64,000 nt of DNA from an uncultured euryarchaeote (GCA_937915175.1 CALDNA010000050.1:11581-75580); one strand, 5' to 3'. Counted from the first letter of the stretch, positions 1 to 64,000 are shown. Notes: a model not told the origin generated them from the letters alone. Numbers and translations: made by a program.

Positions 1-651
1 AAGAACGCCCAAGCCGTTGATCATCGTGGTGTGGGAGTCGGTACCGACAAGGGTATCTGCAAGCCAAACGCCGTCTTCTTGACGCGCAACGCTTGCCAAG
101 TATTCGAGGTTGACCTGATGCACAATGCCCCGTGAAGGGGGGACTGCTTGGAAGTTAGCAAGGGATTGCTGGCCCCACTTGAGGAAGGTATAGCGTTCCA
201 TGTTTCGGTGATATTCAATGTCGAGGTTCATCTCTAAGGCTTGGCTGTTTGAGCCGTCGACGTCGACCTGAACTGAATGATCGATGACAAGATCCACAGG
301 CACTTGTGGGTTCACTTTCTCAGGATCCCCGCCCATCTCAACCATGGCATCGCGCAGGGCCGCCAAATCAACCACCGCAGGTACACCGGTGAAATCCTGT
401 AGGATCACACGGGATGGTCGGAAAGGAATTTCTCCCCGCTCGCCGTTTGGGGTCCATGCAGCGATGTTTCGAATGTCTTTTTCGCTGACCAAAAATCCGT
501 CATTGCCTCGCAATGCTCCTTCGAGGAGAATACGGATGGAGTATGGTAATGCACCAGTTGCGATGCCGTTTTCATCAAGACCGTCGAGTGAATAATAGTC
601 GCCGCCGACAGAAAGGGTCCTGCGCGCATTGAAGGGATCCAAGGTCGCCAT
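1..651 (-). CDS. acnA: aconitate hydratase (aconitase A family), N-terminal 217 codons; gene continues past the left edge
   Basis: Absent from the ORF track because it has no stop inside the window. Reverse-strand translation from ATG (651-649) reads [25 protein letters not shown]...[23 protein letters not shown]...[12 protein letters not shown]...[21 protein letters not shown]...[17 protein letters not shown]. These are canonical aconitase domain-1 motifs, in frame to position 1. Confidence 0.9.
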
Positions 652-733
652 GAGAAGACCCAAAAGGCACTAATCTATGAACAAAACCCTTGACAGGGCT
701 CTTATTTTTGCACAAAAGTATTCGTTTGAGGAA

Positions 734-1855
734 TCAGAAAGGCCACCAGCTGGAGGAAGATTCACCGCTGAATGAGGCATCGATGAGCGTCACAGGGTAG
801 GCAGGATCGCTTCCTGATTGGCCGCCGGTCTCAATAGCGTCGATTTTGTCGACGACGTCTTGACCATCAATCACCTTACCAAAAACGGTGTGAACACCGT
901 CAAGGTGCGAAGGCGTTGAGTCTGGCGAGACGATGAAGAATTGTGAGCCGCCTGTATGAGCGTTGTTTGTCTTGGCCATCGAGAGCATGTATGGTTCGTG
1001 CTTCATATCGTTGTCAGCTTCATCCCCAATGGTCCAAGCAGTTTTGAGGCAGTCCGATGGACTGACGCTTGGTTCGCCGTTGCAGTATCCGTCCCAAACG
1101 GCTGCGTGGCCACCGGTGCCGTCGCCGTTGGTGAAGTCGCCGCCTTGCAGCATAAATCCTGCAATTATTCGGTGATAGATGGTGCCGTCATAAGACCCAT
1201 CTCTGACGAGTTCCTTGAAATTTTCGACGTGTGTAGGAGCATCATCGCCGTACAATTCAATGGTGATGGTCCCTTTCTCGAACGAGCCGTCAGGGTTTGT
1301 CCAAGACATTTCGAACTCCACGAGTTCTCCGTCAGCCTGTGGTTGGCCAAGCGCCGCTATGCCAGCAAGCACGAGCAAGAAGGCCGTTCCAAAGGCGAAA
1401 ACCCCAGCAAGGGTTGGTGTACCATCTCGAACCATTCGAGGGAAGACCGTCTCGCTGATCCGTGCGTCCTGCATTTCATTGAGCAGGTTGTTGTACTGAG
1501 TGTTTGTGCGCTTATCGCTGGAATTGCCTTTCATTGAATCCCTGAATAGGCCCGCTGCCTTCCGGTAATCAGAACTCGACCGGGTGTCTTTGGCTTTGGC
1601 CCATGTCGCTTCGGCGGCGATTCGAAGGGTGGTTGGGTGCTGCCCCTCACCGTCGATGGAGCGAAGTGTGTCCAGTGCACCCTCATACTTTCCCTTCAAC
1701 AACGTTTTCTCTGCTTTGTCCCATGCGGCCTTTCGAACTTCTGCTTCGGTGAGTTCCGGCTTGCTCGAGGACTTCTTGACTGAAGATTTCTTTGCTGCGG
1801 TGCTGTCGGCCATGAGCATCCGAGGCCGCTCCCCGTTTTGAGCATCACGCATCAA
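734..1855 (-). CDS. membrane-anchored cyclophilin-type peptidyl-prolyl isomerase (helical N-domain, one TM, C-terminal PPIase domain)
   Basis: The C-terminal ~190 aa carry cyclophilin signatures (ITIELYGDDAPTHVENFKELV, YHRIIAGFMLQGGDFTNGDGTGG, GGSQFFIV, HTVFGKVIDGQDVVDKI). A single hydrophobic helix (TLAGVFAFGTAFLLVLAGIAALG) precedes them. The true start may be M1, M13 or M15. Confidence 0.85.
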   Translation of the reverse strand: MMRDAQNGERPRMLMADSTAAKKSSVKKSSSKPELTEAEVRKAAWDKAEKTLLKGKYEGALDTLRSIDGEGQHPTTLRIAAEATWAKAKDTRSSSDYRKAAGLFRDSMKGNSSDKRTNTQYNNLLNEMQDARISETVFPRMVRDGTPTLAGVFAFGTAFLLVLAGIAALGQPQADGELVEFEMSWTNPDGSFEKGTITIELYGDDAPTHVENFKELVRDGSYDGTIYHRIIAGFMLQGGDFTNGDGTGGHAAVWDGYCNGEPSVSPSDCLKTAWTIGDEADNDMKHEPYMLSMAKTNNAHTGGSQFFIVSPDSTPSHLDGVHTVFGKVIDGQDVVDKIDAIETGGQSGSDPAYPVTLIDASFSGESSSSWWPF

Positions 1856-1991
1856 TAATGAAGCGGCGCAAAGCGTGAAAACAGGGCAAAATATGGGCGG
1901 TGCGCATCAACATGTTCAAAGAGTGCATGCAGAACCCCAATCCCATACAGCCCCTCACTTCGGTGAGTCTGGCCCTCAGGGGACACGAACA

Positions 1992-3779
1992 ATGGAAACC
2001 ATTGCCAACGATTACACAATCAATATCGCAACTGCAAACGGAACAGGGTCCCAATCTGCAAACCTGATCCTTCTCCAAGCCTTGTTCGAAATGGGCGTCC
2101 CCGTTAGCGGAAAAAACATGTTCCCATCCAACATTTCAGGTCTGCCAACCTGGTACATTGTCCGACTTTCAGACCATGGCTACCAAGCGCCCGGCGACCG
2201 AACTCACATTCAAGTTCTTGTCAACCCGGCGACATGGCATGATGATCTTGCCGCCCTCGAACCCGGCAGCGTCGTCATCTGGAACGAGAATGCAAAAATG
2301 GAAATGACCCGCGACGATGTAATTTCCTACCCTGTGCCAATGTCTGGACTCGCCCGAAAAATCAATCCAAAAATTGCAAAACTTGTCACCAACATCATCT
2401 ACGTAGGTATCATTGCAGAGATGCTAGGCATCGATCAAGAAGCGCTCAACAGTGCGGTTGCAAAGCAGTTCAAAGGCAAAACAAGCGCCATTGAACTCAA
2501 CATCACTGCCCTTGGCCTCGGTCGAGATTACTTCAAGGACAACTTCACCAAAGAAGACCCCTATGTGGTGGAATCACGAACGGTCGAAACGCCCAAGTTT
2601 TTCATCGATGGCAACGAAGCAGCAGCGCTTGGTTGCATCTTTGGCGGTGTCCAAATGCTCGCATGGTACCCAATCACACCATCTTCTTCCCTCGCAGAAG
2701 GCATCATCAATTACATCCCTCAACTCAGAGTTGATGAAGAAGGCGACGCAACCTGCGCTGTTATTCAAGCAGAAGATGAACTCGCCGCAGCTGGCATGGT
2801 GCTTGGCGCCGGATGGGCAGGTGGCCGAGGCATGACAGCAACCTCAGGACCTGGTATTTCGCTGATGCAGGAATTCATCGGCCTCGCCTACTTTGCTGAA
2901 ATCCCTTCAGTGTTCTGGGATGTGAACCGTGTTGGTCCATCCACCGGACTTCCAACAAGAACACAGCAATCTGACATCACCATGCTCTACGAAGGCAGCC
3001 ACGGGGACACGCAACACATTGTGCTGATCCCTGGAACCGTCGAAGAATGCTTTGAGTTCGGATGGCGCGCCTTCGACATTACAGAACGGTTCCAAACACC
3101 AGTGTTTGGGCTCAGCGACCTTGATCTTGGCATGAACCGCTGGGCATGTGAAGGCTTCACTTACCCTGATCAACCCATGGACAGAGGAAAGGTTGTTCGC
3201 GACAAAGATGTCTTCGAAGCGTTTGAAGACTTTGGGCGTTACCTCGACGTAGACGGCGATGGCATCCCCTATCGAACCCTCCCGGGCTCCGGAATGGACC
3301 CAATATTGTACCGAGGCACAGGACACAACCCAAAGGGCGTATACTCCGAAAAGCCTGAAGATTACTTCAACCTCATGGAACGCCTCCGGTCAAAGATTGA
3401 CGGAGCACGCGATAAGTTGCCCGCACCTATTCTTCGAGAAGAAGAGGAATGTGAAGTCGGCATCATTTACCTAGGCAGCATGGAAAACACCATTCAAGAA
3501 ATCGACGACATGCTCGAAAGCACAGGCCTCAAAGTCAGCCAGTGCAGGGTCCGGGCCCTTCCGTTCCACAGCGGTGTTCAGGAATTCATTCGACGCCACG
3601 AGACCACAATTGTGTTGGAAATTAACCGCGACGGCCAACTCTATGGCATCTTGAGAAAGGAATTGCCAAACGATTTGATCACCAAGGTTCACTCCGTCGC
3701 CTACAGCGACGGCATGCCACCTCGCGCCCGCATCTACTCTGACCGAATTCTTTCCACCCTTCAGGAGGTGAACCAATGA
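1992..3779 (+). CDS. korA: 2-oxoacid:ferredoxin oxidoreductase, fused gamma/alpha subunit
   Basis: METIANDYTINIATANGTGSQSANLILLQALFEMGVPVSGKNMFPSNISGLPTWY is a gamma-type N-domain. It is followed by alpha-subunit motifs (AAALGCIFGGVQMLAWYPITPSS, GMTATSGPGISLMQE). I trimmed the track ORF (1875) to the first ATG preceding the conserved region. The stop overlaps the korB start by 4 nt (ATGA). Confidence 0.85.
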   Translation: METIANDYTINIATANGTGSQSANLILLQALFEMGVPVSGKNMFPSNISGLPTWYIVRLSDHGYQAPGDRTHIQVLVNPATWHDDLAALEPGSVVIWNENAKMEMTRDDVISYPVPMSGLARKINPKIAKLVTNIIYVGIIAEMLGIDQEALNSAVAKQFKGKTSAIELNITALGLGRDYFKDNFTKEDPYVVESRTVETPKFFIDGNEAAALGCIFGGVQMLAWYPITPSSSLAEGIINYIPQLRVDEEGDATCAVIQAEDELAAAGMVLGAGWAGGRGMTATSGPGISLMQEFIGLAYFAEIPSVFWDVNRVGPSTGLPTRTQQSDITMLYEGSHGDTQHIVLIPGTVEECFEFGWRAFDITERFQTPVFGLSDLDLGMNRWACEGFTYPDQPMDRGKVVRDKDVFEAFEDFGRYLDVDGDGIPYRTLPGSGMDPILYRGTGHNPKGVYSEKPEDYFNLMERLRSKIDGARDKLPAPILREEEECEVGIIYLGSMENTIQEIDDMLESTGLKVSQCRVRALPFHSGVQEFIRRHETTIVLEINRDGQLYGILRKELPNDLITKVHSVAYSDGMPPRARIYSDRILSTLQEVNQ

Positions 3780-4840
3780 GCGACGCACCAGCACGACCAG
3801 CCAAAGCAGCCCGACCCGTTAAACTCAACGTCATCAACGAGCCCAAAGACAGTTACACAGGCGGAAAATCTTCGCTGTGCCCCGGCTGTGGCCACGACCA
3901 AATTTCAAATGTCATCATCGCAGCAGCATGGGAAAACGGCATTGAACCTCACCGAATAGCAAAGATGTCCGGTATTGGTTGCTCATCAAAGACCCCCGCC
4001 TATTACCTCGGCCAGTCCCACGGATTCAACACCGTTCACGGTAGAATGCCATCGGTGACCACCGGCGCCTATGCGGTCAACAAAGACCTCCTTTACCTCG
4101 GAGTTTCCGGCGATGGCGATTCGGCATCGATTGGTATTGGCCAACTGATTCACGCCATTCGAAGAAACATGGACATGGTGTACATCGTCGAAAACAACGG
4201 CGTATACGGCCTGACAAAGGGCCAATACTCTGCAACTGCAGATGTCGGTTCCAAGAAAAAGAAAGGCAAAGTCAACACAACACAGCCCATTGATTTGTGC
4301 GCCCTTGCCATCAACCTTGGTTGCACCTTTGTCGCTCGCTCCTTCTCTGGTTCAAAGAAACAATTGACATCGCTCATCAAGGCAGCAATGTCTCACAAAG
4401 GATTCGCATTTATCGACGTCATCAGCCCCTGTGTGACGTTCAACAACAACGATGAATCAATGCGATCCTACGGGTACGTCAAAGAGAACGAAATCACCCT
4501 GCACATGACCGATTACATCCCTCACTTCAACCCAGTTGAGGAAGTTGAAGTCCCAGAAGGCCATTTCAGAGACATAGAACTTCACGACGGTTCAACCATC
4601 AGGCTCGAAACGATTTCAGAACACCACGATCCGAGCAGTCCTATGGCCGCACTCACCGCGCTTCACGAAGCAGAAACAACGCAGAAGCACGTCACTGGCT
4701 TGCTCTACTTCGACAACACAAAGCCAGCACTAGCCGAAGACCTTGGCATTGTTGACACACCACTGATCGACGTACCTGCAACTTCGTTGCGCCCCTCATC
4801 GGCTCTGCTCGATGAGTTGAATGCGGCATTGCTCGGATAA
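3776..4840 (+). CDS. korB: 2-oxoacid:ferredoxin oxidoreductase, beta (TPP-binding) subunit
   Basis: CPGCGHD, GIGCSS and the TPP-binding block GDGDSASIGIGQLIHAIRRNMDMVYIVENNGVYGLTKGQ. Translationally coupled to korA. Confidence 0.9.
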   Translation: MSDAPARPAKAARPVKLNVINEPKDSYTGGKSSLCPGCGHDQISNVIIAAAWENGIEPHRIAKMSGIGCSSKTPAYYLGQSHGFNTVHGRMPSVTTGAYAVNKDLLYLGVSGDGDSASIGIGQLIHAIRRNMDMVYIVENNGVYGLTKGQYSATADVGSKKKKGKVNTTQPIDLCALAINLGCTFVARSFSGSKKQLTSLIKAAMSHKGFAFIDVISPCVTFNNNDESMRSYGYVKENEITLHMTDYIPHFNPVEEVEVPEGHFRDIELHDGSTIRLETISEHHDPSSPMAALTALHEAETTQKHVTGLLYFDNTKPALAEDLGIVDTPLIDVPATSLRPSSALLDELNAALLG

Positions 4841-4889
4841 ATACGAAGAGAGCAAAACCTGCAATAAGGGGCAGGAGTACAGGATATCA

Positions 4890-5777
4890 ATGGCCGCCAT
4901 AACCACCGTCGCGATTTTCGTCGCCCTCGGTGCAGTTGTCGCCGGAACGGTGGTGCGAATCATCAAACAACGACGATTGAAGGAACTGCGTCTTGCGCGC
5001 AGAAACAAATACGCTCAACGGTCTGAGCAGTCCCCTCAACAAACCACTCAAAACCTCGGGGGCCGTCACACAGAGGACTTGGATGAAGTTGAAGCAGTGG
5101 CGTATGAAAACAGAGAAGTGGCTCGAAATCAAAACATCCAATTTTTGCGGTTACTGGTCGCCGACCTTTTCGAAGAGGACGAATTGGATCCAATCCAAGA
5201 AGAACAGCAGCGTGAGACCCTGCTTGAAGAGCGCCAAGCTTGGATTGAAGAACATCAAGAAAGTTTAGATGAACACGCTGCGTTAGTTGAAGAAGAAGAG
5301 ATTGGCAGCGGCGTTAGCATCATCGAGACCATAGCCCCGGAAGACGATGACATTGAGGAGCGATTACAGCGAGAAGGTGGCAAAAGCGGAACCGTTCAAA
5401 TATCCCTTGCATGGGACGATTACAACGACCTTGACATGCACGTGTTTTGCCCTTCAGGCGAGCGGATATACTTCAACAACAAAAACAGTGAATGCGGCGG
5501 CGAGTTGGACGTTGATATGAACGTCAGGCCCGTCAGTAATAATTCAGTTGAGAACGTAGTATGGACAGAGGATGCTCCGTCTGGCAAGTACAAGATTGGC
5601 GTTCATTTCTACAAGCACCACAAAAAGCGCCGCAGTAAGCCAACAACTACATTCAGATTGCGAGTCATGGTTCGTGGCAAAAGCAGGGATTATGGCGGTA
5701 CCATCACCGCTGGGACCGCGATGCAAATGGTCTCCAGTTTTACGCTAAAACCGAACAACCCTCAAGATGGCCAATAG
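4890..5777 (+). CDS. N-terminally TM-anchored protein with an acidic coiled region and a C-terminal DUF2135/YfaP-like beta-sandwich (tentative)
   Basis: MAAITTVAIFVALGAVVAGTVV is a TM helix followed by RIIKQRRLKELRLARR. Next comes a Glu-rich helical stretch, then VQISLAWDDYNDLDMHVFCPSGERIYFNNKNSECGGELDVDMNV...VENVVWTEDAPSGKYKIGVHFYKHH. The family assignment is from memory of the LxWD..DLDLHV..P.G motif. Start trimmed from 4821 to the ATG before the TM helix. Confidence 0.6.
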   Translation: MAAITTVAIFVALGAVVAGTVVRIIKQRRLKELRLARRNKYAQRSEQSPQQTTQNLGGRHTEDLDEVEAVAYENREVARNQNIQFLRLLVADLFEEDELDPIQEEQQRETLLEERQAWIEEHQESLDEHAALVEEEEIGSGVSIIETIAPEDDDIEERLQREGGKSGTVQISLAWDDYNDLDMHVFCPSGERIYFNNKNSECGGELDVDMNVRPVSNNSVENVVWTEDAPSGKYKIGVHFYKHHKKRRSKPTTTFRLRVMVRGKSRDYGGTITAGTAMQMVSSFTLKPNNPQDGQ

Positions 5778-5789
5778 ATCACGGTTTAA

Positions 5790-6110
5790 TCAAAAGGTTT
5801 GGCCACGCATCATCCGAATGAGTTTGGCTAAAACACTCACCTTCGGACGATCTTCAAGCCCCAGCAACCAATCCAACTCGTTCGCTCTGTCGTAGCGTAG
5901 CACATCATCGAACCCGCCAATCCATTTTTCCCCGATGAAAATTTGAGGGACAGACTTACTTCCCTCGGTACGAACCAGAAACTCACGGTCCATTCGGGCT
6001 GAAGTCCCCAGTTTCTTTTCTTCATAGGCCACGCCCTTTTGATCTAGCAAACGCTTGGCGTTGACACAGGCCGCACAGCCTTTATTGGTGTAGAGTTCAA
6101 CCTTGACCAT
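5790..6110 (-). CDS. glutaredoxin-family thiol-disulfide oxidoreductase
   Basis: VELYTNKGCAACVNAKRLLDQKGVAYEE...SVPQIFIGEKWIGGFDDV shows a thioredoxin-fold Grx layout with a CAAC active site. Confidence 0.85.
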   Translation of the reverse strand: MVKVELYTNKGCAACVNAKRLLDQKGVAYEEKKLGTSARMDREFLVRTEGSKSVPQIFIGEKWIGGFDDVLRYDRANELDWLLGLEDRPKVSVLAKLIRMMRGQTF

Positions 6111-6154
6111 GATCTTGGGAAGAGGAAGTAGCCTTCAATTGCACTGGGAAGCGG

Positions 6155-6230
6155 TGGTAGTCCCTCTCGGATTTGAACCGAGGTCGGAGGAACCAGAATC
6201 CTCCATGATGGACCGCTACACTAAGGGACT
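6155..6230 (-). tRNA. tRNA-Gln: tRNA-Gln (anticodon CUG), genomically encoded CCA
   Basis: The reverse complement is AGTCCCTTAGTGTAGCGGTCCATCATGGAGGATTCTGGTTCCTCCGACCTCGGTTCAAATCCGAGAGGGACTACCA. It folds by hand with a 7-bp acceptor stem (AGTCCCT/AGGGACT), a 5-bp anticodon stem (GAGGA/TCCTC), loop TTCTGGT (anticodon CTG), and T-arm CTCGG-TTCAAAT-CCGAG. The D-stem is weak (one G-U pair, one mismatch). Confidence 0.85.
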
Positions 6231-6297
6231 GTTGTACGGGCCTGCTTCCTTTCCTTCTTCAATTCAGCGGTGCGCCTCATCAGGGCATAATGTTTGA

Positions 6298-6325
6298 TTT
6301 TTATAGAGAATGGAGGTTTAATATA
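6298..6325 (+). promoter_or_regulatory. two TATA-like boxes upstream of the EF-hand surface-protein gene
   Basis: TTTTTATA (6298-6305) is centred ~31 nt before ATG 6333. TTTAATATA (6317-6325) is centred ~27 nt before the in-frame ATG at 6348, which would give a leaderless mRNA starting MNDSASLKMKPGFAF. Spacing argument only. Confidence 0.3.
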
Positions 6326-6332
6326 GCCAAAG

Positions 6333-9300
6333 ATGTCGCGTTGGGTAATGAATGATTCCGCATCACTCAAAATGAAGCCCGGCTTTGCCTTCCTAATGGC
6401 ACTAGCTTTAGTCACGACAACCTTTGCTGGTGTATCGTTTGCAAACCCCACAACAGGCACCGGCCCAAGTAACACGATGGCCTCTATGGACTACGATGAA
6501 CTCGAATTGATTGTCGATTTTGACGCAAATGGAACCGACTACACAAGCTTAACCTCAGAAATCCACGTCTGGGATGACGACAACTTTTCTGCTTGGTTTG
6601 GACCTGAAGACATGATGGAAGAATCTGACAACACCTCGTGGAACACCCACTGGGCTGACATCAGCCTTGTTCTCTTCTTTAACGGAAGCGCAGGCGTCTC
6701 TCCGATGGCTGATGAAGGCACATGGTACTATGTCGACGCATATGTGAACGACTCATACGGTTACACTGTCGGACAGGCATACACCCAAATCTGCATGGAC
6801 AACGGCAGCGTTTGTGAAGATGATCAAAACGGACCTGACATTGAAGATATCTTCAACCAAATCGATGCAAACCAAGACGGAGCAATCACCGCTTCTGAAA
6901 TTATTGATTTCGAAAACATGGAACGCGAATCAAACAACGAATCAAACTTAACCGCTGAAGAAGAGGCAGACATTGCTGATGATGTTGCAGAGTTCGATAC
7001 AGGCTACGATGATGGAATGGGCAACACAGAAGATGCCAACGACAGCATGCTTGAAATTAACGAATTTACCGAGATGTTCCTCGAGAGGAATACTCTGATT
7101 ACCGGTGCAGATGCATACCTCGAAGATGGCGTTGTGAGGATTGAAATTCACGATGACCTCGATGAAGTTGACTATGTTTGGATTCTCATTCATGATGGTG
7201 AAGGAAATGAACTCATCAACGAAACCTACGCAGGGGACGAAAACGGGGATTTCCAAGATTGGACAAGCCCTGACTGCTGCAATGAAGATGGAATGTACTA
7301 CATCACCCTCTACTTCTACGACGAAGATAATATGAGTATTGACTCTGATTCCTTCACACTCGGCGGATATGATAACGACCAAATGATGTTTGACATGTTC
7401 GATACCGACATGAGCGGTAACGTCTCGATCGATGAATACCTGGACGCCATGGACAACGCGAGTGATATAAACGGCGAAGACCCAATGGACAACGCAACCA
7501 GAACTATGATCTCCAACATGTTCATGGATGAAGACACCAACGAAGACGGTGAACTCGACCTTGATGAATTCCTCTCTTTCTGGAACACACTGAACAACAT
7601 GGGCGGCGACGACGACGACACGCGCACAGACGCAGAAATGATGAGGATGATGCTCGATGCAGACCAAGATGGAAACATCACGCTCTCTGAAATGCTCGTC
7701 ATGGTTGAAGAAAACCAATCTGATGCAAGCAAAATGACCACCTTCTATACCAACCTCTTCAACAACGAAGATGTCGATGGCAACGAAATGCTCGACTTTG
7801 GTGAATTCTCCGTCTTTCACGAACGCCTTGACGAACTCATGGGCGACGACTGCTATGACGTCATGGCAGGGGATGCAATCCTAAGCGATGGAACATTCGA
7901 AGACCAAGAAGGGAACGAAACCGAATTGATGGCTGGCGACACCGCACCATCAGACGGCGAGTTCTGCGAATGGGGTGAAATGGACACTGATGTAATCCTC
8001 CTCATGTTGGACACGAACGGTGATGACCAACTCAGCCTTGCTGAAATCCTTGTTGACATGACCTCTGGAGATGAAACTGCAGATGAACTCATGATGCTTG
8101 GGTTCGTGTTTGAATACTATGATGACAACGGCGATGAACTGCTCGACCACAACGAATTCGGATTGTTCTGGACACACATGCAAAGCGGTGAAGAATACAT
8201 CCCAACGAATGCTCAAATCCTCAGCATGTACGATACAGATGGCGATGGCAACCTCAGCCTGTCCGAAGTGCTCGCAGCTGTGAGCAACGGAAATGAATCC
8301 GCAGATGAACTCATGATGTTCGGATGGATCTTTGAATCCCATGATTGGGACATGAGCGGCTCCCTTGATGCCAACGAGTTCTTCTGGTTCATGGACAGCA
8401 TGCAAAGCGGTGAAGAATACACCCCGACCCCTGTTCAGATGATGGACTTGTTTGATACTGACGGTGATGGAAGTGTTTCCCTTGCGGAAACAATCGCTTT
8501 CCTCAACGCAGGTGCTGAAAACCAAGACGAAACTCTCTCAGAAATTGAAGAAGAATACCTCGGTGTTTTGTTTGGTTTCATGGATGCTGACTCGAATGGA
8601 TTGCTAAACGCTTCCGAATTCCCAGAATTCTACTATGCCTTAGACTCTGAAGAAGACCAAGGCGATATGGGCGACGATGACGGACAAGGCCAAGGTCAAG
8701 GAAATGAAACCGACATGGTTTGTTACGACATGGTCAACCATGTGATCCTCCAAAACATTGACAACTCATCCGAATGTGAAGCAGCAGGCTTCATGTGGAC
8801 TGAGAACATCAACTCCGGAGACGGAGAAGGTCAAGATAATGACTCAAATTCTGAAGAACAAGGAATCAACTTTGATTCCATGGACGTTTGGTTTGAACAG
8901 TGGAACGACCAAACAATGCAACTTGTCCTTGTCGAACTCGGTGTCGTTGACAGTCCTGAAGAAATCGAGCGCCTTTCCATGATGGCCGACGGTATGTACG
9001 GGAACAACGACAGCGTTCTCGACGAATCTGAAGTGAACATGCTCATGTCACTTTATGCAATGAGCCTCAATGTTGATGATATTGCTAAAGGTTTGACCCT
9101 CGATGGGCAAAACGGAACTGCTGTTGACTTTTGGGTCGAAATTGACGGATTGCTCGAAGGCGACGATGTCGTATTTGTCCGAATCGGAACCGTGATTGAA
9201 TTCCCAGTGACAAACACCTACGACAACTCCACCAGCCACGCATTTGTCGTGACCAACACCGATGTTGAAGACGACGGCGGTGCAGGAGAAGACTTCACTG

Positions 9301-10007
9301 AGGACGAGATCTGTGAAACCACAGTCCGTGTCCACAACAGCGAGTCTTGGGATATTTCCAGTGTCGTGACTACAGGCGATGAACTTGTGTTCACCTATGA
9401 AGAAACCAACGACATGTGGTTTGCTGAAGACGACAACTGTGATGCAAGCGGCATGGTTACATTCAACCTCGTTAAGGTTGAAGACAGTGCAATGCCTGAA
9501 GAAGAAGAAGAAGATTGGACTTGGGAAGATGAAGAAATGAACCTTCTCCCAATCTGTGACTGGTTCTACACGGTCACCTTGGCCAATGGTACAATGATGT
9601 CCGAGCAAGGCGTCGAGGAAGCATCGGGTGAAGATCGAATCATCACCCTTGTTGACGACGCTGCTTACGAAATCGGAATCTACTGCTGGGACCCTGAGGG
9701 CGGCAACATGACCGTTACGCTCTCGAGCCCACTTGGGAACTCCACCAATACCAGCATGGGATACGCTTGGAGCTGGATGAGCTTCGCCCTCCCTGCCGGT
9801 ACCGGTGGAAACTTCTCAATTGACATCTCATGGACCGATGGCTACCACGCTGAATCCGGAACCCTCACAGTTGTCGCTACTGGCGATGGCAGCACGGGCG
9901 ACATTAGCGACGTAGAAGTCGACAGCGAAGGAATCCCTGGATTCACCGCTGTATTCGGTATCGTTGCTCTTCTTGGAGCAGCAATGCTGTCTGGCCGCCG
10001 TGACTGA
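6333..10007 (+). CDS. giant acidic extracellular multi-EF-hand calcium-binding protein with PGF-CTERM archaeal sorting signal
   Basis: Signal peptide KPGFAFLMALALVTTTFAGVSFA. At least 11 canonical 12-residue EF-hand loops: DANQDGAITASE, DTDMSGNVSIDE, DTNEDGELDLDE, DADQDGNITLSE, DVDGNEMLDFGE, DTNGDDQLSLAE, DDNGDELLDHNE, DTDGDGNLSLSE, DWDMSGSLDANE, DTDGDGSVSLAE, DADSNGLLNASE. The C-terminus GIPGFTAVFGIVALLGAAMLSGRRD matches the PGF-CTERM pattern. About 30 N-x-S/T sequons by eye. Confidence 0.85.
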   Translation: MSRWVMNDSASLKMKPGFAFLMALALVTTTFAGVSFANPTTGTGPSNTMASMDYDELELIVDFDANGTDYTSLTSEIHVWDDDNFSAWFGPEDMMEESDNTSWNTHWADISLVLFFNGSAGVSPMADEGTWYYVDAYVNDSYGYTVGQAYTQICMDNGSVCEDDQNGPDIEDIFNQIDANQDGAITASEIIDFENMERESNNESNLTAEEEADIADDVAEFDTGYDDGMGNTEDANDSMLEINEFTEMFLERNTLITGADAYLEDGVVRIEIHDDLDEVDYVWILIHDGEGNELINETYAGDENGDFQDWTSPDCCNEDGMYYITLYFYDEDNMSIDSDSFTLGGYDNDQMMFDMFDTDMSGNVSIDEYLDAMDNASDINGEDPMDNATRTMISNMFMDEDTNEDGELDLDEFLSFWNTLNNMGGDDDDTRTDAEMMRMMLDADQDGNITLSEMLVMVEENQSDASKMTTFYTNLFNNEDVDGNEMLDFGEFSVFHERLDELMGDDCYDVMAGDAILSDGTFEDQEGNETELMAGDTAPSDGEFCEWGEMDTDVILLMLDTNGDDQLSLAEILVDMTSGDETADELMMLGFVFEYYDDNGDELLDHNEFGLFWTHMQSGEEYIPTNAQILSMYDTDGDGNLSLSEVLAAVSNGNESADELMMFGWIFESHDWDMSGSLDANEFFWFMDSMQSGEEYTPTPVQMMDLFDTDGDGSVSLAETIAFLNAGAENQDETLSEIEEEYLGVLFGFMDADSNGLLNASEFPEFYYALDSEEDQGDMGDDDGQGQGQGNETDMVCYDMVNHVILQNIDNSSECEAAGFMWTENINSGDGEGQDNDSNSEEQGINFDSMDVWFEQWNDQTMQLVLVELGVVDSPEEIERLSMMADGMYGNNDSVLDESEVNMLMSLYAMSLNVDDIAKGLTLDGQNGTAVDFWVEIDGLLEGDDVVFVRIGTVIEFPVTNTYDNSTSHAFVVTNTDVEDDGGAGEDFTEDEICETTVRVHNSESWDISSVVTTGDELVFTYEETNDMWFAEDDNCDASGMVTFNLVKVEDSAMPEEEEEDWTWEDEEMNLLPICDWFYTVTLANGTMMSEQGVEEASGEDRIITLVDDAAYEIGIYCWDPEGGNMTVTLSSPLGNSTNTSMGYAWSWMSFALPAGTGGNFSIDISWTDGYHAESGTLTVVATGDGSTGDISDVEVDSEGIPGFTAVFGIVALLGAAMLSGRRD
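8065..8510 (+). repeat. in-frame tandem duplication (222-nt / 74-aa unit, two full copies plus a degenerate third) inside the EF-hand gene
   Basis: GCAGATGAACTCATGATG recurs at 8079 and 8301. The protein unit is ADELMMxGxxFExxDxxxxGxLDxNEFxxFxxxMQSGEEYxPTxxQxxxxxDTDGDGxxSLxE, one EF-hand pair per unit. Confidence 0.8.
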
Positions 10008-10135
10008 GACCTTCAGTCCGACGATGCAGAAGAGCACCGCAAGGTGCCTAATGCTTTGATCGACAGTGCGCATGCTGCACTGAAACAGAAGGAGACCACC
10101 AAGGATGGCGAGAGCGATGCACTTGTGCTTCGCAT

Positions 10136-10330
10136 TCACACTGTGACGAAACGAAACAGCACTTTGGACACAGCGCTGAGCATGAGGATGATCATGAACG
10201 AACCCAAGGCCCATTTGGCCCAAGGACGTTCTGGTTTGTCGGCAGGCCACGGGTCAATCCCGAGCCGTTCAGCCTCGTCGACGATTTCTGCCAGTTCAGC
10301 AAGGTGCTCCTCAACGGATTGTGCGGCCAT
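10136..10330 (-). CDS. small hypothetical tail-anchored membrane protein (64 aa)
   Basis: MAAQSVEEHLAELAEIVDEAERLGIDPWPADKPERPWAKWALGSFMIILMLSAVSKVLFRFVTV has an amphipathic N-part and one C-terminal hydrophobic helix. I took the internal ATG of the 116-aa track ORF. No homology recognised, so it may be non-coding. Confidence 0.3.
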   Translation of the reverse strand: MAAQSVEEHLAELAEIVDEAERLGIDPWPADKPERPWAKWALGSFMIILMLSAVSKVLFRFVTV

Positions 10331-10415
10331 AAAACCTCCAACGGCTCGAGATACATGACCTTCACGCTTCAACCCACATACAAAGCCTTGAAGCCGGTGG
10401 GTTCGAGCCCACGCC

Positions 10416-11921
10416 ATGAGTGAAGTTCCCCAAGGCGTGGCCATGCCATCCATGGAACGGCGCGCTCCTCGGCCAACGGCTACCATGACGATGACCCGGG
10501 ATGGAGCCGACGGTGTAGAAGTGCTGCTCGGCTTGCGTTCACCAACAATGGCAGCCTTTCCGTCGTACTGGGCCTTTCCAGGCGGTGGCGTGTCACGGGT
10601 TGATGCTGCTGCAGTCGAACAACTCGACGGACTTCAAGGACCACAAGCCAAAACCATTGCATGCATCCTTCGAGAAATGAGCGAAGAGTTGGGCCTCGCT
10701 CCAACCCTGAATGGTCTCATCGCTCTCAATCCTGAGGTTCGCGCTGAAATCATAGAAGACAAAACTCGATACCTCCCCCTTGCTCTTGAAGGGCATGTAC
10801 CCCACGAACGTTCTGAAATCAAGATCCTCTGCCATAGAATCACGCCCCCATTCGGTCCGGTTCAATTTGACAATGCCTTCCTTCACTACCACGCTGGGCC
10901 TGCAAATGCAATGCCCGAAATTGACTTGGAACCGCAAACTGAATTCACAGATTTAATGTGGGATTTACCGGCCAACATTTTGGCCAGGTGGGCTCGCCAT
11001 GAAATCAAAGTTGCACCGCCCGTCGTCACACTCTTGATGGAAATTGAACGGACGCTGAGCCGAGTGGACCGAAGCATGAGCGATGCTGCAAGCGACATTG
11101 CAGACCGATTGCCCGGCCGAAGATCAATTCTGTTTGCGCATGGCGTCGAAGTTGTACCCGTAAAAACGGCAACATTGCCACCGGCCGACCATACCAACGC
11201 TTACCTCCTCGGCGACCCGGAAGGAGATTTCATTTTGGTTGACCCTGCTGCTCACCTGCGGGAAGGGATGGAAGATTTAGCGGCAGCTGTTGAACGCCAC
11301 AAAGGCAACCTTGTCGCCCTCCTGTTCACGCACTCACACGGCGACCATGTGGGTGACATCGGCCTGTTGAGGGAAGCCTTTGATGTGCCAATTTGGGGCA
11401 GCGAATACACGACCAAAACGGTTCACTGTGATCGCATCTTAAGCGACGGCGAGACGCTCACGCTCGGCACCACTGCATGGGAAGTTCTCATCACGCCCGG
11501 TCACCACCCCGGCCACGTATGCTTGCTTGGCGAAGCGGGCTTAATCGCTGGCGACATGGTTGCCGGCATTGGAACAATCCTGATTCCTCCACACACTGGC
11601 GATATGGAAGTCTACATCGAACAACTCGAACGCCTCAAGCAATTGAAACCGCATTTGCTTTTCCCAAGCCATGGTCCTGTAATCGCCCAACCAACTCGTG
11701 TGTTTGACCGCTACATCAAGCATCGCCAAGCAAGGCATCAACGGGTCCTCGAGGCAGTAAGTGGGGCAACCTCACTCACCCAAATTTCGATCGAGGCTTA
11801 TGCAGACACACCGAACGCTCATCCCGGCCTAGCGGAAGATCAAACGCTGTCTCACCTTTTGGTCCACGAGCGCAATGGCTTGGTTCAACAAAGCGAAGAT
11901 GGCTGGAAGCGCATGAATTGA
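10416..11921 (+). CDS. Nudix hydrolase / metallo-beta-lactamase-fold hydrolase fusion protein
   Basis: N-terminal Nudix box: WAFPGGGVSRVD...ILREMSEELGL. The C-terminal MBL fold carries HxHxDH (LLFTHSHGDHVGD), then ITPGHHPGH and a late PSHGP. Confidence 0.8.
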   Translation: MSEVPQGVAMPSMERRAPRPTATMTMTRDGADGVEVLLGLRSPTMAAFPSYWAFPGGGVSRVDAAAVEQLDGLQGPQAKTIACILREMSEELGLAPTLNGLIALNPEVRAEIIEDKTRYLPLALEGHVPHERSEIKILCHRITPPFGPVQFDNAFLHYHAGPANAMPEIDLEPQTEFTDLMWDLPANILARWARHEIKVAPPVVTLLMEIERTLSRVDRSMSDAASDIADRLPGRRSILFAHGVEVVPVKTATLPPADHTNAYLLGDPEGDFILVDPAAHLREGMEDLAAAVERHKGNLVALLFTHSHGDHVGDIGLLREAFDVPIWGSEYTTKTVHCDRILSDGETLTLGTTAWEVLITPGHHPGHVCLLGEAGLIAGDMVAGIGTILIPPHTGDMEVYIEQLERLKQLKPHLLFPSHGPVIAQPTRVFDRYIKHRQARHQRVLEAVSGATSLTQISIEAYADTPNAHPGLAEDQTLSHLLVHERNGLVQQSEDGWKRMN

Positions 11922-11961
11922 ATACGGCAGGGTTGATTTAACCGTTAGAAGTGGAACAAGC

Positions 11962-12981
11962 ATGCCCCGACGTGTTGTGCTCACAAAAGCAGGCTCCCCA
12001 TCCACGCTTGCGGTGCAAGAAATGGAAATGCCAACGCCAAAAGCGGGTGAAATCAGAATTAAAGTGGCGTTTGCTGGTATTAACTTCGCTGATCTTCTCA
12101 TGCGACTTGGGCTCTATCAGCCACGACCGAAGTATCCGTTCACACCCGGCTATGAAATGAGCGGCACCGTCGACGCAATCGGCAACGGTGTCGAGGGGTT
12201 CTCTGTTGGGCAACGGGTTGTTGCCGGAGTGCGAAACGGAGGCCAGTCGAGTCATGTGCTCGTCTCAGCGAACAAGGCCCTTGTTCTACCTGATGGGATT
12301 AGTTTGGAAGTTGCTGCTGCCATTCCAGTCACTTACCTTACCGCTCATCACATGCTTCACCACCTCGGCCACCTCACTCCGGATGAATCTGTTCTGATTC
12401 ATGGCGGTGCGGGTGGCGTTGGCACCGCCGCCTTACAACTGTGCCAATGGGCAGGCGTCACACAAGTCTGGGCGACCGCTTCGGGAGGAAAGGCATCAAC
12501 CATCGAAGGTTTTGGAGGCGTTGCCATTGATCGCCACAACGAAGATTTCGTTCAAGTGGTCAAGCAAGCCACTGACGGCAAAGGCGTGGACCACATTCTC
12601 GACCCAATTGGTGGAGATCACTTGGCTCGGTCCCTCTCGGTGCTCAAAGAAGGTGGTCGATTGTACACCTACGGGATGTCAGCTGCCGCTCCTTCTGCGA
12701 AGCGAAGCTTGCTCCGTTCCTTTTTGGCTTGGAGAAAGACCCCTAAATTTGACCCGCTGCGCTTGATGACGCGAAACCGTGGGGTGTTCGGTGTTCACAT
12801 GGGGACATGGAGCGATGAAGGGGTCATGGTTGAACAACTCAATCGTATTCTTGAAGGCGTCCAAGAAGGCCATTTGGTTCCTGTCATTGATTCAATCTTT
12901 GATGTCGAAGATGTTGCTCAGGCTCATCATCACATCCATGATGGGAAAAACATCGGCAAAGTTCTGCTCCGGTTCAAGTGA
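11962..12981 (+). CDS. zinc-type alcohol dehydrogenase / NADPH:quinone oxidoreductase family (VAT-1-like MDR)
   Basis: GEIRIKVAFAGINFADLLMRLGLYQPRPKYPFTPGYEMSGTV, Rossmann motif IHGGAGGVGTAA, and C-terminal GKNIGKVLL. Confidence 0.85.
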   Translation: MPRRVVLTKAGSPSTLAVQEMEMPTPKAGEIRIKVAFAGINFADLLMRLGLYQPRPKYPFTPGYEMSGTVDAIGNGVEGFSVGQRVVAGVRNGGQSSHVLVSANKALVLPDGISLEVAAAIPVTYLTAHHMLHHLGHLTPDESVLIHGGAGGVGTAALQLCQWAGVTQVWATASGGKASTIEGFGGVAIDRHNEDFVQVVKQATDGKGVDHILDPIGGDHLARSLSVLKEGGRLYTYGMSAAAPSAKRSLLRSFLAWRKTPKFDPLRLMTRNRGVFGVHMGTWSDEGVMVEQLNRILEGVQEGHLVPVIDSIFDVEDVAQAHHHIHDGKNIGKVLLRFK

Positions 12982-13025
12982 GCATTCAAGAAGCGTCGCC
13001 CCACCGTTGAGAATGGGCGACAGCA

Positions 13026-15197
13026 ATGAAAGCGGCAATGTCAGGGTTCGATCTTCGTGCGGTAGCGCAAGAATTGAATGCCTTTTCAGGCGCCTATGTC
13101 AAGAAGGCCTACATGCCTCACTATGAGCAAATCGTCCTTCGTATCAATCCCAAAGATCGAGATCAATTTGATCTGGTATTGGTTCGAGGTGCCCGCATCT
13201 ACACCTCACAACGTGACCGCCCAATGCCAATGACGCCACCTCCTTTTGCTATGGTGCTGCGCAAGCATCTGAAGAACGCCCGAATGACTGGCGTTCGCCA
13301 ATTGGGATTTGACCGAGTTCTCGCTTTCGATTTCGATACCAAACACGGGTCGTACCATTTGTATGTGGAAGTCTTTCGAGATGGAAACATCATCCTCACC
13401 GACCAAGAAGGGGTCATTATACAACCATTGACGCATGCCTCCTATGCTGGTCGCACGCTGAAAAAGGGCGTTGAATACCAACCACCACCGGCAGCGATGG
13501 ACCCTCATGAGTTGGACATCGCAATCCTTTCCGAATTGTTCGATGCATCAGACCGAGATTTGGTGTCGACGCTTGGTGGGAAAGCAAACCTTGGCGGGAC
13601 CCATGCGAACGCTGTGTGTGACCTTGCCGGCATGGAACCAAACATGGCCACTCAAGAGGCTGATGTCGAGAAGATTCATGCGGCTCTACAAACCCTTCTT
13701 GGCCACTTGGCAGAAGATCGACATGGCATTCTGTTGATGAAACCAAGTGAAGAAATGGACCGGCCATCGCTTGAAGCAAAGGCGGAAACGATGGAAGCAA
13801 ATGGCCTTCGAGACCGGTTTTATGAGCAATACGCTGTTGAAGCGACACCAACCTTGTTGCCTTCTCATGCAGCATTAGCTCAATCCATGTTTCCAACCCT
13901 GTGTGAGGCTGTAGACGCATGGAAGGGCGCTCATGATGCGGGCGCACTTGCTCGACGTGAAGCAGAAAGATTGGACATTGCAGCACCAGGCAGAGGCCAC
14001 TCAACGGATGTGGAACGGCTTGAGCGACGCAAGGTACAACAGGAAAAAGCACTTCAAGGATTTTCCAAAAAAATCGAGAAGCAGCAAATGCTTGGTCATG
14101 AAATCCAAAACCATTGGAGCCACATTGAAAGCCTTCTCAAACAAATGGAAGAAGCTGTTGAGGCTCACGGTTGGAAGGAAGTGAAATCGATGGCCAAGAG
14201 CATTCCATGGATCGTGTCTCTCGCCCCTGCTGAGCGCACCTTCATGACGGTACTTCCTGATGAAAACGGTGAACCAAAAGGGCCACAGGCGACCCTTTCG
14301 ATTGACGAGTCGGTGCATCAAAATGCTCAGCGCTACTTTGAATCTGCACGCAAGCAGAAAGACAAGACCAAGGGTGCTGTCGAGGCGCTAGAAGAAACCA
14401 TGCTCTACCTTCAACGAGCGCAGAAGAAGGAAGCCAAGCAAGAAGCCACTGGGAAACTCAATAAAATCAAGCGCAGCAAACGCTTGTGGTTTGAACATCA
14501 TCGATGGTCCATGATCTCAGGAGGCCATCTCTTGGTTGGAGGCAAAGATGCGAAAGGCAACGATGCAGTGGTCAAAAAGCACCTCTCTGGACAAGATCGC
14601 TACCTTCACGCTGATTTACACGGTGCACCAAGTTGCAGCCTTCGCGCTACGCAAGGTTTTGTGATCGATTTGCACAAACCGGCCCACATACCTGCTGATG
14701 TGCCAGCCTACAAAATCGTGGATAAGCTCGGAGATGAGCGTATTACAGATGAAAAATTAATCGAAGCAGCGACGATGGCCTTGTGTTGGAGCCGCGCTTG
14801 GGCTGGTGGCGGTGCGCATGGAACGGTGTATTCCGTCAAACCCGCTCAAGTTTCGAAAACCGCTCAGACCGGAGAGTTCGTTGGCAAGGGATCGTTCATT
14901 GTTCGAGGCCAACGCCAATGGTTCAAAGACCTCGATGTGCAGATAGGCATTGGTATTGTAGCGATAAACGGTGTGCCACTGCTGATGGGTGGACGACCCG
15001 AAACCATCGCTCAAACATGCCAAAGGTATGCAATATTGAGACCTGGATTGACCAAGAAAGAGCAACTCGCCAATCGAATTTACAAGAACACCGGACTTGT
15101 TACGGACGATGTTTTGCCTGTGATTCCAGGTGCATCAGACATTGTAGAAGATTATGGAATCTTTTCTCCACCAGCTGCTATCGCAGAAGAAGAGTAA
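13026..15197 (+). CDS. NFACT-family protein (RqcH/NEMF/FbpA homologue, ribosome quality control)
   Basis: NFACT-N start (MSGFDLRAVAQELNAFSGAYVKKAY...IVLRI), a central coiled coil, and an NFACT-R/DUF814 block (GGKDAKGNDAVVKKHLSGQDRYLHADLHGAPSCSL). Confidence 0.85.
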   Translation: MKAAMSGFDLRAVAQELNAFSGAYVKKAYMPHYEQIVLRINPKDRDQFDLVLVRGARIYTSQRDRPMPMTPPPFAMVLRKHLKNARMTGVRQLGFDRVLAFDFDTKHGSYHLYVEVFRDGNIILTDQEGVIIQPLTHASYAGRTLKKGVEYQPPPAAMDPHELDIAILSELFDASDRDLVSTLGGKANLGGTHANAVCDLAGMEPNMATQEADVEKIHAALQTLLGHLAEDRHGILLMKPSEEMDRPSLEAKAETMEANGLRDRFYEQYAVEATPTLLPSHAALAQSMFPTLCEAVDAWKGAHDAGALARREAERLDIAAPGRGHSTDVERLERRKVQQEKALQGFSKKIEKQQMLGHEIQNHWSHIESLLKQMEEAVEAHGWKEVKSMAKSIPWIVSLAPAERTFMTVLPDENGEPKGPQATLSIDESVHQNAQRYFESARKQKDKTKGAVEALEETMLYLQRAQKKEAKQEATGKLNKIKRSKRLWFEHHRWSMISGGHLLVGGKDAKGNDAVVKKHLSGQDRYLHADLHGAPSCSLRATQGFVIDLHKPAHIPADVPAYKIVDKLGDERITDEKLIEAATMALCWSRAWAGGGAHGTVYSVKPAQVSKTAQTGEFVGKGSFIVRGQRQWFKDLDVQIGIGIVAINGVPLLMGGRPETIAQTCQRYAILRPGLTKKEQLANRIYKNTGLVTDDVLPVIPGASDIVEDYGIFSPPAAIAEEE

Positions 15198-15206
15198 GTC
15201 CTGAAA

Positions 15207-16928
15207 TCAGTTAGAACGTCCGCCTTTGAAGCCGCCTTTTGATGGCTTGTTGCTGCGATTGGCTTGACTCTCGCCAAAGCCTTTGCGAGCGTTGTTCGAA
15301 GGTTTGTAGGATTGACCTCGTGCTTGGCCTCTGTAGCTTTTTGACTGGCCGCTTGAGCCGCCGCTGGAACGGGTGTCTTGGTTTCCGCCTCGGTTCCCAT
15401 CTCTGAAGCCTGATCGAGCACCGCCTCCGCCGTCGTTACCGCCATCGCTGTTTCGACCACCGCCACGGTAACCTCCGCCACCGCCGCCGCCACGACCTCC
15501 GCCGCCACCGCCACGATAGCCTCCGCCACCGCCGCCGCCACGACCTCCGCCGCCACCGCCACGGTAACCTCCGCCACCGCCGCCGCCACGACCTCCGCCG
15601 CCACCGCCACGATAGCCTCCGCCACCGCCGCCGCCACGACCTCCGCCGCCACCGCCACGGTAACCACCGCCGCCGCCACCACGGTAGCCTCCGCCACCGC
15701 CGCCGCCGCCGCTGTATCCACCGCGACCGCCGCCGTTGCGTCCGCCACCGTTGCGTTGACTACGATCGCGAGAACGTCGGTCTGCTGCGATGTAGACCAC
15801 TTCAAATTCTGGAAGCACTGAAAATTCTGGAGGCATAAATTCGACGTGGATGCCGACGTCGCGTTGGATTCGAACGTAAGATTTCTTTTGCGGGCGCTGA
15901 ACGAGAGAAACGACAACGCCAGATTTACCACCGCGAGCGGTTCGACCGCTTCGATGCTTGTACGCCTTACCGTTTTCTGGAGGGTCATAATGAATCACAC
16001 AGTTGACGCCTTCAACGTCAATGCCACGCGCAGCGACATCGGTTGCCACGAGTGCCATGCATTCTCCGTGTTGGAAGCGCTGCATGGCCATGTCACGACC
16101 GCGCTGGCTTAGTCCACCGTGAAGGGTTTCGATTGCAAGGCCCTCATGGGTCAAATCATCGCCAACTCGGTCAACACCAGCTCGAGTTCGACAGAACACA
16201 ATCGTTCGGCCACACTTGCGGATTAGTTCTGCAGTGATATCGGGTTTCTTTGAATTTGGCAGCAGCCAGAAATGGTGAGTCATGCTCTCCATGCTGACTT
16301 CCTTAGGACCGACTTCAATGGTGACTGGATCGGTTTGATAATCACGAACGAGGTCTGCAACTTCATCATCAAGCGTAGCGCTGAAAAGAATGGTTTGGCG
16401 GTCTTTCTTGCACTGGTCGAGGATTTGGCAAACAGGTTCCATGAAACCCATGTCCGCCATTCGGTCTGCTTCGTCGAGCACGACCACTGCAACGTCATCC
16501 AGTGACACGGCGCCGCGATCGAGAAGATCGTTTAGGCGGCCCGGGCAAGCAACGAGCACATCAACACCGCGGTCGAGGGCGCGGAATTGCTTCTGGTAAG
16601 AGACGCCGCCGTAGATGGCATGGACGTAGAGTTGGAGTTCGTAGGCAAGCGGGTCGAGAACTTTGTAGATTTGTTCTGCCAGTTCTCGAGTTGGTGTGAG
16701 GATGAGGGATGTTGGTCGTCGGGGTTCGGCTTCTGCTGTCCTTGACAACAAGGGGAGGCCAAATGCAAGGGTCTTGCCCGAACCTGTTGGAGCACGGCAA
16801 CAAACGTCCTTGCCAAGCATTCCATCTGGGATGGATTCTGTTTGAACTTCAAACGGTTCAACAATGCCTTGTGCCTTGAGCGCTTTGACCAACGCCGGCT
16901 CGATTCCAAGATCACTAAAGGAAACCAT
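15207..16928 (-). CDS. DEAD-box ATP-dependent RNA helicase with a ~190-aa C-terminal Gly/Arg/Tyr-rich (RGG) tail
   Basis: Q-motif region FEVQ, APTGSGKTLAF, PTRELA, VLDEADRM, SAT, HRSGRTARGG. The tail is ...GGGGGGGYRGGGGGGRGG repeated. Confidence 0.95.
   Translation of the reverse strand: MVSFSDLGIEPALVKALKAQGIVEPFEVQTESIPDGMLGKDVCCRAPTGSGKTLAFGLPLLSRTAEAEPRRPTSLILTPTRELAEQIYKVLDPLAYELQLYVHAIYGGVSYQKQFRALDRGVDVLVACPGRLNDLLDRGAVSLDDVAVVVLDEADRMADMGFMEPVCQILDQCKKDRQTILFSATLDDEVADLVRDYQTDPVTIEVGPKEVSMESMTHHFWLLPNSKKPDITAELIRKCGRTIVFCRTRAGVDRVGDDLTHEGLAIETLHGGLSQRGRDMAMQRFQHGECMALVATDVAARGIDVEGVNCVIHYDPPENGKAYKHRSGRTARGGKSGVVVSLVQRPQKKSYVRIQRDVGIHVEFMPPEFSVLPEFEVVYIAADRRSRDRSQRNGGGRNGGGRGGYSGGGGGGGGYRGGGGGGYRGGGGGGRGGGGGGGYRGGGGGGRGGGGGGGYRGGGGGGRGGGGGGGYRGGGGGGRGGGGGGGYRGGGRNSDGGNDGGGGARSGFRDGNRGGNQDTRSSGGSSGQSKSYRGQARGQSYKPSNNARKGFGESQANRSNKPSKGGFKGGRSN
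15463..15715 (-). repeat. tandem 48-nt (16-aa) repeats organised as perfect 96-nt units, encoding the helicase RGG tail
   Basis: CCACGGTAACC occurs at 15463, 15559 and 15655, alternating with CCACGATAGCC at 15511 and 15607. Segments 15463-15558 and 15559-15654 read identical by eye. The two 48-nt subunits differ only at 2 synonymous positions. Confidence 0.85.
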
Positions 16929-16960
16929 ACATCCACCCCGTTCATGCCCGCCGTCCGACC

Positions 16961-16970
16961 CTATTTAGAA
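16961..16970 (-). promoter_or_regulatory. TATA-like box upstream of the helicase gene
   Basis: The minus strand reads TTCTAAATAG, centred ~37 nt upstream of ATG (16928). Spacing argument only. Confidence 0.25.
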
Positions 16971-16980
16971 CCCGCTGTAG

Positions 16981-16987
16981 AAAAAAA
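16981..16987 (-). terminator. oligo-T (T7) tract downstream of the thiolase gene
   Basis: The minus strand reads ...GGACATTTTTTTCTAC, 28-34 nt after the thiolase stop (17015). Oligo-T runs are the usual archaeal termination signal. Confidence 0.3.
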
Positions 16988-17014
16988 TGTCCATTAGGGC
17001 GACTCCGGCAAACT

Positions 17015-18208
17015 TCAAGAGCCCCGAACAAGCATTGCTACGGCGTTTCCTCCGCCGAGGCAAAGGGTGACGATACCGCTTGAGGCCTCAAGCCGACGCA
17101 TGACGCCGAGCATGGTAATCAGGCAACGTGTACCGCTGGAACCAAGTGGATGACCAAGGCTTATTGCCCCTCCGTGAAGGTTGAAACGGTCGTCTGGAAT
17201 ATTGAGTTCCTGAGCCACTGAACACGATGCCGAAGCAAAGGCCTCATTGTGTTCGAACACATCGATGTCCATCACGTTGAGGTCGTTGCGGTTGAGCAAC
17301 ATCTGAACAGCGGTGATCGGTGCGCTCATGACCCTTGCAGGTTCGACGCCGGTTGTGCAGTAATCTTCCACATAACCAAGCACTTCCCAACCCTGTTGTT
17401 GAGCGTAGGCTGCATCAGCGAGCAGAACTGCGCTTGCCCCGTCGTTGAGGGTGCTTGCATTGCCTGCTGTGACTTGGCCGTCTTTCTTGAAAACGGGTCG
17501 CAGTCCAGCAAGCGAGGCTTCTGTGGTGCTTGCACGAACACCTTCATCGTGATTAAAATGAATTGGATCGCCTCTGCGCTGTGCGATTTCAATGGCAAAC
17601 ATTTCCCAATCAAACCAGCCGTTTTCTTGGGCGGCCGCAGCGCGTTGCTGACTTCGAGCAGCGTAAGCATCTGAGGCTTCTCGAGTAATGTTGCACTCTT
17701 GTGCAATGGTTTCACCCGTGGTCCCCATGTGGACGTCGTTGTACCCGTCCCATAGGCCGTCGTGAATCATTGAATCGACAAGCATGGAATCACCCATCTT
17801 CGAACCCTTGCGGTGATTTTGGAGCAAATGTGGAGCGTTTGACATGCTTTCCATGCCACCAGCGATGATCGCTTTGTACTCGCCAGCACGGATGCTGTTT
17901 GCTGCCATCATGGCGGCTTTGAGGGAGCTTCCACAGACCTTGTTGATGGTCACGCATGGCGTGGAATAAGGCAGTCCAGCCCCGAGAGCGACTTGTCGTG
18001 CAGGGTTTTGGCCAGCACCTGCTTGGAGCACCTGTCCGAAAATTACTTCATCAATGATGCCTGATGTGGTTTGAATACCTGCGCGTTGGCATAATTCCTT
18101 GACCGCTAAGACCCCAAGGTCGACTGCTGTGAAGCCTGAAAGGGAGCCCATGAACTTGCCAATTGGCGTCCGAGCGACCGCGCAAATAGCAACCTGAGGT
18201 TGAGGCAT
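17015..18208 (-). CDS. acetyl-CoA C-acetyltransferase (thiolase II)
   Basis: VAICAVARTPIGKF, active-site region INKVCGSSLKA, NEAFA, and C-terminal CLGGGNAVAMLV. Confidence 0.95.
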   Translation of the reverse strand: MPQPQVAICAVARTPIGKFMGSLSGFTAVDLGVLAVKELCQRAGIQTTSGIIDEVIFGQVLQAGAGQNPARQVALGAGLPYSTPCVTINKVCGSSLKAAMMAANSIRAGEYKAIIAGGMESMSNAPHLLQNHRKGSKMGDSMLVDSMIHDGLWDGYNDVHMGTTGETIAQECNITREASDAYAARSQQRAAAAQENGWFDWEMFAIEIAQRRGDPIHFNHDEGVRASTTEASLAGLRPVFKKDGQVTAGNASTLNDGASAVLLADAAYAQQQGWEVLGYVEDYCTTGVEPARVMSAPITAVQMLLNRNDLNVMDIDVFEHNEAFASASCSVAQELNIPDDRFNLHGGAISLGHPLGSSGTRCLITMLGVMRRLEASSGIVTLCLGGGNAVAMLVRGS

Positions 18209-18305
18209 GGAACCCCCAAGGAGAACTTATTCTTCAATGTGCGCGACTCAAAATCAGCCAAAATGATGGGAGAAGCATTGATGATGAGGAGGTGCTGGCC
18301 GGAGT

Positions 18306-19130
18306 ATGGCCAAATTCAAGACCGGATTTAACACCGACCGAGCAGCGAACGAAATGCGAAGCGTCGAAGTTGAAATTGATTTCACTCCAAACGCCCTTGC
18401 ATCAATCCTCTACCGACAGGGCGACACCGTCATTTTGGCCTGTTGCACCAAAGAATCCCGCTTGCCTGGATGGTTCCCCCGTGATTCAACCAAGGGCTGG
18501 GTTCATGCCGAGTATTCCCTTCTCCCAGGATCGACCGACTCAAGATTCCGCCGTGAACGACGTGGAGCAAAAGGACGCACGCAGGAAATCGAGCGCCTCG
18601 TTGCTCGTTCGTTGCGAGCCGCTGTTGATTTGGAAGCCCTTGGACCCGTCGCACTCAACGTCGATTGTGATGTCCTCAACGCAGACGGAGGCACCCGATG
18701 CGCTTCGATTACCGCAGCAAACATCGCTTTGCGCCTTGCAGTTCGCCGCCTTATTGCTCGTGGCGATTGCTTGCCACTCGACATGCGTCCGACTGAAGAC
18801 GAACGACGCAATGGATGGACTGCTCCATCGCTTTCGAAGACCGAACAAACCAACCATGAAAACGCAGTTATTCCTCATGATTTGGCTGCTATCTCTGTCG
18901 GCTTGATCGATGGGAACGTGTGGCTTGACTTGGATTATATTCTCGACTCAAACGCAGATGTTGATATGAACGTGGTGAAAACCGCTGATGGAAAGTACGT
19001 TGAAATCCAAGGAACTGGTGAAGAATCTACCTTTTCTGCGGAAGAACTGGTCGCACTTCTTGCTCAGGCAGACGGTGGATTGGAAGCGCTCTTCGACGCT
19101 CAAGTCGCAATTCTTGACGGCATCGAATGA
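18306..19130 (+). CDS. rph: ribonuclease PH (bacterial type) with a ~36-aa insertion
   Basis: GWVHAEYSLLPGST, RGAKGRTQEIERLVARSLRAAVDLEALG, DCDVLNADGGTRCASITAA, DMNVV. The product is 274 aa versus ~238-245 aa for the E. coli and B. subtilis enzymes as I recall them. The extra segment maps to ~18762-18875. Confidence 0.9.
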   Translation: MAKFKTGFNTDRAANEMRSVEVEIDFTPNALASILYRQGDTVILACCTKESRLPGWFPRDSTKGWVHAEYSLLPGSTDSRFRRERRGAKGRTQEIERLVARSLRAAVDLEALGPVALNVDCDVLNADGGTRCASITAANIALRLAVRRLIARGDCLPLDMRPTEDERRNGWTAPSLSKTEQTNHENAVIPHDLAAISVGLIDGNVWLDLDYILDSNADVDMNVVKTADGKYVEIQGTGEESTFSAEELVALLAQADGGLEALFDAQVAILDGIE

Positions 19131-19185
19131 GGCATGATGCTCAGGCGGAAGCCTTGATATGGCAGGGGTCTTCGCAAAGTTGCAC

Positions 19186-19258
19186 GGGTCAGTAGCTTAG
19201 TTGGGAGAGCGCGGCACTGAAGATGCCGAGGTCGCTGGTTCAAGTCCGGCCTGACCCA
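19186..19258 (+). tRNA. tRNA-Phe: tRNA-Phe (anticodon GAA), CCA not fully encoded
   Basis: GGGTCAGTAGCTTAGTTGGGAGAGCGCGGCACTGAAGATGCCGAGGTCGCTGGTTCAAGTCCGGCCTGACCCA. Acceptor stem GGGTCAG/CTGACCC, D-arm GCTT-AGTTGGGA-GAGC, anticodon stem CGGCA/TGCCG with loop CTGAAGA, T-arm GCTGG-TTCAAGT-CCGGC. Confidence 0.9.
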
Positions 19259-19380
19259 CCTCGTCGCACCTTTTGAGCGCTAGCCTTGTGGCTTTACTGG
19301 GCCGGAAAAGAGCGGTTTGATTCGTATTGAGTTGAGTTGCCAATCGTTGGGTTCATTTGGTTGAACCTCTTCTGAGAAAT

Positions 19381-21489
19381 ATGGGCGGCAGAAGCGATGA
19401 CACCGGCGCCCATGGTGACGGCTCTGACCATGAAGCCCGGAAAGACAAAGTCATCAAAGAACTCGAGGTCATTCGCAACCGACGAAACGGTGGCTCAGGG
19501 CGGAGTTTGCTGGCAAATAAGGAAAATTTCGTCTTGGTTGCTGGTCTTCTCTACACGGTCCTTTACGCCTTGATGATCTTCTCAATGTCGGCTGGCGTGC
19601 TTGGTGAATCAACAGCCCTCGACCATGCCGCATCGAAAACCTTCCTCGACATTGGTGGCGAATGTGAAGAGATCACCGACGAGCCTTGGATTCACATGTT
19701 CCCGAACGAAGAAACGCATGCGTTCTCTCTGTGGGGCCATAACCTTCCCGAAGGGCATGCTTCGCTTACTTACACTCTAGAAACAACGGATGAAGACACT
19801 GCAGCATGGTCAGAAACCAACGCTAGCGTGAAAACGGTGAAAATGAAAGGCACCTCTGGTACAGGCCGAGCCTATTGGGAAGCATCGTACGCAGACTTGA
19901 ACGAAGGCCGCTATGATTTGACATTCGACATTGAGGTGTACAACCAATCCGATATAGCCAACGCAAGCCTTGTTGAAGGCGGCGAACTTATTTCAAAAAC
20001 CATTGAATTTGAAATAGATGTATCGAAACAGACCTTGGCATTTCTCCCCTTTGTCGATGACGAAACCAAGATAGAAGTCCGGGTCACTGAAACTGGAGCC
20101 CGCTCGTGTTGGAGCGTCCAAGACCTTGGCGATTGGGGCTACATTTTGATCGGTGCTGAACTTGGTGGAGGGCGAGAAACTGCAATGCTTTCCGGTGGTT
20201 CTGCTGGAATCCCTGCATGGTGGATGGCGTTCACTTCTCTTTCTCTTTCCGGCATCACACTGCTCGTGCTTTACCCGCTGATGTACAAGATCTACCACCA
20301 GGACAGCGACGACATTCTTTCACGCTCCCACATCAACCGACTGGTTGAAGATATTCTTTCACGGACCGCAACGAGGCTAAACATCAACGTCGATTGGGAA
20401 CTCTACAAGATCGAACCAAGAGAACTGTCAATCGACATCATGGTCCCCTACAAGAATACGGAATCGACCCTCATTGACAGCAAGGATGTCCGCGCCGAAG
20501 TGCTTCGTGAAATTCTTGATGAATTTGCTCTCTTCCGTGTGTTCAAGCCCGTGCAGCTCACCGTTCGTACCATCGGTGTCAATCAAGGCATTGACTTCGA
20601 TTCGGGCGTTGGCATCGGGACATCAGCCGAAGAAGAAACAGAAGAAACTCAAAATTATTCTTCATTCTTTTCCGAACTTCACACCCTCTCAAGGGTCGAA
20701 GATGAGGTTCGAGAAAGCCTCGAACTGTTCTTTGCTCGACGCAACGACGTGGCGATGGAGGGTGCAGTGGTCACCAGCGATGACCGTGTTATCTTCGTTT
20801 CAGTCATCTACCGCCCGACCCAGCGCTTTGCTTTCTTCCGGTTCAAGAAAACCCGCGACGAAGTGCAAACTGAACTTCACCGGTTTATCTCCGAGCGAAA
20901 CTCAGAACTCCTCGGTTCTCAGGACCTTATCGTCAAAGGCCGAAATCAAGTTTCGACGCTCGCCGATCGCTCTGGAGCGGGACGAGTTGAGCGAGCCGCA
21001 AACAGCGACGAGCGAATTGTTGCCGTTGCTAAGCAGGACGGTCTGGGAGGCAAAATGCTTCAGACGAAACTCCTTGGAAACACGCTCTCCACCGTTGAGT
21101 ACATGGCCAACGAGAAGCGTGAAATGATCAACAAGTGGGGCTTTTGGGGCCTTATTGTCTTCGTTTGGATTCCATTCATGGCATCCGGAGTGTTGGTTGG
21201 TGCCATGCTTGGTCTTCTTTCCAGAATGAACTTCATGCGTGTGTTGTCTGCAACCTTCATCGGAGGTTCCATCGCTTCCATCACTTGGGCCTACACCGCT
21301 GAAGGTATTGTGAAATTCATGCACCAGTACAAGCTCGAAGCCGTGATTCCACTCATCATCATCGTGTTCGTTGCCGCCGCTTTCCTGCACATTCGTTCGA
21401 CAAAAATGCGACGACAGACCGAACTGTTTGAAGACACGCTATTGGACAATTTCCACGCCAACATCCAAGCCAAATACGGCGAACAGTGA
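19381..21489 (+). CDS. multi-domain integral membrane protein; the C-terminal ~130 aa resemble the small multidrug-export (Sm_multidrug_ex) family, the rest is orphan
   Basis: N-terminal TM helix FVLVAGLLYTVLYALMIFSMSAGVL, a ~200-aa external domain, a second TM helix, a ~300-aa soluble region, then INKWGFWGLIVFVWIPFMASGVLVGAMLGLL...ATFIGGSIASITWAYTAEG. Family call from memory and tentative. First ATG used; the track ORF starts at TTG 19357. Confidence 0.6.
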   Translation: MGGRSDDTGAHGDGSDHEARKDKVIKELEVIRNRRNGGSGRSLLANKENFVLVAGLLYTVLYALMIFSMSAGVLGESTALDHAASKTFLDIGGECEEITDEPWIHMFPNEETHAFSLWGHNLPEGHASLTYTLETTDEDTAAWSETNASVKTVKMKGTSGTGRAYWEASYADLNEGRYDLTFDIEVYNQSDIANASLVEGGELISKTIEFEIDVSKQTLAFLPFVDDETKIEVRVTETGARSCWSVQDLGDWGYILIGAELGGGRETAMLSGGSAGIPAWWMAFTSLSLSGITLLVLYPLMYKIYHQDSDDILSRSHINRLVEDILSRTATRLNINVDWELYKIEPRELSIDIMVPYKNTESTLIDSKDVRAEVLREILDEFALFRVFKPVQLTVRTIGVNQGIDFDSGVGIGTSAEEETEETQNYSSFFSELHTLSRVEDEVRESLELFFARRNDVAMEGAVVTSDDRVIFVSVIYRPTQRFAFFRFKKTRDEVQTELHRFISERNSELLGSQDLIVKGRNQVSTLADRSGAGRVERAANSDERIVAVAKQDGLGGKMLQTKLLGNTLSTVEYMANEKREMINKWGFWGLIVFVWIPFMASGVLVGAMLGLLSRMNFMRVLSATFIGGSIASITWAYTAEGIVKFMHQYKLEAVIPLIIIVFVAAAFLHIRSTKMRRQTELFEDTLLDNFHANIQAKYGEQ

Positions 21490-21502
21490 TGAGGGATCGT
21501 TC

Positions 21503-22087
21503 ATGCAAACGACAACAGAAACCACAGCCAAGGATGGCCATGTGGGTGAGAAAGCAAAAATCGGCATCGTGACGGTCAGTGACCGAGCGAGCCAAGGCGC
21601 TTACGAAGACGAAGGCGGTCCTGCCATTCTCGCCTTCATCGAGCAAGCCATAGCAAGCCCGTGCACCGTGCATTACCGTTGCGTGGCGGATGACCGCCAA
21701 ACCATTGCCTCGACGCTGATTGAATTGGTTGATGAGTTAGGTTGCGATGTTGTGGTGACAACAGGTGGAACTGGGCCTGCGGAAAGGGACGTAACACCAG
21801 AAGCAACCGAAGAGGTTCTCGACCGAATCCTCCCCGGCTTTGGCGAGCAAATGAGAGCCATTTCGCTCAAGTTTGTACCAACAGCAATCCTCTCTCGCCA
21901 AATTGGTGGGACCCGGGGGCGATGCTTGGTGTTCAACCTACCAGGTCGACCAAAATCAATCAGGGAAACAATCGACGAATTGTGGCGTGCAGTCCCGTAT
22001 TGCGTCGATCTGCTCGGCGGCCCTTACATCGACACGGTCGATGAGGTCTGCAATGCGTTCCGCCCTGCCTCTGCACGACGGCGGTAA
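21503..22087 (+). CDS. mog: molybdopterin adenylyltransferase MogA/MoaB family
   Basis: KIGIVTVSDRASQGAYEDEGGP, VVTTGGTGPAERDVTPEAT, LPGFGEQMR, FNLPGRPKSIRE. A GAGGGA element lies 9 nt upstream of this ATG. The track ORF (21371) is an upstream extension overlapping the previous gene. Confidence 0.85.
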   Translation: MQTTTETTAKDGHVGEKAKIGIVTVSDRASQGAYEDEGGPAILAFIEQAIASPCTVHYRCVADDRQTIASTLIELVDELGCDVVVTTGGTGPAERDVTPEATEEVLDRILPGFGEQMRAISLKFVPTAILSRQIGGTRGRCLVFNLPGRPKSIRETIDELWRAVPYCVDLLGGPYIDTVDEVCNAFRPASARRR

Positions 22088-22140
22088 TGCCAATCCTTTG
22101 AGAGAAAGGGTTCATGGAGTAGGTTCTCCGACATCGCCTC

Positions 22141-23559
22141 ATGGAAAATGAAAATCGCGGTAACCTCCTCATTGTAAACGCAACAATGGTGCTTCCTGAG
22201 GACACTGTTATCGGGGATTTGCGGGTAGAAAACGGTACGATCACCAGCATTGTTGCCGGAGGAGGCCTCGAAGCACTGGATGGCGAACACGTCATCGATG
22301 GAACAGGCATGCATCTCTTGCCGGGAGCCATCGATCCACAGGTTCACTTTAGAGAACCTGGTCAGCCAGACAAAGAAGACTTGGGAAGCGGGTCTGCTGC
22401 TGCTGTGAGCGGCGGTGTAACCTCGTTTTTGGACATGCCAAACAACAACCCTGCAATCACTGACTTGAAGGGTATGCAGATGAAACTCGACAGCGCCAGT
22501 GCTACATGCGTCAACAATTATGGATTCTTCATTGGAGCAACCCCCACAAACATCGCTGAACTTCAAGAAGCAGTCGGTACGCCCGATGCACCGGTGACCA
22601 TACCTGGTATTTGTGGAACAAAGGTGTTCATGGGATCTTCCACAGGAACTTTACTCGTCAATGAGAGGGAGGCGCTCAATACCATTTTCGCATCCATTGG
22701 CGGCCTCATCGCCGTTCACGCTGAAGATGAAGACCGATTGAATGAACGCTACCCCGCCTACAAAGACCGAACCGACATGGCAGCCCATGCTGAATGGAGG
22801 GACGATGAAACGGCCTTGCTGGCAACTAAATTAGCCGTGGAACTTGCTGAAACTCATAATCACAGGCTGCACGTTCTCCACCTCACCTCTGGACTGGAAG
22901 CCGACTGGTTGGTCGGCCGAACGACAATGCCAAGCGAAGCAAAAGGCCAAACCATCATCACGACGGAGATTTTGCCTCAGCACCTGACGTTCAACGAAGT
23001 GGACGTGGAAAACGAAGGTGTTCGATTGAAAATGAACCCTCCAATTCGATATCAAGAGGATTTAGAAATCCTCTGGCGTCGACTTCATGATGGCACGGTG
23101 CAATGCATCGCAACCGATCATGCCCCTCACACATTAGAAGCGAAGGCGAAAGGCTTCCCCGCCGCCCCAAGCGGTATGCCAGGCGTTGAGACTTCCCTGC
23201 CGGTCATGCTCACCCATGCAAAGGAAGGCCGATGCACCATCGAAGATGTGGTTCGTTGGATGTCGACCAATGTAGCAGATTGTTACAACATGATCGGCAA
23301 AGGCCAATTGATAGCGGGCTACGATGGTGATTTGGTGCTCGTGGACATGGAGCAAGAAGCGGTGGTTGAAGACCAGCACGCTTGGACTCGTGTTGGGTGG
23401 AATCCCTTCCGTGGCAAGAGCTTGGTTGGCTGGCCAATGGTGACCGTTGTTGGCGGTGTTCCAGTGTTTGAGCGAACTGAAAAAACGGGCGTTAAAGGCC
23501 AATTATTGGTGCTTCCTGGTGAAACAGGAGGTCCCATTGAGATGGGACCTTGGAATTAA
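22141..23559 (+). CDS. pyrC: dihydroorotase-like cyclic amidohydrolase
   Basis: LLPGAIDPQVHFREPG, GGVTSFLDMPNNNP, KVFMGSSTGTLLV, IATDHAPH. At 472 aa I cannot fully exclude allantoinase or dihydropyrimidinase. Confidence 0.7.
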   Translation: MENENRGNLLIVNATMVLPEDTVIGDLRVENGTITSIVAGGGLEALDGEHVIDGTGMHLLPGAIDPQVHFREPGQPDKEDLGSGSAAAVSGGVTSFLDMPNNNPAITDLKGMQMKLDSASATCVNNYGFFIGATPTNIAELQEAVGTPDAPVTIPGICGTKVFMGSSTGTLLVNEREALNTIFASIGGLIAVHAEDEDRLNERYPAYKDRTDMAAHAEWRDDETALLATKLAVELAETHNHRLHVLHLTSGLEADWLVGRTTMPSEAKGQTIITTEILPQHLTFNEVDVENEGVRLKMNPPIRYQEDLEILWRRLHDGTVQCIATDHAPHTLEAKAKGFPAAPSGMPGVETSLPVMLTHAKEGRCTIEDVVRWMSTNVADCYNMIGKGQLIAGYDGDLVLVDMEQEAVVEDQHAWTRVGWNPFRGKSLVGWPMVTVVGGVPVFERTEKTGVKGQLLVLPGETGGPIEMGPWN

Positions 23560-23592
23560 TCATCAATTCTTGATTAAAATCGAGCATCGCGA

Positions 23593-23604
23593 GATAATAT
23601 TAAG
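23593..23604 (+). promoter_or_regulatory. TATA-like box (GATAATATTAAG) upstream of a small membrane-protein gene
   Basis: Centred ~43 nt before ATG 23641. A GAGGA element lies 8 nt before that ATG. Confidence 0.25.
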
Positions 23605-23640
23605 TGCAAACGCACTCTATTGCGGTTTGAGGAATCATAC

Positions 23641-23925
23641 ATGGGCTGGATTGAAGAAAATATTGGAGAAGGGTATCAACAAGTGATTATCGGCGTACTG
23701 CTGTTCATTGCTGGTGCCGCTATGGGATGGCTGGAAGCCGCTGACGATGTCATGACGGCTGCTGATGTCTACATCCCATCTTTGTTGATGCTGTCTGGCG
23801 GAATGGTGACCCTTCTCGGGATCTCCTTTGGAACGGACCATGAAGACGACCGAACCAATGATTTGATGGACGCCATCAATGAATTAACCACACGGATGAA
23901 CTCCATGCTCGGCGAAGAAGAGTGA
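23641..23925 (+). CDS. small hypothetical membrane protein (2 TM, acidic C-tail)
   Basis: MGWIEENIGEGYQQVIIGVLLFIAGAAMGWL...YIPSLLMLSGGMVTLLGISFG. No homology recognised. Confidence 0.45.
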   Translation: MGWIEENIGEGYQQVIIGVLLFIAGAAMGWLEAADDVMTAADVYIPSLLMLSGGMVTLLGISFGTDHEDDRTNDLMDAINELTTRMNSMLGEEE

Positions 23926-23930
23926 ACCAC

Positions 23931-25427
23931 TCACAAGCCGTACAACTGGCCATACTTGGCCTCCACATAACGCAAAAACGGTTCCGGGCTTGGCGCTGAA
24001 CCTGTCGCTTGCTCAATCAATTCGGACGGTGACCACTTGCTTCCTTGAGCGTGGATTCGTGGTCGAAGCCAATCCAGCAAAGGCGACCAATCACCTGTTT
24101 CTACCAATTCGTCGATGTCACCGAGTTCTTCTGCCATTGACTCAAGGAGTTGTGCAGCATACAGGTTTCCAAGAGTGTAGGTTGGGAAGTACCCAAAAGC
24201 ACCCATGGACCAGTGAATGTCTTGGAGGCACCCAAGACGATCGTTTGGAACTTCGACACCAAACCACTCTTGGAACATGGTGTTCCAAGCGTTTGGAAGG
24301 TCTTTGACGGCTAAATCGCCGTTGAACAACTGCTTCTCAATCTCATAGCGAAGCATGACGTGAAGGTTGTAAGTGACTTCGTCGGCCTCAACGCGAACAA
24401 ACCCAGTGGAAACCTTGTTCGCCATTCGGTTGAGGGTCTCAGGATCCCACGATGGGGCATCGGGGAAGTGTTTGGTGTACCACGGGAGGGCCACCTTCCA
24501 AAAGGCAGGCGTTCGGCCGATTTGGTTTTCCCAGAACCGACTTTGAGATTCATGAACGCCCAAAGAGACAGCGGCGCCGCGAGGCGTGTAAGCGTGTTCT
24601 GAAGCCAGCCCTTGTTCGTAGAGAGCGTGCCCTGTTTCGTGCATGACGCCGTACAGGCATGAAAACGGCTCACTTCGATCGTACCGAGTTGTGAATCGGG
24701 TGTCCCCAGGCCAAAGGCCGGCGGAAAACGGGTGAGTGGATGCATCCATGCGGCCTGCTTTGAAGTCGAATCCCATTGCTTCTGAGACCTCGGTGCAAAA
24801 AGCGGTCTGATCCGCAACGGGGAAAACTAGACCTTCCGGCCATGGTGGATCGGGTGTGGTGGCTTTAGCCGCCATAATTTTGTCCAACAATGGCACAAGA
24901 CGTTGGCGCAGGCCAGCAAACAAGGGATCGTAATCTTCCACCTTCATGCCAACTTCAAACTCATCGAGCAGGGCGTCATAGGGTGTACCTTCGACTTGAA
25001 GGTAAGCGATTTTTTCCTTTGTCATCGATATGAGGCGTTCCAAATGGGGTTCGAAAGCGGAAAAATCTGAGGCTGCACGGGCATCTTGCCATGCCATCAT
25101 CGCTTCGGATTTGCTCCGAGCATAATCAGCCACAAATTGTTCTGGAAGTTTGATGGCTTTTTCATACGAACGTCGCATTTCGCGGACGTTAGCCTGCTGG
25201 TCGACATTGAGATTTCCTTCAGCTTCCAACGCATCAAGCATAACGCCAAGTCTTGGACTGATGAGACGAGCATGGGCCTCTTTGGCAAGCCAAGAAAGCA
25301 TGTCGGCCCTTGCTGCTGCCCCTTTTTCAGGCATGATGGTTTCTCTGTCCCATCCAAGGTGGCCTTGCAATGCCTGAAGTCGGTGGATGTCCTTGACGGC
25401 AGCGATGAACTCATCGTAAGTGCTCAT
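23931..25427 (-). CDS. carboxypeptidase Taq-type metallopeptidase (family M32)
   Basis: HETGHALYEQG (HExxH), HESQSRFWEN, IHWSMGAFGYFPTYTLGN. Confidence 0.92.
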   Translation of the reverse strand: MSTYDEFIAAVKDIHRLQALQGHLGWDRETIMPEKGAAARADMLSWLAKEAHARLISPRLGVMLDALEAEGNLNVDQQANVREMRRSYEKAIKLPEQFVADYARSKSEAMMAWQDARAASDFSAFEPHLERLISMTKEKIAYLQVEGTPYDALLDEFEVGMKVEDYDPLFAGLRQRLVPLLDKIMAAKATTPDPPWPEGLVFPVADQTAFCTEVSEAMGFDFKAGRMDASTHPFSAGLWPGDTRFTTRYDRSEPFSCLYGVMHETGHALYEQGLASEHAYTPRGAAVSLGVHESQSRFWENQIGRTPAFWKVALPWYTKHFPDAPSWDPETLNRMANKVSTGFVRVEADEVTYNLHVMLRYEIEKQLFNGDLAVKDLPNAWNTMFQEWFGVEVPNDRLGCLQDIHWSMGAFGYFPTYTLGNLYAAQLLESMAEELGDIDELVETGDWSPLLDWLRPRIHAQGSKWSPSELIEQATGSAPSPEPFLRYVEAKYGQLYGL

Positions 25428-25544
25428 GGACCTACCAACATCTCATTGCTCATGAACGCTCGTATCCTCAAAAATCCACGCTTGACAAGGATTGTTCCGA
25501 AAATCCTGCCACACCTTCAAGATGAGAGACGCATTGGTATCGTC

Positions 25545-26717
25545 ATGGCCAAGACATCCCCTGAGAACGGTGATGACAATGCCATCAATGAAGATGAAGA
25601 AATCAATCAAGCCGTCGCCGAACTTGAAGGCATTCATCCGATCGCTGAGGCCAACGCCAAAGCGGCCCCAACAAAGGCAATCGACCCGATTGATGAGGAC
25701 CCATTTGATGAACTCACAACTGAGGAAATGACTGAACAACTTCAGCGCAGCGGTCGGATGGTTATCGATACGTGCATGGACATTCGGCGCGGTGAAAACG
25801 TACTGATTGTGTGCGACCCTACAACCGGAGACATTGGTCAAGCCTTGCACGAAGCAGCAAACAGGCGCTCCGACCGAGTTCTCCTGATTGTCATGCCGAA
25901 AGCGCGCCATCACGGGGAGGAACCACCCGCACCGGTGGCGAACTTGATGAGGCAACAGCAAGTTGTGATTGCCCCCACCCGTTACTCGCTCACTCACACC
26001 CGAGCCGTCCGCCAAGCGTTGAAAGATCGCGCCCGGGTTGCAACGATGCCTGGAATGACCAATGAAATGTTCAGCAGAGGCGGTATGTCGGCGGATTTTA
26101 CTGATGTCAAGCGACGAATTGGGAACCTACAGCCTCATCTGCGGCGACGACGCATTCTCAATGTCAAGTCCGAACAGGGCACTGACGTCACGTTTGAAGT
26201 CAATTGGCGTGAATGGAAACTTGATGATAACGGAATTTGCAACCGCCCGAAAATGCTGACGAATTTACCCGCTGGGAAGGCGTTCATTATGCCCCGTGAA
26301 GGCACCATGAACGGCAAGGTTGTCATCGACGGTTCATGGGAATCAAATCTTGTCGACGAACCGGTAACCCTCACGATCGAAAACGGATTGGTCGTTGACG
26401 TCACAGGCGGAACAATCGCTGCCGCTATCCGCCAAGAATTTGGAGAAGCAGCAGGGCGTCTTCGGGTAAAGGACAGAGAAAACGTCTGGACCGTCGCTGA
26501 ATTTGGCATCGGAATGAACCCACAGGCTCGACTTTCAGGAAACGTATTGGAAGACGAAAAGAGACTCGGCACGTGCTATTTTGCTGTCGGTGATAACACC
26601 GCGCTGGGTGGCACATCATCCGTTGGAATTCACATTCCGGGCGTTCTCAAGGAACCAAGCCTCTGGTTTGACGACACCCAAGTGCTTGACAAGGGCGAAT
26701 TATTGTTGTCACTGTGA
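25545..26717 (+). CDS. aminopeptidase, AmpS/aminopeptidase-T-like (family M29), tentative
   Basis: GENVLIVCDPTTGDIGQALHEAA, NLPAGKAFIMPREGTMNGKVVIDG, EFGIGMNPQARLSGNVLEDEKRLGTCYFAVGDN...GIHIPGV. Start trimmed from 25086, because that extension overlaps the M32 gene on the opposite strand. Confidence 0.6.
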   Translation: MAKTSPENGDDNAINEDEEINQAVAELEGIHPIAEANAKAAPTKAIDPIDEDPFDELTTEEMTEQLQRSGRMVIDTCMDIRRGENVLIVCDPTTGDIGQALHEAANRRSDRVLLIVMPKARHHGEEPPAPVANLMRQQQVVIAPTRYSLTHTRAVRQALKDRARVATMPGMTNEMFSRGGMSADFTDVKRRIGNLQPHLRRRRILNVKSEQGTDVTFEVNWREWKLDDNGICNRPKMLTNLPAGKAFIMPREGTMNGKVVIDGSWESNLVDEPVTLTIENGLVVDVTGGTIAAAIRQEFGEAAGRLRVKDRENVWTVAEFGIGMNPQARLSGNVLEDEKRLGTCYFAVGDNTALGGTSSVGIHIPGVLKEPSLWFDDTQVLDKGELLLSL

Positions 26718-28352
26718 CCCTTGTGGAGCGTTCTGTGTTCCACAAATCGGACAGAACCTCCAGAACGGATCAAGACCGATGCCACAGCCTCGGCACATGA
26801 CACCAGATCGGATGGTTGGTTGAACCGAGGGCATGGTTGGATGCGGTTGATTCCACTGATGGTTTGACTGTTGTTGCTGATTCCAGCCTTGCTGTTGTTG
26901 TGCGGGTTGTTGTTGTTGATTCCACGCCTGTTGCTGTTGTTGTTGTTGATTCCATGCCTGTTGTTGCTGAGCGGCTTGTTGTTGAGCAGCTTGTTGCTGT
27001 TGATTCCAGTCCTGTTGCTGTTGTTGATCTGGTTGTGGCGTTGGTTCCTGAACGGGCTGTTCTTGCTGTGCAGGTTGATTCAATGGTTTTCGAATTGGTG
27101 CAACGGGCCGCGGGAGAGCAGCTGCTTTGTCCGCTGAAGAGGAAGCCATGAATTCAGAAAGCGAAACGCTCCCGTCCCCGTCTGTATCTGCTTCGGCGTG
27201 GAGCGCTGTGGCCTCTTCGACCGAAGTTCCTGTTGCAATCGCCAACTCTTCAATCGACAATTGCTCGCTGCCGTCGGTGTCAGCAGCGATGAAGTGTTCA
27301 GCAGCACTTGTGAACAATTCTTCTTCTGAAATCGGCATTTCAAGAGGGGTCAGTTCGGGTTGTGCCACGGGTGTTGGTTGTGGTTCTGGAACTGGTTCAA
27401 TCGCGGGTTCAGGAACCAGGACTTCCTCAACAACCGGTTCAGCCACTGGTTCAGCCACCGGAGCGGCTGCTTCTGCCTCTTCTTCTCCCATTCCAAGATC
27501 GAAGGCTCCTGCAAAAGCGTCTTGCGTGGCTTTGGCCACTTGCTTTTCGTTGGTTGTGTCAACCGTTGCTTCAACGGGTGTTAGGTTTGAGACAGGAGGC
27601 AGTTCCACCTTCGGTTGGGCGGGTTCTGCTTGGTTTGGAAGCGGAACTGGTGCTTCGGAGGGGAGCGGAACGCTCGGGGCAGCCTTGGTTGGCTTTTCTG
27701 AAACTGGCGCAGATTTGGCGGCCGTTGCAGAAGGTTTTGGCGGTAGAGCGACGCTTGAAGAAGCCGCTGTTCCACTCGCTAGCGTTGGCACAGGCAGGGC
27801 GTGGCCTGCAACGTCGAGCGCTGCTTCAAGTTCGTCGGCAATTGCTAACAGCGAATCGTGGTTTGATTCTGGTTGGGCCAAAAAGGATTCAAGACCTTGC
27901 AAATACCGGGTAACTTCACCCTTGCCTCCTGTAGCAAAAGCCACAGCGAGGAGTTTTAGAATCTTCATCGGGTCTGCAAAAGCAGTGAGTTTCGCCAGAT
28001 CATCAGCACTCATTGAATTCGATGCTCCCGAAAGACTGCCTGAGGAATCTGGCAAGCCAATGTAGTTCAGCAAAGGGTCCGGCATGGACATAATACCAAG
28101 ATGGCCTGCAACGAGATAGTAAATCTCGCCGCCTTCACATTGAATGCGTTCGCTTGCAGCGGTGAAATCAAATTCTCCGGGCAAAAGGACCACATCGGAG
28201 AGCACTTCGAAGAATTTCTCCATTGCTTCAGTGCGGTCCATGTCCATAAGCGTGTGAACCATATCCGAGGATTCAGTTACACCAAAGTAAGCCGCAGCAT
28301 CATCCACTTCAATGCCATCTGGCATTGATTCTCCGGGCAATTCATCGACCAT
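26709..28352 (-). CDS. cytosolic protein: novel N-domain, Pro/Glu/Val-rich linker, one EF-hand pair, Q/N-rich tract, C-terminal zinc ribbon
   Basis: No signal peptide or TM helix. EF-hand loops DTDGSEQLSIEE and DTDGDGSVSLSE. Q-rich tract QQQQQDWNQQQQAAQQQAAQQQQAWNQQQQQQQAWNQQQQPAQQQQGWNQQQQSNHQWNQ. Terminal CRGCGIGLDPFWRFCPICG. Confidence 0.8.
   Translation of the reverse strand: MVDELPGESMPDGIEVDDAAAYFGVTESSDMVHTLMDMDRTEAMEKFFEVLSDVVLLPGEFDFTAASERIQCEGGEIYYLVAGHLGIMSMPDPLLNYIGLPDSSGSLSGASNSMSADDLAKLTAFADPMKILKLLAVAFATGGKGEVTRYLQGLESFLAQPESNHDSLLAIADELEAALDVAGHALPVPTLASGTAASSSVALPPKPSATAAKSAPVSEKPTKAAPSVPLPSEAPVPLPNQAEPAQPKVELPPVSNLTPVEATVDTTNEKQVAKATQDAFAGAFDLGMGEEEAEAAAPVAEPVAEPVVEEVLVPEPAIEPVPEPQPTPVAQPELTPLEMPISEEELFTSAAEHFIAADTDGSEQLSIEELAIATGTSVEEATALHAEADTDGDGSVSLSEFMASSSADKAAALPRPVAPIRKPLNQPAQQEQPVQEPTPQPDQQQQQDWNQQQQAAQQQAAQQQQAWNQQQQQQQAWNQQQQPAQQQQGWNQQQQSNHQWNQPHPTMPSVQPTIRSGVMCRGCGIGLDPFWRFCPICGTQNAPQGSQ
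26845..27080 (-). repeat. CAA/CAG-rich low-complexity region with a recurring WNQ(Q)n unit
   Basis: The plus strand shows TTGATTCCA five times, embedded in (TTG/CTG)n runs. It encodes a ~77-aa Q-rich tract. Confidence 0.8.
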
Positions 28353-28434
28353 GATTCAACCCCTTACGCCTTGGCCACTTGTGCACTGTTTTTGAGGATG
28401 ATGCCACAGAGTGTTCGTGAAAAGCCCATTCTAA

Positions 28435-31400
28435 TCAGCGACTCCTTCCAAGATCAAAAATGGCTCGCGATTGAGGAGCAGACCAGCCTGTTTCTTGCAA
28501 TTGCATCATGATTGTGCGTTCAAGATCCCCATCATCGAGGGCTGTTCGAACCCAATCGGCTGCGGATTCTCGGTCCTCTGTTTGCCAGTCTTCAAAGATA
28601 CTCAAATCAATCTTGATGCGTGCTTTGCGAACTTTTGCTGAACCGTCATCCTCAGGTTCTTCTTCGGTTTGCACATCAGGGATTTTAGCAGCCGTTGTGC
28701 GCCCTCGCGGAGGCCCGGAAGGTGCCTTCGATTGCGGAGGTCCAGAAGATGGACTGCGCCCTGGAGGCCCGCTCTTTGCTGGACCTGCCCGACTTGGAAG
28801 AGAACGCCCTGAAGGCCCTGCTGCAGGTTTCGGGGTCGAGCGAGGTTGGGTGCGTTGTGGGGTCGCACGGGTCGAAGGGAAAGAAGAGGCGAAGCTCCCC
28901 TCGTCTTCATCTTCATCCCAGTCCTCGTCTTCATCGTCGTCATCATAATCGAAATCGTCGCTGCGCAATAGGCGCAAGAGAAGCATGACGAGAAGACCTA
29001 CGCCGAGCAAACCGCCTACGCCGGCGAGAATGGTCATTATTGGAGAGGAACCAAACAGACCACTGGAGGATTCATCATCGCTGGTTGCCTTTATTGGGCA
29101 TCCATCGCCGTAACCACCGTCAGACCCTGCGGGTTCATCTGGACAGTTGTCAAAGTAATCGGCCGTCCCATCGTTGTCTGAATCACTTTGAGTTGGGTCG
29201 CAACCTGTTGAATCAACATAGGTCTTGTAGGCAGGTTCTGTATCAGGGCATAAGTCTGGATCCTCACCTGATGCATTGTCACCGTAGCCGTCGCGGTCCC
29301 GGTCTTCCCACTGAGTTGGATTCCCAGCCATGCCTACGGGTTCAAAGAGGTCCCGATAGCCATCGCCGTCATCGAAGCATCCAAGGAAATCAATGTATGA
29401 AGTTCCATTTTCCAGCGGGCACTGATCTGCGTTGTTTCCTTCAAGGTTATCGCCGTAGCCATCGCCATCTTGATCGAACCATTGAGTTCCATCGGTTGGG
29501 AATGCATCCCCTTGTTGGTTGTCACGAAGCCCATTTGTTGCGTTGAGAACATAGGTGTAAGCACCCTTGAAGCCGTCTCCATCGAGATCATCTTCGAGGG
29601 CAGTTTCATCGGTGCAGCCTACATCATCGACCGGGAAACCGGTGGGCGTATCTGGGCAGTCGTCTTCCGCATCCAGAACACCGTCCCCATCGGTGTCAAT
29701 TTGGTTTGAAGCGCAACCGTTAGCGTCAACGTCTGTACCCGATGTAAACGGGCAGATGTCCTGTGGGTCGAACACACCGTCGCCATCGCTGTCGGCCACT
29801 CTTTGGGCCTCGCTGCATCCGGTTTCATCAACAATATCTTGATACTCAGTCTGGTCGCATTGATCCATATCGTTCATGATGCCATCCTGATCGTCGTCCA
29901 GTTGATTGTCGGCGCATCCAGCAGCGTTGACGGTCAAGCCTGAATCTGTGTTGGGGCACGTGTCTTCTTCATTGGAAACAAAGTCGCCATCGTCATCGCT
30001 ATCGTCGATGAAACGGCAACCAATGCCTGTTTCACCGTTGAGTGGAACTGTTCCGTTGAGAACACCGACTGTTGTTTTGCACTCGTCAGCCTGATAGCCA
30101 TCTGAGTTGTCACCAAACCCATCCTGATCGAAATCCAACCACTGGGTTGGTTCGAGTGGGAAGGCGTCGACCGAATCATCCCATCCATCGCCGTCGATGT
30201 CAGGGCACCCGTGAACTGGATTTGTCGAGTTGCCCCAAACGCCAGGGCATCCATCAAGCATCAGACCTGCACCGTTGTTGGTTTGGTCTTCATCTGATAG
30301 GTCATAGAATGCGGTCCAACTGTCAGGATAACCATCGCTGTCGTTGTCAACTGCTGCTGCAATGTTATCGGGGAACTTGTCCGGGTTTGTGGCCTCGTTG
30401 GAACTGTTATCTCCATAGCCGTCGCCGTCTGAATCCGCCCATTGCGTCGGGTCATTTGCCCACATGTCAGCGCCGGAACTTGTGTTCCACTCTAAGAATT
30501 CTCCAAGGTCCGAAGGGTCAGAAGACCCGTCGTTGTCGGTGTCAAGGCACCCGTTTCGGTCTCGCCATGAGGCGCCCCAATTCCACGGGCAAGCATCACC
30601 TGTCACAGAGTCGCTGTCGTTATCGCCCCAGCCGTCGCCATCATAATCGGAGTATTGTAAAGGGTTGAACGGGAACAAATCACCTGCTGGACTGTTTGGG
30701 TCAAGAGGGGTTGCGCAACAATCTGGACCGGAGTTGTCGCCATAGCCGTCACCGTCTGAATCCTTGGCCTGCTTCCAATTGAGGATAAACTCATCACCGC
30801 CAAAGTACGTTGCATCGTTATCCGACCAGCCATCTTGGTCGTAGTCCAGACAACCGAGGCGACCAAGCCAAGAACTGCCCGGACCATCCTGGCATCCATC
30901 AATGGTGTCCGCATAGCCATCTGCGTCATAGTCAGAGCAGCCATGAACATAGAACGAAGACGATGCTGCTGCGTTAGGGCATTCGTCACCAAACGGCCCG
31001 TTGGCGTTATCGCCGTAGTTGTCACCATCGCTGTCGGCCCATTGATTGCCAAGCAACGGCAAGTCATCGACGAGGTCGAAAATTAGATCCCGATCGGTAT
31101 CGACATAGATTCGAAGAACACCGACGTCATCGAGGATGTCATCCCAATAAGCAAGGTGAATGGTTCCATTTCCATCAGTTTGTGCCCCTGTTTGACTTCC
31201 AACAGTACGGTAACCAAAGGCGAGGCTCGACCAGGTGCTGTTGGATTGATTCGCTCGATGCTTCGAAATTGTGTTCCAAGTGAGTTCGTTGTTTGAGCCG
31301 CTGCTCGTCATGAGCAAATAGTGGTCGTCCATCACCACAAGGTCCCAAGCGCCCTCGAGGTTTGAAGCAGGCTGTGGGGCATTAAGCGGCGACCACACCG

Positions 31401-34400
31401 TGCTGTTCACGCGGCTGTGCAAAGAGGGGAGGAGGCTTGAATCACTGTGGACTGCCATCATTGGCTGCTGACCACCAATAAGATCGAGGTTGAATTGATT
31501 GGTGCTTCCGGGAAGTTGCGCCGTGTAACTTGTCCAATTGCTTGCGTTTGGGCTTAATTCATGGACCGATAGGGTTCCCGTTGTGGTCAAAACCGCAGCC
31601 ATGATTGTTCCGTTTGGCCCAAGAGCAAGTCGCAGGTCAGAAGAGAAGTCGGAAAGGGGAGCAATCGAATGAACATCAACGGCGCTCCCATTCATCACCC
31701 ACAACGAAAGGTTGGAGGTGGTTTCATCGCTTGTCACCAAGAGGATTGCGAGTGAGCCATCAGCGAGGTAGGCGGCTGATTGTTGATTGGAAACGACCGA
31801 TCCGGATGAAGAGAGGTTATCGAAGCTCCAAGCGCTTGATGCCGCTGGTTGACGGGCGATTTCTAACACGTTATTTGATGCATCTCGATAGATCAAAACG
31901 GTTTCATTGTTGGTTGAGGCCAAGCCCTGGGTCATGACTGAAACAGGTCCATCAAGGCTGATTGAAGAGCGTACCATCGAGGTCGTCCATCCATTTTCAG
32001 TTTCAATAGAGGTGAACAGTTGGTTTGTACCTGCCGAGGCGTAAGCGAGCCTTTGTTGGCCCAACACATCGAGGTTGGAGCCAAGGTGTTCGCCAAATTG
32101 GCCGGTGCTGACGAGCGTCTGCTCCACAGCAGTGTGGCCAAGTATGGAACGAAGAATCAAGCCGTTTTGAGCATCTGCTTCAAGGATGATTGGGCGCCCA
32201 GACTCTGTAACGCTGAAGGCATAGCGTTGGGATTGATTGCTGCTCTCAACGACGGTGGTTTCTTTCCAAACTCCCGCAGGCGTTCCGTCGTTGACGTGTT
32301 CGCTGTACAAGGAAGCGTTGTTGTCAAAGGTAAGGAACATGCTGGTTTCACCGCGCTTGGAGGTGCTGAGGTCCAATTGGGTAAGGTTTCCGTCATGCAA
32401 GAAGGAAGTGGCTTCCCAATCCCGTTCGGAGTGGATTTGATACACCAAAGTTGTCGGATTTGTGGACAAATCATGGCGGCTGAGAATAATTTCGCTGAGC
32501 CCGTCGCCGTCGATGTCCCCCTGCGTTGCCGCAAGAAGTCCGATGTTCTCACCAGTTTGACCCGTTGCCAAAAGTTCCCAGTCTGAACGCAAACCAATCG
32601 AAGAGCCGAGAATTAATTCCACCTTACCGCTGTCGCCAGGGTTGGCTTGCATGATTAAAACATCATCATAGCCATCTTCGTTCACGTCACCAGCAGGCTC
32701 TATTGTACGTCCAATCAAGGCGTTACTTTGGCCCGACTCGAGGGAATAATCTGGAGCCGAAGAAGCAATCCCTGATCCTGTACCATAGTAGGCCCATATC
32801 TTTCCGCTCCGATACGCTGTACCATTGAATGGCTCGTTGAACATGAAATCATCATACCCGTCCGAATTGACATCGCCAAGGTAGTTAATCGTCGATCCCA
32901 TTAATTGCCCTTGAATATTGGACACAATGCTTTGATCGAGGGTTCCATTGTATCCGTTCTGGCTGCCAAAGAAGATTTCAATTGATGAATAACCAAGTGG
33001 ATTATCAAAATCGCCGGTGTTTGAGACCAGTAAATCGCTCATCCCGTCCCCATTCAAATCCCCATTGGAGGCAAAAGATTGACCAAACATTGGCCCAGAT
33101 CTGCTTTGAGTGATGTTGCGCAGGTGGTCAAGGCCACTTGCGCTTCCGTTGAAAATTAGAATTTTCCCGTGGTTTGTCTTTACGTCGGTCACCTGCTCGA
33201 CGTACCCTCGAGCTGAGGCGACAAGGTCTGCCATTGAATCGCCGTTCATGGTGACTGAGGCGCTGAGCTTCCACCCAAGTTGTTCGGCATCATTACCCGA
33301 GGTGTTCCACCAAGCGTTTGACTCGAGACCGCTGCTGTTGCCAAGGTAAACCTGAATTCGACCTGGCGCACCGGTAAAGTTCTCGCTCGTATCGTTCCAA
33401 CCCGGGGCACCAATCGCAACATCGTGGTAGCCATCGCCGTTAAAATCTCCAACTGCAACACCGTGGGCGAACAATTCATGTTCCATTTCGCCTTGAAGAA
33501 TCAAGTCTGGTTGTTGTGCGGAGCCATCGCCTAAAGCAGATGCAACGCCCGTGGTTGAACCGTAGCGGACGAGCACTCGCCCCGTATCCGAAGCATTTCC
33601 GTCATGATAGGGTTCAGCGATGAGAACATCATCGAATCCATCGCCGTTGAAATCGCCCATTACAACAGATCCTTGGCCCGATTCCTGCCCACCAGTGAGG
33701 TTGAGGCTCGGAGTTGGGTTGATCCGCCCGGTTTCTTGACCAGAGAGGCTGCGCAGCAAGGACACTTCGACTTGATTCAGAGCGGGACTGGTCGTTGTTA
33801 CAATTTGCTCGAGCGCATTTGCATCAAGCCCCATTCCGATGTGTGACCGTAGGTCATCGCTGCGTGCCAATACACGATGATCGTAAGATGAACCATCTAC
33901 GCGGATCAATCGAACTTCGCCCGCTTCAGGCGCGACATAAGCAAGGTGAGCAACCATGTTGTGATCGATAGCGAGTTCGATGTCTTCGCCCACGGGGCCG
34001 ATGTCAAGAAGAGCATGCGACCAGCGTGTGCCGCTGAAATTTAATTGCCACAGGGATTCGTTTGAATCCCTGAACACGCCCCATTCGAGTTCATTTTCTC
34101 GAAGGTTGAGTCTGAAATCTGTTGGGTTGACGTCTTCGAGGATGGTTCGGGTGAGCCATGTGGTTTCTAAGTAGACTTGGCCAGCGTAGGCGACACGGGC
34201 CACCTTGATGTCTTGACCATCGGCATACATGATGTATGGACGGCCGTTTTCACTGATGGCCAGTGCGCAATCGACGAGCGTTTCTTCGGTGCTTGGTGCT
34301 ACGTTATCAACAACAGCATCGGTCCAAGATCCTGTAAAGGTCCGGCTTGCATAATGCACTTCACCTTCGACCGTGCTCCAGCAGAAGTTCATTTTCTCAC

Positions 34401-34722
34401 GCCCAGTAATCACAACATCGGGGGTTCCAGGCGTTATGTTCTCAAACTGATGAAGGGTTGATTGCGTCCATGCGTCCAGTCCAGACTCTTGGCGAACTTC
34501 GGCTGATTCAAGTCCGTCAAAGGAGATGAACTCACCAGCAAAGTCGTGACCATAGCCACTTGAAAAGGGAACATGTGCGCTCGTTGGCATCGCTTTGATC
34601 TCTTCCTGCAAGGCATCGACCGGAGTTGAATGCGAGACAAGCGGTGCGAAGGATTGAATCAAAAAAAGTACGGTGAGTGCGAGAGCGAGAGTAGGAAAAG
34701 ATACACTACGCTCAACGGCCAT
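28435..34722 (-). CDS. giant type-I surface protein: signal peptide, 7x FG-GAP (integrin-alpha-like) repeats, unassigned beta-rich region, ~18 thrombospondin-type-3-like Ca-binding repeats, TM helix, 176-aa cytoplasmic tail
   Basis: Start set at MAVERSVSFPTLALALTVLFLIQSFAPLVS (34722). FG-GAP loops: GDFNGDGFDDVLIAEP, GDFNGDGYHDVAIGAP, MNGDSMADLVASA, GDLNGDGMSDLLVSN, GDVNSDGYDDFMFNEP, GDVNEDGYDDVLIMQ, GDIDGDGLSEIILS. TSP3-like loops include DSDGDNYGDN, DYDQDGWSDND, DSDGDGYGDNS, DTDGDGVLDAED. TM helix IMTILAGVGGLLGVGLLVMLLLRLL. Confidence 0.9.
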   Translation of the reverse strand: MAVERSVSFPTLALALTVLFLIQSFAPLVSHSTPVDALQEEIKAMPTSAHVPFSSGYGHDFAGEFISFDGLESAEVRQESGLDAWTQSTLHQFENITPGTPDVVITGREKMNFCWSTVEGEVHYASRTFTGSWTDAVVDNVAPSTEETLVDCALAISENGRPYIMYADGQDIKVARVAYAGQVYLETTWLTRTILEDVNPTDFRLNLRENELEWGVFRDSNESLWQLNFSGTRWSHALLDIGPVGEDIELAIDHNMVAHLAYVAPEAGEVRLIRVDGSSYDHRVLARSDDLRSHIGMGLDANALEQIVTTTSPALNQVEVSLLRSLSGQETGRINPTPSLNLTGGQESGQGSVVMGDFNGDGFDDVLIAEPYHDGNASDTGRVLVRYGSTTGVASALGDGSAQQPDLILQGEMEHELFAHGVAVGDFNGDGYHDVAIGAPGWNDTSENFTGAPGRIQVYLGNSSGLESNAWWNTSGNDAEQLGWKLSASVTMNGDSMADLVASARGYVEQVTDVKTNHGKILIFNGSASGLDHLRNITQSRSGPMFGQSFASNGDLNGDGMSDLLVSNTGDFDNPLGYSSIEIFFGSQNGYNGTLDQSIVSNIQGQLMGSTINYLGDVNSDGYDDFMFNEPFNGTAYRSGKIWAYYGTGSGIASSAPDYSLESGQSNALIGRTIEPAGDVNEDGYDDVLIMQANPGDSGKVELILGSSIGLRSDWELLATGQTGENIGLLAATQGDIDGDGLSEIILSRHDLSTNPTTLVYQIHSERDWEATSFLHDGNLTQLDLSTSKRGETSMFLTFDNNASLYSEHVNDGTPAGVWKETTVVESSNQSQRYAFSVTESGRPIILEADAQNGLILRSILGHTAVEQTLVSTGQFGEHLGSNLDVLGQQRLAYASAGTNQLFTSIETENGWTTSMVRSSISLDGPVSVMTQGLASTNNETVLIYRDASNNVLEIARQPAASSAWSFDNLSSSGSVVSNQQSAAYLADGSLAILLVTSDETTSNLSLWVMNGSAVDVHSIAPLSDFSSDLRLALGPNGTIMAAVLTTTGTLSVHELSPNASNWTSYTAQLPGSTNQFNLDLIGGQQPMMAVHSDSSLLPSLHSRVNSTVWSPLNAPQPASNLEGAWDLVVMDDHYLLMTSSGSNNELTWNTISKHRANQSNSTWSSLAFGYRTVGSQTGAQTDGNGTIHLAYWDDILDDVGVLRIYVDTDRDLIFDLVDDLPLLGNQWADSDGDNYGDNANGPFGDECPNAAASSSFYVHGCSDYDADGYADTIDGCQDGPGSSWLGRLGCLDYDQDGWSDNDATYFGGDEFILNWKQAKDSDGDGYGDNSGPDCCATPLDPNSPAGDLFPFNPLQYSDYDGDGWGDNDSDSVTGDACPWNWGASWRDRNGCLDTDNDGSSDPSDLGEFLEWNTSSGADMWANDPTQWADSDGDGYGDNSSNEATNPDKFPDNIAAAVDNDSDGYPDSWTAFYDLSDEDQTNNGAGLMLDGCPGVWGNSTNPVHGCPDIDGDGWDDSVDAFPLEPTQWLDFDQDGFGDNSDGYQADECKTTVGVLNGTVPLNGETGIGCRFIDDSDDDGDFVSNEEDTCPNTDSGLTVNAAGCADNQLDDDQDGIMNDMDQCDQTEYQDIVDETGCSEAQRVADSDGDGVFDPQDICPFTSGTDVDANGCASNQIDTDGDGVLDAEDDCPDTPTGFPVDDVGCTDETALEDDLDGDGFKGAYTYVLNATNGLRDNQQGDAFPTDGTQWFDQDGDGYGDNLEGNNADQCPLENGTSYIDFLGCFDDGDGYRDLFEPVGMAGNPTQWEDRDRDGYGDNASGEDPDLCPDTEPAYKTYVDSTGCDPTQSDSDNDGTADYFDNCPDEPAGSDGGYGDGCPIKATSDDESSSGLFGSSPIMTILAGVGGLLGVGLLVMLLLRLLRSDDFDYDDDDEDEDWDEDEDEGSFASSFPSTRATPQRTQPRSTPKPAAGPSGRSLPSRAGPAKSGPPGRSPSSGPPQSKAPSGPPRGRTTAAKIPDVQTEEEPEDDGSAKVRKARIKIDLSIFEDWQTEDRESAADWVRTALDDGDLERTIMMQLQETGWSAPQSRAIFDLGRSR

Positions 34723-34865
34723 GAAGCCCTGTGACCCCCCCTCATTGAAAACGCTTGTCGAAAAATGCCCATCATGACCCCCGTAGGGGGTCAGGTGAAC
34801 AACCGCCAACATCGACCAAAAAACGCAGGGGAGAAGTTGACAAAAGAGGAACTTCTCGTGAGGTC

Positions 34866-35516
34866 ATGAACGGCAAGCGTTGGCTCATTTGTGCCGATGG
34901 CGTGTGGCCTTCAGAGCAAGTTTGGCGGCCGCTCAAAGAACGAGCTGACGTAATCCTAGCATGCGACGGTGCCCTTCATCAATGCATTGAGCGGGGCTTT
35001 GAACCGAATGTTGTGATTGGTGACATGGACAGTGTTGGTGAAGAAGCCATGAAAAAAACGCAGAAAACCATCGAATGGCTGAACGTAGAACACCAAGATT
35101 CCAGTGATCTAGCCAAAGCAATTGATCATGCCAGCCAACACGCCCCGCTGAAAATTGACATCATCGGCGTGGAAGGCGGGGCAATGGGCCATCAACTCGC
35201 CCCTTATTTCGCCCTGATGGAAGCGCCTCCAAACACCACAATTTATTCGGCTGAAGCTCGCATTGTGTGCGTGAAAGATTCAATGATAGAACTCCACTCT
35301 ATAGAAAAAGGTAGCCGCGTTTCCTTGTTTGCTTTTGGTGCTGCCAATGGGGTCACATTGGCGGGGTGCGAATGGGTGCTTGAAAACGAAACGCTCGACA
35401 CGGGCACAAGGGGTCTCAACAACAAATCTCTCGCCTCGAAAATCAGACTCGTCGTTGAACAAGGAGCCGTTCTTTTGTGCGTTGAACCGGATCAAAGCGG
35501 ACCTTTCGGAAGATAA
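34866..35516 (+). CDS. thiamine pyrophosphokinase
   Basis: ILACDGAL...VVIGDMDSV (GDxDS), HQDSSDLAKAI (DQDxTDxxKA-like), IIGVEGGAMGHQLA (GGRxDH-like). Start trimmed to ATG 34866. The 3' end overlaps the convergent gene by 25 nt. Confidence 0.8.
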   Translation: MNGKRWLICADGVWPSEQVWRPLKERADVILACDGALHQCIERGFEPNVVIGDMDSVGEEAMKKTQKTIEWLNVEHQDSSDLAKAIDHASQHAPLKIDIIGVEGGAMGHQLAPYFALMEAPPNTTIYSAEARIVCVKDSMIELHSIEKGSRVSLFAFGAANGVTLAGCEWVLENETLDTGTRGLNNKSLASKIRLVVEQGAVLLCVEPDQSGPFGR

Positions 35517-36355
35517 TCACGAAGCATCTCTGAAAACGATCCTTCGCCATCCCATTTTGAAGCATGTTCGTCAACCCGTGCATGCTCCATGGTCGATTCA
35601 AAGCCGCCCCAATCTTCGATCAATCCAAGGTTGTACGCTGCCTTTGGGGTGTATCCTGGCAAAAAGTTCCGCCAGGTGAACGGAACCCGACCGGGCGTGA
35701 TGAGGTTCACCATGCCAACGATGGAGGTGTTGCATGTGGTTAGGAAGGAGTGATACCATTCCCCTTTTTCAGCAAGGCGATTGACTTTTTGGGTCAACGC
35801 CAACAGCAACGCTTTTTCCTTGCCCGGGGGCGTTATTGCACGGAACATGTAATCCTTATTTCCCCGCCCGTTGGTGCGCAGTCCAAGGACATCCCGTTCA
35901 AAACCGACTAACAAATACAGTTCGAAGTGCCGCCAGAAACCTGGCCAAGGGTGGTACCGTTGCCCCTTTCTGCGCCGTGCCTCAAAAGAGAATGACAAGC
36001 ATGTGCCATCATTGAATTCGAAGGTGAGGAAGGTGTGAGCCATACCGTGCAGGCTGTGAAAGTGATCGACGACGAACCAGACGTCCTTGATCTCATCAGC
36101 GTTCACTTCTACCGTATCAGCCCAGTCTTCATCTCGATCCCGAGTGGTTCGCCAGAAAAAATCACGGATGTTGGAGTAACGAATCACTGACCCTTCTATT
36201 TCTGCAGTGGTTGTTTTTTCACAATCTGAATTCCAATTGGCATCCAGCTGGGGCACGCGAGGACGCACCCGCACCATCCATATCAGAACGCAGAGACCGA
36301 TGACAGTAATTTTGAAAGCCACCACATAGGCGAAGATCATCAACCATTGCGCCAT
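35492..36355 (-). CDS. N-terminally anchored DUF4105-like protein (tentative)
   Basis: TM helix MAQWLMIFAYVVAFKITVIGLCVLIWMV, then HGMAHTFLTFEF...SFSFEARR...FELYLLVGFERD...WYHSFLTTCNTSIV. This resembles my recollection of the DUF4105 core with its ..N-C-T motif. Confidence 0.5.
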   Translation of the reverse strand: MAQWLMIFAYVVAFKITVIGLCVLIWMVRVRPRVPQLDANWNSDCEKTTTAEIEGSVIRYSNIRDFFWRTTRDRDEDWADTVEVNADEIKDVWFVVDHFHSLHGMAHTFLTFEFNDGTCLSFSFEARRRKGQRYHPWPGFWRHFELYLLVGFERDVLGLRTNGRGNKDYMFRAITPPGKEKALLLALTQKVNRLAEKGEWYHSFLTTCNTSIVGMVNLITPGRVPFTWRNFLPGYTPKAAYNLGLIEDWGGFESTMEHARVDEHASKWDGEGSFSEMLRDYLPKGPL

Positions 36356-36361
36356 CTTACC

Positions 36362-37681
36362 TCACCACTTGTGCCAAATACGCAAATCCTGATCCCACCA
36401 ATCCATTGCCCCATCCGGTTGTTGGCGCCAAAGGGTACCACTGTCGTCGGTTGTGGTCGGCATGCCTTGCGGGTCGGGTGAACCATCGGGCAGAATTGTT
36501 GGTGTTGGGCCGAGGGAACGTAGAGCCGGTTGTTCACCCTCTTCCTTGACCCGTACAAGCATGAAAAAGACGATGAAGGCGACGATCAAACCAAGCGCCC
36601 CGATTGAATACCAGCCAACTGATTCCGTATCTGTTTCTTCACCGAATGAACGGCTTGGAAGGGCTGCAGATTCATCGGCTGTGAGGTTGGCACCGGGTGA
36701 CCGAACGAGGTTAAGGCCGTGGATTGTACGGATTTGTTCATTGTTGATCACTTCGAGGCTGATCAGATGGACCCCTGCAGGCAACACTGAGCAGTCATAC
36801 GTCTCGCTGGAAGTGCCAGGTTGTTGCTTGCCTTGAACAGCCCAAATCTTGTCAAACGTGGTGAAGTCGACACCCGCCATATTCGGGACCAAGGTGATCA
36901 GGCACGGTGTGTCAGTTGAGTTGCCTCCGCCGCGAACATCGAGCGAAAAGGCGGGTGCAGGTCGATTGTGAATGGTGATGTTAAGCCAAGATTCAGTCGT
37001 CTGACCAAGGTCGTTACGATAGGCTTCCTTCAGCATGTATTCGCCGGCTGGCCAGCGAGAGCAATTGAGGGCTGTTTGGTTGTCGAGCACGGTGAAGGGA
37101 GCGCCGGTAAACGTTCGAACACCTTCCGCCGCATACCGAGGGCCTGTTTCATCAGCAAACACACGGTCAATCATGCATGCATCGCCTGTTTCAATCCAAG
37201 CAGGTGCATCCAGATCAAGGGTGATTTGAGGGGTTTTCAACGCTGGGCGAAGCACATAAGTCGGCAATTGAACCGTGGTGATTGTTTCACCGTCTTGGTT
37301 GACGATCTCAAGGCGTAATGCATGCTCACCCTGTGCCCATGCATCATACACCAGGCTGGCGTTTGATTGGCCAGAAAAGGACATGCTGCGGCTGTCGTGA
37401 ACTTCACGATCTTTGTGAACACCATACAAACGAAGTTCGATGTTGGTGAAGTCGTTGGTTGTGTTCATGATGACCACAACTCGAATGGCGTCAGGTTCCC
37501 CGTCTTGATTCAAATCCAAAGTATCGTTTCGAAGTGCAATGAGGTTCAATCCTTCCGCTTCAAGCGCGTCATCAACGGCAGAGGGTTCGGCCGAGGCCGT
37601 GAGGCTCAACCCGAGTGGTGCCACCATGCTGCAGGTGAGAATCAACAACATCAGCACGCTTCGCCTCTGAAGTTCAAACAT
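36362..37681 (-). CDS. type-I membrane protein with ~3 Ig-like/beta-sandwich ectodomains and a Trp-rich cytoplasmic tail
   Basis: Signal peptide SVLMLLILTCSMVAPLGLSLTASA, TM helix WYSIGALGLIVAFIVFFMLV, tail ...GTLWRQQPDGAMDWWDQDLRIWHKW. The start overlaps the upstream gene's stop by 8 nt (ATGTTTGA). Confidence 0.7.
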   Translation of the reverse strand: MFELQRRSVLMLLILTCSMVAPLGLSLTASAEPSAVDDALEAEGLNLIALRNDTLDLNQDGEPDAIRVVVIMNTTNDFTNIELRLYGVHKDREVHDSRSMSFSGQSNASLVYDAWAQGEHALRLEIVNQDGETITTVQLPTYVLRPALKTPQITLDLDAPAWIETGDACMIDRVFADETGPRYAAEGVRTFTGAPFTVLDNQTALNCSRWPAGEYMLKEAYRNDLGQTTESWLNITIHNRPAPAFSLDVRGGGNSTDTPCLITLVPNMAGVDFTTFDKIWAVQGKQQPGTSSETYDCSVLPAGVHLISLEVINNEQIRTIHGLNLVRSPGANLTADESAALPSRSFGEETDTESVGWYSIGALGLIVAFIVFFMLVRVKEEGEQPALRSLGPTPTILPDGSPDPQGMPTTTDDSGTLWRQQPDGAMDWWDQDLRIWHKW

Positions 37682-40220
37682 CTTCGTTCACCTCCATGGC
37701 TCCTGCTGGCATCGGCAAAGGAGGAAGGTCCTGCAACGCAATCATTCCGGGAAGCGGAAGCTCTTGGCCCATTTCTTCAAGGGTGCGGGATTGTTTTTCT
37801 TCAAACAAAGCGTCTTCGAGATCTGCATCATCCTTGCCTGAGCGAACAAAGAGCGCTGCTCCTGCCCCTGCGATGAATCCTAAGCCGATAACGAGGTATG
37901 TGAGCCAAGAGGCTTCTGGGCTTTCACCAAGAATGGCAACCGCTGCAGCAAACTCGCCATATTCATCCGACCAGCCATCGTTGTTCGAGTCAACGCACCC
38001 TTGAATGTCACGTTTCGAACTACCAGCCTGCTCTGGACAATCATCCCTGAACGCACCAAGAGGAACGTCACCGAAACCATCACCATCAAGGTCGCGCCAT
38101 TGCAGTGCCTCGGTAGGGAATGCGTCTGCTGTGCCTGCGGGATGGGCCGCCCAAGAAGCGGTTGGGTCTGACCAACCATCGCCATCGGTGTCCCTGCACC
38201 CAAGTCGGTCGAGCATGGAAGTGCCTCGGACTTCAGGGCAAGCATCGCCTTGGTTACCGTCTTCATTGTCGCCGTAGCCGTCGCCATCTGAGTCGCGCCA
38301 TTGAGTCGGTTCGTGGATGAAAGCATCGCCTAGATCCGACCAGCCATCGCCGTCTGTATCAGCACAACCCCAACGGTCTCCACCTGAAGAAGGCCCAACT
38401 GAAGTGCCGGCCTGATCGGGGCACACGTCGGCGGTTGTACCGCGTGGATTGTCGCCGCGGCCATCGCCATCGATGTCATGCCATTGAGTTGGATCCATGG
38501 GCCAAGCATCGCCGCGCCCTCCAGGGCTTGCAAGCCATGCGCTTGTTGGGTCGGACCAGCCGTCTTGATCGCTGTCGGGGCAGCCCCATCGATCAAACGT
38601 GGAGGAACCTTCTGTGGTTTTGCATCCATCGCCGCGATAAGCATCTCGGAAGGTTTGGCCGTCGAAGTACTCCGTGTTGTCCCCATAGCCGTCGTCATCG
38701 GTGTCGTACCACTGGCTCGAGTCTTCGGGGAAGGCGTCAGAAAAGCCTGCTGGATGAGCAATCCAATCGTCTGTTGGGTTTGAAAATCCATCCTTATCGG
38801 TGTCTCGGCAACCCAAGCGGTCGGCGTAGGAAATCCAACTGGATTCAACTTCTTCAGGGGAAGAGAATACGCATACATCGCCCTCGTATCCTTCGAGATT
38901 ATCGCCATAACCGTCGCCGTCGGTGTCCCTGTACTGAGAAGGGACGAATGGGAAATCGTCGACTTGAGAGGCGCCGTAGGTTCGATTGTCACCCCAGCCG
39001 TCTTCATCTGTGTCCAACCACTGTGTAGGGTTATCTGGGAAATCATCGACGAGGTTTGCGCCCTCGGTTTGGTTGTCGCCCCAACCATCAAAGTCGCGGT
39101 CGCGCCATTGTGAATCTTCGAGAGGGAAGGCGTCTGAACCGTTGCTGATGGTCCAATTGACATCACCATCGGAGTATGAATCGCCGTCAGTATCGGTGCA
39201 ACCGTAGCGATCACCGCTTGATGATCCTGTGATGAACGGGCAAGCATCCGGCATGGTTGCGTTGTAGACATGGATGCCAATTCCCCATGCTTCACGGGTT
39301 ACATTCCAGTCGTCGTCTGCCCAATTATCGCCATAACCATCAGCGTCGGTGTCGTTCCACTGGGTGCTGTCAAGCGGGAAAGCATCGCCCATGCCAGTTG
39401 GATGAGCGTACCAGGCCGTTACGCCATCAAGACCACCTGGGTCTTCATCAGAAAATCCATCGCCGTCCGAGTCAAGGCATCCGAATCTGTCCATGGTCGA
39501 GTAACCCCGTCGATACGGGCAATGATCGCCCTGATAGCCGTCAAGATTGTCACCGTAATTGTCGTTATCGCTGTCGAGCCATTGAGTTGGTTCGAGATAG
39601 AATGCGTCCGCACCGTTTTGTGCCAACCAACTGGTGTCTGGGTCGGACCAACCGTCGCCATCCGTATCGATGCAACCCTTTCGGTCGTTCGAGGAAGAGC
39701 CAACGGTGTCGTCGCAGTCGTCATCGATGTCGACAAATCCGTCTTCATCGCTGTCTCGATTGGTTTTGTCAATGGACGGTGTGATGGTGTAATCATAGCC
39801 ATCGTTGCACCACGAATCGTCAGCCTGGATTTTGACATAGACATAACTCTGAGTGGAAACGGTGGTCGACAGCGTCTTCGATGCGGCGTTGTCATCCACG
39901 TAGGCATCGACGATGGTTCCGCCCTGAGGGTTGAGCAAAGAAATACGCCCCATCCAGCCGTCGCCCGGGCACCACCAAGCCGGCCCGTTCATGGTGCCGG
40001 AAAATGAGATTTGCACGATGTCGCCTTTCTTCGCCTCGACCTTCCAATAGTCGGCCTGATCGTTGCCAGCATCGCAATCCGGATCGCAGACATAACCGCT
40101 GGACGTCACTCCATCCGTGAGGGGTGTTGCGCTTTGAATATCGTTGTCCGCTTGGACCGGTGGCAAGGTGCACAGCAACAGCGCGGCGAGCCAGAGGGCA
40201 AGCACACGCTTCGCGAGCAT
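37674..40220 (-). CDS. type-I surface protein: PPC-like N-domain plus ~18 thrombospondin-type-3-like Ca-binding repeats, TM helix, acidic tail
   Basis: Signal peptide MLAKRVLALWLAALLLCTLPPVQA. N-domain DQADYWKVEAKKGDIVQISF is PPC-like (tentative). Alternating units follow: GC.DTDGDGWSDP...DAFP.E.TQW.D.DGDGYGDN. TM helix LTYLVIGLGFIAGAGAALFV. Confidence 0.85.
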   Translation of the reverse strand: MLAKRVLALWLAALLLCTLPPVQADNDIQSATPLTDGVTSSGYVCDPDCDAGNDQADYWKVEAKKGDIVQISFSGTMNGPAWWCPGDGWMGRISLLNPQGGTIVDAYVDDNAASKTLSTTVSTQSYVYVKIQADDSWCNDGYDYTITPSIDKTNRDSDEDGFVDIDDDCDDTVGSSSNDRKGCIDTDGDGWSDPDTSWLAQNGADAFYLEPTQWLDSDNDNYGDNLDGYQGDHCPYRRGYSTMDRFGCLDSDGDGFSDEDPGGLDGVTAWYAHPTGMGDAFPLDSTQWNDTDADGYGDNWADDDWNVTREAWGIGIHVYNATMPDACPFITGSSSGDRYGCTDTDGDSYSDGDVNWTISNGSDAFPLEDSQWRDRDFDGWGDNQTEGANLVDDFPDNPTQWLDTDEDGWGDNRTYGASQVDDFPFVPSQYRDTDGDGYGDNLEGYEGDVCVFSSPEEVESSWISYADRLGCRDTDKDGFSNPTDDWIAHPAGFSDAFPEDSSQWYDTDDDGYGDNTEYFDGQTFRDAYRGDGCKTTEGSSTFDRWGCPDSDQDGWSDPTSAWLASPGGRGDAWPMDPTQWHDIDGDGRGDNPRGTTADVCPDQAGTSVGPSSGGDRWGCADTDGDGWSDLGDAFIHEPTQWRDSDGDGYGDNEDGNQGDACPEVRGTSMLDRLGCRDTDGDGWSDPTASWAAHPAGTADAFPTEALQWRDLDGDGFGDVPLGAFRDDCPEQAGSSKRDIQGCVDSNNDGWSDEYGEFAAAVAILGESPEASWLTYLVIGLGFIAGAGAALFVRSGKDDADLEDALFEEKQSRTLEEMGQELPLPGMIALQDLPPLPMPAGAMEVNEDV

Positions 40221-40298
40221 GGTTGCCCAAGTGGTGATGTGCTAATGAACACTACCCGTCGGAAAGAACACCCTACGGGTGACTTGAGAATCCTCTTC

Positions 40299-42086
40299 TC
40301 AAGACTGATATCGCGCTGCGAGAATCAACTCGTCTGCGGAAAAGAACGGCATGCTCAACCCGCTTTCGGAGCTGCTGTTGACCACGCTGTGAGCTGTGGC
40401 GATGTCGCCACGAACGAACTTGATGTACCGTTGTTCTTCATTTTCTTCGAACGGGTGAAGCCCGACGTTTTCTTGATAGGCAATACCAATCCAAGAACCA
40501 TCTGGCGATGTGACGGTCTCAAAGAAATCATGCAAAGCGTGCGTATCGCCGCTGCTTTCTTCGTAATCAGTAACGGTGTGAAGGGGGGTCGGATCAACGA
40601 TTTTGAAATCCCAAACATCCCCTTCCATTGGGTGGTGAAGGGCGCCTGCATACAGGTACCAATCCTTGCCAGCAACATAGCCATCTTCAGAGTTATTTTG
40701 ATCATAATCTAAACCATAAAACGCTAGGCTGACCACCTGATCTTCAGAGATTGAAACAAAGGGATACATCTGAATTCCACGATCGAACGCCGTTGCATTC
40801 CAACTTGACCAAGCGCTGCCGTTGTCGTATGAAACTGCAACCCTCAACTCCCAAGCGCCTGTGTTTCCATTTGGACAATCCGCCCAAGCCACGACGACCA
40901 TGCCACCTTCGTTGTTGTTGACAACGGGGTAACCCTCTGGACAATTGCCTTCTCGTGGTCCAACTTCAACGGGGCTTTGCCAAGTGCCTTCGCCAGGCCC
41001 CGGGCCTGTTCCTCGACCGTAGTCCGCACTGACGCGCACTTGCACGTGCCCGCTTGCTGAGTCTGCATCTTCTTGAGCCACGAACACATACGGGCCGTCG
41101 TTTTGAGCGGAGATGGTTGACCAACCTCCGGGCATAGCGTAGCATTGTGAATAGGGGGCTCTTCCGGTTTCGGAATGATAGTACCAGTATCGCCCTGAAT
41201 CACCAGTGCATTCAGGAGGACTTGCTCCCGAATTGCCGAGGTAGTGAATGATGCCATCGCCTTGTGCTGCAACCCACGGCCTGTCATCCGCAGCCATGGT
41301 TTGCATGCGTTCGCAAACGGTTGGTGAAATGTAGGTGTTCCCACCGTCTTCAAACATGTGCCACCAGTTGTCTTCCAATGTGGTATCAAGGAAGTAAACG
41401 ACGTCGTTGCCATCGACGGCAATATCGCCTTCGTCTCCGAGGCATTCGGAACCGGAACCAGCAACGGATCCAAGAATGGAATTGGTCATTGGGCCAGGGG
41501 TTGGTTCGAAGTTATCGCCATGGCCCCATGTTTCGCCACCATCGTTAGAAATCCAGAACCATGAGGCCCAATAATCCCAAGATGTCATTTCTCCATCTTC
41601 GCATGCGTACCACTGATCTAGATCTCCGCCGATGACGGGAGCGAACGGGTTGCCTTCTCCTCCCCAACGCAAATCCTTGTGAGCGGTCACGAAGAGGTTG
41701 CCTTGCTTGTCGATTGAAAGGCTTGGCTCATAGCCAATGCCATAGCCTTCATAGCCTGCATCCTGCCCGTTATCAGGGTCGATGCATTCGTCGTGACGAG
41801 GCATGTATTCTGGTTCGCCCCAAGAGAAATAGACCTGATCGCCGACTAAATTTTCTTGTGCTTCGGCTGGATTCAGACCGTTGGCGATTGATGTGCCCCA
41901 AAGGGCTGAAAGAAGCAAGGCGATGAGGGCAACTGCAATGGTGGCGCCAATCGCCATGTTGAGTTCCTTAGCCGCACTCGAACCCGCTGACGGAGCCTCT
42001 GTTTGAGGGGATTGAACAAGAATCGCATCCTCTGCCATGAAGGTCGGTACCTTCGCTTCTCTTTGGAGGTTCCCACTCAGCGTCAA
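40299..42086 (-). CDS. N-terminally anchored extracellular BNR/Asp-box (sialidase-like) beta-propeller protein
   Basis: TM helix MAIGATIAVALIALLLSALWG. Asp-box motifs SNDGGETWG, SYDNGSAWS and SADYGRG. Rich in W/Y/G. The start may be M1, M17 or M44. Confidence 0.8.
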   Translation of the reverse strand: MTLSGNLQREAKVPTFMAEDAILVQSPQTEAPSAGSSAAKELNMAIGATIAVALIALLLSALWGTSIANGLNPAEAQENLVGDQVYFSWGEPEYMPRHDECIDPDNGQDAGYEGYGIGYEPSLSIDKQGNLFVTAHKDLRWGGEGNPFAPVIGGDLDQWYACEDGEMTSWDYWASWFWISNDGGETWGHGDNFEPTPGPMTNSILGSVAGSGSECLGDEGDIAVDGNDVVYFLDTTLEDNWWHMFEDGGNTYISPTVCERMQTMAADDRPWVAAQGDGIIHYLGNSGASPPECTGDSGRYWYYHSETGRAPYSQCYAMPGGWSTISAQNDGPYVFVAQEDADSASGHVQVRVSADYGRGTGPGPGEGTWQSPVEVGPREGNCPEGYPVVNNNEGGMVVVAWADCPNGNTGAWELRVAVSYDNGSAWSSWNATAFDRGIQMYPFVSISEDQVVSLAFYGLDYDQNNSEDGYVAGKDWYLYAGALHHPMEGDVWDFKIVDPTPLHTVTDYEESSGDTHALHDFFETVTSPDGSWIGIAYQENVGLHPFEENEEQRYIKFVRGDIATAHSVVNSSSESGLSMPFFSADELILAARYQS

Positions 42087-42094
42087 TGAAGGGC

Positions 42095-43360
42095 TTATTG
42101 TGCAACCAAAGAAGCGTAAATTGCCTCATATGCTTCTGCGTTGTGTTCGTAGGTGTACATCGAGAGGACACGCTCCCTGCCGCGTTCAGCCTGTTCAACA
42201 CGCCCGTCAGGATCGTTAAGCGACCGGCAAACGGCCTTCGCCAAGTCGCTTGAGTCGCCGGTTGTAAACAGTTCACCAACGGTTTTGTCAATCATTTCTG
42301 TGAGCGGGGCTTGGTTCACCGTAACAACGGGTGTACCGCTGGCTAAGGCTTCCAAAGGAATGAGCCCTTGACCCTCATAATAGGAAGGGTAGACCACCAA
42401 ATCCGCTGAACGGAAATGCTGTGCTAATTCTTCAAAGGGCATGCCTGGTTGGATAAACACCGCATGACCAACGCCCAATTGCTTTGCTTGCTTCAACAAG
42501 GTCTTCGCCATGTGGCCGCGTCCAACGATGCACAGCCTTGTGCCTGGATGCTGTTCAAGAATTTCCGGCATTGCCCGCAACAAAGTTCGGTGACCTTTTC
42601 GAGCCACAAGCCTGCCGACGGCCAACAGGAGAGGCGTGGATTTGGATGGTCGGCCACACAGGGCATCTTCATCAGCAGCGTCGTACTTTTTCCTCAACGC
42701 TTCATGAGCCAATTGTTCATCTTCATCGTCGGTGTTGCTTGGTCGGAACACAAGGTGATCAACACCGTACAAAATTGTCTCACATCGCCAATCTTCGGGA
42801 GGAGCGTACCAACGCTTGAACTCCTCTTTTGTTGATTCACTGATCGCTACACTGACCGAAGAGCCGTCGATCCCGGCCTGCTCGTAACGAGCGTACCAGC
42901 CACCTGTCGTCAGAATGGCCAAATCGTTCGGATTCTTCCATGTCGCAGATTCGCGATGCTTGGCTGCCAGCTTCATGCCTTCTCGCTCGCCGATCCAACT
43001 GCCATTGAGGGCAGAGACAACTGGAGCGATGTTGGCTTCAATCCATTCGAATTCCTTTCGCTTCCAACTCACGAGGGGCAACAAGGTGTGAACCACGTCA
43101 ATAGGGGCGCTGAGATGCAGTTGTTTCAAGGCGCGCAAAGCATGTTTCCCGTATGAACGAGTGAAGGCCATTGGCGCTTTCAACCAGGGAACTTCAATCA
43201 CAGTCACACCTTGTTGGGCAGGTGCACGGCCCTTGTGGGCACGGGTGATGATGGTGATGCTGTGGCCGCGCGCTGCCAAATGACCAGCCAAATGGAACAC
43301 AACGGAACCGATTCCCCCCCACCGTGGAGGGTATTCACCGGACACCATTGCGATGTGCAT
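42095..43360 (-). CDS. glycosyltransferase family 4 (GT-B, group 1)
   Basis: MHIAMVSGEYPPRWGGIGSVVFHLAGHLAARGHSITIITR, and C-terminal VVYPSYYEGQGLIPLEALASGTPVV (EX7E region). Start trimmed from 43585 to the ATG preceding the conserved N-terminus. Confidence 0.85.
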   Translation of the reverse strand: MHIAMVSGEYPPRWGGIGSVVFHLAGHLAARGHSITIITRAHKGRAPAQQGVTVIEVPWLKAPMAFTRSYGKHALRALKQLHLSAPIDVVHTLLPLVSWKRKEFEWIEANIAPVVSALNGSWIGEREGMKLAAKHRESATWKNPNDLAILTTGGWYARYEQAGIDGSSVSVAISESTKEEFKRWYAPPEDWRCETILYGVDHLVFRPSNTDDEDEQLAHEALRKKYDAADEDALCGRPSKSTPLLLAVGRLVARKGHRTLLRAMPEILEQHPGTRLCIVGRGHMAKTLLKQAKQLGVGHAVFIQPGMPFEELAQHFRSADLVVYPSYYEGQGLIPLEALASGTPVVTVNQAPLTEMIDKTVGELFTTGDSSDLAKAVCRSLNDPDGRVEQAERGRERVLSMYTYEHNAEAYEAIYASLVAQ

Positions 43361-43466
43361 GGAGGTGCGAATGTGTGCTTCGGTTTCAATGTCACCGAAT
43401 GAAGACCCCTCAGATTCAAATTCTCGCTCCAATGCTTTCAAGGGGGTTGCGTTTGTGGCAAGGTAC

Positions 43467-44240
43467 ATGGGCGAAAAACTCCCTGTCACCGTTACGGTGA
43501 TACTTCCAACTCGAAACGAAGAGGAAGCCTTGGCACCAACGATTGATGCAATCCCGCGTGGATGGTGTAAAAACCTCGAAATCATGATTGTGGACGGAAA
43601 CTCAAGCGACCGAACTCGAGAGATTGCTTTGGAGAAGAAAATCCGAGTTCACCTTGAGGACCGAAAAGGATACGGCCGAGCCTACCGAACTGGATTTGAT
43701 GTGGCTAAGAACGACATCATTGTCACCATGGACGCGGACTGCACCTACCCTGCAGAACTCGTTCCAACGCTGGTCAAGCGCCTGCTTGATGACGATCTTG
43801 ATTTCATCACCTGTGACCGTCTATCGCTTGCTGAAGAAGGCTCAATGCCAGGTATTCACGGGTTTGGAAACTGGGCGCTGTCCTTCACCGCACGCATTCT
43901 GTTTGGCTATGGCATCAAAGATTCTCAGTCCGGCATGTGGGTGTTTAGAAAATCCATCTTTGACAACGAAGCAATGAGGCCGACCAACGATGGTATGCCG
44001 CTTTCAGAAGAAATGAAGATCCTTGCTCGTCGCGTGCTTGGGAAGAACAAGGCCGTCGAAATCTCTGTGCCGTACAGGCCACGGGTTGGCGAGGCTGAAA
44101 TTCACACATGGGGCGACGGTTGGAAGAACTTCAAATTCCTCTTCGCTCGCCGAGTAGGCCTTCACCGAACTCGAACCCCGTGGGGCAGCAGGGATTCAAA
44201 CCCCGATTCAACAAACGGCGACTTACCCGAGCAAGCTTGA
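43467..44240 (+). CDS. glycosyltransferase family 2 (dolichyl-phosphate sugar synthase-like, AglD/AglJ-like)
   Basis: VTVILPTRNEEEALAPTIDAI, IVDGNSSDRT, VTMDADCTYP (DxD). Divergent from the GT4 gene. Start trimmed from 43353. Confidence 0.85.
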   Translation: MGEKLPVTVTVILPTRNEEEALAPTIDAIPRGWCKNLEIMIVDGNSSDRTREIALEKKIRVHLEDRKGYGRAYRTGFDVAKNDIIVTMDADCTYPAELVPTLVKRLLDDDLDFITCDRLSLAEEGSMPGIHGFGNWALSFTARILFGYGIKDSQSGMWVFRKSIFDNEAMRPTNDGMPLSEEMKILARRVLGKNKAVEISVPYRPRVGEAEIHTWGDGWKNFKFLFARRVGLHRTRTPWGSRDSNPDSTNGDLPEQA

Positions 44241-44251
44241 GTTGAGCGAGC

Positions 44252-44887
44252 ATGACGTTTTGGCATCAACGCTGGGATGACAATCAAACCGGTTGGCACC
44301 GCGATGTTGTCAATGATTTATTGATCAAGCATTGGCCAAGCCTCAACCTCGAACAGGGCACCAACGTGCTTGTGCCGTTGTGTGGCAAAAGCATCGACAT
44401 GCATTGGTTGGTGCAACAAGGGCACAGCGTTACGGGCATTGAACTCGTAGAAACGGCGGTTGAAGCTTTCTTCAACGAAGCCAAAAAGACACCAACCATA
44501 GAATCACTTGGAGAAATTAAGCGATACAAGGAGGGCAAAACAACACTGCTTCAAGGCGATGTTTTGGCGATACAACCTTCGATGGTTTCCAGCGATGCCT
44601 GGTACGATCGAGCGGCGCTCGTCGCTCTCCCTTCAGCCATGAGGCCTGCCTATGTCGATCAAATACGGGCACTTTGTCAACCAGGTTCAACAGGGCTGAT
44701 GATTACTTTTTCTTACCCGCAAAACGAAATGCAAGGACCGCCATTTTCACTTCCAGACGAAGAAGTTCTCAGATTGTTTGAACCAGAGTTTGAGGTGGAA
44801 TTGTTAGAACGCATTGCGCTTGAAGATGAGAAGCAACGGGGTTTAACGAGCGTTCATTCAGCAGTCTACAAATTGACTCGAACGTAA
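44252..44887 (+). CDS. tpm: thiopurine S-methyltransferase family (Tpm; includes Se/Te and halide methyltransferases)
   Basis: FWHQRWDDNQTGWHRDVVNDLLIKHWPSL...VLVPLCGKSIDMHWLVQQGHSVTGIEL...WYDRAALVALP tracks bacterial Tpm along the whole length. Confidence 0.9.
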   Translation: MTFWHQRWDDNQTGWHRDVVNDLLIKHWPSLNLEQGTNVLVPLCGKSIDMHWLVQQGHSVTGIELVETAVEAFFNEAKKTPTIESLGEIKRYKEGKTTLLQGDVLAIQPSMVSSDAWYDRAALVALPSAMRPAYVDQIRALCQPGSTGLMITFSYPQNEMQGPPFSLPDEEVLRLFEPEFEVELLERIALEDEKQRGLTSVHSAVYKLTRT

Positions 44888-47800
44888 TCAAACGTTGTCC
44901 CAATCAAGGTCAGTGCCTTTCAGTGGTTGGGGTTCTTCTTGCTTACCTTCTTGCTCCGCTTGTACTTCCGAAGCCCCATCGACCACGCCACCTTCAAGCG
45001 AAACAACCGCATTCTCATCGGCGGGTTCTGGGGCTTTGATTGTTCCAAACGCATCCCAAGATTCGATGAGGTCAATTTCAGCAAGCCGTGTTCGACGGCG
45101 AGCAGCGAGCAAAGCGATTCCAGTGAGGATTCCAATAAACGCAACAACGCCCGCAACCAGAATCATTGGACGGTTATCGCTGGCTGGTTCTTCGATTTTG
45201 AGGGTGACGCTGAGCACCTCAACGGTGGCGTCGTCGCCCGTTCCATCGGTTGCAATCACCTTCATGCTTGGGCGTCCAGCAGCCTCGGGTTGGAGTTCCA
45301 GCATGCCGGTCCACACGTTCTCATCTGCGCTTTGTGTCAGGTTCATCTCCCAAACTTGAAGGTTAAACTTGACCGTCACTCGCACATCATTGGTCGTTCC
45401 ATCAGCGTCTTCCATGGTGACCGATACCGTGAGTTGGTTGACTTCACCAGCGATCAACGTCGAAGGGGAGTAGAGTAAGTTGGAGAGACGCGGCAGGCTT
45501 GACTGGACCGTTAGGTTGGCAAAGACCTCATCAACACCACCTCGGCTGTCTTCGATGAAGAGTGATATTTTGTGTTCGCCTGGTAGGAATTTTACTTCAT
45601 CAAGGCTTTTTGTTGAAAGGATAACATAGGTGCCATCTGGTGCCCATTGACGCCATTCACGGGTAACCATGTCATCGTCTGCATCGGTTGATTCCTCGCT
45701 CAGATAGATCGTTCCTCCGGCTTCAATCGAGTCTCTATTTGTGGGGGTTAACATCACAGCAACTGGATCTGATTGGCCAACGGTGAGTGTGATGAACTGG
45801 CTGGAAGTAAGCCCCGTTTCATCTTCAAGGGTGATTTCCATGTTGTGGGTGCCAGCAGGGAGCATGCTGATGTGTGTTATTTCTGGCGAAACTGCAGAGA
45901 GCAGAGGTTCTGTCAACAAGTCGCTTCTCACGGTCATGGTGAAGTTGTCTCCATCGTAATCTGTCGAAGGGACTGCGTTCCAAAAGATCGAGTCCGAGGA
46001 ACGGAAGATTTGCCCATCTGCTGGTTCCACCAAGGCCAATTCGGGAGCGGATGGAGACACTTCGATGGTTCGCGTGACCACCACTGGGTCATGGATGCCG
46101 TCATCCAAACTCAAGGAGATGATGTGGGTTCCCGAGGAGAGTCGAGTGTCAAAGATCAGCCAATCCTCGCCAACAGGCGTCAGTCGCCCATCCAAGTCAC
46201 TCGACCAAACGACAATGAGGTATTCAGAGCCGGCAAATGGCTCCTGCTCAGCGCAATGCCAACTCCCATTCACGGGGAAGGTGGAGCATGCGGCGTCATA
46301 GTCGCCTGAACCGTTTGCAGAGAACCATATCAACTCTGAAGATGAATACGTTAAGGTTTCACTTGGGGTCGAGATGTCTGCTTGAGGGAACGAGTTTTCG
46401 ACAGGAACTAGCGTAGAGGAAGTCTTGGTGGCGTTAATGTGTTCAGGCCGGTCATCAACCACCCGCATCTCAATGCTATGGACGCCACGAGAAAGGTGAC
46501 CTGTCCAGACGTTTGCCCCTTCTTGGTTTGACCATCCGAGTTGCCCATCGAGGCTTGACCACCATTCAACCTCAAGGGTGTCACCTTCCGGATCGATCGT
46601 AGTGGATCCGTCAAAGGTGACCGTTTCTTGACTTTCATTCCCGTTGCGCTGAACTTCGAACACTGGTGTTGGAACTTCATTGTAAATTTCCACAGGAATG
46701 GTGTATGTTGAAGGAGCATTGATGCCATCGGAGGCATAGAGGGTCAAATCGAAGGTTGAAGGTACGGTCTCTTCCATCGTTAAATTCATCCAAATTTCAC
46801 TTGGGCAGGATGCAGATGTGGTTTCGGATTCGATGTAGGACCTCTCAATCCAGCAGGTCAATGCATCACCTTCGGGATCTGAGATTCCGCTGATGTTGAA
46901 ATGAACACTCTGTGTCCTTGGAATGATTAGTTCTGACCATGGCGTCATTGCAGGTGTGACATCAAAGACAATTGTAGGTGGTTGATTGACAAGTTCAATG
47001 GTTCTGGTTTCTGAGACACAATGCCCTGCATCGTCACACACTTCCAACGTGATGACATGAATACCATCAGATAATTGACATCCCATATTCAGATAATTTG
47101 TATTTACCGTGAATGGAACCCCATTGGTCATATCTTGTTGAGTAATTCCCTGCCCATTGCCCACTCCCTGTCCGTTACATGACGCCACAATATCACCATC
47201 GAGGTCACTTGTCCATGTGAACGAGAGTTGATCATCATCAAGGTCCCAAGAATCAGAGGCATTGAATTCCACAGGTCCTTGCGAAATGAACACTCCCGAA
47301 TCAACTGGAGTAGACCACATCACGAATGGTGGTTGGTTGGCAAGAGGCAAAATACAATTGACAAAACGGTCTTGGTCGAGCACCAATGATGTCGTGTTTG
47401 AAACACTGTCATAACCACATGAAACGCTGATGCTGTTGTCAGAAGAAGCCCCTGTGTTGGTCCATCGTTGACCGATGAAGTCAGGCAGTTGCACGTAACC
47501 AAGGTCGTTTGTCGACTCCTCAACCGAGGGTTCGAATTGTGCAAAAGAGGTGTTGACATTGGCGTTTGGAATACCGTTGGTGAAGTTGTTTACCACCCAC
47601 ACTGTGATGTCCCAAGCCACATCGATGGTGGCTGAACCAGCGATGCTTGCCAACGTCAAATCCACGTTCACTGGTTGGTGCAGGTGCAAGTCTGAGGTGC
47701 TATCGAGTTGGATTTGGTGTGCGCCCGTTGTATCGGTGAAGCCAGACCAATTGACTTGGCTGTTCTGTAAGACGATGGAACCACTGCATGCAGCGGTCAC

Positions 47801-49747
47801 GCTGTTGCCCGTTCCAGAAAGGGATATGTGATCAATGAGGGTCAAACAAGCCGTTCCTGTAAACTCAGTTCGACTGATCGAGGAAGGGAAGTTTCCATTG
47901 TTGTTGGCATCCCATTCAATGCCGCTGTGGTTGCCTGTCATTATGATTTGATCAAGGTTAGCCGCTGCATGGTTGAGGGATATCGCAGGGACATCAGGCC
48001 CTTCCAAGTCGATTGTGGCGCCGTGGAGTTGGACCCGCCCGCCTTGTTGACCAAGGGTGAGCCCTTGGTTGTCGACAAGGAGCGGTGAACGCGCTGGGTT
48101 GTTATCTGAAAGGTTGAGCCCGTACAACCACAAGTCAACTGAATTAAGCGCATAGAGGCCAGAACCGGAAGAACCGGTCACGGAACAGTTGCGGCATGTG
48201 ACGTTGCCCGAAGAGGATTCAATGTCGTTTGATTTTTCATAGAACAAACCGGCTTGATCGCCCAGAGGTGCTGTTGCAGGATCCCCGCCGTTGTCGGTTG
48301 CTGTCAGGTTTTGCAAGGTCACGTACCTCGCATCGTACACATGAGCGCCAGATTGGCCGTTTGAGGCGAGGTGCAAGCCTTCGACAATCACAGTGGCTTT
48401 GTCGATGAACAATCCGTCTCGTGTGTTGTTGTGAAGGTGCCAAGTAGAGCCTTGCATGGCTCCACCAGAAGTTGAAGAAACCCCCGGGCCGACTGAACCC
48501 GCCACGGTGAGTCCGTCGAAGTGAGGCGCAAAGAACGACGAGCGTACGGCAACACCAGCTTCATGGGGACCTTGTCCAGGATCGCCTGAATTCAGCACCG
48601 TCAGATTGCGGAAGGTCGTCGAACTGTCGACGAAATACAGCCGAACGCCAACGGTTGTTGAATCTTCAACCAGCGTGTTCTCAAACCATGCTCCGGTGGC
48701 GTTCACATCGATTGCTGCGAAACCAATGTTGGCTGTTGTAGCGCCTGGGCCGCCCGTTCCACGAACGGTGAGGTTGGTGAAATCTGCTGTTTCATAGTTG
48801 GTGTAATTGGTGTGATTCAACTTGTCGACATAGACGCCTCGGTACATGGAATTGGTCACGGTTGCGTCCTTGACCACCGCCCGAGTGTAGCCGCCATCAT
48901 CGACGTGTCGAATGACGATCCCAGTGTCTGATTTATCGATGGAGATGTTGGTCAACAGCGGTTGGCTGTCTTCGACCCAAACGCCTGCTGCCATGGCCCA
49001 AGATGAGCCACTGATGTTGTCCATGACGATGTTACGAAGCAAGCCACCAGAGCCGCCCCATATGTTGATCGCACGCGTCAAGTGATCGGTGAAGTACGCA
49101 CCATCGACGATGGGGGTTGACCCTGCTCCAATGGAGAGTCCAAGCCCGTAGCGCCAATCGTTTTGAATTGGAACCATTCGCCCTGCTTGGTCGATGTACA
49201 AATCCCGAATCACTGGGGATGAACTGCTGAACAAATCAAGTCCGACTCGGTCCGGATTGATGATGGTGAGGTTGGTGAACAAGGGGTTGCTTCCAAACAT
49301 TGTCACCCCGTAAATCCCATCTTCGATGGTGAGGTTGTGAATCACCGAGCCGCGCCCGTTGGAACTGCTGTTGAATTGGATGCCCTCATGGTCCGAAGAG
49401 GCAAACGAATACATCACAACTGGGCAACTGCTCGTTCCTTCAACCGTCAAACGCCCCTCGACGAAAATCCGTGCACCTGCACCGAGTTCAATCTGGGTGC
49501 AAGCGCTTACAATGAGTTCATCGAACACTGCAACGGTGTATGAAGTGGTGACCGTGACGGTGCCTGACCAAGTGGTTTGGGCCCTTGCTGCGGTGTAATC
49601 TATGGGTGATTCTTCCGACTCAAGCGCATCAAGTGGATTCGTCGTCATGCCCGCAAGAGGCGTGAAAAGCAACAAACAAACCAAGACAAATGCCGACCAG
49701 TGGCGATGTGTCTTGGTGTCCATGAAGTGAGGTCCATGCAAACGCAC
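44888..49747 (-). CDS. giant type-I surface protein: right-handed parallel beta-helix region plus multiple PKD/Ig-like domains, TM helix, acidic tail
   Basis: Signal peptide WSAFVLVCLLLFTPLAG. The N-terminal ~650 aa have periodic N/G/T/V-rich rungs (e.g. HNLTIEDGIYGVTMFGSNPLFTNLTIIN). Later repeated modules look like ...F.AS.S.D.DDD.L.F.W.S.LDG.... TM helix PMILVAGVVAFIGILTGIALLAA. Tail ends LKGTDLDWDNV. More than 20 N-x-S/T sequons by eye. Confidence 0.85.
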   Translation of the reverse strand: MRLHGPHFMDTKTHRHWSAFVLVCLLLFTPLAGMTTNPLDALESEESPIDYTAARAQTTWSGTVTVTTSYTVAVFDELIVSACTQIELGAGARIFVEGRLTVEGTSSCPVVMYSFASSDHEGIQFNSSSNGRGSVIHNLTIEDGIYGVTMFGSNPLFTNLTIINPDRVGLDLFSSSSPVIRDLYIDQAGRMVPIQNDWRYGLGLSIGAGSTPIVDGAYFTDHLTRAINIWGGSGGLLRNIVMDNISGSSWAMAAGVWVEDSQPLLTNISIDKSDTGIVIRHVDDGGYTRAVVKDATVTNSMYRGVYVDKLNHTNYTNYETADFTNLTVRGTGGPGATTANIGFAAIDVNATGAWFENTLVEDSTTVGVRLYFVDSSTTFRNLTVLNSGDPGQGPHEAGVAVRSSFFAPHFDGLTVAGSVGPGVSSTSGGAMQGSTWHLHNNTRDGLFIDKATVIVEGLHLASNGQSGAHVYDARYVTLQNLTATDNGGDPATAPLGDQAGLFYEKSNDIESSSGNVTCRNCSVTGSSGSGLYALNSVDLWLYGLNLSDNNPARSPLLVDNQGLTLGQQGGRVQLHGATIDLEGPDVPAISLNHAAANLDQIIMTGNHSGIEWDANNNGNFPSSISRTEFTGTACLTLIDHISLSGTGNSVTAACSGSIVLQNSQVNWSGFTDTTGAHQIQLDSTSDLHLHQPVNVDLTLASIAGSATIDVAWDITVWVVNNFTNGIPNANVNTSFAQFEPSVEESTNDLGYVQLPDFIGQRWTNTGASSDNSISVSCGYDSVSNTTSLVLDQDRFVNCILPLANQPPFVMWSTPVDSGVFISQGPVEFNASDSWDLDDDQLSFTWTSDLDGDIVASCNGQGVGNGQGITQQDMTNGVPFTVNTNYLNMGCQLSDGIHVITLEVCDDAGHCVSETRTIELVNQPPTIVFDVTPAMTPWSELIIPRTQSVHFNISGISDPEGDALTCWIERSYIESETTSASCPSEIWMNLTMEETVPSTFDLTLYASDGINAPSTYTIPVEIYNEVPTPVFEVQRNGNESQETVTFDGSTTIDPEGDTLEVEWWSSLDGQLGWSNQEGANVWTGHLSRGVHSIEMRVVDDRPEHINATKTSSTLVPVENSFPQADISTPSETLTYSSSELIWFSANGSGDYDAACSTFPVNGSWHCAEQEPFAGSEYLIVVWSSDLDGRLTPVGEDWLIFDTRLSSGTHIISLSLDDGIHDPVVVTRTIEVSPSAPELALVEPADGQIFRSSDSIFWNAVPSTDYDGDNFTMTVRSDLLTEPLLSAVSPEITHISMLPAGTHNMEITLEDETGLTSSQFITLTVGQSDPVAVMLTPTNRDSIEAGGTIYLSEESTDADDDMVTREWRQWAPDGTYVILSTKSLDEVKFLPGEHKISLFIEDSRGGVDEVFANLTVQSSLPRLSNLLYSPSTLIAGEVNQLTVSVTMEDADGTTNDVRVTVKFNLQVWEMNLTQSADENVWTGMLELQPEAAGRPSMKVIATDGTGDDATVEVLSVTLKIEEPASDNRPMILVAGVVAFIGILTGIALLAARRRTRLAEIDLIESWDAFGTIKAPEPADENAVVSLEGGVVDGASEVQAEQEGKQEEPQPLKGTDLDWDNV

Positions 49748-49840
49748 TTCAAGGATTCGGCTTCGTGTGCTTCATTCTAGCACTCGACGTACAAGACCTT
49801 GATTCGCAACCAATAAGGCGGGACCGTTGCTGGACGGAGC

Positions 49841-50074
49841 ATGCCTGAGGCGTTTGTGTTGTTCAAAACCCTACCTTCTCACGAGCGAGAGGTGTACCTT
49901 GCGCTCAGCGAACACGCATCAATTGCTGAAGTCCATGCTCTGTATGGGGAGTTTGATCTCCTTGTCCGCGTCAGTTCGGAAAACGCAGGAGAACTGACTT
50001 CTCTGTTGATGCGAGAATTTCGCCAAATCTCTGGCGTGAAGGAAACTCAAACGCTTATTGCGGTCGAATACTGA
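49841..50074 (+). CDS. stand-alone RAM domain protein (Lrp/AsnC ligand-binding domain only), copy 1
   Basis: 77 aa: AFVLFKTLPSHEREVYLALSEHASIAEVHALYGEFDLLVRVSSEN...ISGVKETQTLIAVE. This is the beta-alpha-beta-beta-alpha-beta RAM pattern with no HTH. Confidence 0.8.
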   Translation: MPEAFVLFKTLPSHEREVYLALSEHASIAEVHALYGEFDLLVRVSSENAGELTSLLMREFRQISGVKETQTLIAVEY

Positions 50075-50083
50075 GGTGAAGTT

Positions 50084-50317
50084 ATGGCAATTGGATTTGT
50101 TTTGATTACAACACAACCGGGACGAGAACACGATGTTCGTGCAAAACTTGACAGCATCGAGTACGTGACAGATCGTTGGATGTTGTTTGGTGAATACGAT
50201 TTGATCGCTCGGGTGCAAGCGGATGATGAGTACACCCTCACACGGTGCATCGTCGAAGACATTCGAGTCATCGAAGGCATTGCCGACACCAAGACACTCA
50301 TTGGCGCCGAACTTTGA
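50084..50317 (+). CDS. stand-alone RAM domain protein, copy 2 (tandem paralogue)
   Basis: 77 aa: GFVLITTQPGREHDVRAKLDSIEYVTDRWMLFGEYDLIARVQADD...IEGIADTKTLIGAE. Starts 9 nt after copy 1. Confidence 0.8.
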   Translation: MAIGFVLITTQPGREHDVRAKLDSIEYVTDRWMLFGEYDLIARVQADDEYTLTRCIVEDIRVIEGIADTKTLIGAEL

Positions 50318-52579
50318 TCACAGCAGCAAATGAAGCTGTGATTCCAGAGACTTTGCGGCGCGCGGGCAACCTGCTGCTCGATGCAGAGTAATCGCTTCGC
50401 GCAATGCAATGCGTCGCATGTTTGGCTCTAACTTTGATTTGCAGGTCCACCAGCGAGCATGAAGGCGATGGAGGGTGGCGCTGTTGGAAGAGGCCGTTGG
50501 CTCAGCCGTTGCTGAAAATGCGTTTTTTGCTTTTTCCACATCCGTTTCGCTCAAGAACTCGACGAGTGAGAGGCGCAGCCCATCCGCTCGAACCGAATTG
50601 GTCTGTCCTTCGATTGCGTCTTGCATTTCTTGAACCGCTTTCGCCCGCTCGTTGGCAGTTTGAGCGGAAAGCAGGTGGGCTTTTGCTTCCATGCCCTGCA
50701 ACAGAGGTTGGGCGAGCCCTCCAATTCCAGCAAGGGAAGTTCTGAGGCGTTGAGCCTTTTCGAAATCGCCCCCTCGCAAGGCTAGAGCATGTTGAATCAT
50801 GGACATGGCCACAATCGTCACTGAACGCTCATCCGAAGCCTGTTCGGAAATGTCGACTATGGACAAGTAGTGCTTGATGTCCTTTGACAGCGATGCATCT
50901 TCCTGTCCAAACACGCAATCATCGAGCCGACGAGCGGCGGCGGCGAGGGCCATACGGTTGGCTTCACTCGGGGCATCGGAAGTCAGACCGGCTTCAATGA
51001 GTTCCTCCGCATCGGAAACCCTGCCTTCCAGCATCGCCAAGCCAAGGGCGACTTGACGTGACTTCGCCGCATCTTCAATCCCCTCAAGGTGTCGACGAAC
51101 GTGGTCTGGTTCGCACCGCTCAATGGCCACCTTACCAGCAAGGTAGTGCAAATGTGAAGGCGCTGAAGACACTTTGATCGCCTGTTCGAGCAGAACTGAA
51201 AATGCACCAGAGTGCGTCTCCAACAATGGCGCCATTTCTGAATCAAGTTGGGCATCGATCCCTTCTTCAAGGCTGGCGATTCGATGATAGAGCAAGATGA
51301 CATGGTCGTCGGCGGTTTCTGCTAACGCCTTCCAATGTTCGACTGCTGCCTTATGCAATTGCCGTTTTGCATCTTCGTCGAGGGCAGAACGGCGCACATT
51401 TCGCACCAAATGTTGGATTTCCATTTTTTCAAGGTTTGAAGTCCAACGCAAAAAGGCATAATCATCCAAGGTACCAACAACTTCGCTGTCAAACGCCTTT
51501 TTGGCTTCAATGGGCATTGGCACCATGACGATGTGATCAAGGCCCGAACGGGTGGATTCGTCGAGGGTGGAAAGAACAACATCCTCCACATAAGATTGGA
51601 CATCCGCTCCAGCCTCTGGCAGCGGCGCCCCGTCTTCATGAAGTAAAATGGCCAGTGGGTGACCACCAAGGCTCTCTGCGACATGGAGCCGTTCGCCTTC
51701 CTCGAGTGATTCGCCCAACAGCAGTGCTGCGTCTTTGACTTCGAGTGCTGGAACGGTGATGCGGGGCAGTTGGTCCGCAAAGGAAAATGGCTCCCTGCCA
51801 ATCAACAGCATGTGAGCGGCTTGAGCGCTGTCAAGAAGACCGCAGAAGGAACTGATGGAATCGCTGTGGCGTTCCGGAATCAGGTGTGCGTCATCAATGA
51901 CCAAGACTTCTCCCTTGCATTTGAGGGCGGCAAATTCAGCAAGCGCTTCGTGGTTTTTCGGAAGTGGATCCTTGAATCCCCATTGTTGGCACAGGGCGTG
52001 GAGATCTGTAAAGTCGTCAACTGAGGCCCATCGGACGTTTGTTCCCGAGGCAAGGAGTTCCTCACTCACAAGACCGCCGAGGGTTGTTTTCCCAATGCCT
52101 GGAAGGCCACTGAGGACCAAACAATGCTGTTCTTGAATGTTCTTGATCACTTTTTCTGCAAGGTGAAGACGTCCGTGGATTTCTCCGAGGTGAGGGAGAT
52201 TTCCGAATGATTTCCCGCGAGAGGTTTTCTTCGTTTTCTTTTCATCACCCAGTTGCTCAAACGCTTTTCGGCCTGATTCGGTGAGATGATACACATGCCT
52301 TCGCCTTGAACCGCCACCGATGACGTGAGCCTTTCGCTTGAAAACAAGCCCGTTGTCTTCGAGGCTATTGAGCGGGGAGTTCAACGCACTGCGCACCACA
52401 CCCAGTGCTTCGCTGATTCCGGGAAGCGATAGGTGTCGAGTCACGTCCCATGCCTTTTCCATGGTTGGTGAAAAACCACCAAGCCAGCGTAATATACGCT
52501 CCTGTGGTGCTGAAATGGAATCAACCATGGCACTTCCCATGAACGAGCCGCTTTCTAACCACCGCTTTCCATGCATCAA
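50318..52579 (-). CDS. STAND NTPase of the NB-ARC/AP-ATPase type with an N-terminal winged-helix DNA-binding domain and a C-terminal helical-repeat (TPR-like) sensor region
   Basis: wHTH: LSLPGISEALGVVRSALNSPLNSLEDNGLVFKRKAHVIGGGSRRRHVYHLTESGRKAF. Walker A VLSGLPGIGKTTLG, Walker B EVLVIDDAH, and GxP motif SLGGHPLAILL. About 400 aa of Ala/Leu-rich helical repeats follow. Confidence 0.8.
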   Translation of the reverse strand: MMHGKRWLESGSFMGSAMVDSISAPQERILRWLGGFSPTMEKAWDVTRHLSLPGISEALGVVRSALNSPLNSLEDNGLVFKRKAHVIGGGSRRRHVYHLTESGRKAFEQLGDEKKTKKTSRGKSFGNLPHLGEIHGRLHLAEKVIKNIQEQHCLVLSGLPGIGKTTLGGLVSEELLASGTNVRWASVDDFTDLHALCQQWGFKDPLPKNHEALAEFAALKCKGEVLVIDDAHLIPERHSDSISSFCGLLDSAQAAHMLLIGREPFSFADQLPRITVPALEVKDAALLLGESLEEGERLHVAESLGGHPLAILLHEDGAPLPEAGADVQSYVEDVVLSTLDESTRSGLDHIVMVPMPIEAKKAFDSEVVGTLDDYAFLRWTSNLEKMEIQHLVRNVRRSALDEDAKRQLHKAAVEHWKALAETADDHVILLYHRIASLEEGIDAQLDSEMAPLLETHSGAFSVLLEQAIKVSSAPSHLHYLAGKVAIERCEPDHVRRHLEGIEDAAKSRQVALGLAMLEGRVSDAEELIEAGLTSDAPSEANRMALAAAARRLDDCVFGQEDASLSKDIKHYLSIVDISEQASDERSVTIVAMSMIQHALALRGGDFEKAQRLRTSLAGIGGLAQPLLQGMEAKAHLLSAQTANERAKAVQEMQDAIEGQTNSVRADGLRLSLVEFLSETDVEKAKNAFSATAEPTASSNSATLHRLHARWWTCKSKLEPNMRRIALREAITLHRAAGCPRAAKSLESQLHLLL

Positions 52580-52631
52580 TCAAAGTGACTCAAGGGGTTT
52601 CCTTTTTTGGGGGCGGCGACGAGCAGAACGC

Positions 52632-54359
52632 ATGCCTGTCACCCTCGCTTCGGTGGATTTCCCCAAGCGCCCGGGTGTTTATTTGTTCAAAACCAACCAA
52701 GGGCGCGTCCTCTATGTTGGGAAGGCAACGAAACTGAATGAACGAATTCGCTCCTATTTTGCTCAAACTCCAGACCGGCAAATGATCCCCGAACTTGTCA
52801 AGCGTTCCGATGACATTGAGTGCATCGTCACCAATTCGCCAGAAGAGGCCTTGATCCTTGAGCGCCAACTGATTCGCCAGCATAAACCGCGGTATAATTC
52901 AATGCTCAAGGATGACAAATCATACCCCTATTTGGTGTTAACAAAGGAAGAGATTCCGAGAATCATGTACACCAGGCACCCCCCAAAAGCAAGCCTGAGA
53001 TGGGGGCCGTTCCCAAACGCTGGTGCTGCAAAACAAGTCATGCAATTGCTGCGGAGGCAATTTGGAATTCGAGATTGCAAGGAATTGCTTCCCCAAGGAT
53101 GCTTGTCAATGCACATTGGATTGTGCGCTGGACCTTGCATTGATGCAACGGGATACACTCAGCGCGTGAACACCGCTCGTCGAATCTTAAACGGTGACGC
53201 TGTTGCTTTGCTGGAAGAATTAGCTCAAGAGATGGATGAGGCTTCTGAATCAATGGAATTCGAGCAAGCAGCGGCTCATAGAGACACCATACGAGCGGTC
53301 CGTGCAACAACAGGCCAACACGTTGTATCGAGCAAAGTCTACCGTGATTGCGATGCGATTGGTATTGTAGCACAAGGAGAAATGGCTGCCGTGGTGGTCA
53401 TGCATGCCGATCAAGGTGTGGTCAAGGGTCAAGAGGTGTGGCCGATGGTGCATCGAGGTGACCTTGGAGAAACTGTGGCCAACTTTGTGGCGGAGCATTA
53501 CGCCAACAGACGCCCTCCAAGGTTGCTCTTGACTCCAACTCCACTGTTGAACGGGGTCGAAGAATGGTTGTGCACGCGACGGGACGCTAAGGTCGAAGTT
53601 CGTACGCCCCTCCGTGGCGATTTAGTGACCTTGCTCACCCTCGCTCGACAGAACGCTGACATCCAAATGACCCGATTAGCAAACGCAACCAGCGGATCGT
53701 TAGAACAACGCGCAGCCAACGACGGAGCCGCTGTGCTAGGAATGGATCAATTGAATCATATCGTTTGCTTCGACATGTCTCAACTGCTGGGCGATGAACG
53801 GGTTGGTGGAAGCGTGACCTTTCGCAATGGAAGGCCCACGAAGAAAGAGTACCGGACCTACATTGTCAAGAGCGACGCAATGGATGACCTGCGCATGATG
53901 CGAGAAGTGGTTGAACGATGGCTGAAGCGCCAAGACTCCTGGCCAGATTTGCTTCTCCTCGACGGTGGTGAAACTCATTTGTCCACAATCACCGCCTTGC
54001 TCAAGGAGCATGAGGTGCTCGATCAATTTGCACTCGCCGCTTTGGCAAAGCGTGAGGAAACAATTTACAGGAATGGCCAAGAACCTATCATCTTGGATCG
54101 AAAAGGCAGAGTCATGGTCCATGCCCGTGATGAAGCGCATCGCTTTGTCAACACCTATCACCGAAAACGACGTGGGCGAAGCAGGCTTTCTGATCCGTTA
54201 GAACAAGTGGAAGGTTTGGGCGCTAAGAAGATGCAAAATCTGCTTCGGCATTTTGGTGGGAGGCAAGGCATTCAACATGCATCGGCTGACAACTTGATGA
54301 CCGTCCCCGGGATTGGACCAGCGCTTGCTAAGCGGATTTATGACGCCCTTCACGGATGA
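52632..54359 (+). CDS. uvrC: excinuclease ABC subunit C
   Basis: GIY-YIG (PGVYLFKTNQGRVLYVGKATKLNERIRSYF), UVR domain (MEFEQAAAHRDTIRAV), endonuclease region, and C-terminal HhH (LMTVPGIGPALAKRIYDAL). Start trimmed from 52338. Confidence 0.9.
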   Translation: MPVTLASVDFPKRPGVYLFKTNQGRVLYVGKATKLNERIRSYFAQTPDRQMIPELVKRSDDIECIVTNSPEEALILERQLIRQHKPRYNSMLKDDKSYPYLVLTKEEIPRIMYTRHPPKASLRWGPFPNAGAAKQVMQLLRRQFGIRDCKELLPQGCLSMHIGLCAGPCIDATGYTQRVNTARRILNGDAVALLEELAQEMDEASESMEFEQAAAHRDTIRAVRATTGQHVVSSKVYRDCDAIGIVAQGEMAAVVVMHADQGVVKGQEVWPMVHRGDLGETVANFVAEHYANRRPPRLLLTPTPLLNGVEEWLCTRRDAKVEVRTPLRGDLVTLLTLARQNADIQMTRLANATSGSLEQRAANDGAAVLGMDQLNHIVCFDMSQLLGDERVGGSVTFRNGRPTKKEYRTYIVKSDAMDDLRMMREVVERWLKRQDSWPDLLLLDGGETHLSTITALLKEHEVLDQFALAALAKREETIYRNGQEPIILDRKGRVMVHARDEAHRFVNTYHRKRRGRSRLSDPLEQVEGLGAKKMQNLLRHFGGRQGIQHASADNLMTVPGIGPALAKRIYDALHG

Positions 54360-57300
54360 TCAATCAAAGAGCACATCGCCAAGATCTTCATCGGCTGCAT
54401 CCGTCACATCAAACGAAACCTCGTCAAACGGGGATTTTTTCAGGCCTTCCGAGCTCACGGCCTCTTCAATCGAAACGACGCTCGATAGGGCCGAAGTGGC
54501 AACGGCGGAAGGGGGCGCTTGAGGAAGAGGTGGAACAGAAGGGGCGTTGGGGGTCACTTGCAATTGTTCAAGGTCCCCATGCAGTGCTTCGCTATGGAAT
54601 CCGGAAAGATCTGCGAACTCGGCGTTGCCCAATTTAGGCTTGGAGGCAGATGCGGATCTAGCCCTGCGAATCTTTCTTATTCGCTTCTTCTTTCTGCGAC
54701 GACGAACGTAAAGCAAGAGCAAAATGAGGATAATAGCGGGGTACTTCCAAAATTGCACCAAGAAGTACAACCAGGTGAGGTGGAGTTGGAACGTGATGGT
54801 GTCTTCAACATCACCAGCAGGCAACGTGTATGTGATTTGTTGGCGCCCATCAACCATCACGTCTTCGATGTTGCCTTCAGCGGATTCGAGGTTTTTCAGA
54901 GTAATCCCTCTTGGAAGGGTCACAGTGAATGGCCCGTTCACTGCCACTTCGAATTCCTTTTGCAGTTCATGTGGCATGGTGTTGAAGTTTAATGGAACAG
55001 AAATGGTACCGTCTGAGTCCTCATCAGGAAGGGTTACGCCATCCCATTGGACAATGCTGTTCGTCAGCATACCGGTAACCCCTTGCATAAGCATGGCCAT
55101 TGGTTCGATGAACATCGAACGGATTGCATCCGCTACGAGACTCAATTGAATGCCGGAGGTGTCTCCGTCGCGAAGTTTACCTAAATCGCCTCCAATGCTG
55201 AGTTCAAATTGGACCTTTGGGATTTTGAGTGTCAGACTCAGTGGCTCTTCATCGCTGACAATAAGGTCAGGGGCACCAACGCCCTTGAGCCGCGTTTGAA
55301 TCTCAAAAGCACTGATGTCGATTTCTTTAAAATTGATGTGTTTGTTATCCATCAACAACTGAGAATATTCGTGGAGGAAAAGCGTGAACAACTCTCCTGT
55401 TCGTTTTACAAAGGTTGCAAGTCCTTCGGCTGTAAATTCAAACGTAAGGCTTTCGTTGCAAATGCTAAGTCCAGGCCGGCAAAGGAGTTCACCGATTTCA
55501 AAAGTACGGTTCATTGGATTGTCCACCCTGCTCGCAATTTCAAGTCCGAGTCGAATTAAATCAGAAGGCAACGCCTCGAGCATCACGCTGTGTTCGTCGA
55601 CTTGTGGAATGCGATCGGTCGGAATGCCAATTCGATACACAGATACATCTGCATCCAAGCCAAATTCAAACTCGACGGATTGAGTCCATTCGTTCAGATT
55701 GAATGACATTGCGTCCATTTCTACAGCGGTTGTGACGCAAGTTTTGTTGGTGCTGGGGCAAAGAACATTTTGATTGGCGTCTCGGATGACATGCCGCCAA
55801 TCGTATGGGTTTGTACCAGCAAAGGAAATACGGTTGGTATCATTGCCGGCAAGGGTGTCTTTGAGCACCAAGCGGTCACCGCCAGCAGCGGTCCGGACCC
55901 ATGTTGGCAAGATGATTTCAAGCGTCAGTTCAGAAGGCGGGAGATTTTCAGGAACAATCGCTGAGAGGTAACTGCTGTCAAGTACCGTTTCAAGGGTTAA
56001 TCCAGAGTTCAGCACGCGTTCGAAGTCCGCTTCCTCCAGTTCGTCGATGATCACTGCGAGTTCCTCGTTTTCGTTATTTTCTGCCAAAATGTCGATCAAG
56101 CGCATCGAAAAGGGTTGGCTGGTAGTTTGGAGATAGACTGGGTGTTCAACACCCATTGCCTCTGCGCCGAGTGTACAATAATGCAGATCAACCCCCGCAG
56201 GCGCTACCTCAGTGCAGCCGGTTGAATGGGAATAGTTGAGCCCTCCCGAAGGCATTGAGCCAACAGCAGACCTCGAAGAAATCCATGACATGTTGTTCAT
56301 CTCAATGGTGTCGATTCCCGCTACAGTGGAGGATACGCCTTCCGCAATTACATCGATCGGGAATTGAGAAGTGAAGTTTGACAAGTCGACAAGTCCGTTA
56401 TGATACGCTAGGCGAATGCCGTCTGCGGTCACCAGCGGAACTGTGGCTTGGTCTGCCACCTCCATCAGAGAGATACCCCAGTCTTGCATTGTTTTGTCAT
56501 CCAGATAGTACATACCCGCAACAAAATCCAACGTTGCTGCTGATTCATCGCGCAGGTCTAATGTGATCTGCAGATCAAGAGCCTTGCTTCCTTCAGGCAC
56601 TTCCACAGTTGTTGTGTCAGTGCGATTTCGGTGGCTGATTAACAATTCAACACTTTGGCTCAAGTTTGAGTCAAAGTTTGTTGCTGCCCGATGGTCGATG
56701 ACCCATGAGCCTGAGTTGTAGTTGGGCGTGCCCGCACGCAAGAGGAGTTGGCCTTGGGCGTCAACAGCGTCAATGGTTGCGTAACTTGGAGGGTTGAATA
56801 TGTACGATGCAAGATGGCCTCGTTGAGCGACGAAGTCGAAGGAGGAGGTGATTTCTGTCCCCATAACGAGAAGCCCCTGATAGGCCCGTTCGAGTTTTAG
56901 ATCTGGGTTGGAACCGAGGTTGAACGACGATTGGTCAACTTGGATAATGGCCGATGTCGACAAGCAAATTGGGGGGTAGAAGGCATTGTTTTCTGAAGCG
57001 CCCTCTTCGGCGGAATCGGTTGCTGGATCACTGGAACAAGGTGTCGTGACGGCACCGTTTGTGTATTGGTTGGCAAAATTGGTCGAGACGACAACCTCGC
57101 CCATGCTGGTAAGAGAAGATTCGATGGCTCCACTGATTTCACTTTTGAGTTTATCTTCAACTGTAGCAGAACCCGCACCATCAGTTTCTTGATCAAAGAA
57201 ATTCCGAATCAAGTCGGCTGGGGCTCCGTCGTCTGCTTCCAAACCGTCGTTCGCTAAGTAGGCGTCAAGGTATACATTTGAAAGTCCAAGCAATTCGCGA

Positions 57301-57584
57301 TCGAATTCATAAATGGCCCAAGTCAATTCCAATTCTATCTGCTCGGTGCTCACCATGCTGAACTCATAGGTTCCTTCAATCCAGTCTTGAAAGTCAGGGG
57401 TTCCATCGTCTGCTTCATCGTATGAATCACAAATTCCATCAACCCCAGCACCCGGGTCTTTATCGCAGGATGTCATGCCTGCAGCGGCCGCATAAGGAAC
57501 AAAAATCGAGAGCATCATCACAAAGACGAGCGCGTTGGCAAGAGCTTGCTGGCGGAAGTTTGTCCCGCGTGGCGCATGGCTCAT
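54360..57584 (-). CDS. orphan 1074-aa type-I membrane protein (large non-repetitive ectodomain, TM helix, polybasic stop-transfer, acidic tail)
   Basis: N-terminal helix ALANALVFVMMLSIFVPYAAAAG, C-terminal TM helix YPAIILILLLLYV followed by RRRRKKKRIRKIRRARS, tail ending DEVSFDVTDAADEDLGDVLFD. No family recognised. Confidence 0.8.
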   Translation of the reverse strand: MSHAPRGTNFRQQALANALVFVMMLSIFVPYAAAAGMTSCDKDPGAGVDGICDSYDEADDGTPDFQDWIEGTYEFSMVSTEQIELELTWAIYEFDRELLGLSNVYLDAYLANDGLEADDGAPADLIRNFFDQETDGAGSATVEDKLKSEISGAIESSLTSMGEVVVSTNFANQYTNGAVTTPCSSDPATDSAEEGASENNAFYPPICLSTSAIIQVDQSSFNLGSNPDLKLERAYQGLLVMGTEITSSFDFVAQRGHLASYIFNPPSYATIDAVDAQGQLLLRAGTPNYNSGSWVIDHRAATNFDSNLSQSVELLISHRNRTDTTTVEVPEGSKALDLQITLDLRDESAATLDFVAGMYYLDDKTMQDWGISLMEVADQATVPLVTADGIRLAYHNGLVDLSNFTSQFPIDVIAEGVSSTVAGIDTIEMNNMSWISSRSAVGSMPSGGLNYSHSTGCTEVAPAGVDLHYCTLGAEAMGVEHPVYLQTTSQPFSMRLIDILAENNENEELAVIIDELEEADFERVLNSGLTLETVLDSSYLSAIVPENLPPSELTLEIILPTWVRTAAGGDRLVLKDTLAGNDTNRISFAGTNPYDWRHVIRDANQNVLCPSTNKTCVTTAVEMDAMSFNLNEWTQSVEFEFGLDADVSVYRIGIPTDRIPQVDEHSVMLEALPSDLIRLGLEIASRVDNPMNRTFEIGELLCRPGLSICNESLTFEFTAEGLATFVKRTGELFTLFLHEYSQLLMDNKHINFKEIDISAFEIQTRLKGVGAPDLIVSDEEPLSLTLKIPKVQFELSIGGDLGKLRDGDTSGIQLSLVADAIRSMFIEPMAMLMQGVTGMLTNSIVQWDGVTLPDEDSDGTISVPLNFNTMPHELQKEFEVAVNGPFTVTLPRGITLKNLESAEGNIEDVMVDGRQQITYTLPAGDVEDTITFQLHLTWLYFLVQFWKYPAIILILLLLYVRRRRKKKRIRKIRRARSASASKPKLGNAEFADLSGFHSEALHGDLEQLQVTPNAPSVPPLPQAPPSAVATSALSSVVSIEEAVSSEGLKKSPFDEVSFDVTDAADEDLGDVLFD

Positions 57585-57635
57585 GTTTTTGGCTTACCAC
57601 GCCACATTCATAGGCGTTGCCCCCTTCAGTTAATC

Positions 57636-58817
57636 ATGGAACTTGGTATGGGAAACACCCACCAAGGGTTGGTTGTCTGGACTGCTAAACCGCACGGTGC
57701 TCAACTTCATAGCGCGCTCAAATCGCTTCTGTGGTTAAACTCGCAGGCCCGCTGTGAGCCGATTTCCGAGCATGAAGTTGGATTCCCTTGCCACCAAGTG
57801 AGCGATTTAACCGGAAAGCAAAAGCAGGCATTAGCCTCAATGTTTCCACACCACTATGGACACGCTGTTCGCTTAATCATAGCCCAGGGAGCATCGGTGA
57901 ATCCTCACGAGAGGTTGTTCCGAGCAGTGCACGTTTGGATGGCAGAACGCGGGATCCCCTTTAGCAAAAGTCATGAAGCTGGACTGCCTCAAAAATGGGA
58001 ACGGCTTGGCGACCTTGTCGTCATCAACAAAGCCTCGTTTTCGAATGATGCTTGGCAAAAAACGCTGCACTCCGAAGTGGGCCACAGCAGTAACCTCTGG
58101 GAGAGAGTAGCACGAGCACTCGGGGGAGAACGACTCGCTCAACAGGCGCACATTATGGACAATGCATTACGAAGCCCACAACTAAAATTGCTTCACGGCG
58201 CTGCCACATGGGTGGAATTTTTAGATCATGGCGTTCATTTTGGATTTGACGCCGCTCAAGTGATGTTCTCTTCAGGCAACATCACCGAACGTCACCGAAT
58301 TGGTTCCATCTCCATGGAAGGAGAAACCGTGGTTGATGCCTATGCCGGTGCTGGCTATTACACGCTCCCGATGCTGGTGAGAAGCGATGCTGCGCTCGTG
58401 CACGCATGCGAGATGAACCCTGCATCGATTGAAGCATTGAACTGGGCCGCACGCAAGAATGACGTTGGCTCAAGATTGTTGATCCATCCAGGTGACAACC
58501 AAACAACCCTGCCAATGTTGACAGGGGTTGCTGATCGATGCCACCTTGGCCTCTTGCCATCCTCAGAAGGCGTTTGGCAGCATGCTCTTGCGTGCTTGAA
58601 ACCAACGGGCGGGCGGTTGCATGTTCACATGAACGTACCCAAAGCAGAGATTGAGTCTTGGAAATCACAAACGCTGAACCGTTTGAGCGATTTAGCTAAG
58701 AAAATAGGCAGGCAGTGGGACATCGAAGCCGAACACCTCGAACGGGTGAAGTCGTATTCACCTGGTGTGATTCACGTGGTTCTTGATGTCAAGTGCACGG
58801 CTGCCTCAGCAGCATGA
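57636..58817 (+). CDS. Met-10+ family tRNA modification enzyme (Taw2/TYW2 or Trm5-like)
   Basis: WERLGDLVVIN, QVMFSSGNITERHR, GETVVDAYAGAGYYTLPML, ADRCHLGLLPSSEGVWQHAL, GGRLHVHMNV. Closest to my recollection of TYW2/Taw2. Start trimmed from 57546. Confidence 0.75.
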   Translation: MELGMGNTHQGLVVWTAKPHGAQLHSALKSLLWLNSQARCEPISEHEVGFPCHQVSDLTGKQKQALASMFPHHYGHAVRLIIAQGASVNPHERLFRAVHVWMAERGIPFSKSHEAGLPQKWERLGDLVVINKASFSNDAWQKTLHSEVGHSSNLWERVARALGGERLAQQAHIMDNALRSPQLKLLHGAATWVEFLDHGVHFGFDAAQVMFSSGNITERHRIGSISMEGETVVDAYAGAGYYTLPMLVRSDAALVHACEMNPASIEALNWAARKNDVGSRLLIHPGDNQTTLPMLTGVADRCHLGLLPSSEGVWQHALACLKPTGGRLHVHMNVPKAEIESWKSQTLNRLSDLAKKIGRQWDIEAEHLERVKSYSPGVIHVVLDVKCTAASAA

Positions 58818-58826
58818 CATGCCAAC

Positions 58827-59831
58827 TCATGTTGTGTCTTCAAGCAGAACAGCGTCGTAAGTTGGAGGCGATGTGGAACGTTCGATCCCAAGAGGTGGGT
58901 CGATGCGGCCAACATAAAACACAAGGAAACCAACGATGGCCAGCGTCCCCATTGCCCCCAGACTCAACCCAACAACGCCAAAGGCACCAGTCAAACTCGA
59001 GAACCAAGTTGTTGTGTCCTCCTCCATGGTTCCACCAAATCGAAGCGTACCGTCAGGGTCAGAAACGCCAACCATACGGACTGAAACTATTTCGGTTTCA
59101 TAAGTCGGACGGCCTGCAGAAGATGCTGGATTTTGAATTTGCTCGTCGCCGGTTGGATCGTCTGAGGTCGGCGTCAAAGCAATCGCTCGAACATGGCTCA
59201 TGCCGCTTCGAACGATACCAAATGTTGCGTAGCCTTCATCCTCTCGATTTTCGGGATCTAAATTATGCGCTTCAGTTTCTGCAATGTACCACTGAGCATC
59301 GGCTGAATCAGGATCTTGGCTGCGAGCCATTCCAATCGCACCATCAACATGAGTGAGGTTTGGATTGAGTTCGAGGGGGATCGTGTCGCCGGTGCCGCCG
59401 CTTCCACACTGTGGGCTTGTCAGCGGGTAAAGGCCAACCGTCGAGCAGGTCGGATCGCCGCCTTGGATGACGAAGTCGTCAATCACACGGTGGAAGAAAA
59501 TGCCGTCATAAATCCCATTCTCCACGTTCAAAATCATGTTGTCTGTCGTGATAGGAGCCCATTGTTCAAACAACTCAAGCGTGATGACCCCGAAGGACCT
59601 CGAAGAGAAGTGAGCAGGGACATAAGACACCTCAATCTCCACAATTGCGTTGCCTTGGTAGGTAAACTGCATGGGTGAATCTTCAGGTTCGGGGCCGTCG
59701 GTCCACGAATCTGGATCAACGCCCACATTTCGCCAGCCGCTGTTGCCGGTGTCAGCCGCTGCGAATGGCAGAGCAAGGGCAGTCGTGCACAAAAGGTTCA
59801 GGACGAGCAAGCAGGCCAGTCGTCCATTCAT
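58827..59831 (-). CDS. secreted, C-terminally TM-anchored cyclophilin-type peptidyl-prolyl isomerase
   Basis: Signal peptide MNGRLACLLVLNLLCTTALALPFAAA. Cyclophilin core ITLELFEQWAPITTDNMILNVENGIYDGIFFHRVIDDFVIQGGDP. C-terminal TM helix GAFGVVGLSLGAMGTLAIVGFLVFYV. Start trimmed from 59933. Confidence 0.85.
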   Translation of the reverse strand: MNGRLACLLVLNLLCTTALALPFAAADTGNSGWRNVGVDPDSWTDGPEPEDSPMQFTYQGNAIVEIEVSYVPAHFSSRSFGVITLELFEQWAPITTDNMILNVENGIYDGIFFHRVIDDFVIQGGDPTCSTVGLYPLTSPQCGSGGTGDTIPLELNPNLTHVDGAIGMARSQDPDSADAQWYIAETEAHNLDPENREDEGYATFGIVRSGMSHVRAIALTPTSDDPTGDEQIQNPASSAGRPTYETEIVSVRMVGVSDPDGTLRFGGTMEEDTTTWFSSLTGAFGVVGLSLGAMGTLAIVGFLVFYVGRIDPPLGIERSTSPPTYDAVLLEDTT

Positions 59832-59921
59832 GGTTAGGCGAAGCGGTTCCCCCCCATGAATCGTGCGGAACGAGTTCATCCCAACCCATAGACCAAAAAG
59901 GGGAGACCTTGCCCTCAATTT

Positions 59922-60305
59922 ATGGAACAGCAAGCCAACTTTATGCCAAACTTAACGCTCGGTTACGGAACCTTCCTCCTTCTTTGGGGCGTGGCAATCT
60001 CCGTTCTCTCAGGTTCGGATTCGATCACCTCTTACTTTCCAAGTTTTCTTGGCGTTCCTTTGATGCTTTCTGGCTTTATGACACTACGGATGCCTGAAAA
60101 GCGAAAATTATGGATGCATGTGGCGGCCACATTTGGACTGCTGTGCGCCATTGGGGGTACCCGATTCTTCATGGTCATGAGCGATGGAATCAACTATGCA
60201 TCAGGCTCGATGCTGATGTTGCTCGTGACTGGGACTGCTTACACCGTTGTTTGTGTGCGCTCCTTTATCGCTGCCCGCAAGGCTCGTGAAGCTGCCCAAG
60301 TTTGA
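59922..60305 (+). CDS. small hypothetical membrane protein (about 4 TM)
   Basis: LGYGTFLLLWGVAISVL, FPSFLGVPLMLSGFMTL, HVAATFGLLCAIGG, GSMLMLLVTGTAYTVV. No homology recognised. Confidence 0.5.
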   Translation: MEQQANFMPNLTLGYGTFLLLWGVAISVLSGSDSITSYFPSFLGVPLMLSGFMTLRMPEKRKLWMHVAATFGLLCAIGGTRFFMVMSDGINYASGSMLMLLVTGTAYTVVCVRSFIAARKAREAAQV

Positions 60306-60360
60306 ATCACAAGAAACGGCAAAGCGTCATGCTCTTGAGCAAAGAGGGGTTGGACGAATC

Positions 60361-62262
60361 ATGGCTGATGCGACAGGACCCGTTGACGCCGAGGTCAACG
60401 ATGCGGTGTTGATTGGTGAAATGATGCAGCCAAGCAATGCAAGGCGCCAATTGAATCTTTCAGCCGTCAGCACGATTGCGGTTGCAGTCGTATTCCTTCT
60501 TCTTGCTATGACCTTTGGAGAATCCCTCATTGCCTCGACCAGCGATGAGGATTTTGAAGGAGATTGGTGGGACACACCGTTGCACCTTCGCCATCAAATG
60601 GATTTGCCGATGGACACACTGCGGGCGCAACTTCCGGTCAATGGCACCTATGAGGCGCTCCCTTACACCGAACATTTCATCGAAGTTGAACTTCCAGCAA
60701 GCGAACAGGATGCCGGATTCCCTGGTCCGGCGTTGATGCACGTAGCGCTTTGGTTGCCTAATGTTCCAGAGGGCACACAAGTTCCAGTGATCATGACCAT
60801 TCATCCGTACTATGATTTCGGAGGCGAAGGCATGCCAGGCGTTGGCGAAGATTCCTCTCCAAACACCGTACCTGACGGCGGGGTTGGAAAATGGGTCTAC
60901 GATACCTTCCTGCCTCACGGGTATGCATTCGCACAGGCCTCGACCTTTGGCACAGGACAATCCACTCACTGCCAAGATGTCAAGGGCCTCGGAGAACAAA
61001 CTGGAATCCAAGCCGTTACCGATTGGCTCGGACAACAAAATTGGTCAAACGGAAACGTTGGCTTGATGGGTAAATCATACGCTGGAACTACAAATTGGGA
61101 AGCAGCCCAGAATCCAAGCGAACACCTGAAGACAATCGTTCCAATTTCAGGCTCGATTGGTGTTCAAGAAATGTTCTACCGAAACGGTTCCTCAGAAGCT
61201 CGTGCCATGGGCTATGATGCAGCCTACCAAGCCGCCACCACTGACTTGACAACCGATGACATGCGCGTGTGCGCAGACGATGCGATTGGCCCACTCAACC
61301 CGTTTTCCACATGGGGATGGGCCGAATTTGGAGGAGCGGATTGGAACGATTATTGGGACGAACGACGCCACCTGCCTGATGTGTTGGAAAATTACCGAGG
61401 CAGTGTTTACATCGTTTGGGGCATGCAGGACTGGAACGTCGATCCTTACCACGCGTTCCCGACCTACCAAATGCTGATCGATGCTGGTATCAACGCTCGA
61501 GCCATCTCAGGACAATGGGCGCACAACTACCCAGATCAACCCGACCGCCACAGTGAATTGGACAGCGGATACGGCCAAGAAGCCTATCCAAACATGAGTC
61601 GAATGGACTGGGCTGTGGAACTCTATGGATGGTTCAACTACTACCTCAAGGGCATTGGTGATGAACCAGAGCCAATGGTACAGATGCAAACAAACGACGG
61701 GCGTTGGCACGTTGAGGGCACATGGCCACCTGCCGATGTCATGTGGGACATGCACACCATTGATTCATCGTGGGGCAATCTTGCTACCGTCACTGGCCTC
61801 GGGGGTTCAGCCACCCTGGTGAGTCCCGCATTTGAAAATGAAACGCATATCTCTGGCTTACCAACCTTGCATCTTGATGTCACGACGCAAGCCTGCAACG
61901 GCGGTCAAATCTTTGCCACGCTGTACGATGATACGAACAACCTGCGGTTGGGTCATGCGACCATGGACGTTCGTTACCGAGACGGGGGCCATGAGGCTAA
62001 GCCAGCCCTTCCATTCTCACAATACACGATGTTGATGGAATTCAATCCTCTTGATGTGGTTCTGCCAGCCGGCCATGCCCTGCGATTAGAATTGACTGAA
62101 CAAGGAGAGGATTACCTGCCAGGGCCTTGCGCCACGAACCCGCTGGGCGGGCTCAGCATCAACGGCGGTACCTTTGGACTCCCGCTCATCGATCGCCCTC
62201 CTATGCATGAAGCATGGTTTGAAGCACCTCATTGGTGGGACCAGCAACCAATACCAGCGTGA
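60361..62262 (+). CDS. X-Pro dipeptidyl-peptidase (S15) / CocE-NonD family serine hydrolase, membrane-anchored
   Basis: N-terminal TM helix LSAVSTIAVAVVFLLLAMTF. Nucleophile elbow VGLMGKSYAGTT. C-terminal beta-sandwich region (LHLDVTTQACNGGQIFATLYDD). Start trimmed from 60247. Confidence 0.8.
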   Translation: MADATGPVDAEVNDAVLIGEMMQPSNARRQLNLSAVSTIAVAVVFLLLAMTFGESLIASTSDEDFEGDWWDTPLHLRHQMDLPMDTLRAQLPVNGTYEALPYTEHFIEVELPASEQDAGFPGPALMHVALWLPNVPEGTQVPVIMTIHPYYDFGGEGMPGVGEDSSPNTVPDGGVGKWVYDTFLPHGYAFAQASTFGTGQSTHCQDVKGLGEQTGIQAVTDWLGQQNWSNGNVGLMGKSYAGTTNWEAAQNPSEHLKTIVPISGSIGVQEMFYRNGSSEARAMGYDAAYQAATTDLTTDDMRVCADDAIGPLNPFSTWGWAEFGGADWNDYWDERRHLPDVLENYRGSVYIVWGMQDWNVDPYHAFPTYQMLIDAGINARAISGQWAHNYPDQPDRHSELDSGYGQEAYPNMSRMDWAVELYGWFNYYLKGIGDEPEPMVQMQTNDGRWHVEGTWPPADVMWDMHTIDSSWGNLATVTGLGGSATLVSPAFENETHISGLPTLHLDVTTQACNGGQIFATLYDDTNNLRLGHATMDVRYRDGGHEAKPALPFSQYTMLMEFNPLDVVLPAGHALRLELTEQGEDYLPGPCATNPLGGLSINGGTFGLPLIDRPPMHEAWFEAPHWWDQQPIPA

Positions 62263-62272
62263 GGCATGCCCC

Positions 62273-62635
62273 ATGCGCGTGCTTGTTTTCGAGGACTCAT
62301 ACGATGTTGAAGCCATGCTTCAATCTGCAGGCGTCAACCTCAGCAATACTGTTCTTCTCCAGAGATGGTCGTCAGAAGATGCAATCCAACACATCGAAGC
62401 GTTTCAGCCGCAGGTGGTCATGCTGGATTTCTTTATGCCCCCCCACACAGGTTTGGAAGTTCTTTCGATGCTGAATCGAGCCGTTCGAGAAGGAGCGGTG
62501 GTTCGCCCGGACTTGGTGATTGGAATCTCAAGCGAGAACGAAGCGAATGCCATGATGCTCCACGAGGGTGCTGATCAGGTCATCATCAAATTTGACCTCC
62601 ATGCGTTGAGCATTTGGAACGGGGTTTTGAGTTAA
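62273..62635 (+). CDS. stand-alone CheY-like receiver domain protein
   Basis: MRVLVFEDS (acidic pair), VVMLDFFMPPHTGLEV (phospho-acceptor Asp), VIGISSE (Ser/Thr), VIIKF (Lys). Starts 10 nt after the S15 peptidase stop. Confidence 0.65.
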   Translation: MRVLVFEDSYDVEAMLQSAGVNLSNTVLLQRWSSEDAIQHIEAFQPQVVMLDFFMPPHTGLEVLSMLNRAVREGAVVRPDLVIGISSENEANAMMLHEGADQVIIKFDLHALSIWNGVLS

Positions 62636-62678
62636 TTTCAGGCGATGAGGCTAAATTGCGCCCCCCGTTGAGCGGTGC

Positions 62679-63416
62679 ATGGTTGACATTGACATGCCCA
62701 ATGTGAGCTCGCCGCTCATGCAGCAGTTGGAAGCACTTGGCCCCCTTTTCGGGATTGTGTTGATCCTTGCTGGCGTGTTCCTGATGATTCGGGGCCATGA
62801 GCGCCTGCAGTACATTGCAGCCGCCGTCGGCGCAGGCGTGGGTTACGTTGGCGCACCGTTGGTCTACGAGCTTATTCCTGATGGAACCATCGAGGAACTT
62901 TACATCATGATCATATTGATGCTCGTCACGGCAGGAATTCTATTGATGACCGTTCAACTTACCATCTATTTGGGTGCATCAATGGGGATCTATTTGGGAT
63001 TTAGTTGGGGGTTCCGGTGGCTGGATGCAAGAGGTTATGAGTTTGCAAGCAACCAATTTTTTACCAATGTAATGGCTGTCATAGCCTTCTTTTCAGTCCT
63101 TTACATACGCAAAAAGTTGCCAATTTTTGTTTCTGCATTGCTCGGCAGTTTGGCATTGCTTTCAGGCATGTTGGTGCTCAGTGGTGAGCCACTTTCATCG
63201 CTTGACCCGGGGAACTCCTCCACCATCGTCATTGTACTGATGCTTTCCACACTGAGCGTTAGCGTTCAGATGAGAGCAATAAAGCGAAAATGGGAAGCGG
63301 AACTTCCACCTGAAGAAAGGGGTCTAAGTCGGAAAGATCGGCGCAAGAAAATGGCTGCGGAAGACCCTCGAATTTATCGAGCACCCTCTGAGCATGACTT
63401 GCCCGATTTGCGCTAA
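62679..63416 (+). CDS. hypothetical polytopic membrane protein with a basic C-tail
   Basis: About 6 hydrophobic helices (e.g. LGPLFGIVLILAGVFLMI, IMIILMLVTAGILLMTVQLTIYLGA). C-terminal KRKWEAELPPEERGLSRKDRRKK. Confidence 0.6.
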   Translation: MVDIDMPNVSSPLMQQLEALGPLFGIVLILAGVFLMIRGHERLQYIAAAVGAGVGYVGAPLVYELIPDGTIEELYIMIILMLVTAGILLMTVQLTIYLGASMGIYLGFSWGFRWLDARGYEFASNQFFTNVMAVIAFFSVLYIRKKLPIFVSALLGSLALLSGMLVLSGEPLSSLDPGNSSTIVIVLMLSTLSVSVQMRAIKRKWEAELPPEERGLSRKDRRKKMAAEDPRIYRAPSEHDLPDLR

Positions 63417-63460
63417 ATGTGCAAACGAAACTTCAAAACCTTCCCTTTGGACAATAAACC

Positions 63461-64000
63461 ATGCCCGAGGACTTGGTCTACGGTAAGAGCGCCACTGACC
63501 GTTGGACTTTCTTAGCAACCGCAATTGTGGCTGTGGCCCTTGCTCTTGCCTTTGCCAAGGTGAGCCTCAAGCCATTGTGGCAAGAAAGCGCACAGTCGTT
63601 CATAGCCCCCTGGGCGCCGATTGCGCTCGTGATGCTCACCAGGTTCATCGCTCTGGCCTGCGGAATCTGGGCCATCATCAGCATGTTCCGGGTTGGTCCA
63701 GGCAACATGCAAGTGCTCCTTCATGAGCAGCGAACAATGAAATTACTGCACCCAGTAAACTTTGAGAAATTCGTCACCTTCAGTTCTTGGACGCTGCTGT
63801 GTAATATCCTTTATTTTGGCAGCGTTAGTGTTGCTTCAGTCATGACGCTCAATGGAAATCAAGTCCCTCTTTGGCTTGAGAGGTTCGAAGTCAGTATGTT
63901 TGCAATCGCTTGCAGTTCAGCATTTTTGACAGCAACAATCGTTCGCCACATTCTTCTTCCAGACCTGATGAAATCAGATCGAGATCCCAATTTCCTCTTC
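63461..64000 (+). CDS. hypothetical membrane protein, N-terminal 180 codons; runs off the right edge
   Basis: Absent from the track because it has no stop. Hand translation from ATG 63461 is open to position 64000: MPEDLVYGKSATDRWTFLATAIVAVALALAFAK...IALVMLTRFIALACGIWAIISMF..., with several TM helices. Confidence 0.5.
   Translation, partial: MPEDLVYGKSATDRWTFLATAIVAVALALAFAKVSLKPLWQESAQSFIAPWAPIALVMLTRFIALACGIWAIISMFRVGPGNMQVLLHEQRTMKLLHPVNFEKFVTFSSWTLLCNILYFGSVSVASVMTLNGNQVPLWLERFEVSMFAIACSSAFLTATIVRHILLPDLMKSDRDPNFLF

Follow-up and report, generated by a model that had tools for sequence, protein, structure and literature searches.

A predicted PH0952-type STAND transcription regulator and a tandem pair of stand-alone RAM proteins at a conserved locus of Candidatus Poseidoniales

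The locus and its gene models

The window analysed is a stretch of 64,000 nucleotides from an uncultured euryarchaeote. At 49841-52579 it carries two short genes on the plus strand, each coding for a stand-alone RAM domain, and a convergent long gene on the minus strand, predicted to code for a STAND transcription regulator; a giant surface-protein gene lies on one side and uvrC on the other. The features, in window coordinates, are the following:

44888-49747, minus strand: giant beta-helix surface protein (context), 1619 aa; probable start at M9 of the ORF; Beta_helix PF13229, E = 1e-19
49748-49840, no strand: predicted divergent promoter region between the beta-helix gene (minus) and RAM1 (plus)
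49841-50074, plus strand: RAM1, stand-alone RAM (Lrp/AsnC ligand-binding) domain without HTH, 77 aa
50084-50317, plus strand: RAM2, second stand-alone RAM domain without HTH, 77 aa
50318-52579, minus strand: longest ORF of the STAND gene, 753 aa, TTG start
50318-52528, minus strand: STAND gene from the conserved ATG (predicted PH0952-type STAND transcription regulator), 736 aa
50321-51376, minus strand: arm and TPR-like helical-repeat sensor, ORF residues 402-753, modelled by AF2 with 18 helices
51380-52210, minus strand: NOD (NBD, HD and WHD), ORF residues 124-400
52253-52510, minus strand: N-terminal winged helix-turn-helix (wHTH), ORF residues 24-109, with a basic wing GGGSRRR
52529-52631, no strand: predicted divergent promoter region between the STAND gene and uvrC
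52632-54359, plus strand: uvrC, divergent housekeeping neighbour given as context only and outside the system, 575 aa; GIY-YIG, UVR, UvrC_RNaseH and HHH domains

Regarding the STAND gene, the 753-residue ORF exists and contains all the strings that the first-pass annotation had listed, namely the winged helix NSLEDNGLVFKRKAHVIGGGSRRRHVYHLTESGRKAF, the P-loop GLPGIGKTT, the Walker B VLVIDDAH and the GxP signature LGGHPLAIL. The protein itself is shorter: comparison of ~80 orthologues places the conserved start at M18 of the ORF (ATG at 52526-52528), the sole ATG retained at -25/-22 residues from the AWDV motif, which gives 736 residues, and promoter-like conserved elements overlap the 17 codons upstream of it. 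Because the start is M18, and the ATG of uvrC is at 52632, the region between the two divergent genes is 52529-52631 and not 52580-52631, as it had been given.

The STAND protein and its relatives

The profile of 14 orthologues had PH0952 as its top match (6mfv_A, E = 4.6e-10, profile positions 108-342), in an alignment that takes in the GIGKT, IIDD and FGHPL motifs; the following matches were weaker (NRC4, 7e-7; Avs4, 0.01), and MalT was absent from the top solved-structure matches. Foldseek, run with the AF2 model (pLDDT 86.2, pTM 0.76), also ranked 6mfv_A first (E = 4.4e-12, 668 columns, TM 0.49), with an alignment spanning NOD, arm and TPR, and with runners-up weaker by about 7 orders of magnitude (Avs4, 3e-5; NOD2, 2e-4). 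As for Pfam, the best match was nSTAND3, at 27.1 bits against a cut-off of 27.2 and over residues 142-196 only; the NB-ARC model (PF00931) had no match to the window protein at E ≤ 1, and precomputed matches to it are found for a few of the orthologues. The Pfam matches fall below cut-off, and the STAND assignment rests on the sequence-profile and fold matches to PH0952; a search with a 243-aa fragment of PH0952 returned no matches.

PH0952 of Pyrococcus horikoshii (PDB 6MFV) is a STAND ATPase whose sensor is of TPR type; it is predicted to be a transcription factor, and its clade and that of APAF1/NB-ARC are sister groups (Lisa et al. 2019, PMC6468293). The long gene is predicted, from these matches and from the model, to encode a transcription factor of the same type, with the order wHTH, NOD, arm and TPR-like sensor; this archaeal type is already known, and the Poseidoniales protein is a further member of it. 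The architecture of a signal-integrating regulator that the first-pass annotation had read in the sequence (wHTH, STAND NTPase, helical-repeat sensor) is thus borne out, PH0952 being best in both searches, and the profile comparison it had proposed for the NTPase core favours a PH0952-type STAND over Avs4. Its label "NB-ARC-type" is approximately right, with the reservation that the NB-ARC Pfam model does not match and that the PH0952 clade is only sister to APAF1/NB-ARC.

The wHTH has weak Pfam matches (PadR, HTH_34, MarR and TrmB, with E from 9e-5 to 2e-2, PadR being the best at 8.7e-5); those to PadR, HTH_34, MarR_2 and TrmB fall at residues 50-109 and are all under the gathering score. In the AF2 model it consists of three helices and a beta-hairpin, with pLDDT of 83-92. 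No other domain of the protein is as conserved: the alignment of the 14 orthologues (34-74% identity) has 21 invariant residues in the wHTH, and its mean pairwise identity is 0.59 versus 0.30-0.33 for NBD, arm and sensor.

In the NOD, Walker A corresponds to G158-T165, with G158, G161, G163 and K164 invariant in the 14 orthologues and T/S165 conserved; Walker B (D229-D230) and R262 of the GREP motif are invariant too, and the model has beta-strands at 225-229 and 256-260. The GxP motif, L304-G305-x-H307-P308 followed by A310, has all five named residues invariant and aligns to FGHPL of PH0952, for which a contact between GxP and P-loop has been described (PMC6468293). The predicted WHD region (helices 327-373, beta-hairpin 377-388 and helix 390-399 in the model) aligns to the 6mfv NOD; here H390, R393 and N394 are invariant in the 14 orthologues, and H390, the WHD histidine, is a putative MHD-like ADP sensor. 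The C-terminal part is helical, as had been noted, and measures ~350 residues (402-752 in the AF2 model) rather than ~400; its last 50 residues are strongly conserved, with ARWW at 708-711 and AGC at 736-738. Pfam TPR models have no match in the sensor; likewise, the C-terminus, where MalT has its LuxR-type HTH, gives no HTH match and consists of helical repeats.

Compared with PH0952, the domain order is the same (N-terminal wHTH, a NOD of NBD, HD and predicted WHD, arm, TPR-type helical sensor) and the GIGKT, hhhhDD and GHPL motifs are common to both; however, the two proteins share only ~14% identity, the Poseidoniales sensor has no Pfam TPR match, its wHTH scores as PadR/MarR-like and not ArsR-like, and the family is apparently confined to Poseidoniales as one syntenic orthologue group. 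MalT from E. coli, AfsR/SARP-NOD-TPR and GutR resemble it in having a STAND NOD and a helical-repeat sensor joined to a DNA-binding domain, and MalT provides the paradigm of an inducer-triggered, ATP-dependent multimerisation that leads to transcription activation. In MalT, though, the HTH is C-terminal and of LuxR type, and AfsR has an N-terminal OmpR/SARP-BTAD domain, whereas the Poseidoniales protein has an N-terminal MarR/PadR-like wHTH.

The RAM proteins and the promoter regions

RAM1 and RAM2 match Pfam PF01037 (AsnC_trans_reg) end to end and well over the cut-off of 25 bits (RAM1, E = 1.7e-12 and 47.5 bits; RAM2, E = 6e-11 and 42.5 bits), and RAM2 begins 9 nt past the stop of RAM1, so the description of two paralogous 77-aa RAM-only proteins, 9 nt apart and without HTH, holds. 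The closest PDB entry of RAM1 is the 75-aa stand-alone RAM protein of P. horikoshii (2cvi/2e1a, E ~1e-8), with S. tokodaii 2zbc also matched; RAM2 is closest to the same P. horikoshii protein (2e1a/2cvi, E ~1.5e-9), which we take to be DM1. With ~35% identity to each other and orthologues that are 65-97% (RAM1, 84 loci) and 70-97% (RAM2) identical, the two sequences are those of an old paralogous pair. Both keep the GE[YF]D and TxT motifs, aligned with those of the P. horikoshii stand-alone protein; these positions presumably contact the main chain of the ligand.

The stand-alone RAM proteins used for comparison were P. horikoshii DM1, DM2 and DM3 (2E1A, 2CVI and 2Z4P all being entries of the 75-aa protein), STS042 of S. 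tokodaii (probably 2ZBC) and T. thermophilus 2DJW. They share with RAM1 and RAM2 a length of ~75-80 aa, the presence of the RAM domain only and an end-to-end alignment (E from 1e-8 to 1e-9); they differ in that here two old paralogues keep a fixed tandem arrangement throughout an entire order. Characterised members bind amino acids and move between dimeric and octameric states, and DM1 also assembles into a hetero-octamer with the full-length Lrp FL11 (PMC2995911). By analogy, RAM1 and RAM2 are most likely amino-acid-binding proteins that form homo- or hetero-oligomers and, because of the DM1-FL11 precedent, would act through full-length Lrp-type partners encoded elsewhere in the genome; the 64-kb window contains no full-length Lrp gene, and such a partner is hypothetical.

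Upstream of RAM1, a conserved TATA-like CCAATAAGG (49810-49818) lies ~26 nt before the ATG, a spacing that suggests a leaderless transcript, while an SD-like GAGGTGA at 50073-50079, upstream of RAM2, suggests that the two genes are co-transcribed; RAM1-RAM2 is probably a separate, leaderless two-gene operon. The same intergenic region holds a GAATCCTTGAA-type conserved element adjoining the beta-helix gene, and the elements CTTATTG[CG]TTGC and GAACCNTTGAA are conserved between that gene and RAM1 in 78 loci; a promoter function of the elements in 49748-49840 is inferred from their sequence.

In the STAND/uvrC region, a TATA-like GGTGGTTAGAAAG on the STAND strand (plus-strand coordinates 52551-52563) is centred ~27 nt upstream of the M18 ATG, the conserved TGATGCATG at 52570-52578 on the STAND strand is a candidate operator, and a T-run at 52604-52609 lies ~25 nt ahead of the uvrC ATG. 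These elements, for which a promoter role is predicted, are conserved in the clades with 74-94% and 52% identity, the candidate operator in those two clades only; elsewhere in the 64-kb window the TGATGCATG motif is not enriched (5 matches versus 4.0 expected).

Synteny and regulatory readings of the locus

At least 288 species-representative genomes carry the STAND family, and all 80 genomes inspected are Poseidoniales or unclassified marine euryarchaeal MAGs; throughout Candidatus Poseidoniales (Marine Group II archaea) the gene is conserved and passed on by vertical descent. It has one fixed syntenic position per contig in ~90 loci, with uvrC, a TYW2 methyltransferase, TPMT and glycosyltransferases as neighbours. 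The RAM2-RAM1 pair adjoins it in ~90 loci, down to 34% STAND identity, and the neighbourhood of the three genes, whose conservation the first-pass annotation had proposed to check, is kept across the whole orthologue family. The beta-helix gene adjoins RAM1 in all loci reaching that far, and the block from STAND through RAM2 and RAM1 to the beta-helix gene has no insertion in ~90 loci, whereas the uvrC/STAND junction is split several times, by insertions of 1-4 kb in one clade. At the other junction, the RAM genes end exactly where the STAND gene ends, as had been noticed: the RAM2 stop (TGA, 50315-50317) abuts the STAND stop (TCA on the plus strand, 50318-50320).

This adjacency speaks only weakly for a functional link, on four grounds. 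Synteny is equally strict for at least 8 flanking genes, and for all 6 neighbours that were tested; in this genome abutting convergent stops are the norm, since convergent pairs abut or overlap in most cases in the window (six pairs listed: 44887/44888, 54359/54360, 15197/15207, 26717/26709, 35516/35492 and 58817/58827); one lineage (L028) has lost the RAM pair, except for a remnant of the RAM2 3' end, and has kept the STAND gene intact; and none of 5 remote wHTH-NOD-TPR homologues (L089-L093) has a RAM neighbour. Frozen synteny, extending over the order and set in a compact genome, is the best explanation for where the RAM genes lie.

Taken as a whole, the locus is reasonably, if not securely, accounted for by a PH0952-type STAND regulator next to a separate RAM operon, with the adjacency deriving from frozen synteny. 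Following the STAND paradigm of PH0952, MalT and APAF1 (PMC6468293), the resting protein would be an ADP-bound closed monomer, autoinhibited through arm-NBD and sensor-NBD contacts; binding of an inducer to the helical sensor would be followed by exchange of ADP for ATP, the NOD would open and multimerise, and the arrayed wHTH domains would bind promoter DNA. Its targets would likely be the promoter of the STAND gene itself and, perhaps, the giant surface-protein gene next to it.

A related possibility, which we regard as unlikely, is that this surface-protein gene is the conserved partner of the STAND gene, the two being regulator and target, and that the RAM operon merely shares the divergent promoter region. 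It is favoured by the constant adjacency of the 1619-aa beta-helix gene, by a STAND-beta-helix residual covariation of 0.56, which may simply reflect physical linkage, and by large extracellular-type genes near all five remote homologues: NosD/Beta_helix (1129 aa) and DUF7948/SBBP (1034 aa) at L090, a giant gene of at least 1611 aa at L093, Cadherin/Big_9 at L089, FG-GAP/PKD at L091, and VIT with a PQQ propeller at L092. However, such genes are abundant in these genomes and the count of five in five may reflect no more than their general frequency, and no operator motif common to the STAND and beta-helix promoter regions was found.

Rather improbable is the idea, put forward in the first-pass annotation, that RAM oligomers act in trans on the STAND protein. 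Here a RAM1/RAM2 (hetero-)oligomer would bind amino acids and work as an anti-activator or co-inducer, making the STAND factor an amino-acid-gated switch, by analogy with MalT, which is under the protein inhibitors MalK, MalY and Aes that sequester it; for MalY, the precedent of a protein inhibiting a STAND transcription factor comes from PMC10427625. In its favour are the adjacency held even by the most divergent orthologues, the uninterrupted STAND-RAM block, the GE[YF]D and TxT motifs kept in both paralogues and the conserved C-terminal 50 residues of the sensor, which could be a docking surface. To these is added the distance covariation that is left once uvrC, the beta-helix protein and a 1074-aa protein have been regressed out (partial r of 0.35 for STAND-RAM1 and 0.33 for STAND-RAM2, next to 0.31 for RAM1-RAM2 and 0.05 for STAND-uvrC), values from partial Mantel tests, which are known to be unreliable, that fit a link and also a shared genealogy of a physically linked block. 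Nevertheless, none of this is specific to the coupling: besides the equally strict synteny of unrelated neighbours, the generic stop-to-stop junction, the L028 loss and the remote homologues, the RAM and STAND genes are convergent and not co-transcribed, and the RAM proteins evolve ~4 times more slowly than STAND (Kimura distances 0.26-0.32 versus 1.14). The pairing on record for a stand-alone RAM protein is with a full-length Lrp (DM1 with FL11, PMC2995911), and neither PMC6468293, on PH0952, nor PMC2995911, on stand-alone RAM proteins, yielded an example of a STAND protein under the control of a RAM domain. RAM-to-STAND coupling is a minority hypothesis.

Its most detailed form, on the MalT analogy, is slightly less probable again: the hetero-oligomer would sense free amino acids, dock on the C-terminal end of the sensor or on the NOD, and hold the STAND protein closed or release it, with the adjacent giant surface-protein gene controlled in this way. 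If true, Marine Group II archaea, which degrade proteins and peptides, would possess a master switch over that gene that is gated by amino acids; stand-alone RAM proteins would gain their first physiological role other than in Lrp hetero-oligomers, and the PH0952 clade its first function.

A generic AAA+/ORC-like DNA-binding ATPase, for instance a chromatin or replication factor with no ligand-gated STAND switch, is very improbable. The sub-threshold Pfam matches do include AAA_22, AAA_16, RuvB_N and IstB, and ORC/Cdc6 and RuvB are in the Foldseek list, but the ORC/RuvB matches cover the NBD only, with TM to the query of 0.17-0.21, whereas PH0952 aligns across NOD, arm and sensor; the invariant GxP and the predicted WHD, with a His that is invariant too, are characteristic of STAND proteins, and the wHTH is N-terminal here and C-terminal in Orc1/Cdc6.

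Finally, an antiviral (Avs/NLR-like) sensor, with the wHTH as effector or phage-DNA sensor, was the other role initially considered, and it is scarcely credible: Avs4 (PDB 8DGF) and bacterial NLR-like STAND proteins do share the order of NOD and helical-repeat sensor, Avs4 and NOD2 are among the weak fold and sequence matches, STAND is the fastest-evolving of the six neighbours compared and one clade has a variable insertion hot-spot just upstream, but PH0952 is a far better match than Avs4, the PADLOC matches are all weak and partial (best E = 3.6e-4 over 30 P-loop residues), and the sole domain besides NOD and sensor is the wHTH, with no cell-killing effector (nuclease, protease, TIR or SIR2). 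The order-wide vertical inheritance at one position among housekeeping neighbours is the opposite of patchy defence islands. A defence role of the gene is therefore unlikely; the high conservation of the wHTH, together with PADLOC matches that are not meaningful and the fixed syntenic position, points to a regulator.

The STAND protein and its family

The gene product is an order-wide member of the STAND transcription-factor class represented by PH0952, a predicted regulator from Pyrococcus horikoshii (PDB 6MFV), and this assignment is based on the sequence profile, the modelled fold and the invariant residues. Pfam alone was ambiguous: nSTAND3 reached 27.1 bits against a cut-off of 27.2, AAA_22 matched as well, and PadR, HTH_34 and MarR gave weak matches; the three agreeing lines are stronger. 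A profile of 14 orthologues (34-74% identity), searched against all PDB sequences, ranked PH0952 first (E=4.6e-10, profile positions 108-342), with an alignment that takes in GIGKT, IIDD and FGHPL; the runners-up were Clp/Hsp104, matching at the P-loop only, the plant NLR NRC4 (7e-7) and Avs4 (0.01). Regarding the fold, the AF2 model is confident (pLDDT 86.2, pTM 0.76), and Foldseek placed 6mfv_A at the top (E=4.4e-12, 668 aligned columns, TM 0.49); Avs4, NOD2, ORC and RuvB came next, weaker by 7 orders of magnitude or more and for the most part confined to the NBD. A 243-aa fragment of PH0952, taken from the PDB alignment and used as query against the protein collection, returned no matches.

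The STAND ORF and the domains of its product in the AF2 model (residues of the 753-codon ORF)
50318-52579, minus strand: STAND ORF, 753 codons
Residues 24-109: wHTH
Between wHTH and NBD: disordered linker
Residues 124-280: NBD, Rossmann-type
Residues 281-315: HD, three helices, with the GxP motif at the end
Residues 327-400: winged-helix domain
Residues 402-752: arm and TPR-like solenoid, 18 helices

Invariant in the 14 orthologues are G158, G161, G163 and K164, D229 and D230, R262, L304, G305, H307 and P308, and H390, R393 and N394. The architecture is exactly that of PH0952, whose clade has been placed between APAF1 and MalT (PMC6468293). The first-pass annotation had described a wHTH followed by a STAND module and helical repeats; its ORFs are found at the coordinates it gave and its four motif strings are all present, and its description holds, with PH0952 leading by both profile and fold and the switch motifs invariant. 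Its term "NB-ARC-type" was approximately right, although the Pfam NB-ARC model has no match.

As for distribution, a shared-word search with the protein gave 572 homologues, of which the best 120 are full-length (34-100% identity); at least 288 species-representative genomes encode a relative. A profile search run exhaustively over 1.84 billion representatives gave about 40 full-length 50%-identity clusters, with E-values from 0 down to 1e-82; beyond them E falls sharply to about 1e-44, and the matches there, in STAND-TPR proteins of 600-1000 aa, are confined to the NOD region. The orthologues thus form one discrete family. The window belongs to a Candidatus Poseidoniales genome (Marine Group II, Thermoplasmatota), the 80 closest loci come from Poseidoniaceae, Poseidonia or unclassified marine euryarchaeal MAGs, and the gene has the same position on every contig. 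In one MAG, SI034_bin52 (JABGWN01), the complete syntenic block occurs twice (L023 and L078), and the two STAND proteins share 53% and 36% identity with that of the window; this bin is probably a mix of two Poseidoniales populations rather than a case of true paralogues.

Among six neighbouring proteins the STAND protein evolves fastest (mean Kimura distance 1.14; RAM proteins 0.26-0.32, UvrC 0.29). Its best-conserved domain is the wHTH, with a mean pairwise identity of 0.59 vs about 0.3 for NBD, arm and sensor, a pattern that fits a conserved DNA target. With architecture, switch motifs and conservation pattern established, a working scheme can be proposed by analogy with the STAND paradigm (PMC6468293): the resting protein would be an ADP-bound closed monomer, autoinhibited through arm-NBD and sensor-NBD contacts; the helical sensor would bind an inducer; nucleotide exchange and multimerisation would follow, and the arrayed N-terminal wHTH domains could then act on promoter DNA.

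The STAND factor and the stand-alone RAM pair beside it are both of known kinds; the STAND family member described here is new and order-wide. Poseidoniales, still uncultured, are among the most abundant planktonic archaea of the surface ocean; to our knowledge, their gene regulation is essentially unknown, and we know of no biology for the PH0952 clade, for which a structure is in hand. The finding is an order-wide PH0952/STAND-type regulator with one fixed syntenic position and a highly conserved DNA-binding domain; the start codon, domain boundaries and candidate promoter elements are now given, so that DAP-seq or heterologous biochemistry has something definite to work on. For a clade in this position, the conserved genomic context, namely giant surface-protein genes and possibly RAM sensors, may help to assign a function.

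Start codons and candidate promoter elements

In about 80 orthologous loci a single conserved ATG lies upstream of the AWDV motif, 25 or 22 residues ahead of it; in the window it corresponds to M18 of the ORF (ATG 52526-52528), yielding a protein of 736 aa, and the orthologues measure 722-740 aa. The 17 extra upstream codons of the ORF overlap conserved non-coding elements.

Candidate promoter elements at the locus
49748-49760: CCTTGAA, conserved TATA-like element about 25-27 nt upstream of the beta-helix start
49810-49818: CCAATAAGG, conserved TATA-like element 26 nt upstream of the RAM1 ATG
52551-52563: GGTGGTTAGAAAG, conserved TATA-like element of TTAGAAA type, centre about 27 nt upstream of STAND M18
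52570-52578: TGATGCATG box, conserved element, clade-limited
52604-52609: T-run, conserved TATA-like element about 25-27 nt upstream of the uvrC start

Given the start at M18 and the conserved elements upstream of it, the STAND transcript is probably leaderless and the region divergent with uvrC spans 52529-52631; of the earlier limits, 52580-52631, the end stands (the uvrC ATG is at 52632) and the beginning moves to 52529. More generally, the conservation of TATA-like elements about 25-27 nt upstream of four start codons suggests leaderless mRNAs for the RAM1, STAND, uvrC and beta-helix genes; for the last of these, the position of CCTTGAA places the real start at M9 of the ORF. A search for a wHTH operator common to the STAND/uvrC and RAM1/beta-helix intergenic regions turned up only TATA-like elements (YTTWGAA-type) and TGATGCATG, which is limited to some clades and shows no enrichment in the window; tRNA and Rfam scans gave nothing near the locus.

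The RAM pair and its relation to the STAND gene

The two RAM genes
49841-50074, plus strand: RAM1, 77 aa, PF01037
50084-50317, plus strand: RAM2, 77 aa, PF01037, 9 nt downstream of RAM1

The identification of these small neighbours as RAM-only proteins was correct: the RAM domain takes up the whole length of RAM1 and RAM2 (PF01037 scores 47.5 and 42.5 bits, Pfam cut-off 25), the Pfam scan found no HTH in either, and the solved structures that match them best are those of stand-alone RAM proteins from P. horikoshii (2E1A, 2CVI, 2Z4P), S. tokodaii (2ZBC) and T. thermophilus (2DJW). By homology, they are predicted to be amino-acid-binding oligomers. Each is 65-97% conserved among its own orthologues, yet they share only about 35% identity; they are two distinct old lineages. 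An SD-like GAGGTGA precedes RAM2, and the pair probably forms an operon of its own, apart from the STAND gene. The sole documented action of the stand-alone class is the hetero-oligomer of DM1 with the full-length Lrp FL11, and the review reporting it (PMC2995911) regards what the class does physiologically as unclear. Within the 64-kb window there is no full-length Lrp gene as a candidate partner.

The genes run from a TYW2 methyltransferase through a protein of about 1000 aa, uvrC, STAND, RAM2, RAM1 and a beta-helix protein (about 1600 aa) to a glycosyltransferase or TPMT, an order kept by practically all loci of sufficient length. The RAM-RAM-STAND neighbourhood is therefore conserved in related MAGs; this extends to L087 and L088, which have the most divergent orthologues and in which STAND and RAM2 overlap by 20 nt. 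In the window the TPMT gene (44252-44887; thiopurine S-methyltransferase family, PF05724, E=2e-67) abuts the beta-helix 3' end; other clades have a GT2 glycosyltransferase in its position.

A direct action of RAM1 and RAM2 on the STAND regulator, which if real would also account for the existence of stand-alone RAM proteins, is nevertheless improbable. In its favour, the STAND, RAM2, RAM1 and beta-helix block shows no interruption across loci, whereas the uvrC/STAND divergent region (window 52529-52631) is a hot-spot for 1-4 kb insertions in one clade, that of about 52% STAND identity (L001, L014, L015, L017, L021, L028, L029 and L033, upstream of position 6001); in three loci of this clade uvrC is no longer within 6 kb. 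The inserted genes, either ORFans (237-322 aa) or one for a TPR protein of 585-593 aa that is transcribed divergently from STAND, are uninformative. Covariation, by mirror-tree and partial Mantel analysis with three neighbours regressed out, points weakly the same way: the partial r with STAND distances is 0.35 for RAM1 and 0.33 for RAM2, similar to RAM1-RAM2 (0.31) and far above STAND-uvrC (0.05). However, all four physically linked genes co-vary, the beta-helix gene among them; partial Mantel tests are unreliable, and the shared genealogy of a linked block accounts for the covariation equally well.

Neighbourhood conservation was rejected as evidence of coupling, being non-specific: unrelated housekeeping neighbours are fixed just as strictly, and synteny is equal for uvrC and for the genes of the 1074-aa protein, TYW2 methyltransferase, beta-helix protein and a glycosyltransferase. 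The stop-to-stop junction fared likewise. The RAM pair does end exactly at the STAND gene end, as first noted, with the two stops abutting directly (TGA then TCA, 50315-50320), and in about 75/78 loci the two stops lie -4 to +4 nt apart; but most convergent pairs in the window meet in this way too (abutting or overlapping stops at 44887/44888, 50317/50318, 54359/54360, 15197/15207, 26709-26717, 35492-35516 and 58817/58827), and this is a genome-wide trait of a compact genome, not a peculiarity of this locus. Most convergent pairs in the window leave no space for intergenic terminators, so the 3' ends of convergent transcripts must overlap as antisense. Moreover, in TMED99 (L028 8266-8370, NHFA02000044.1) the RAM pair is cleanly deleted and the 738-aa STAND ORF is intact; the STAND stop is followed by TCAGAGTTC, a remnant of the RAM2 3' end, and the beta-helix gene begins about 100 nt further. 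Finally, no RAM gene lies near any of five remote wHTH-NOD-TPR homologues (L089-L093). Fixed neighbours, the abutment rule, the L028 deletion and the RAM-less homologues together make the conserved neighbourhood non-discriminating. Of the regulatory switch proposed for the locus, the gene arrangement and the architecture are confirmed and the functional coupling is without specific support; on present evidence this is best classed as a regulator neighbourhood that is well characterised yet ordinary.

Surface-protein genes near STAND homologues

The alternative first offered, that the STAND protein is a defence sensor, is unlikely, since the PADLOC matches are trivial, the wHTH is the only effector-like domain, and the gene is inherited vertically at a fixed position among housekeeping genes. 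The STAND protein may have a large surface-protein gene as its target, which is a lead only: the gene lies 0.5 kb from that of the 1619-aa beta-helix surface protein (44888-49747), and large extracellular-type genes occur next to or near the homologue in 5/5 remote loci, a count that has no background control.

Large extracellular-type genes at the remote loci
L089: Cadherin/Big_9
L090: NosD/Beta_helix, 1129 aa, and DUF7948+SBBP, 1034 aa
L091: FG-GAP/PKD/CARDB
L092: VIT and PQQ propeller
L093: ORFan of at least 1611 aa

In the window itself, the beta-helix gene lies on one side of STAND and the gene of a membrane-anchored ORFan of 1074 aa (54360-57584) on the other. On the L093 contig, from an uncultured organism, a 179-aa Ras/Roc-family small GTPase (7379-7915; PF00071, E=2e-38) is encoded directly downstream of the remote STAND homologue, on the same strand.
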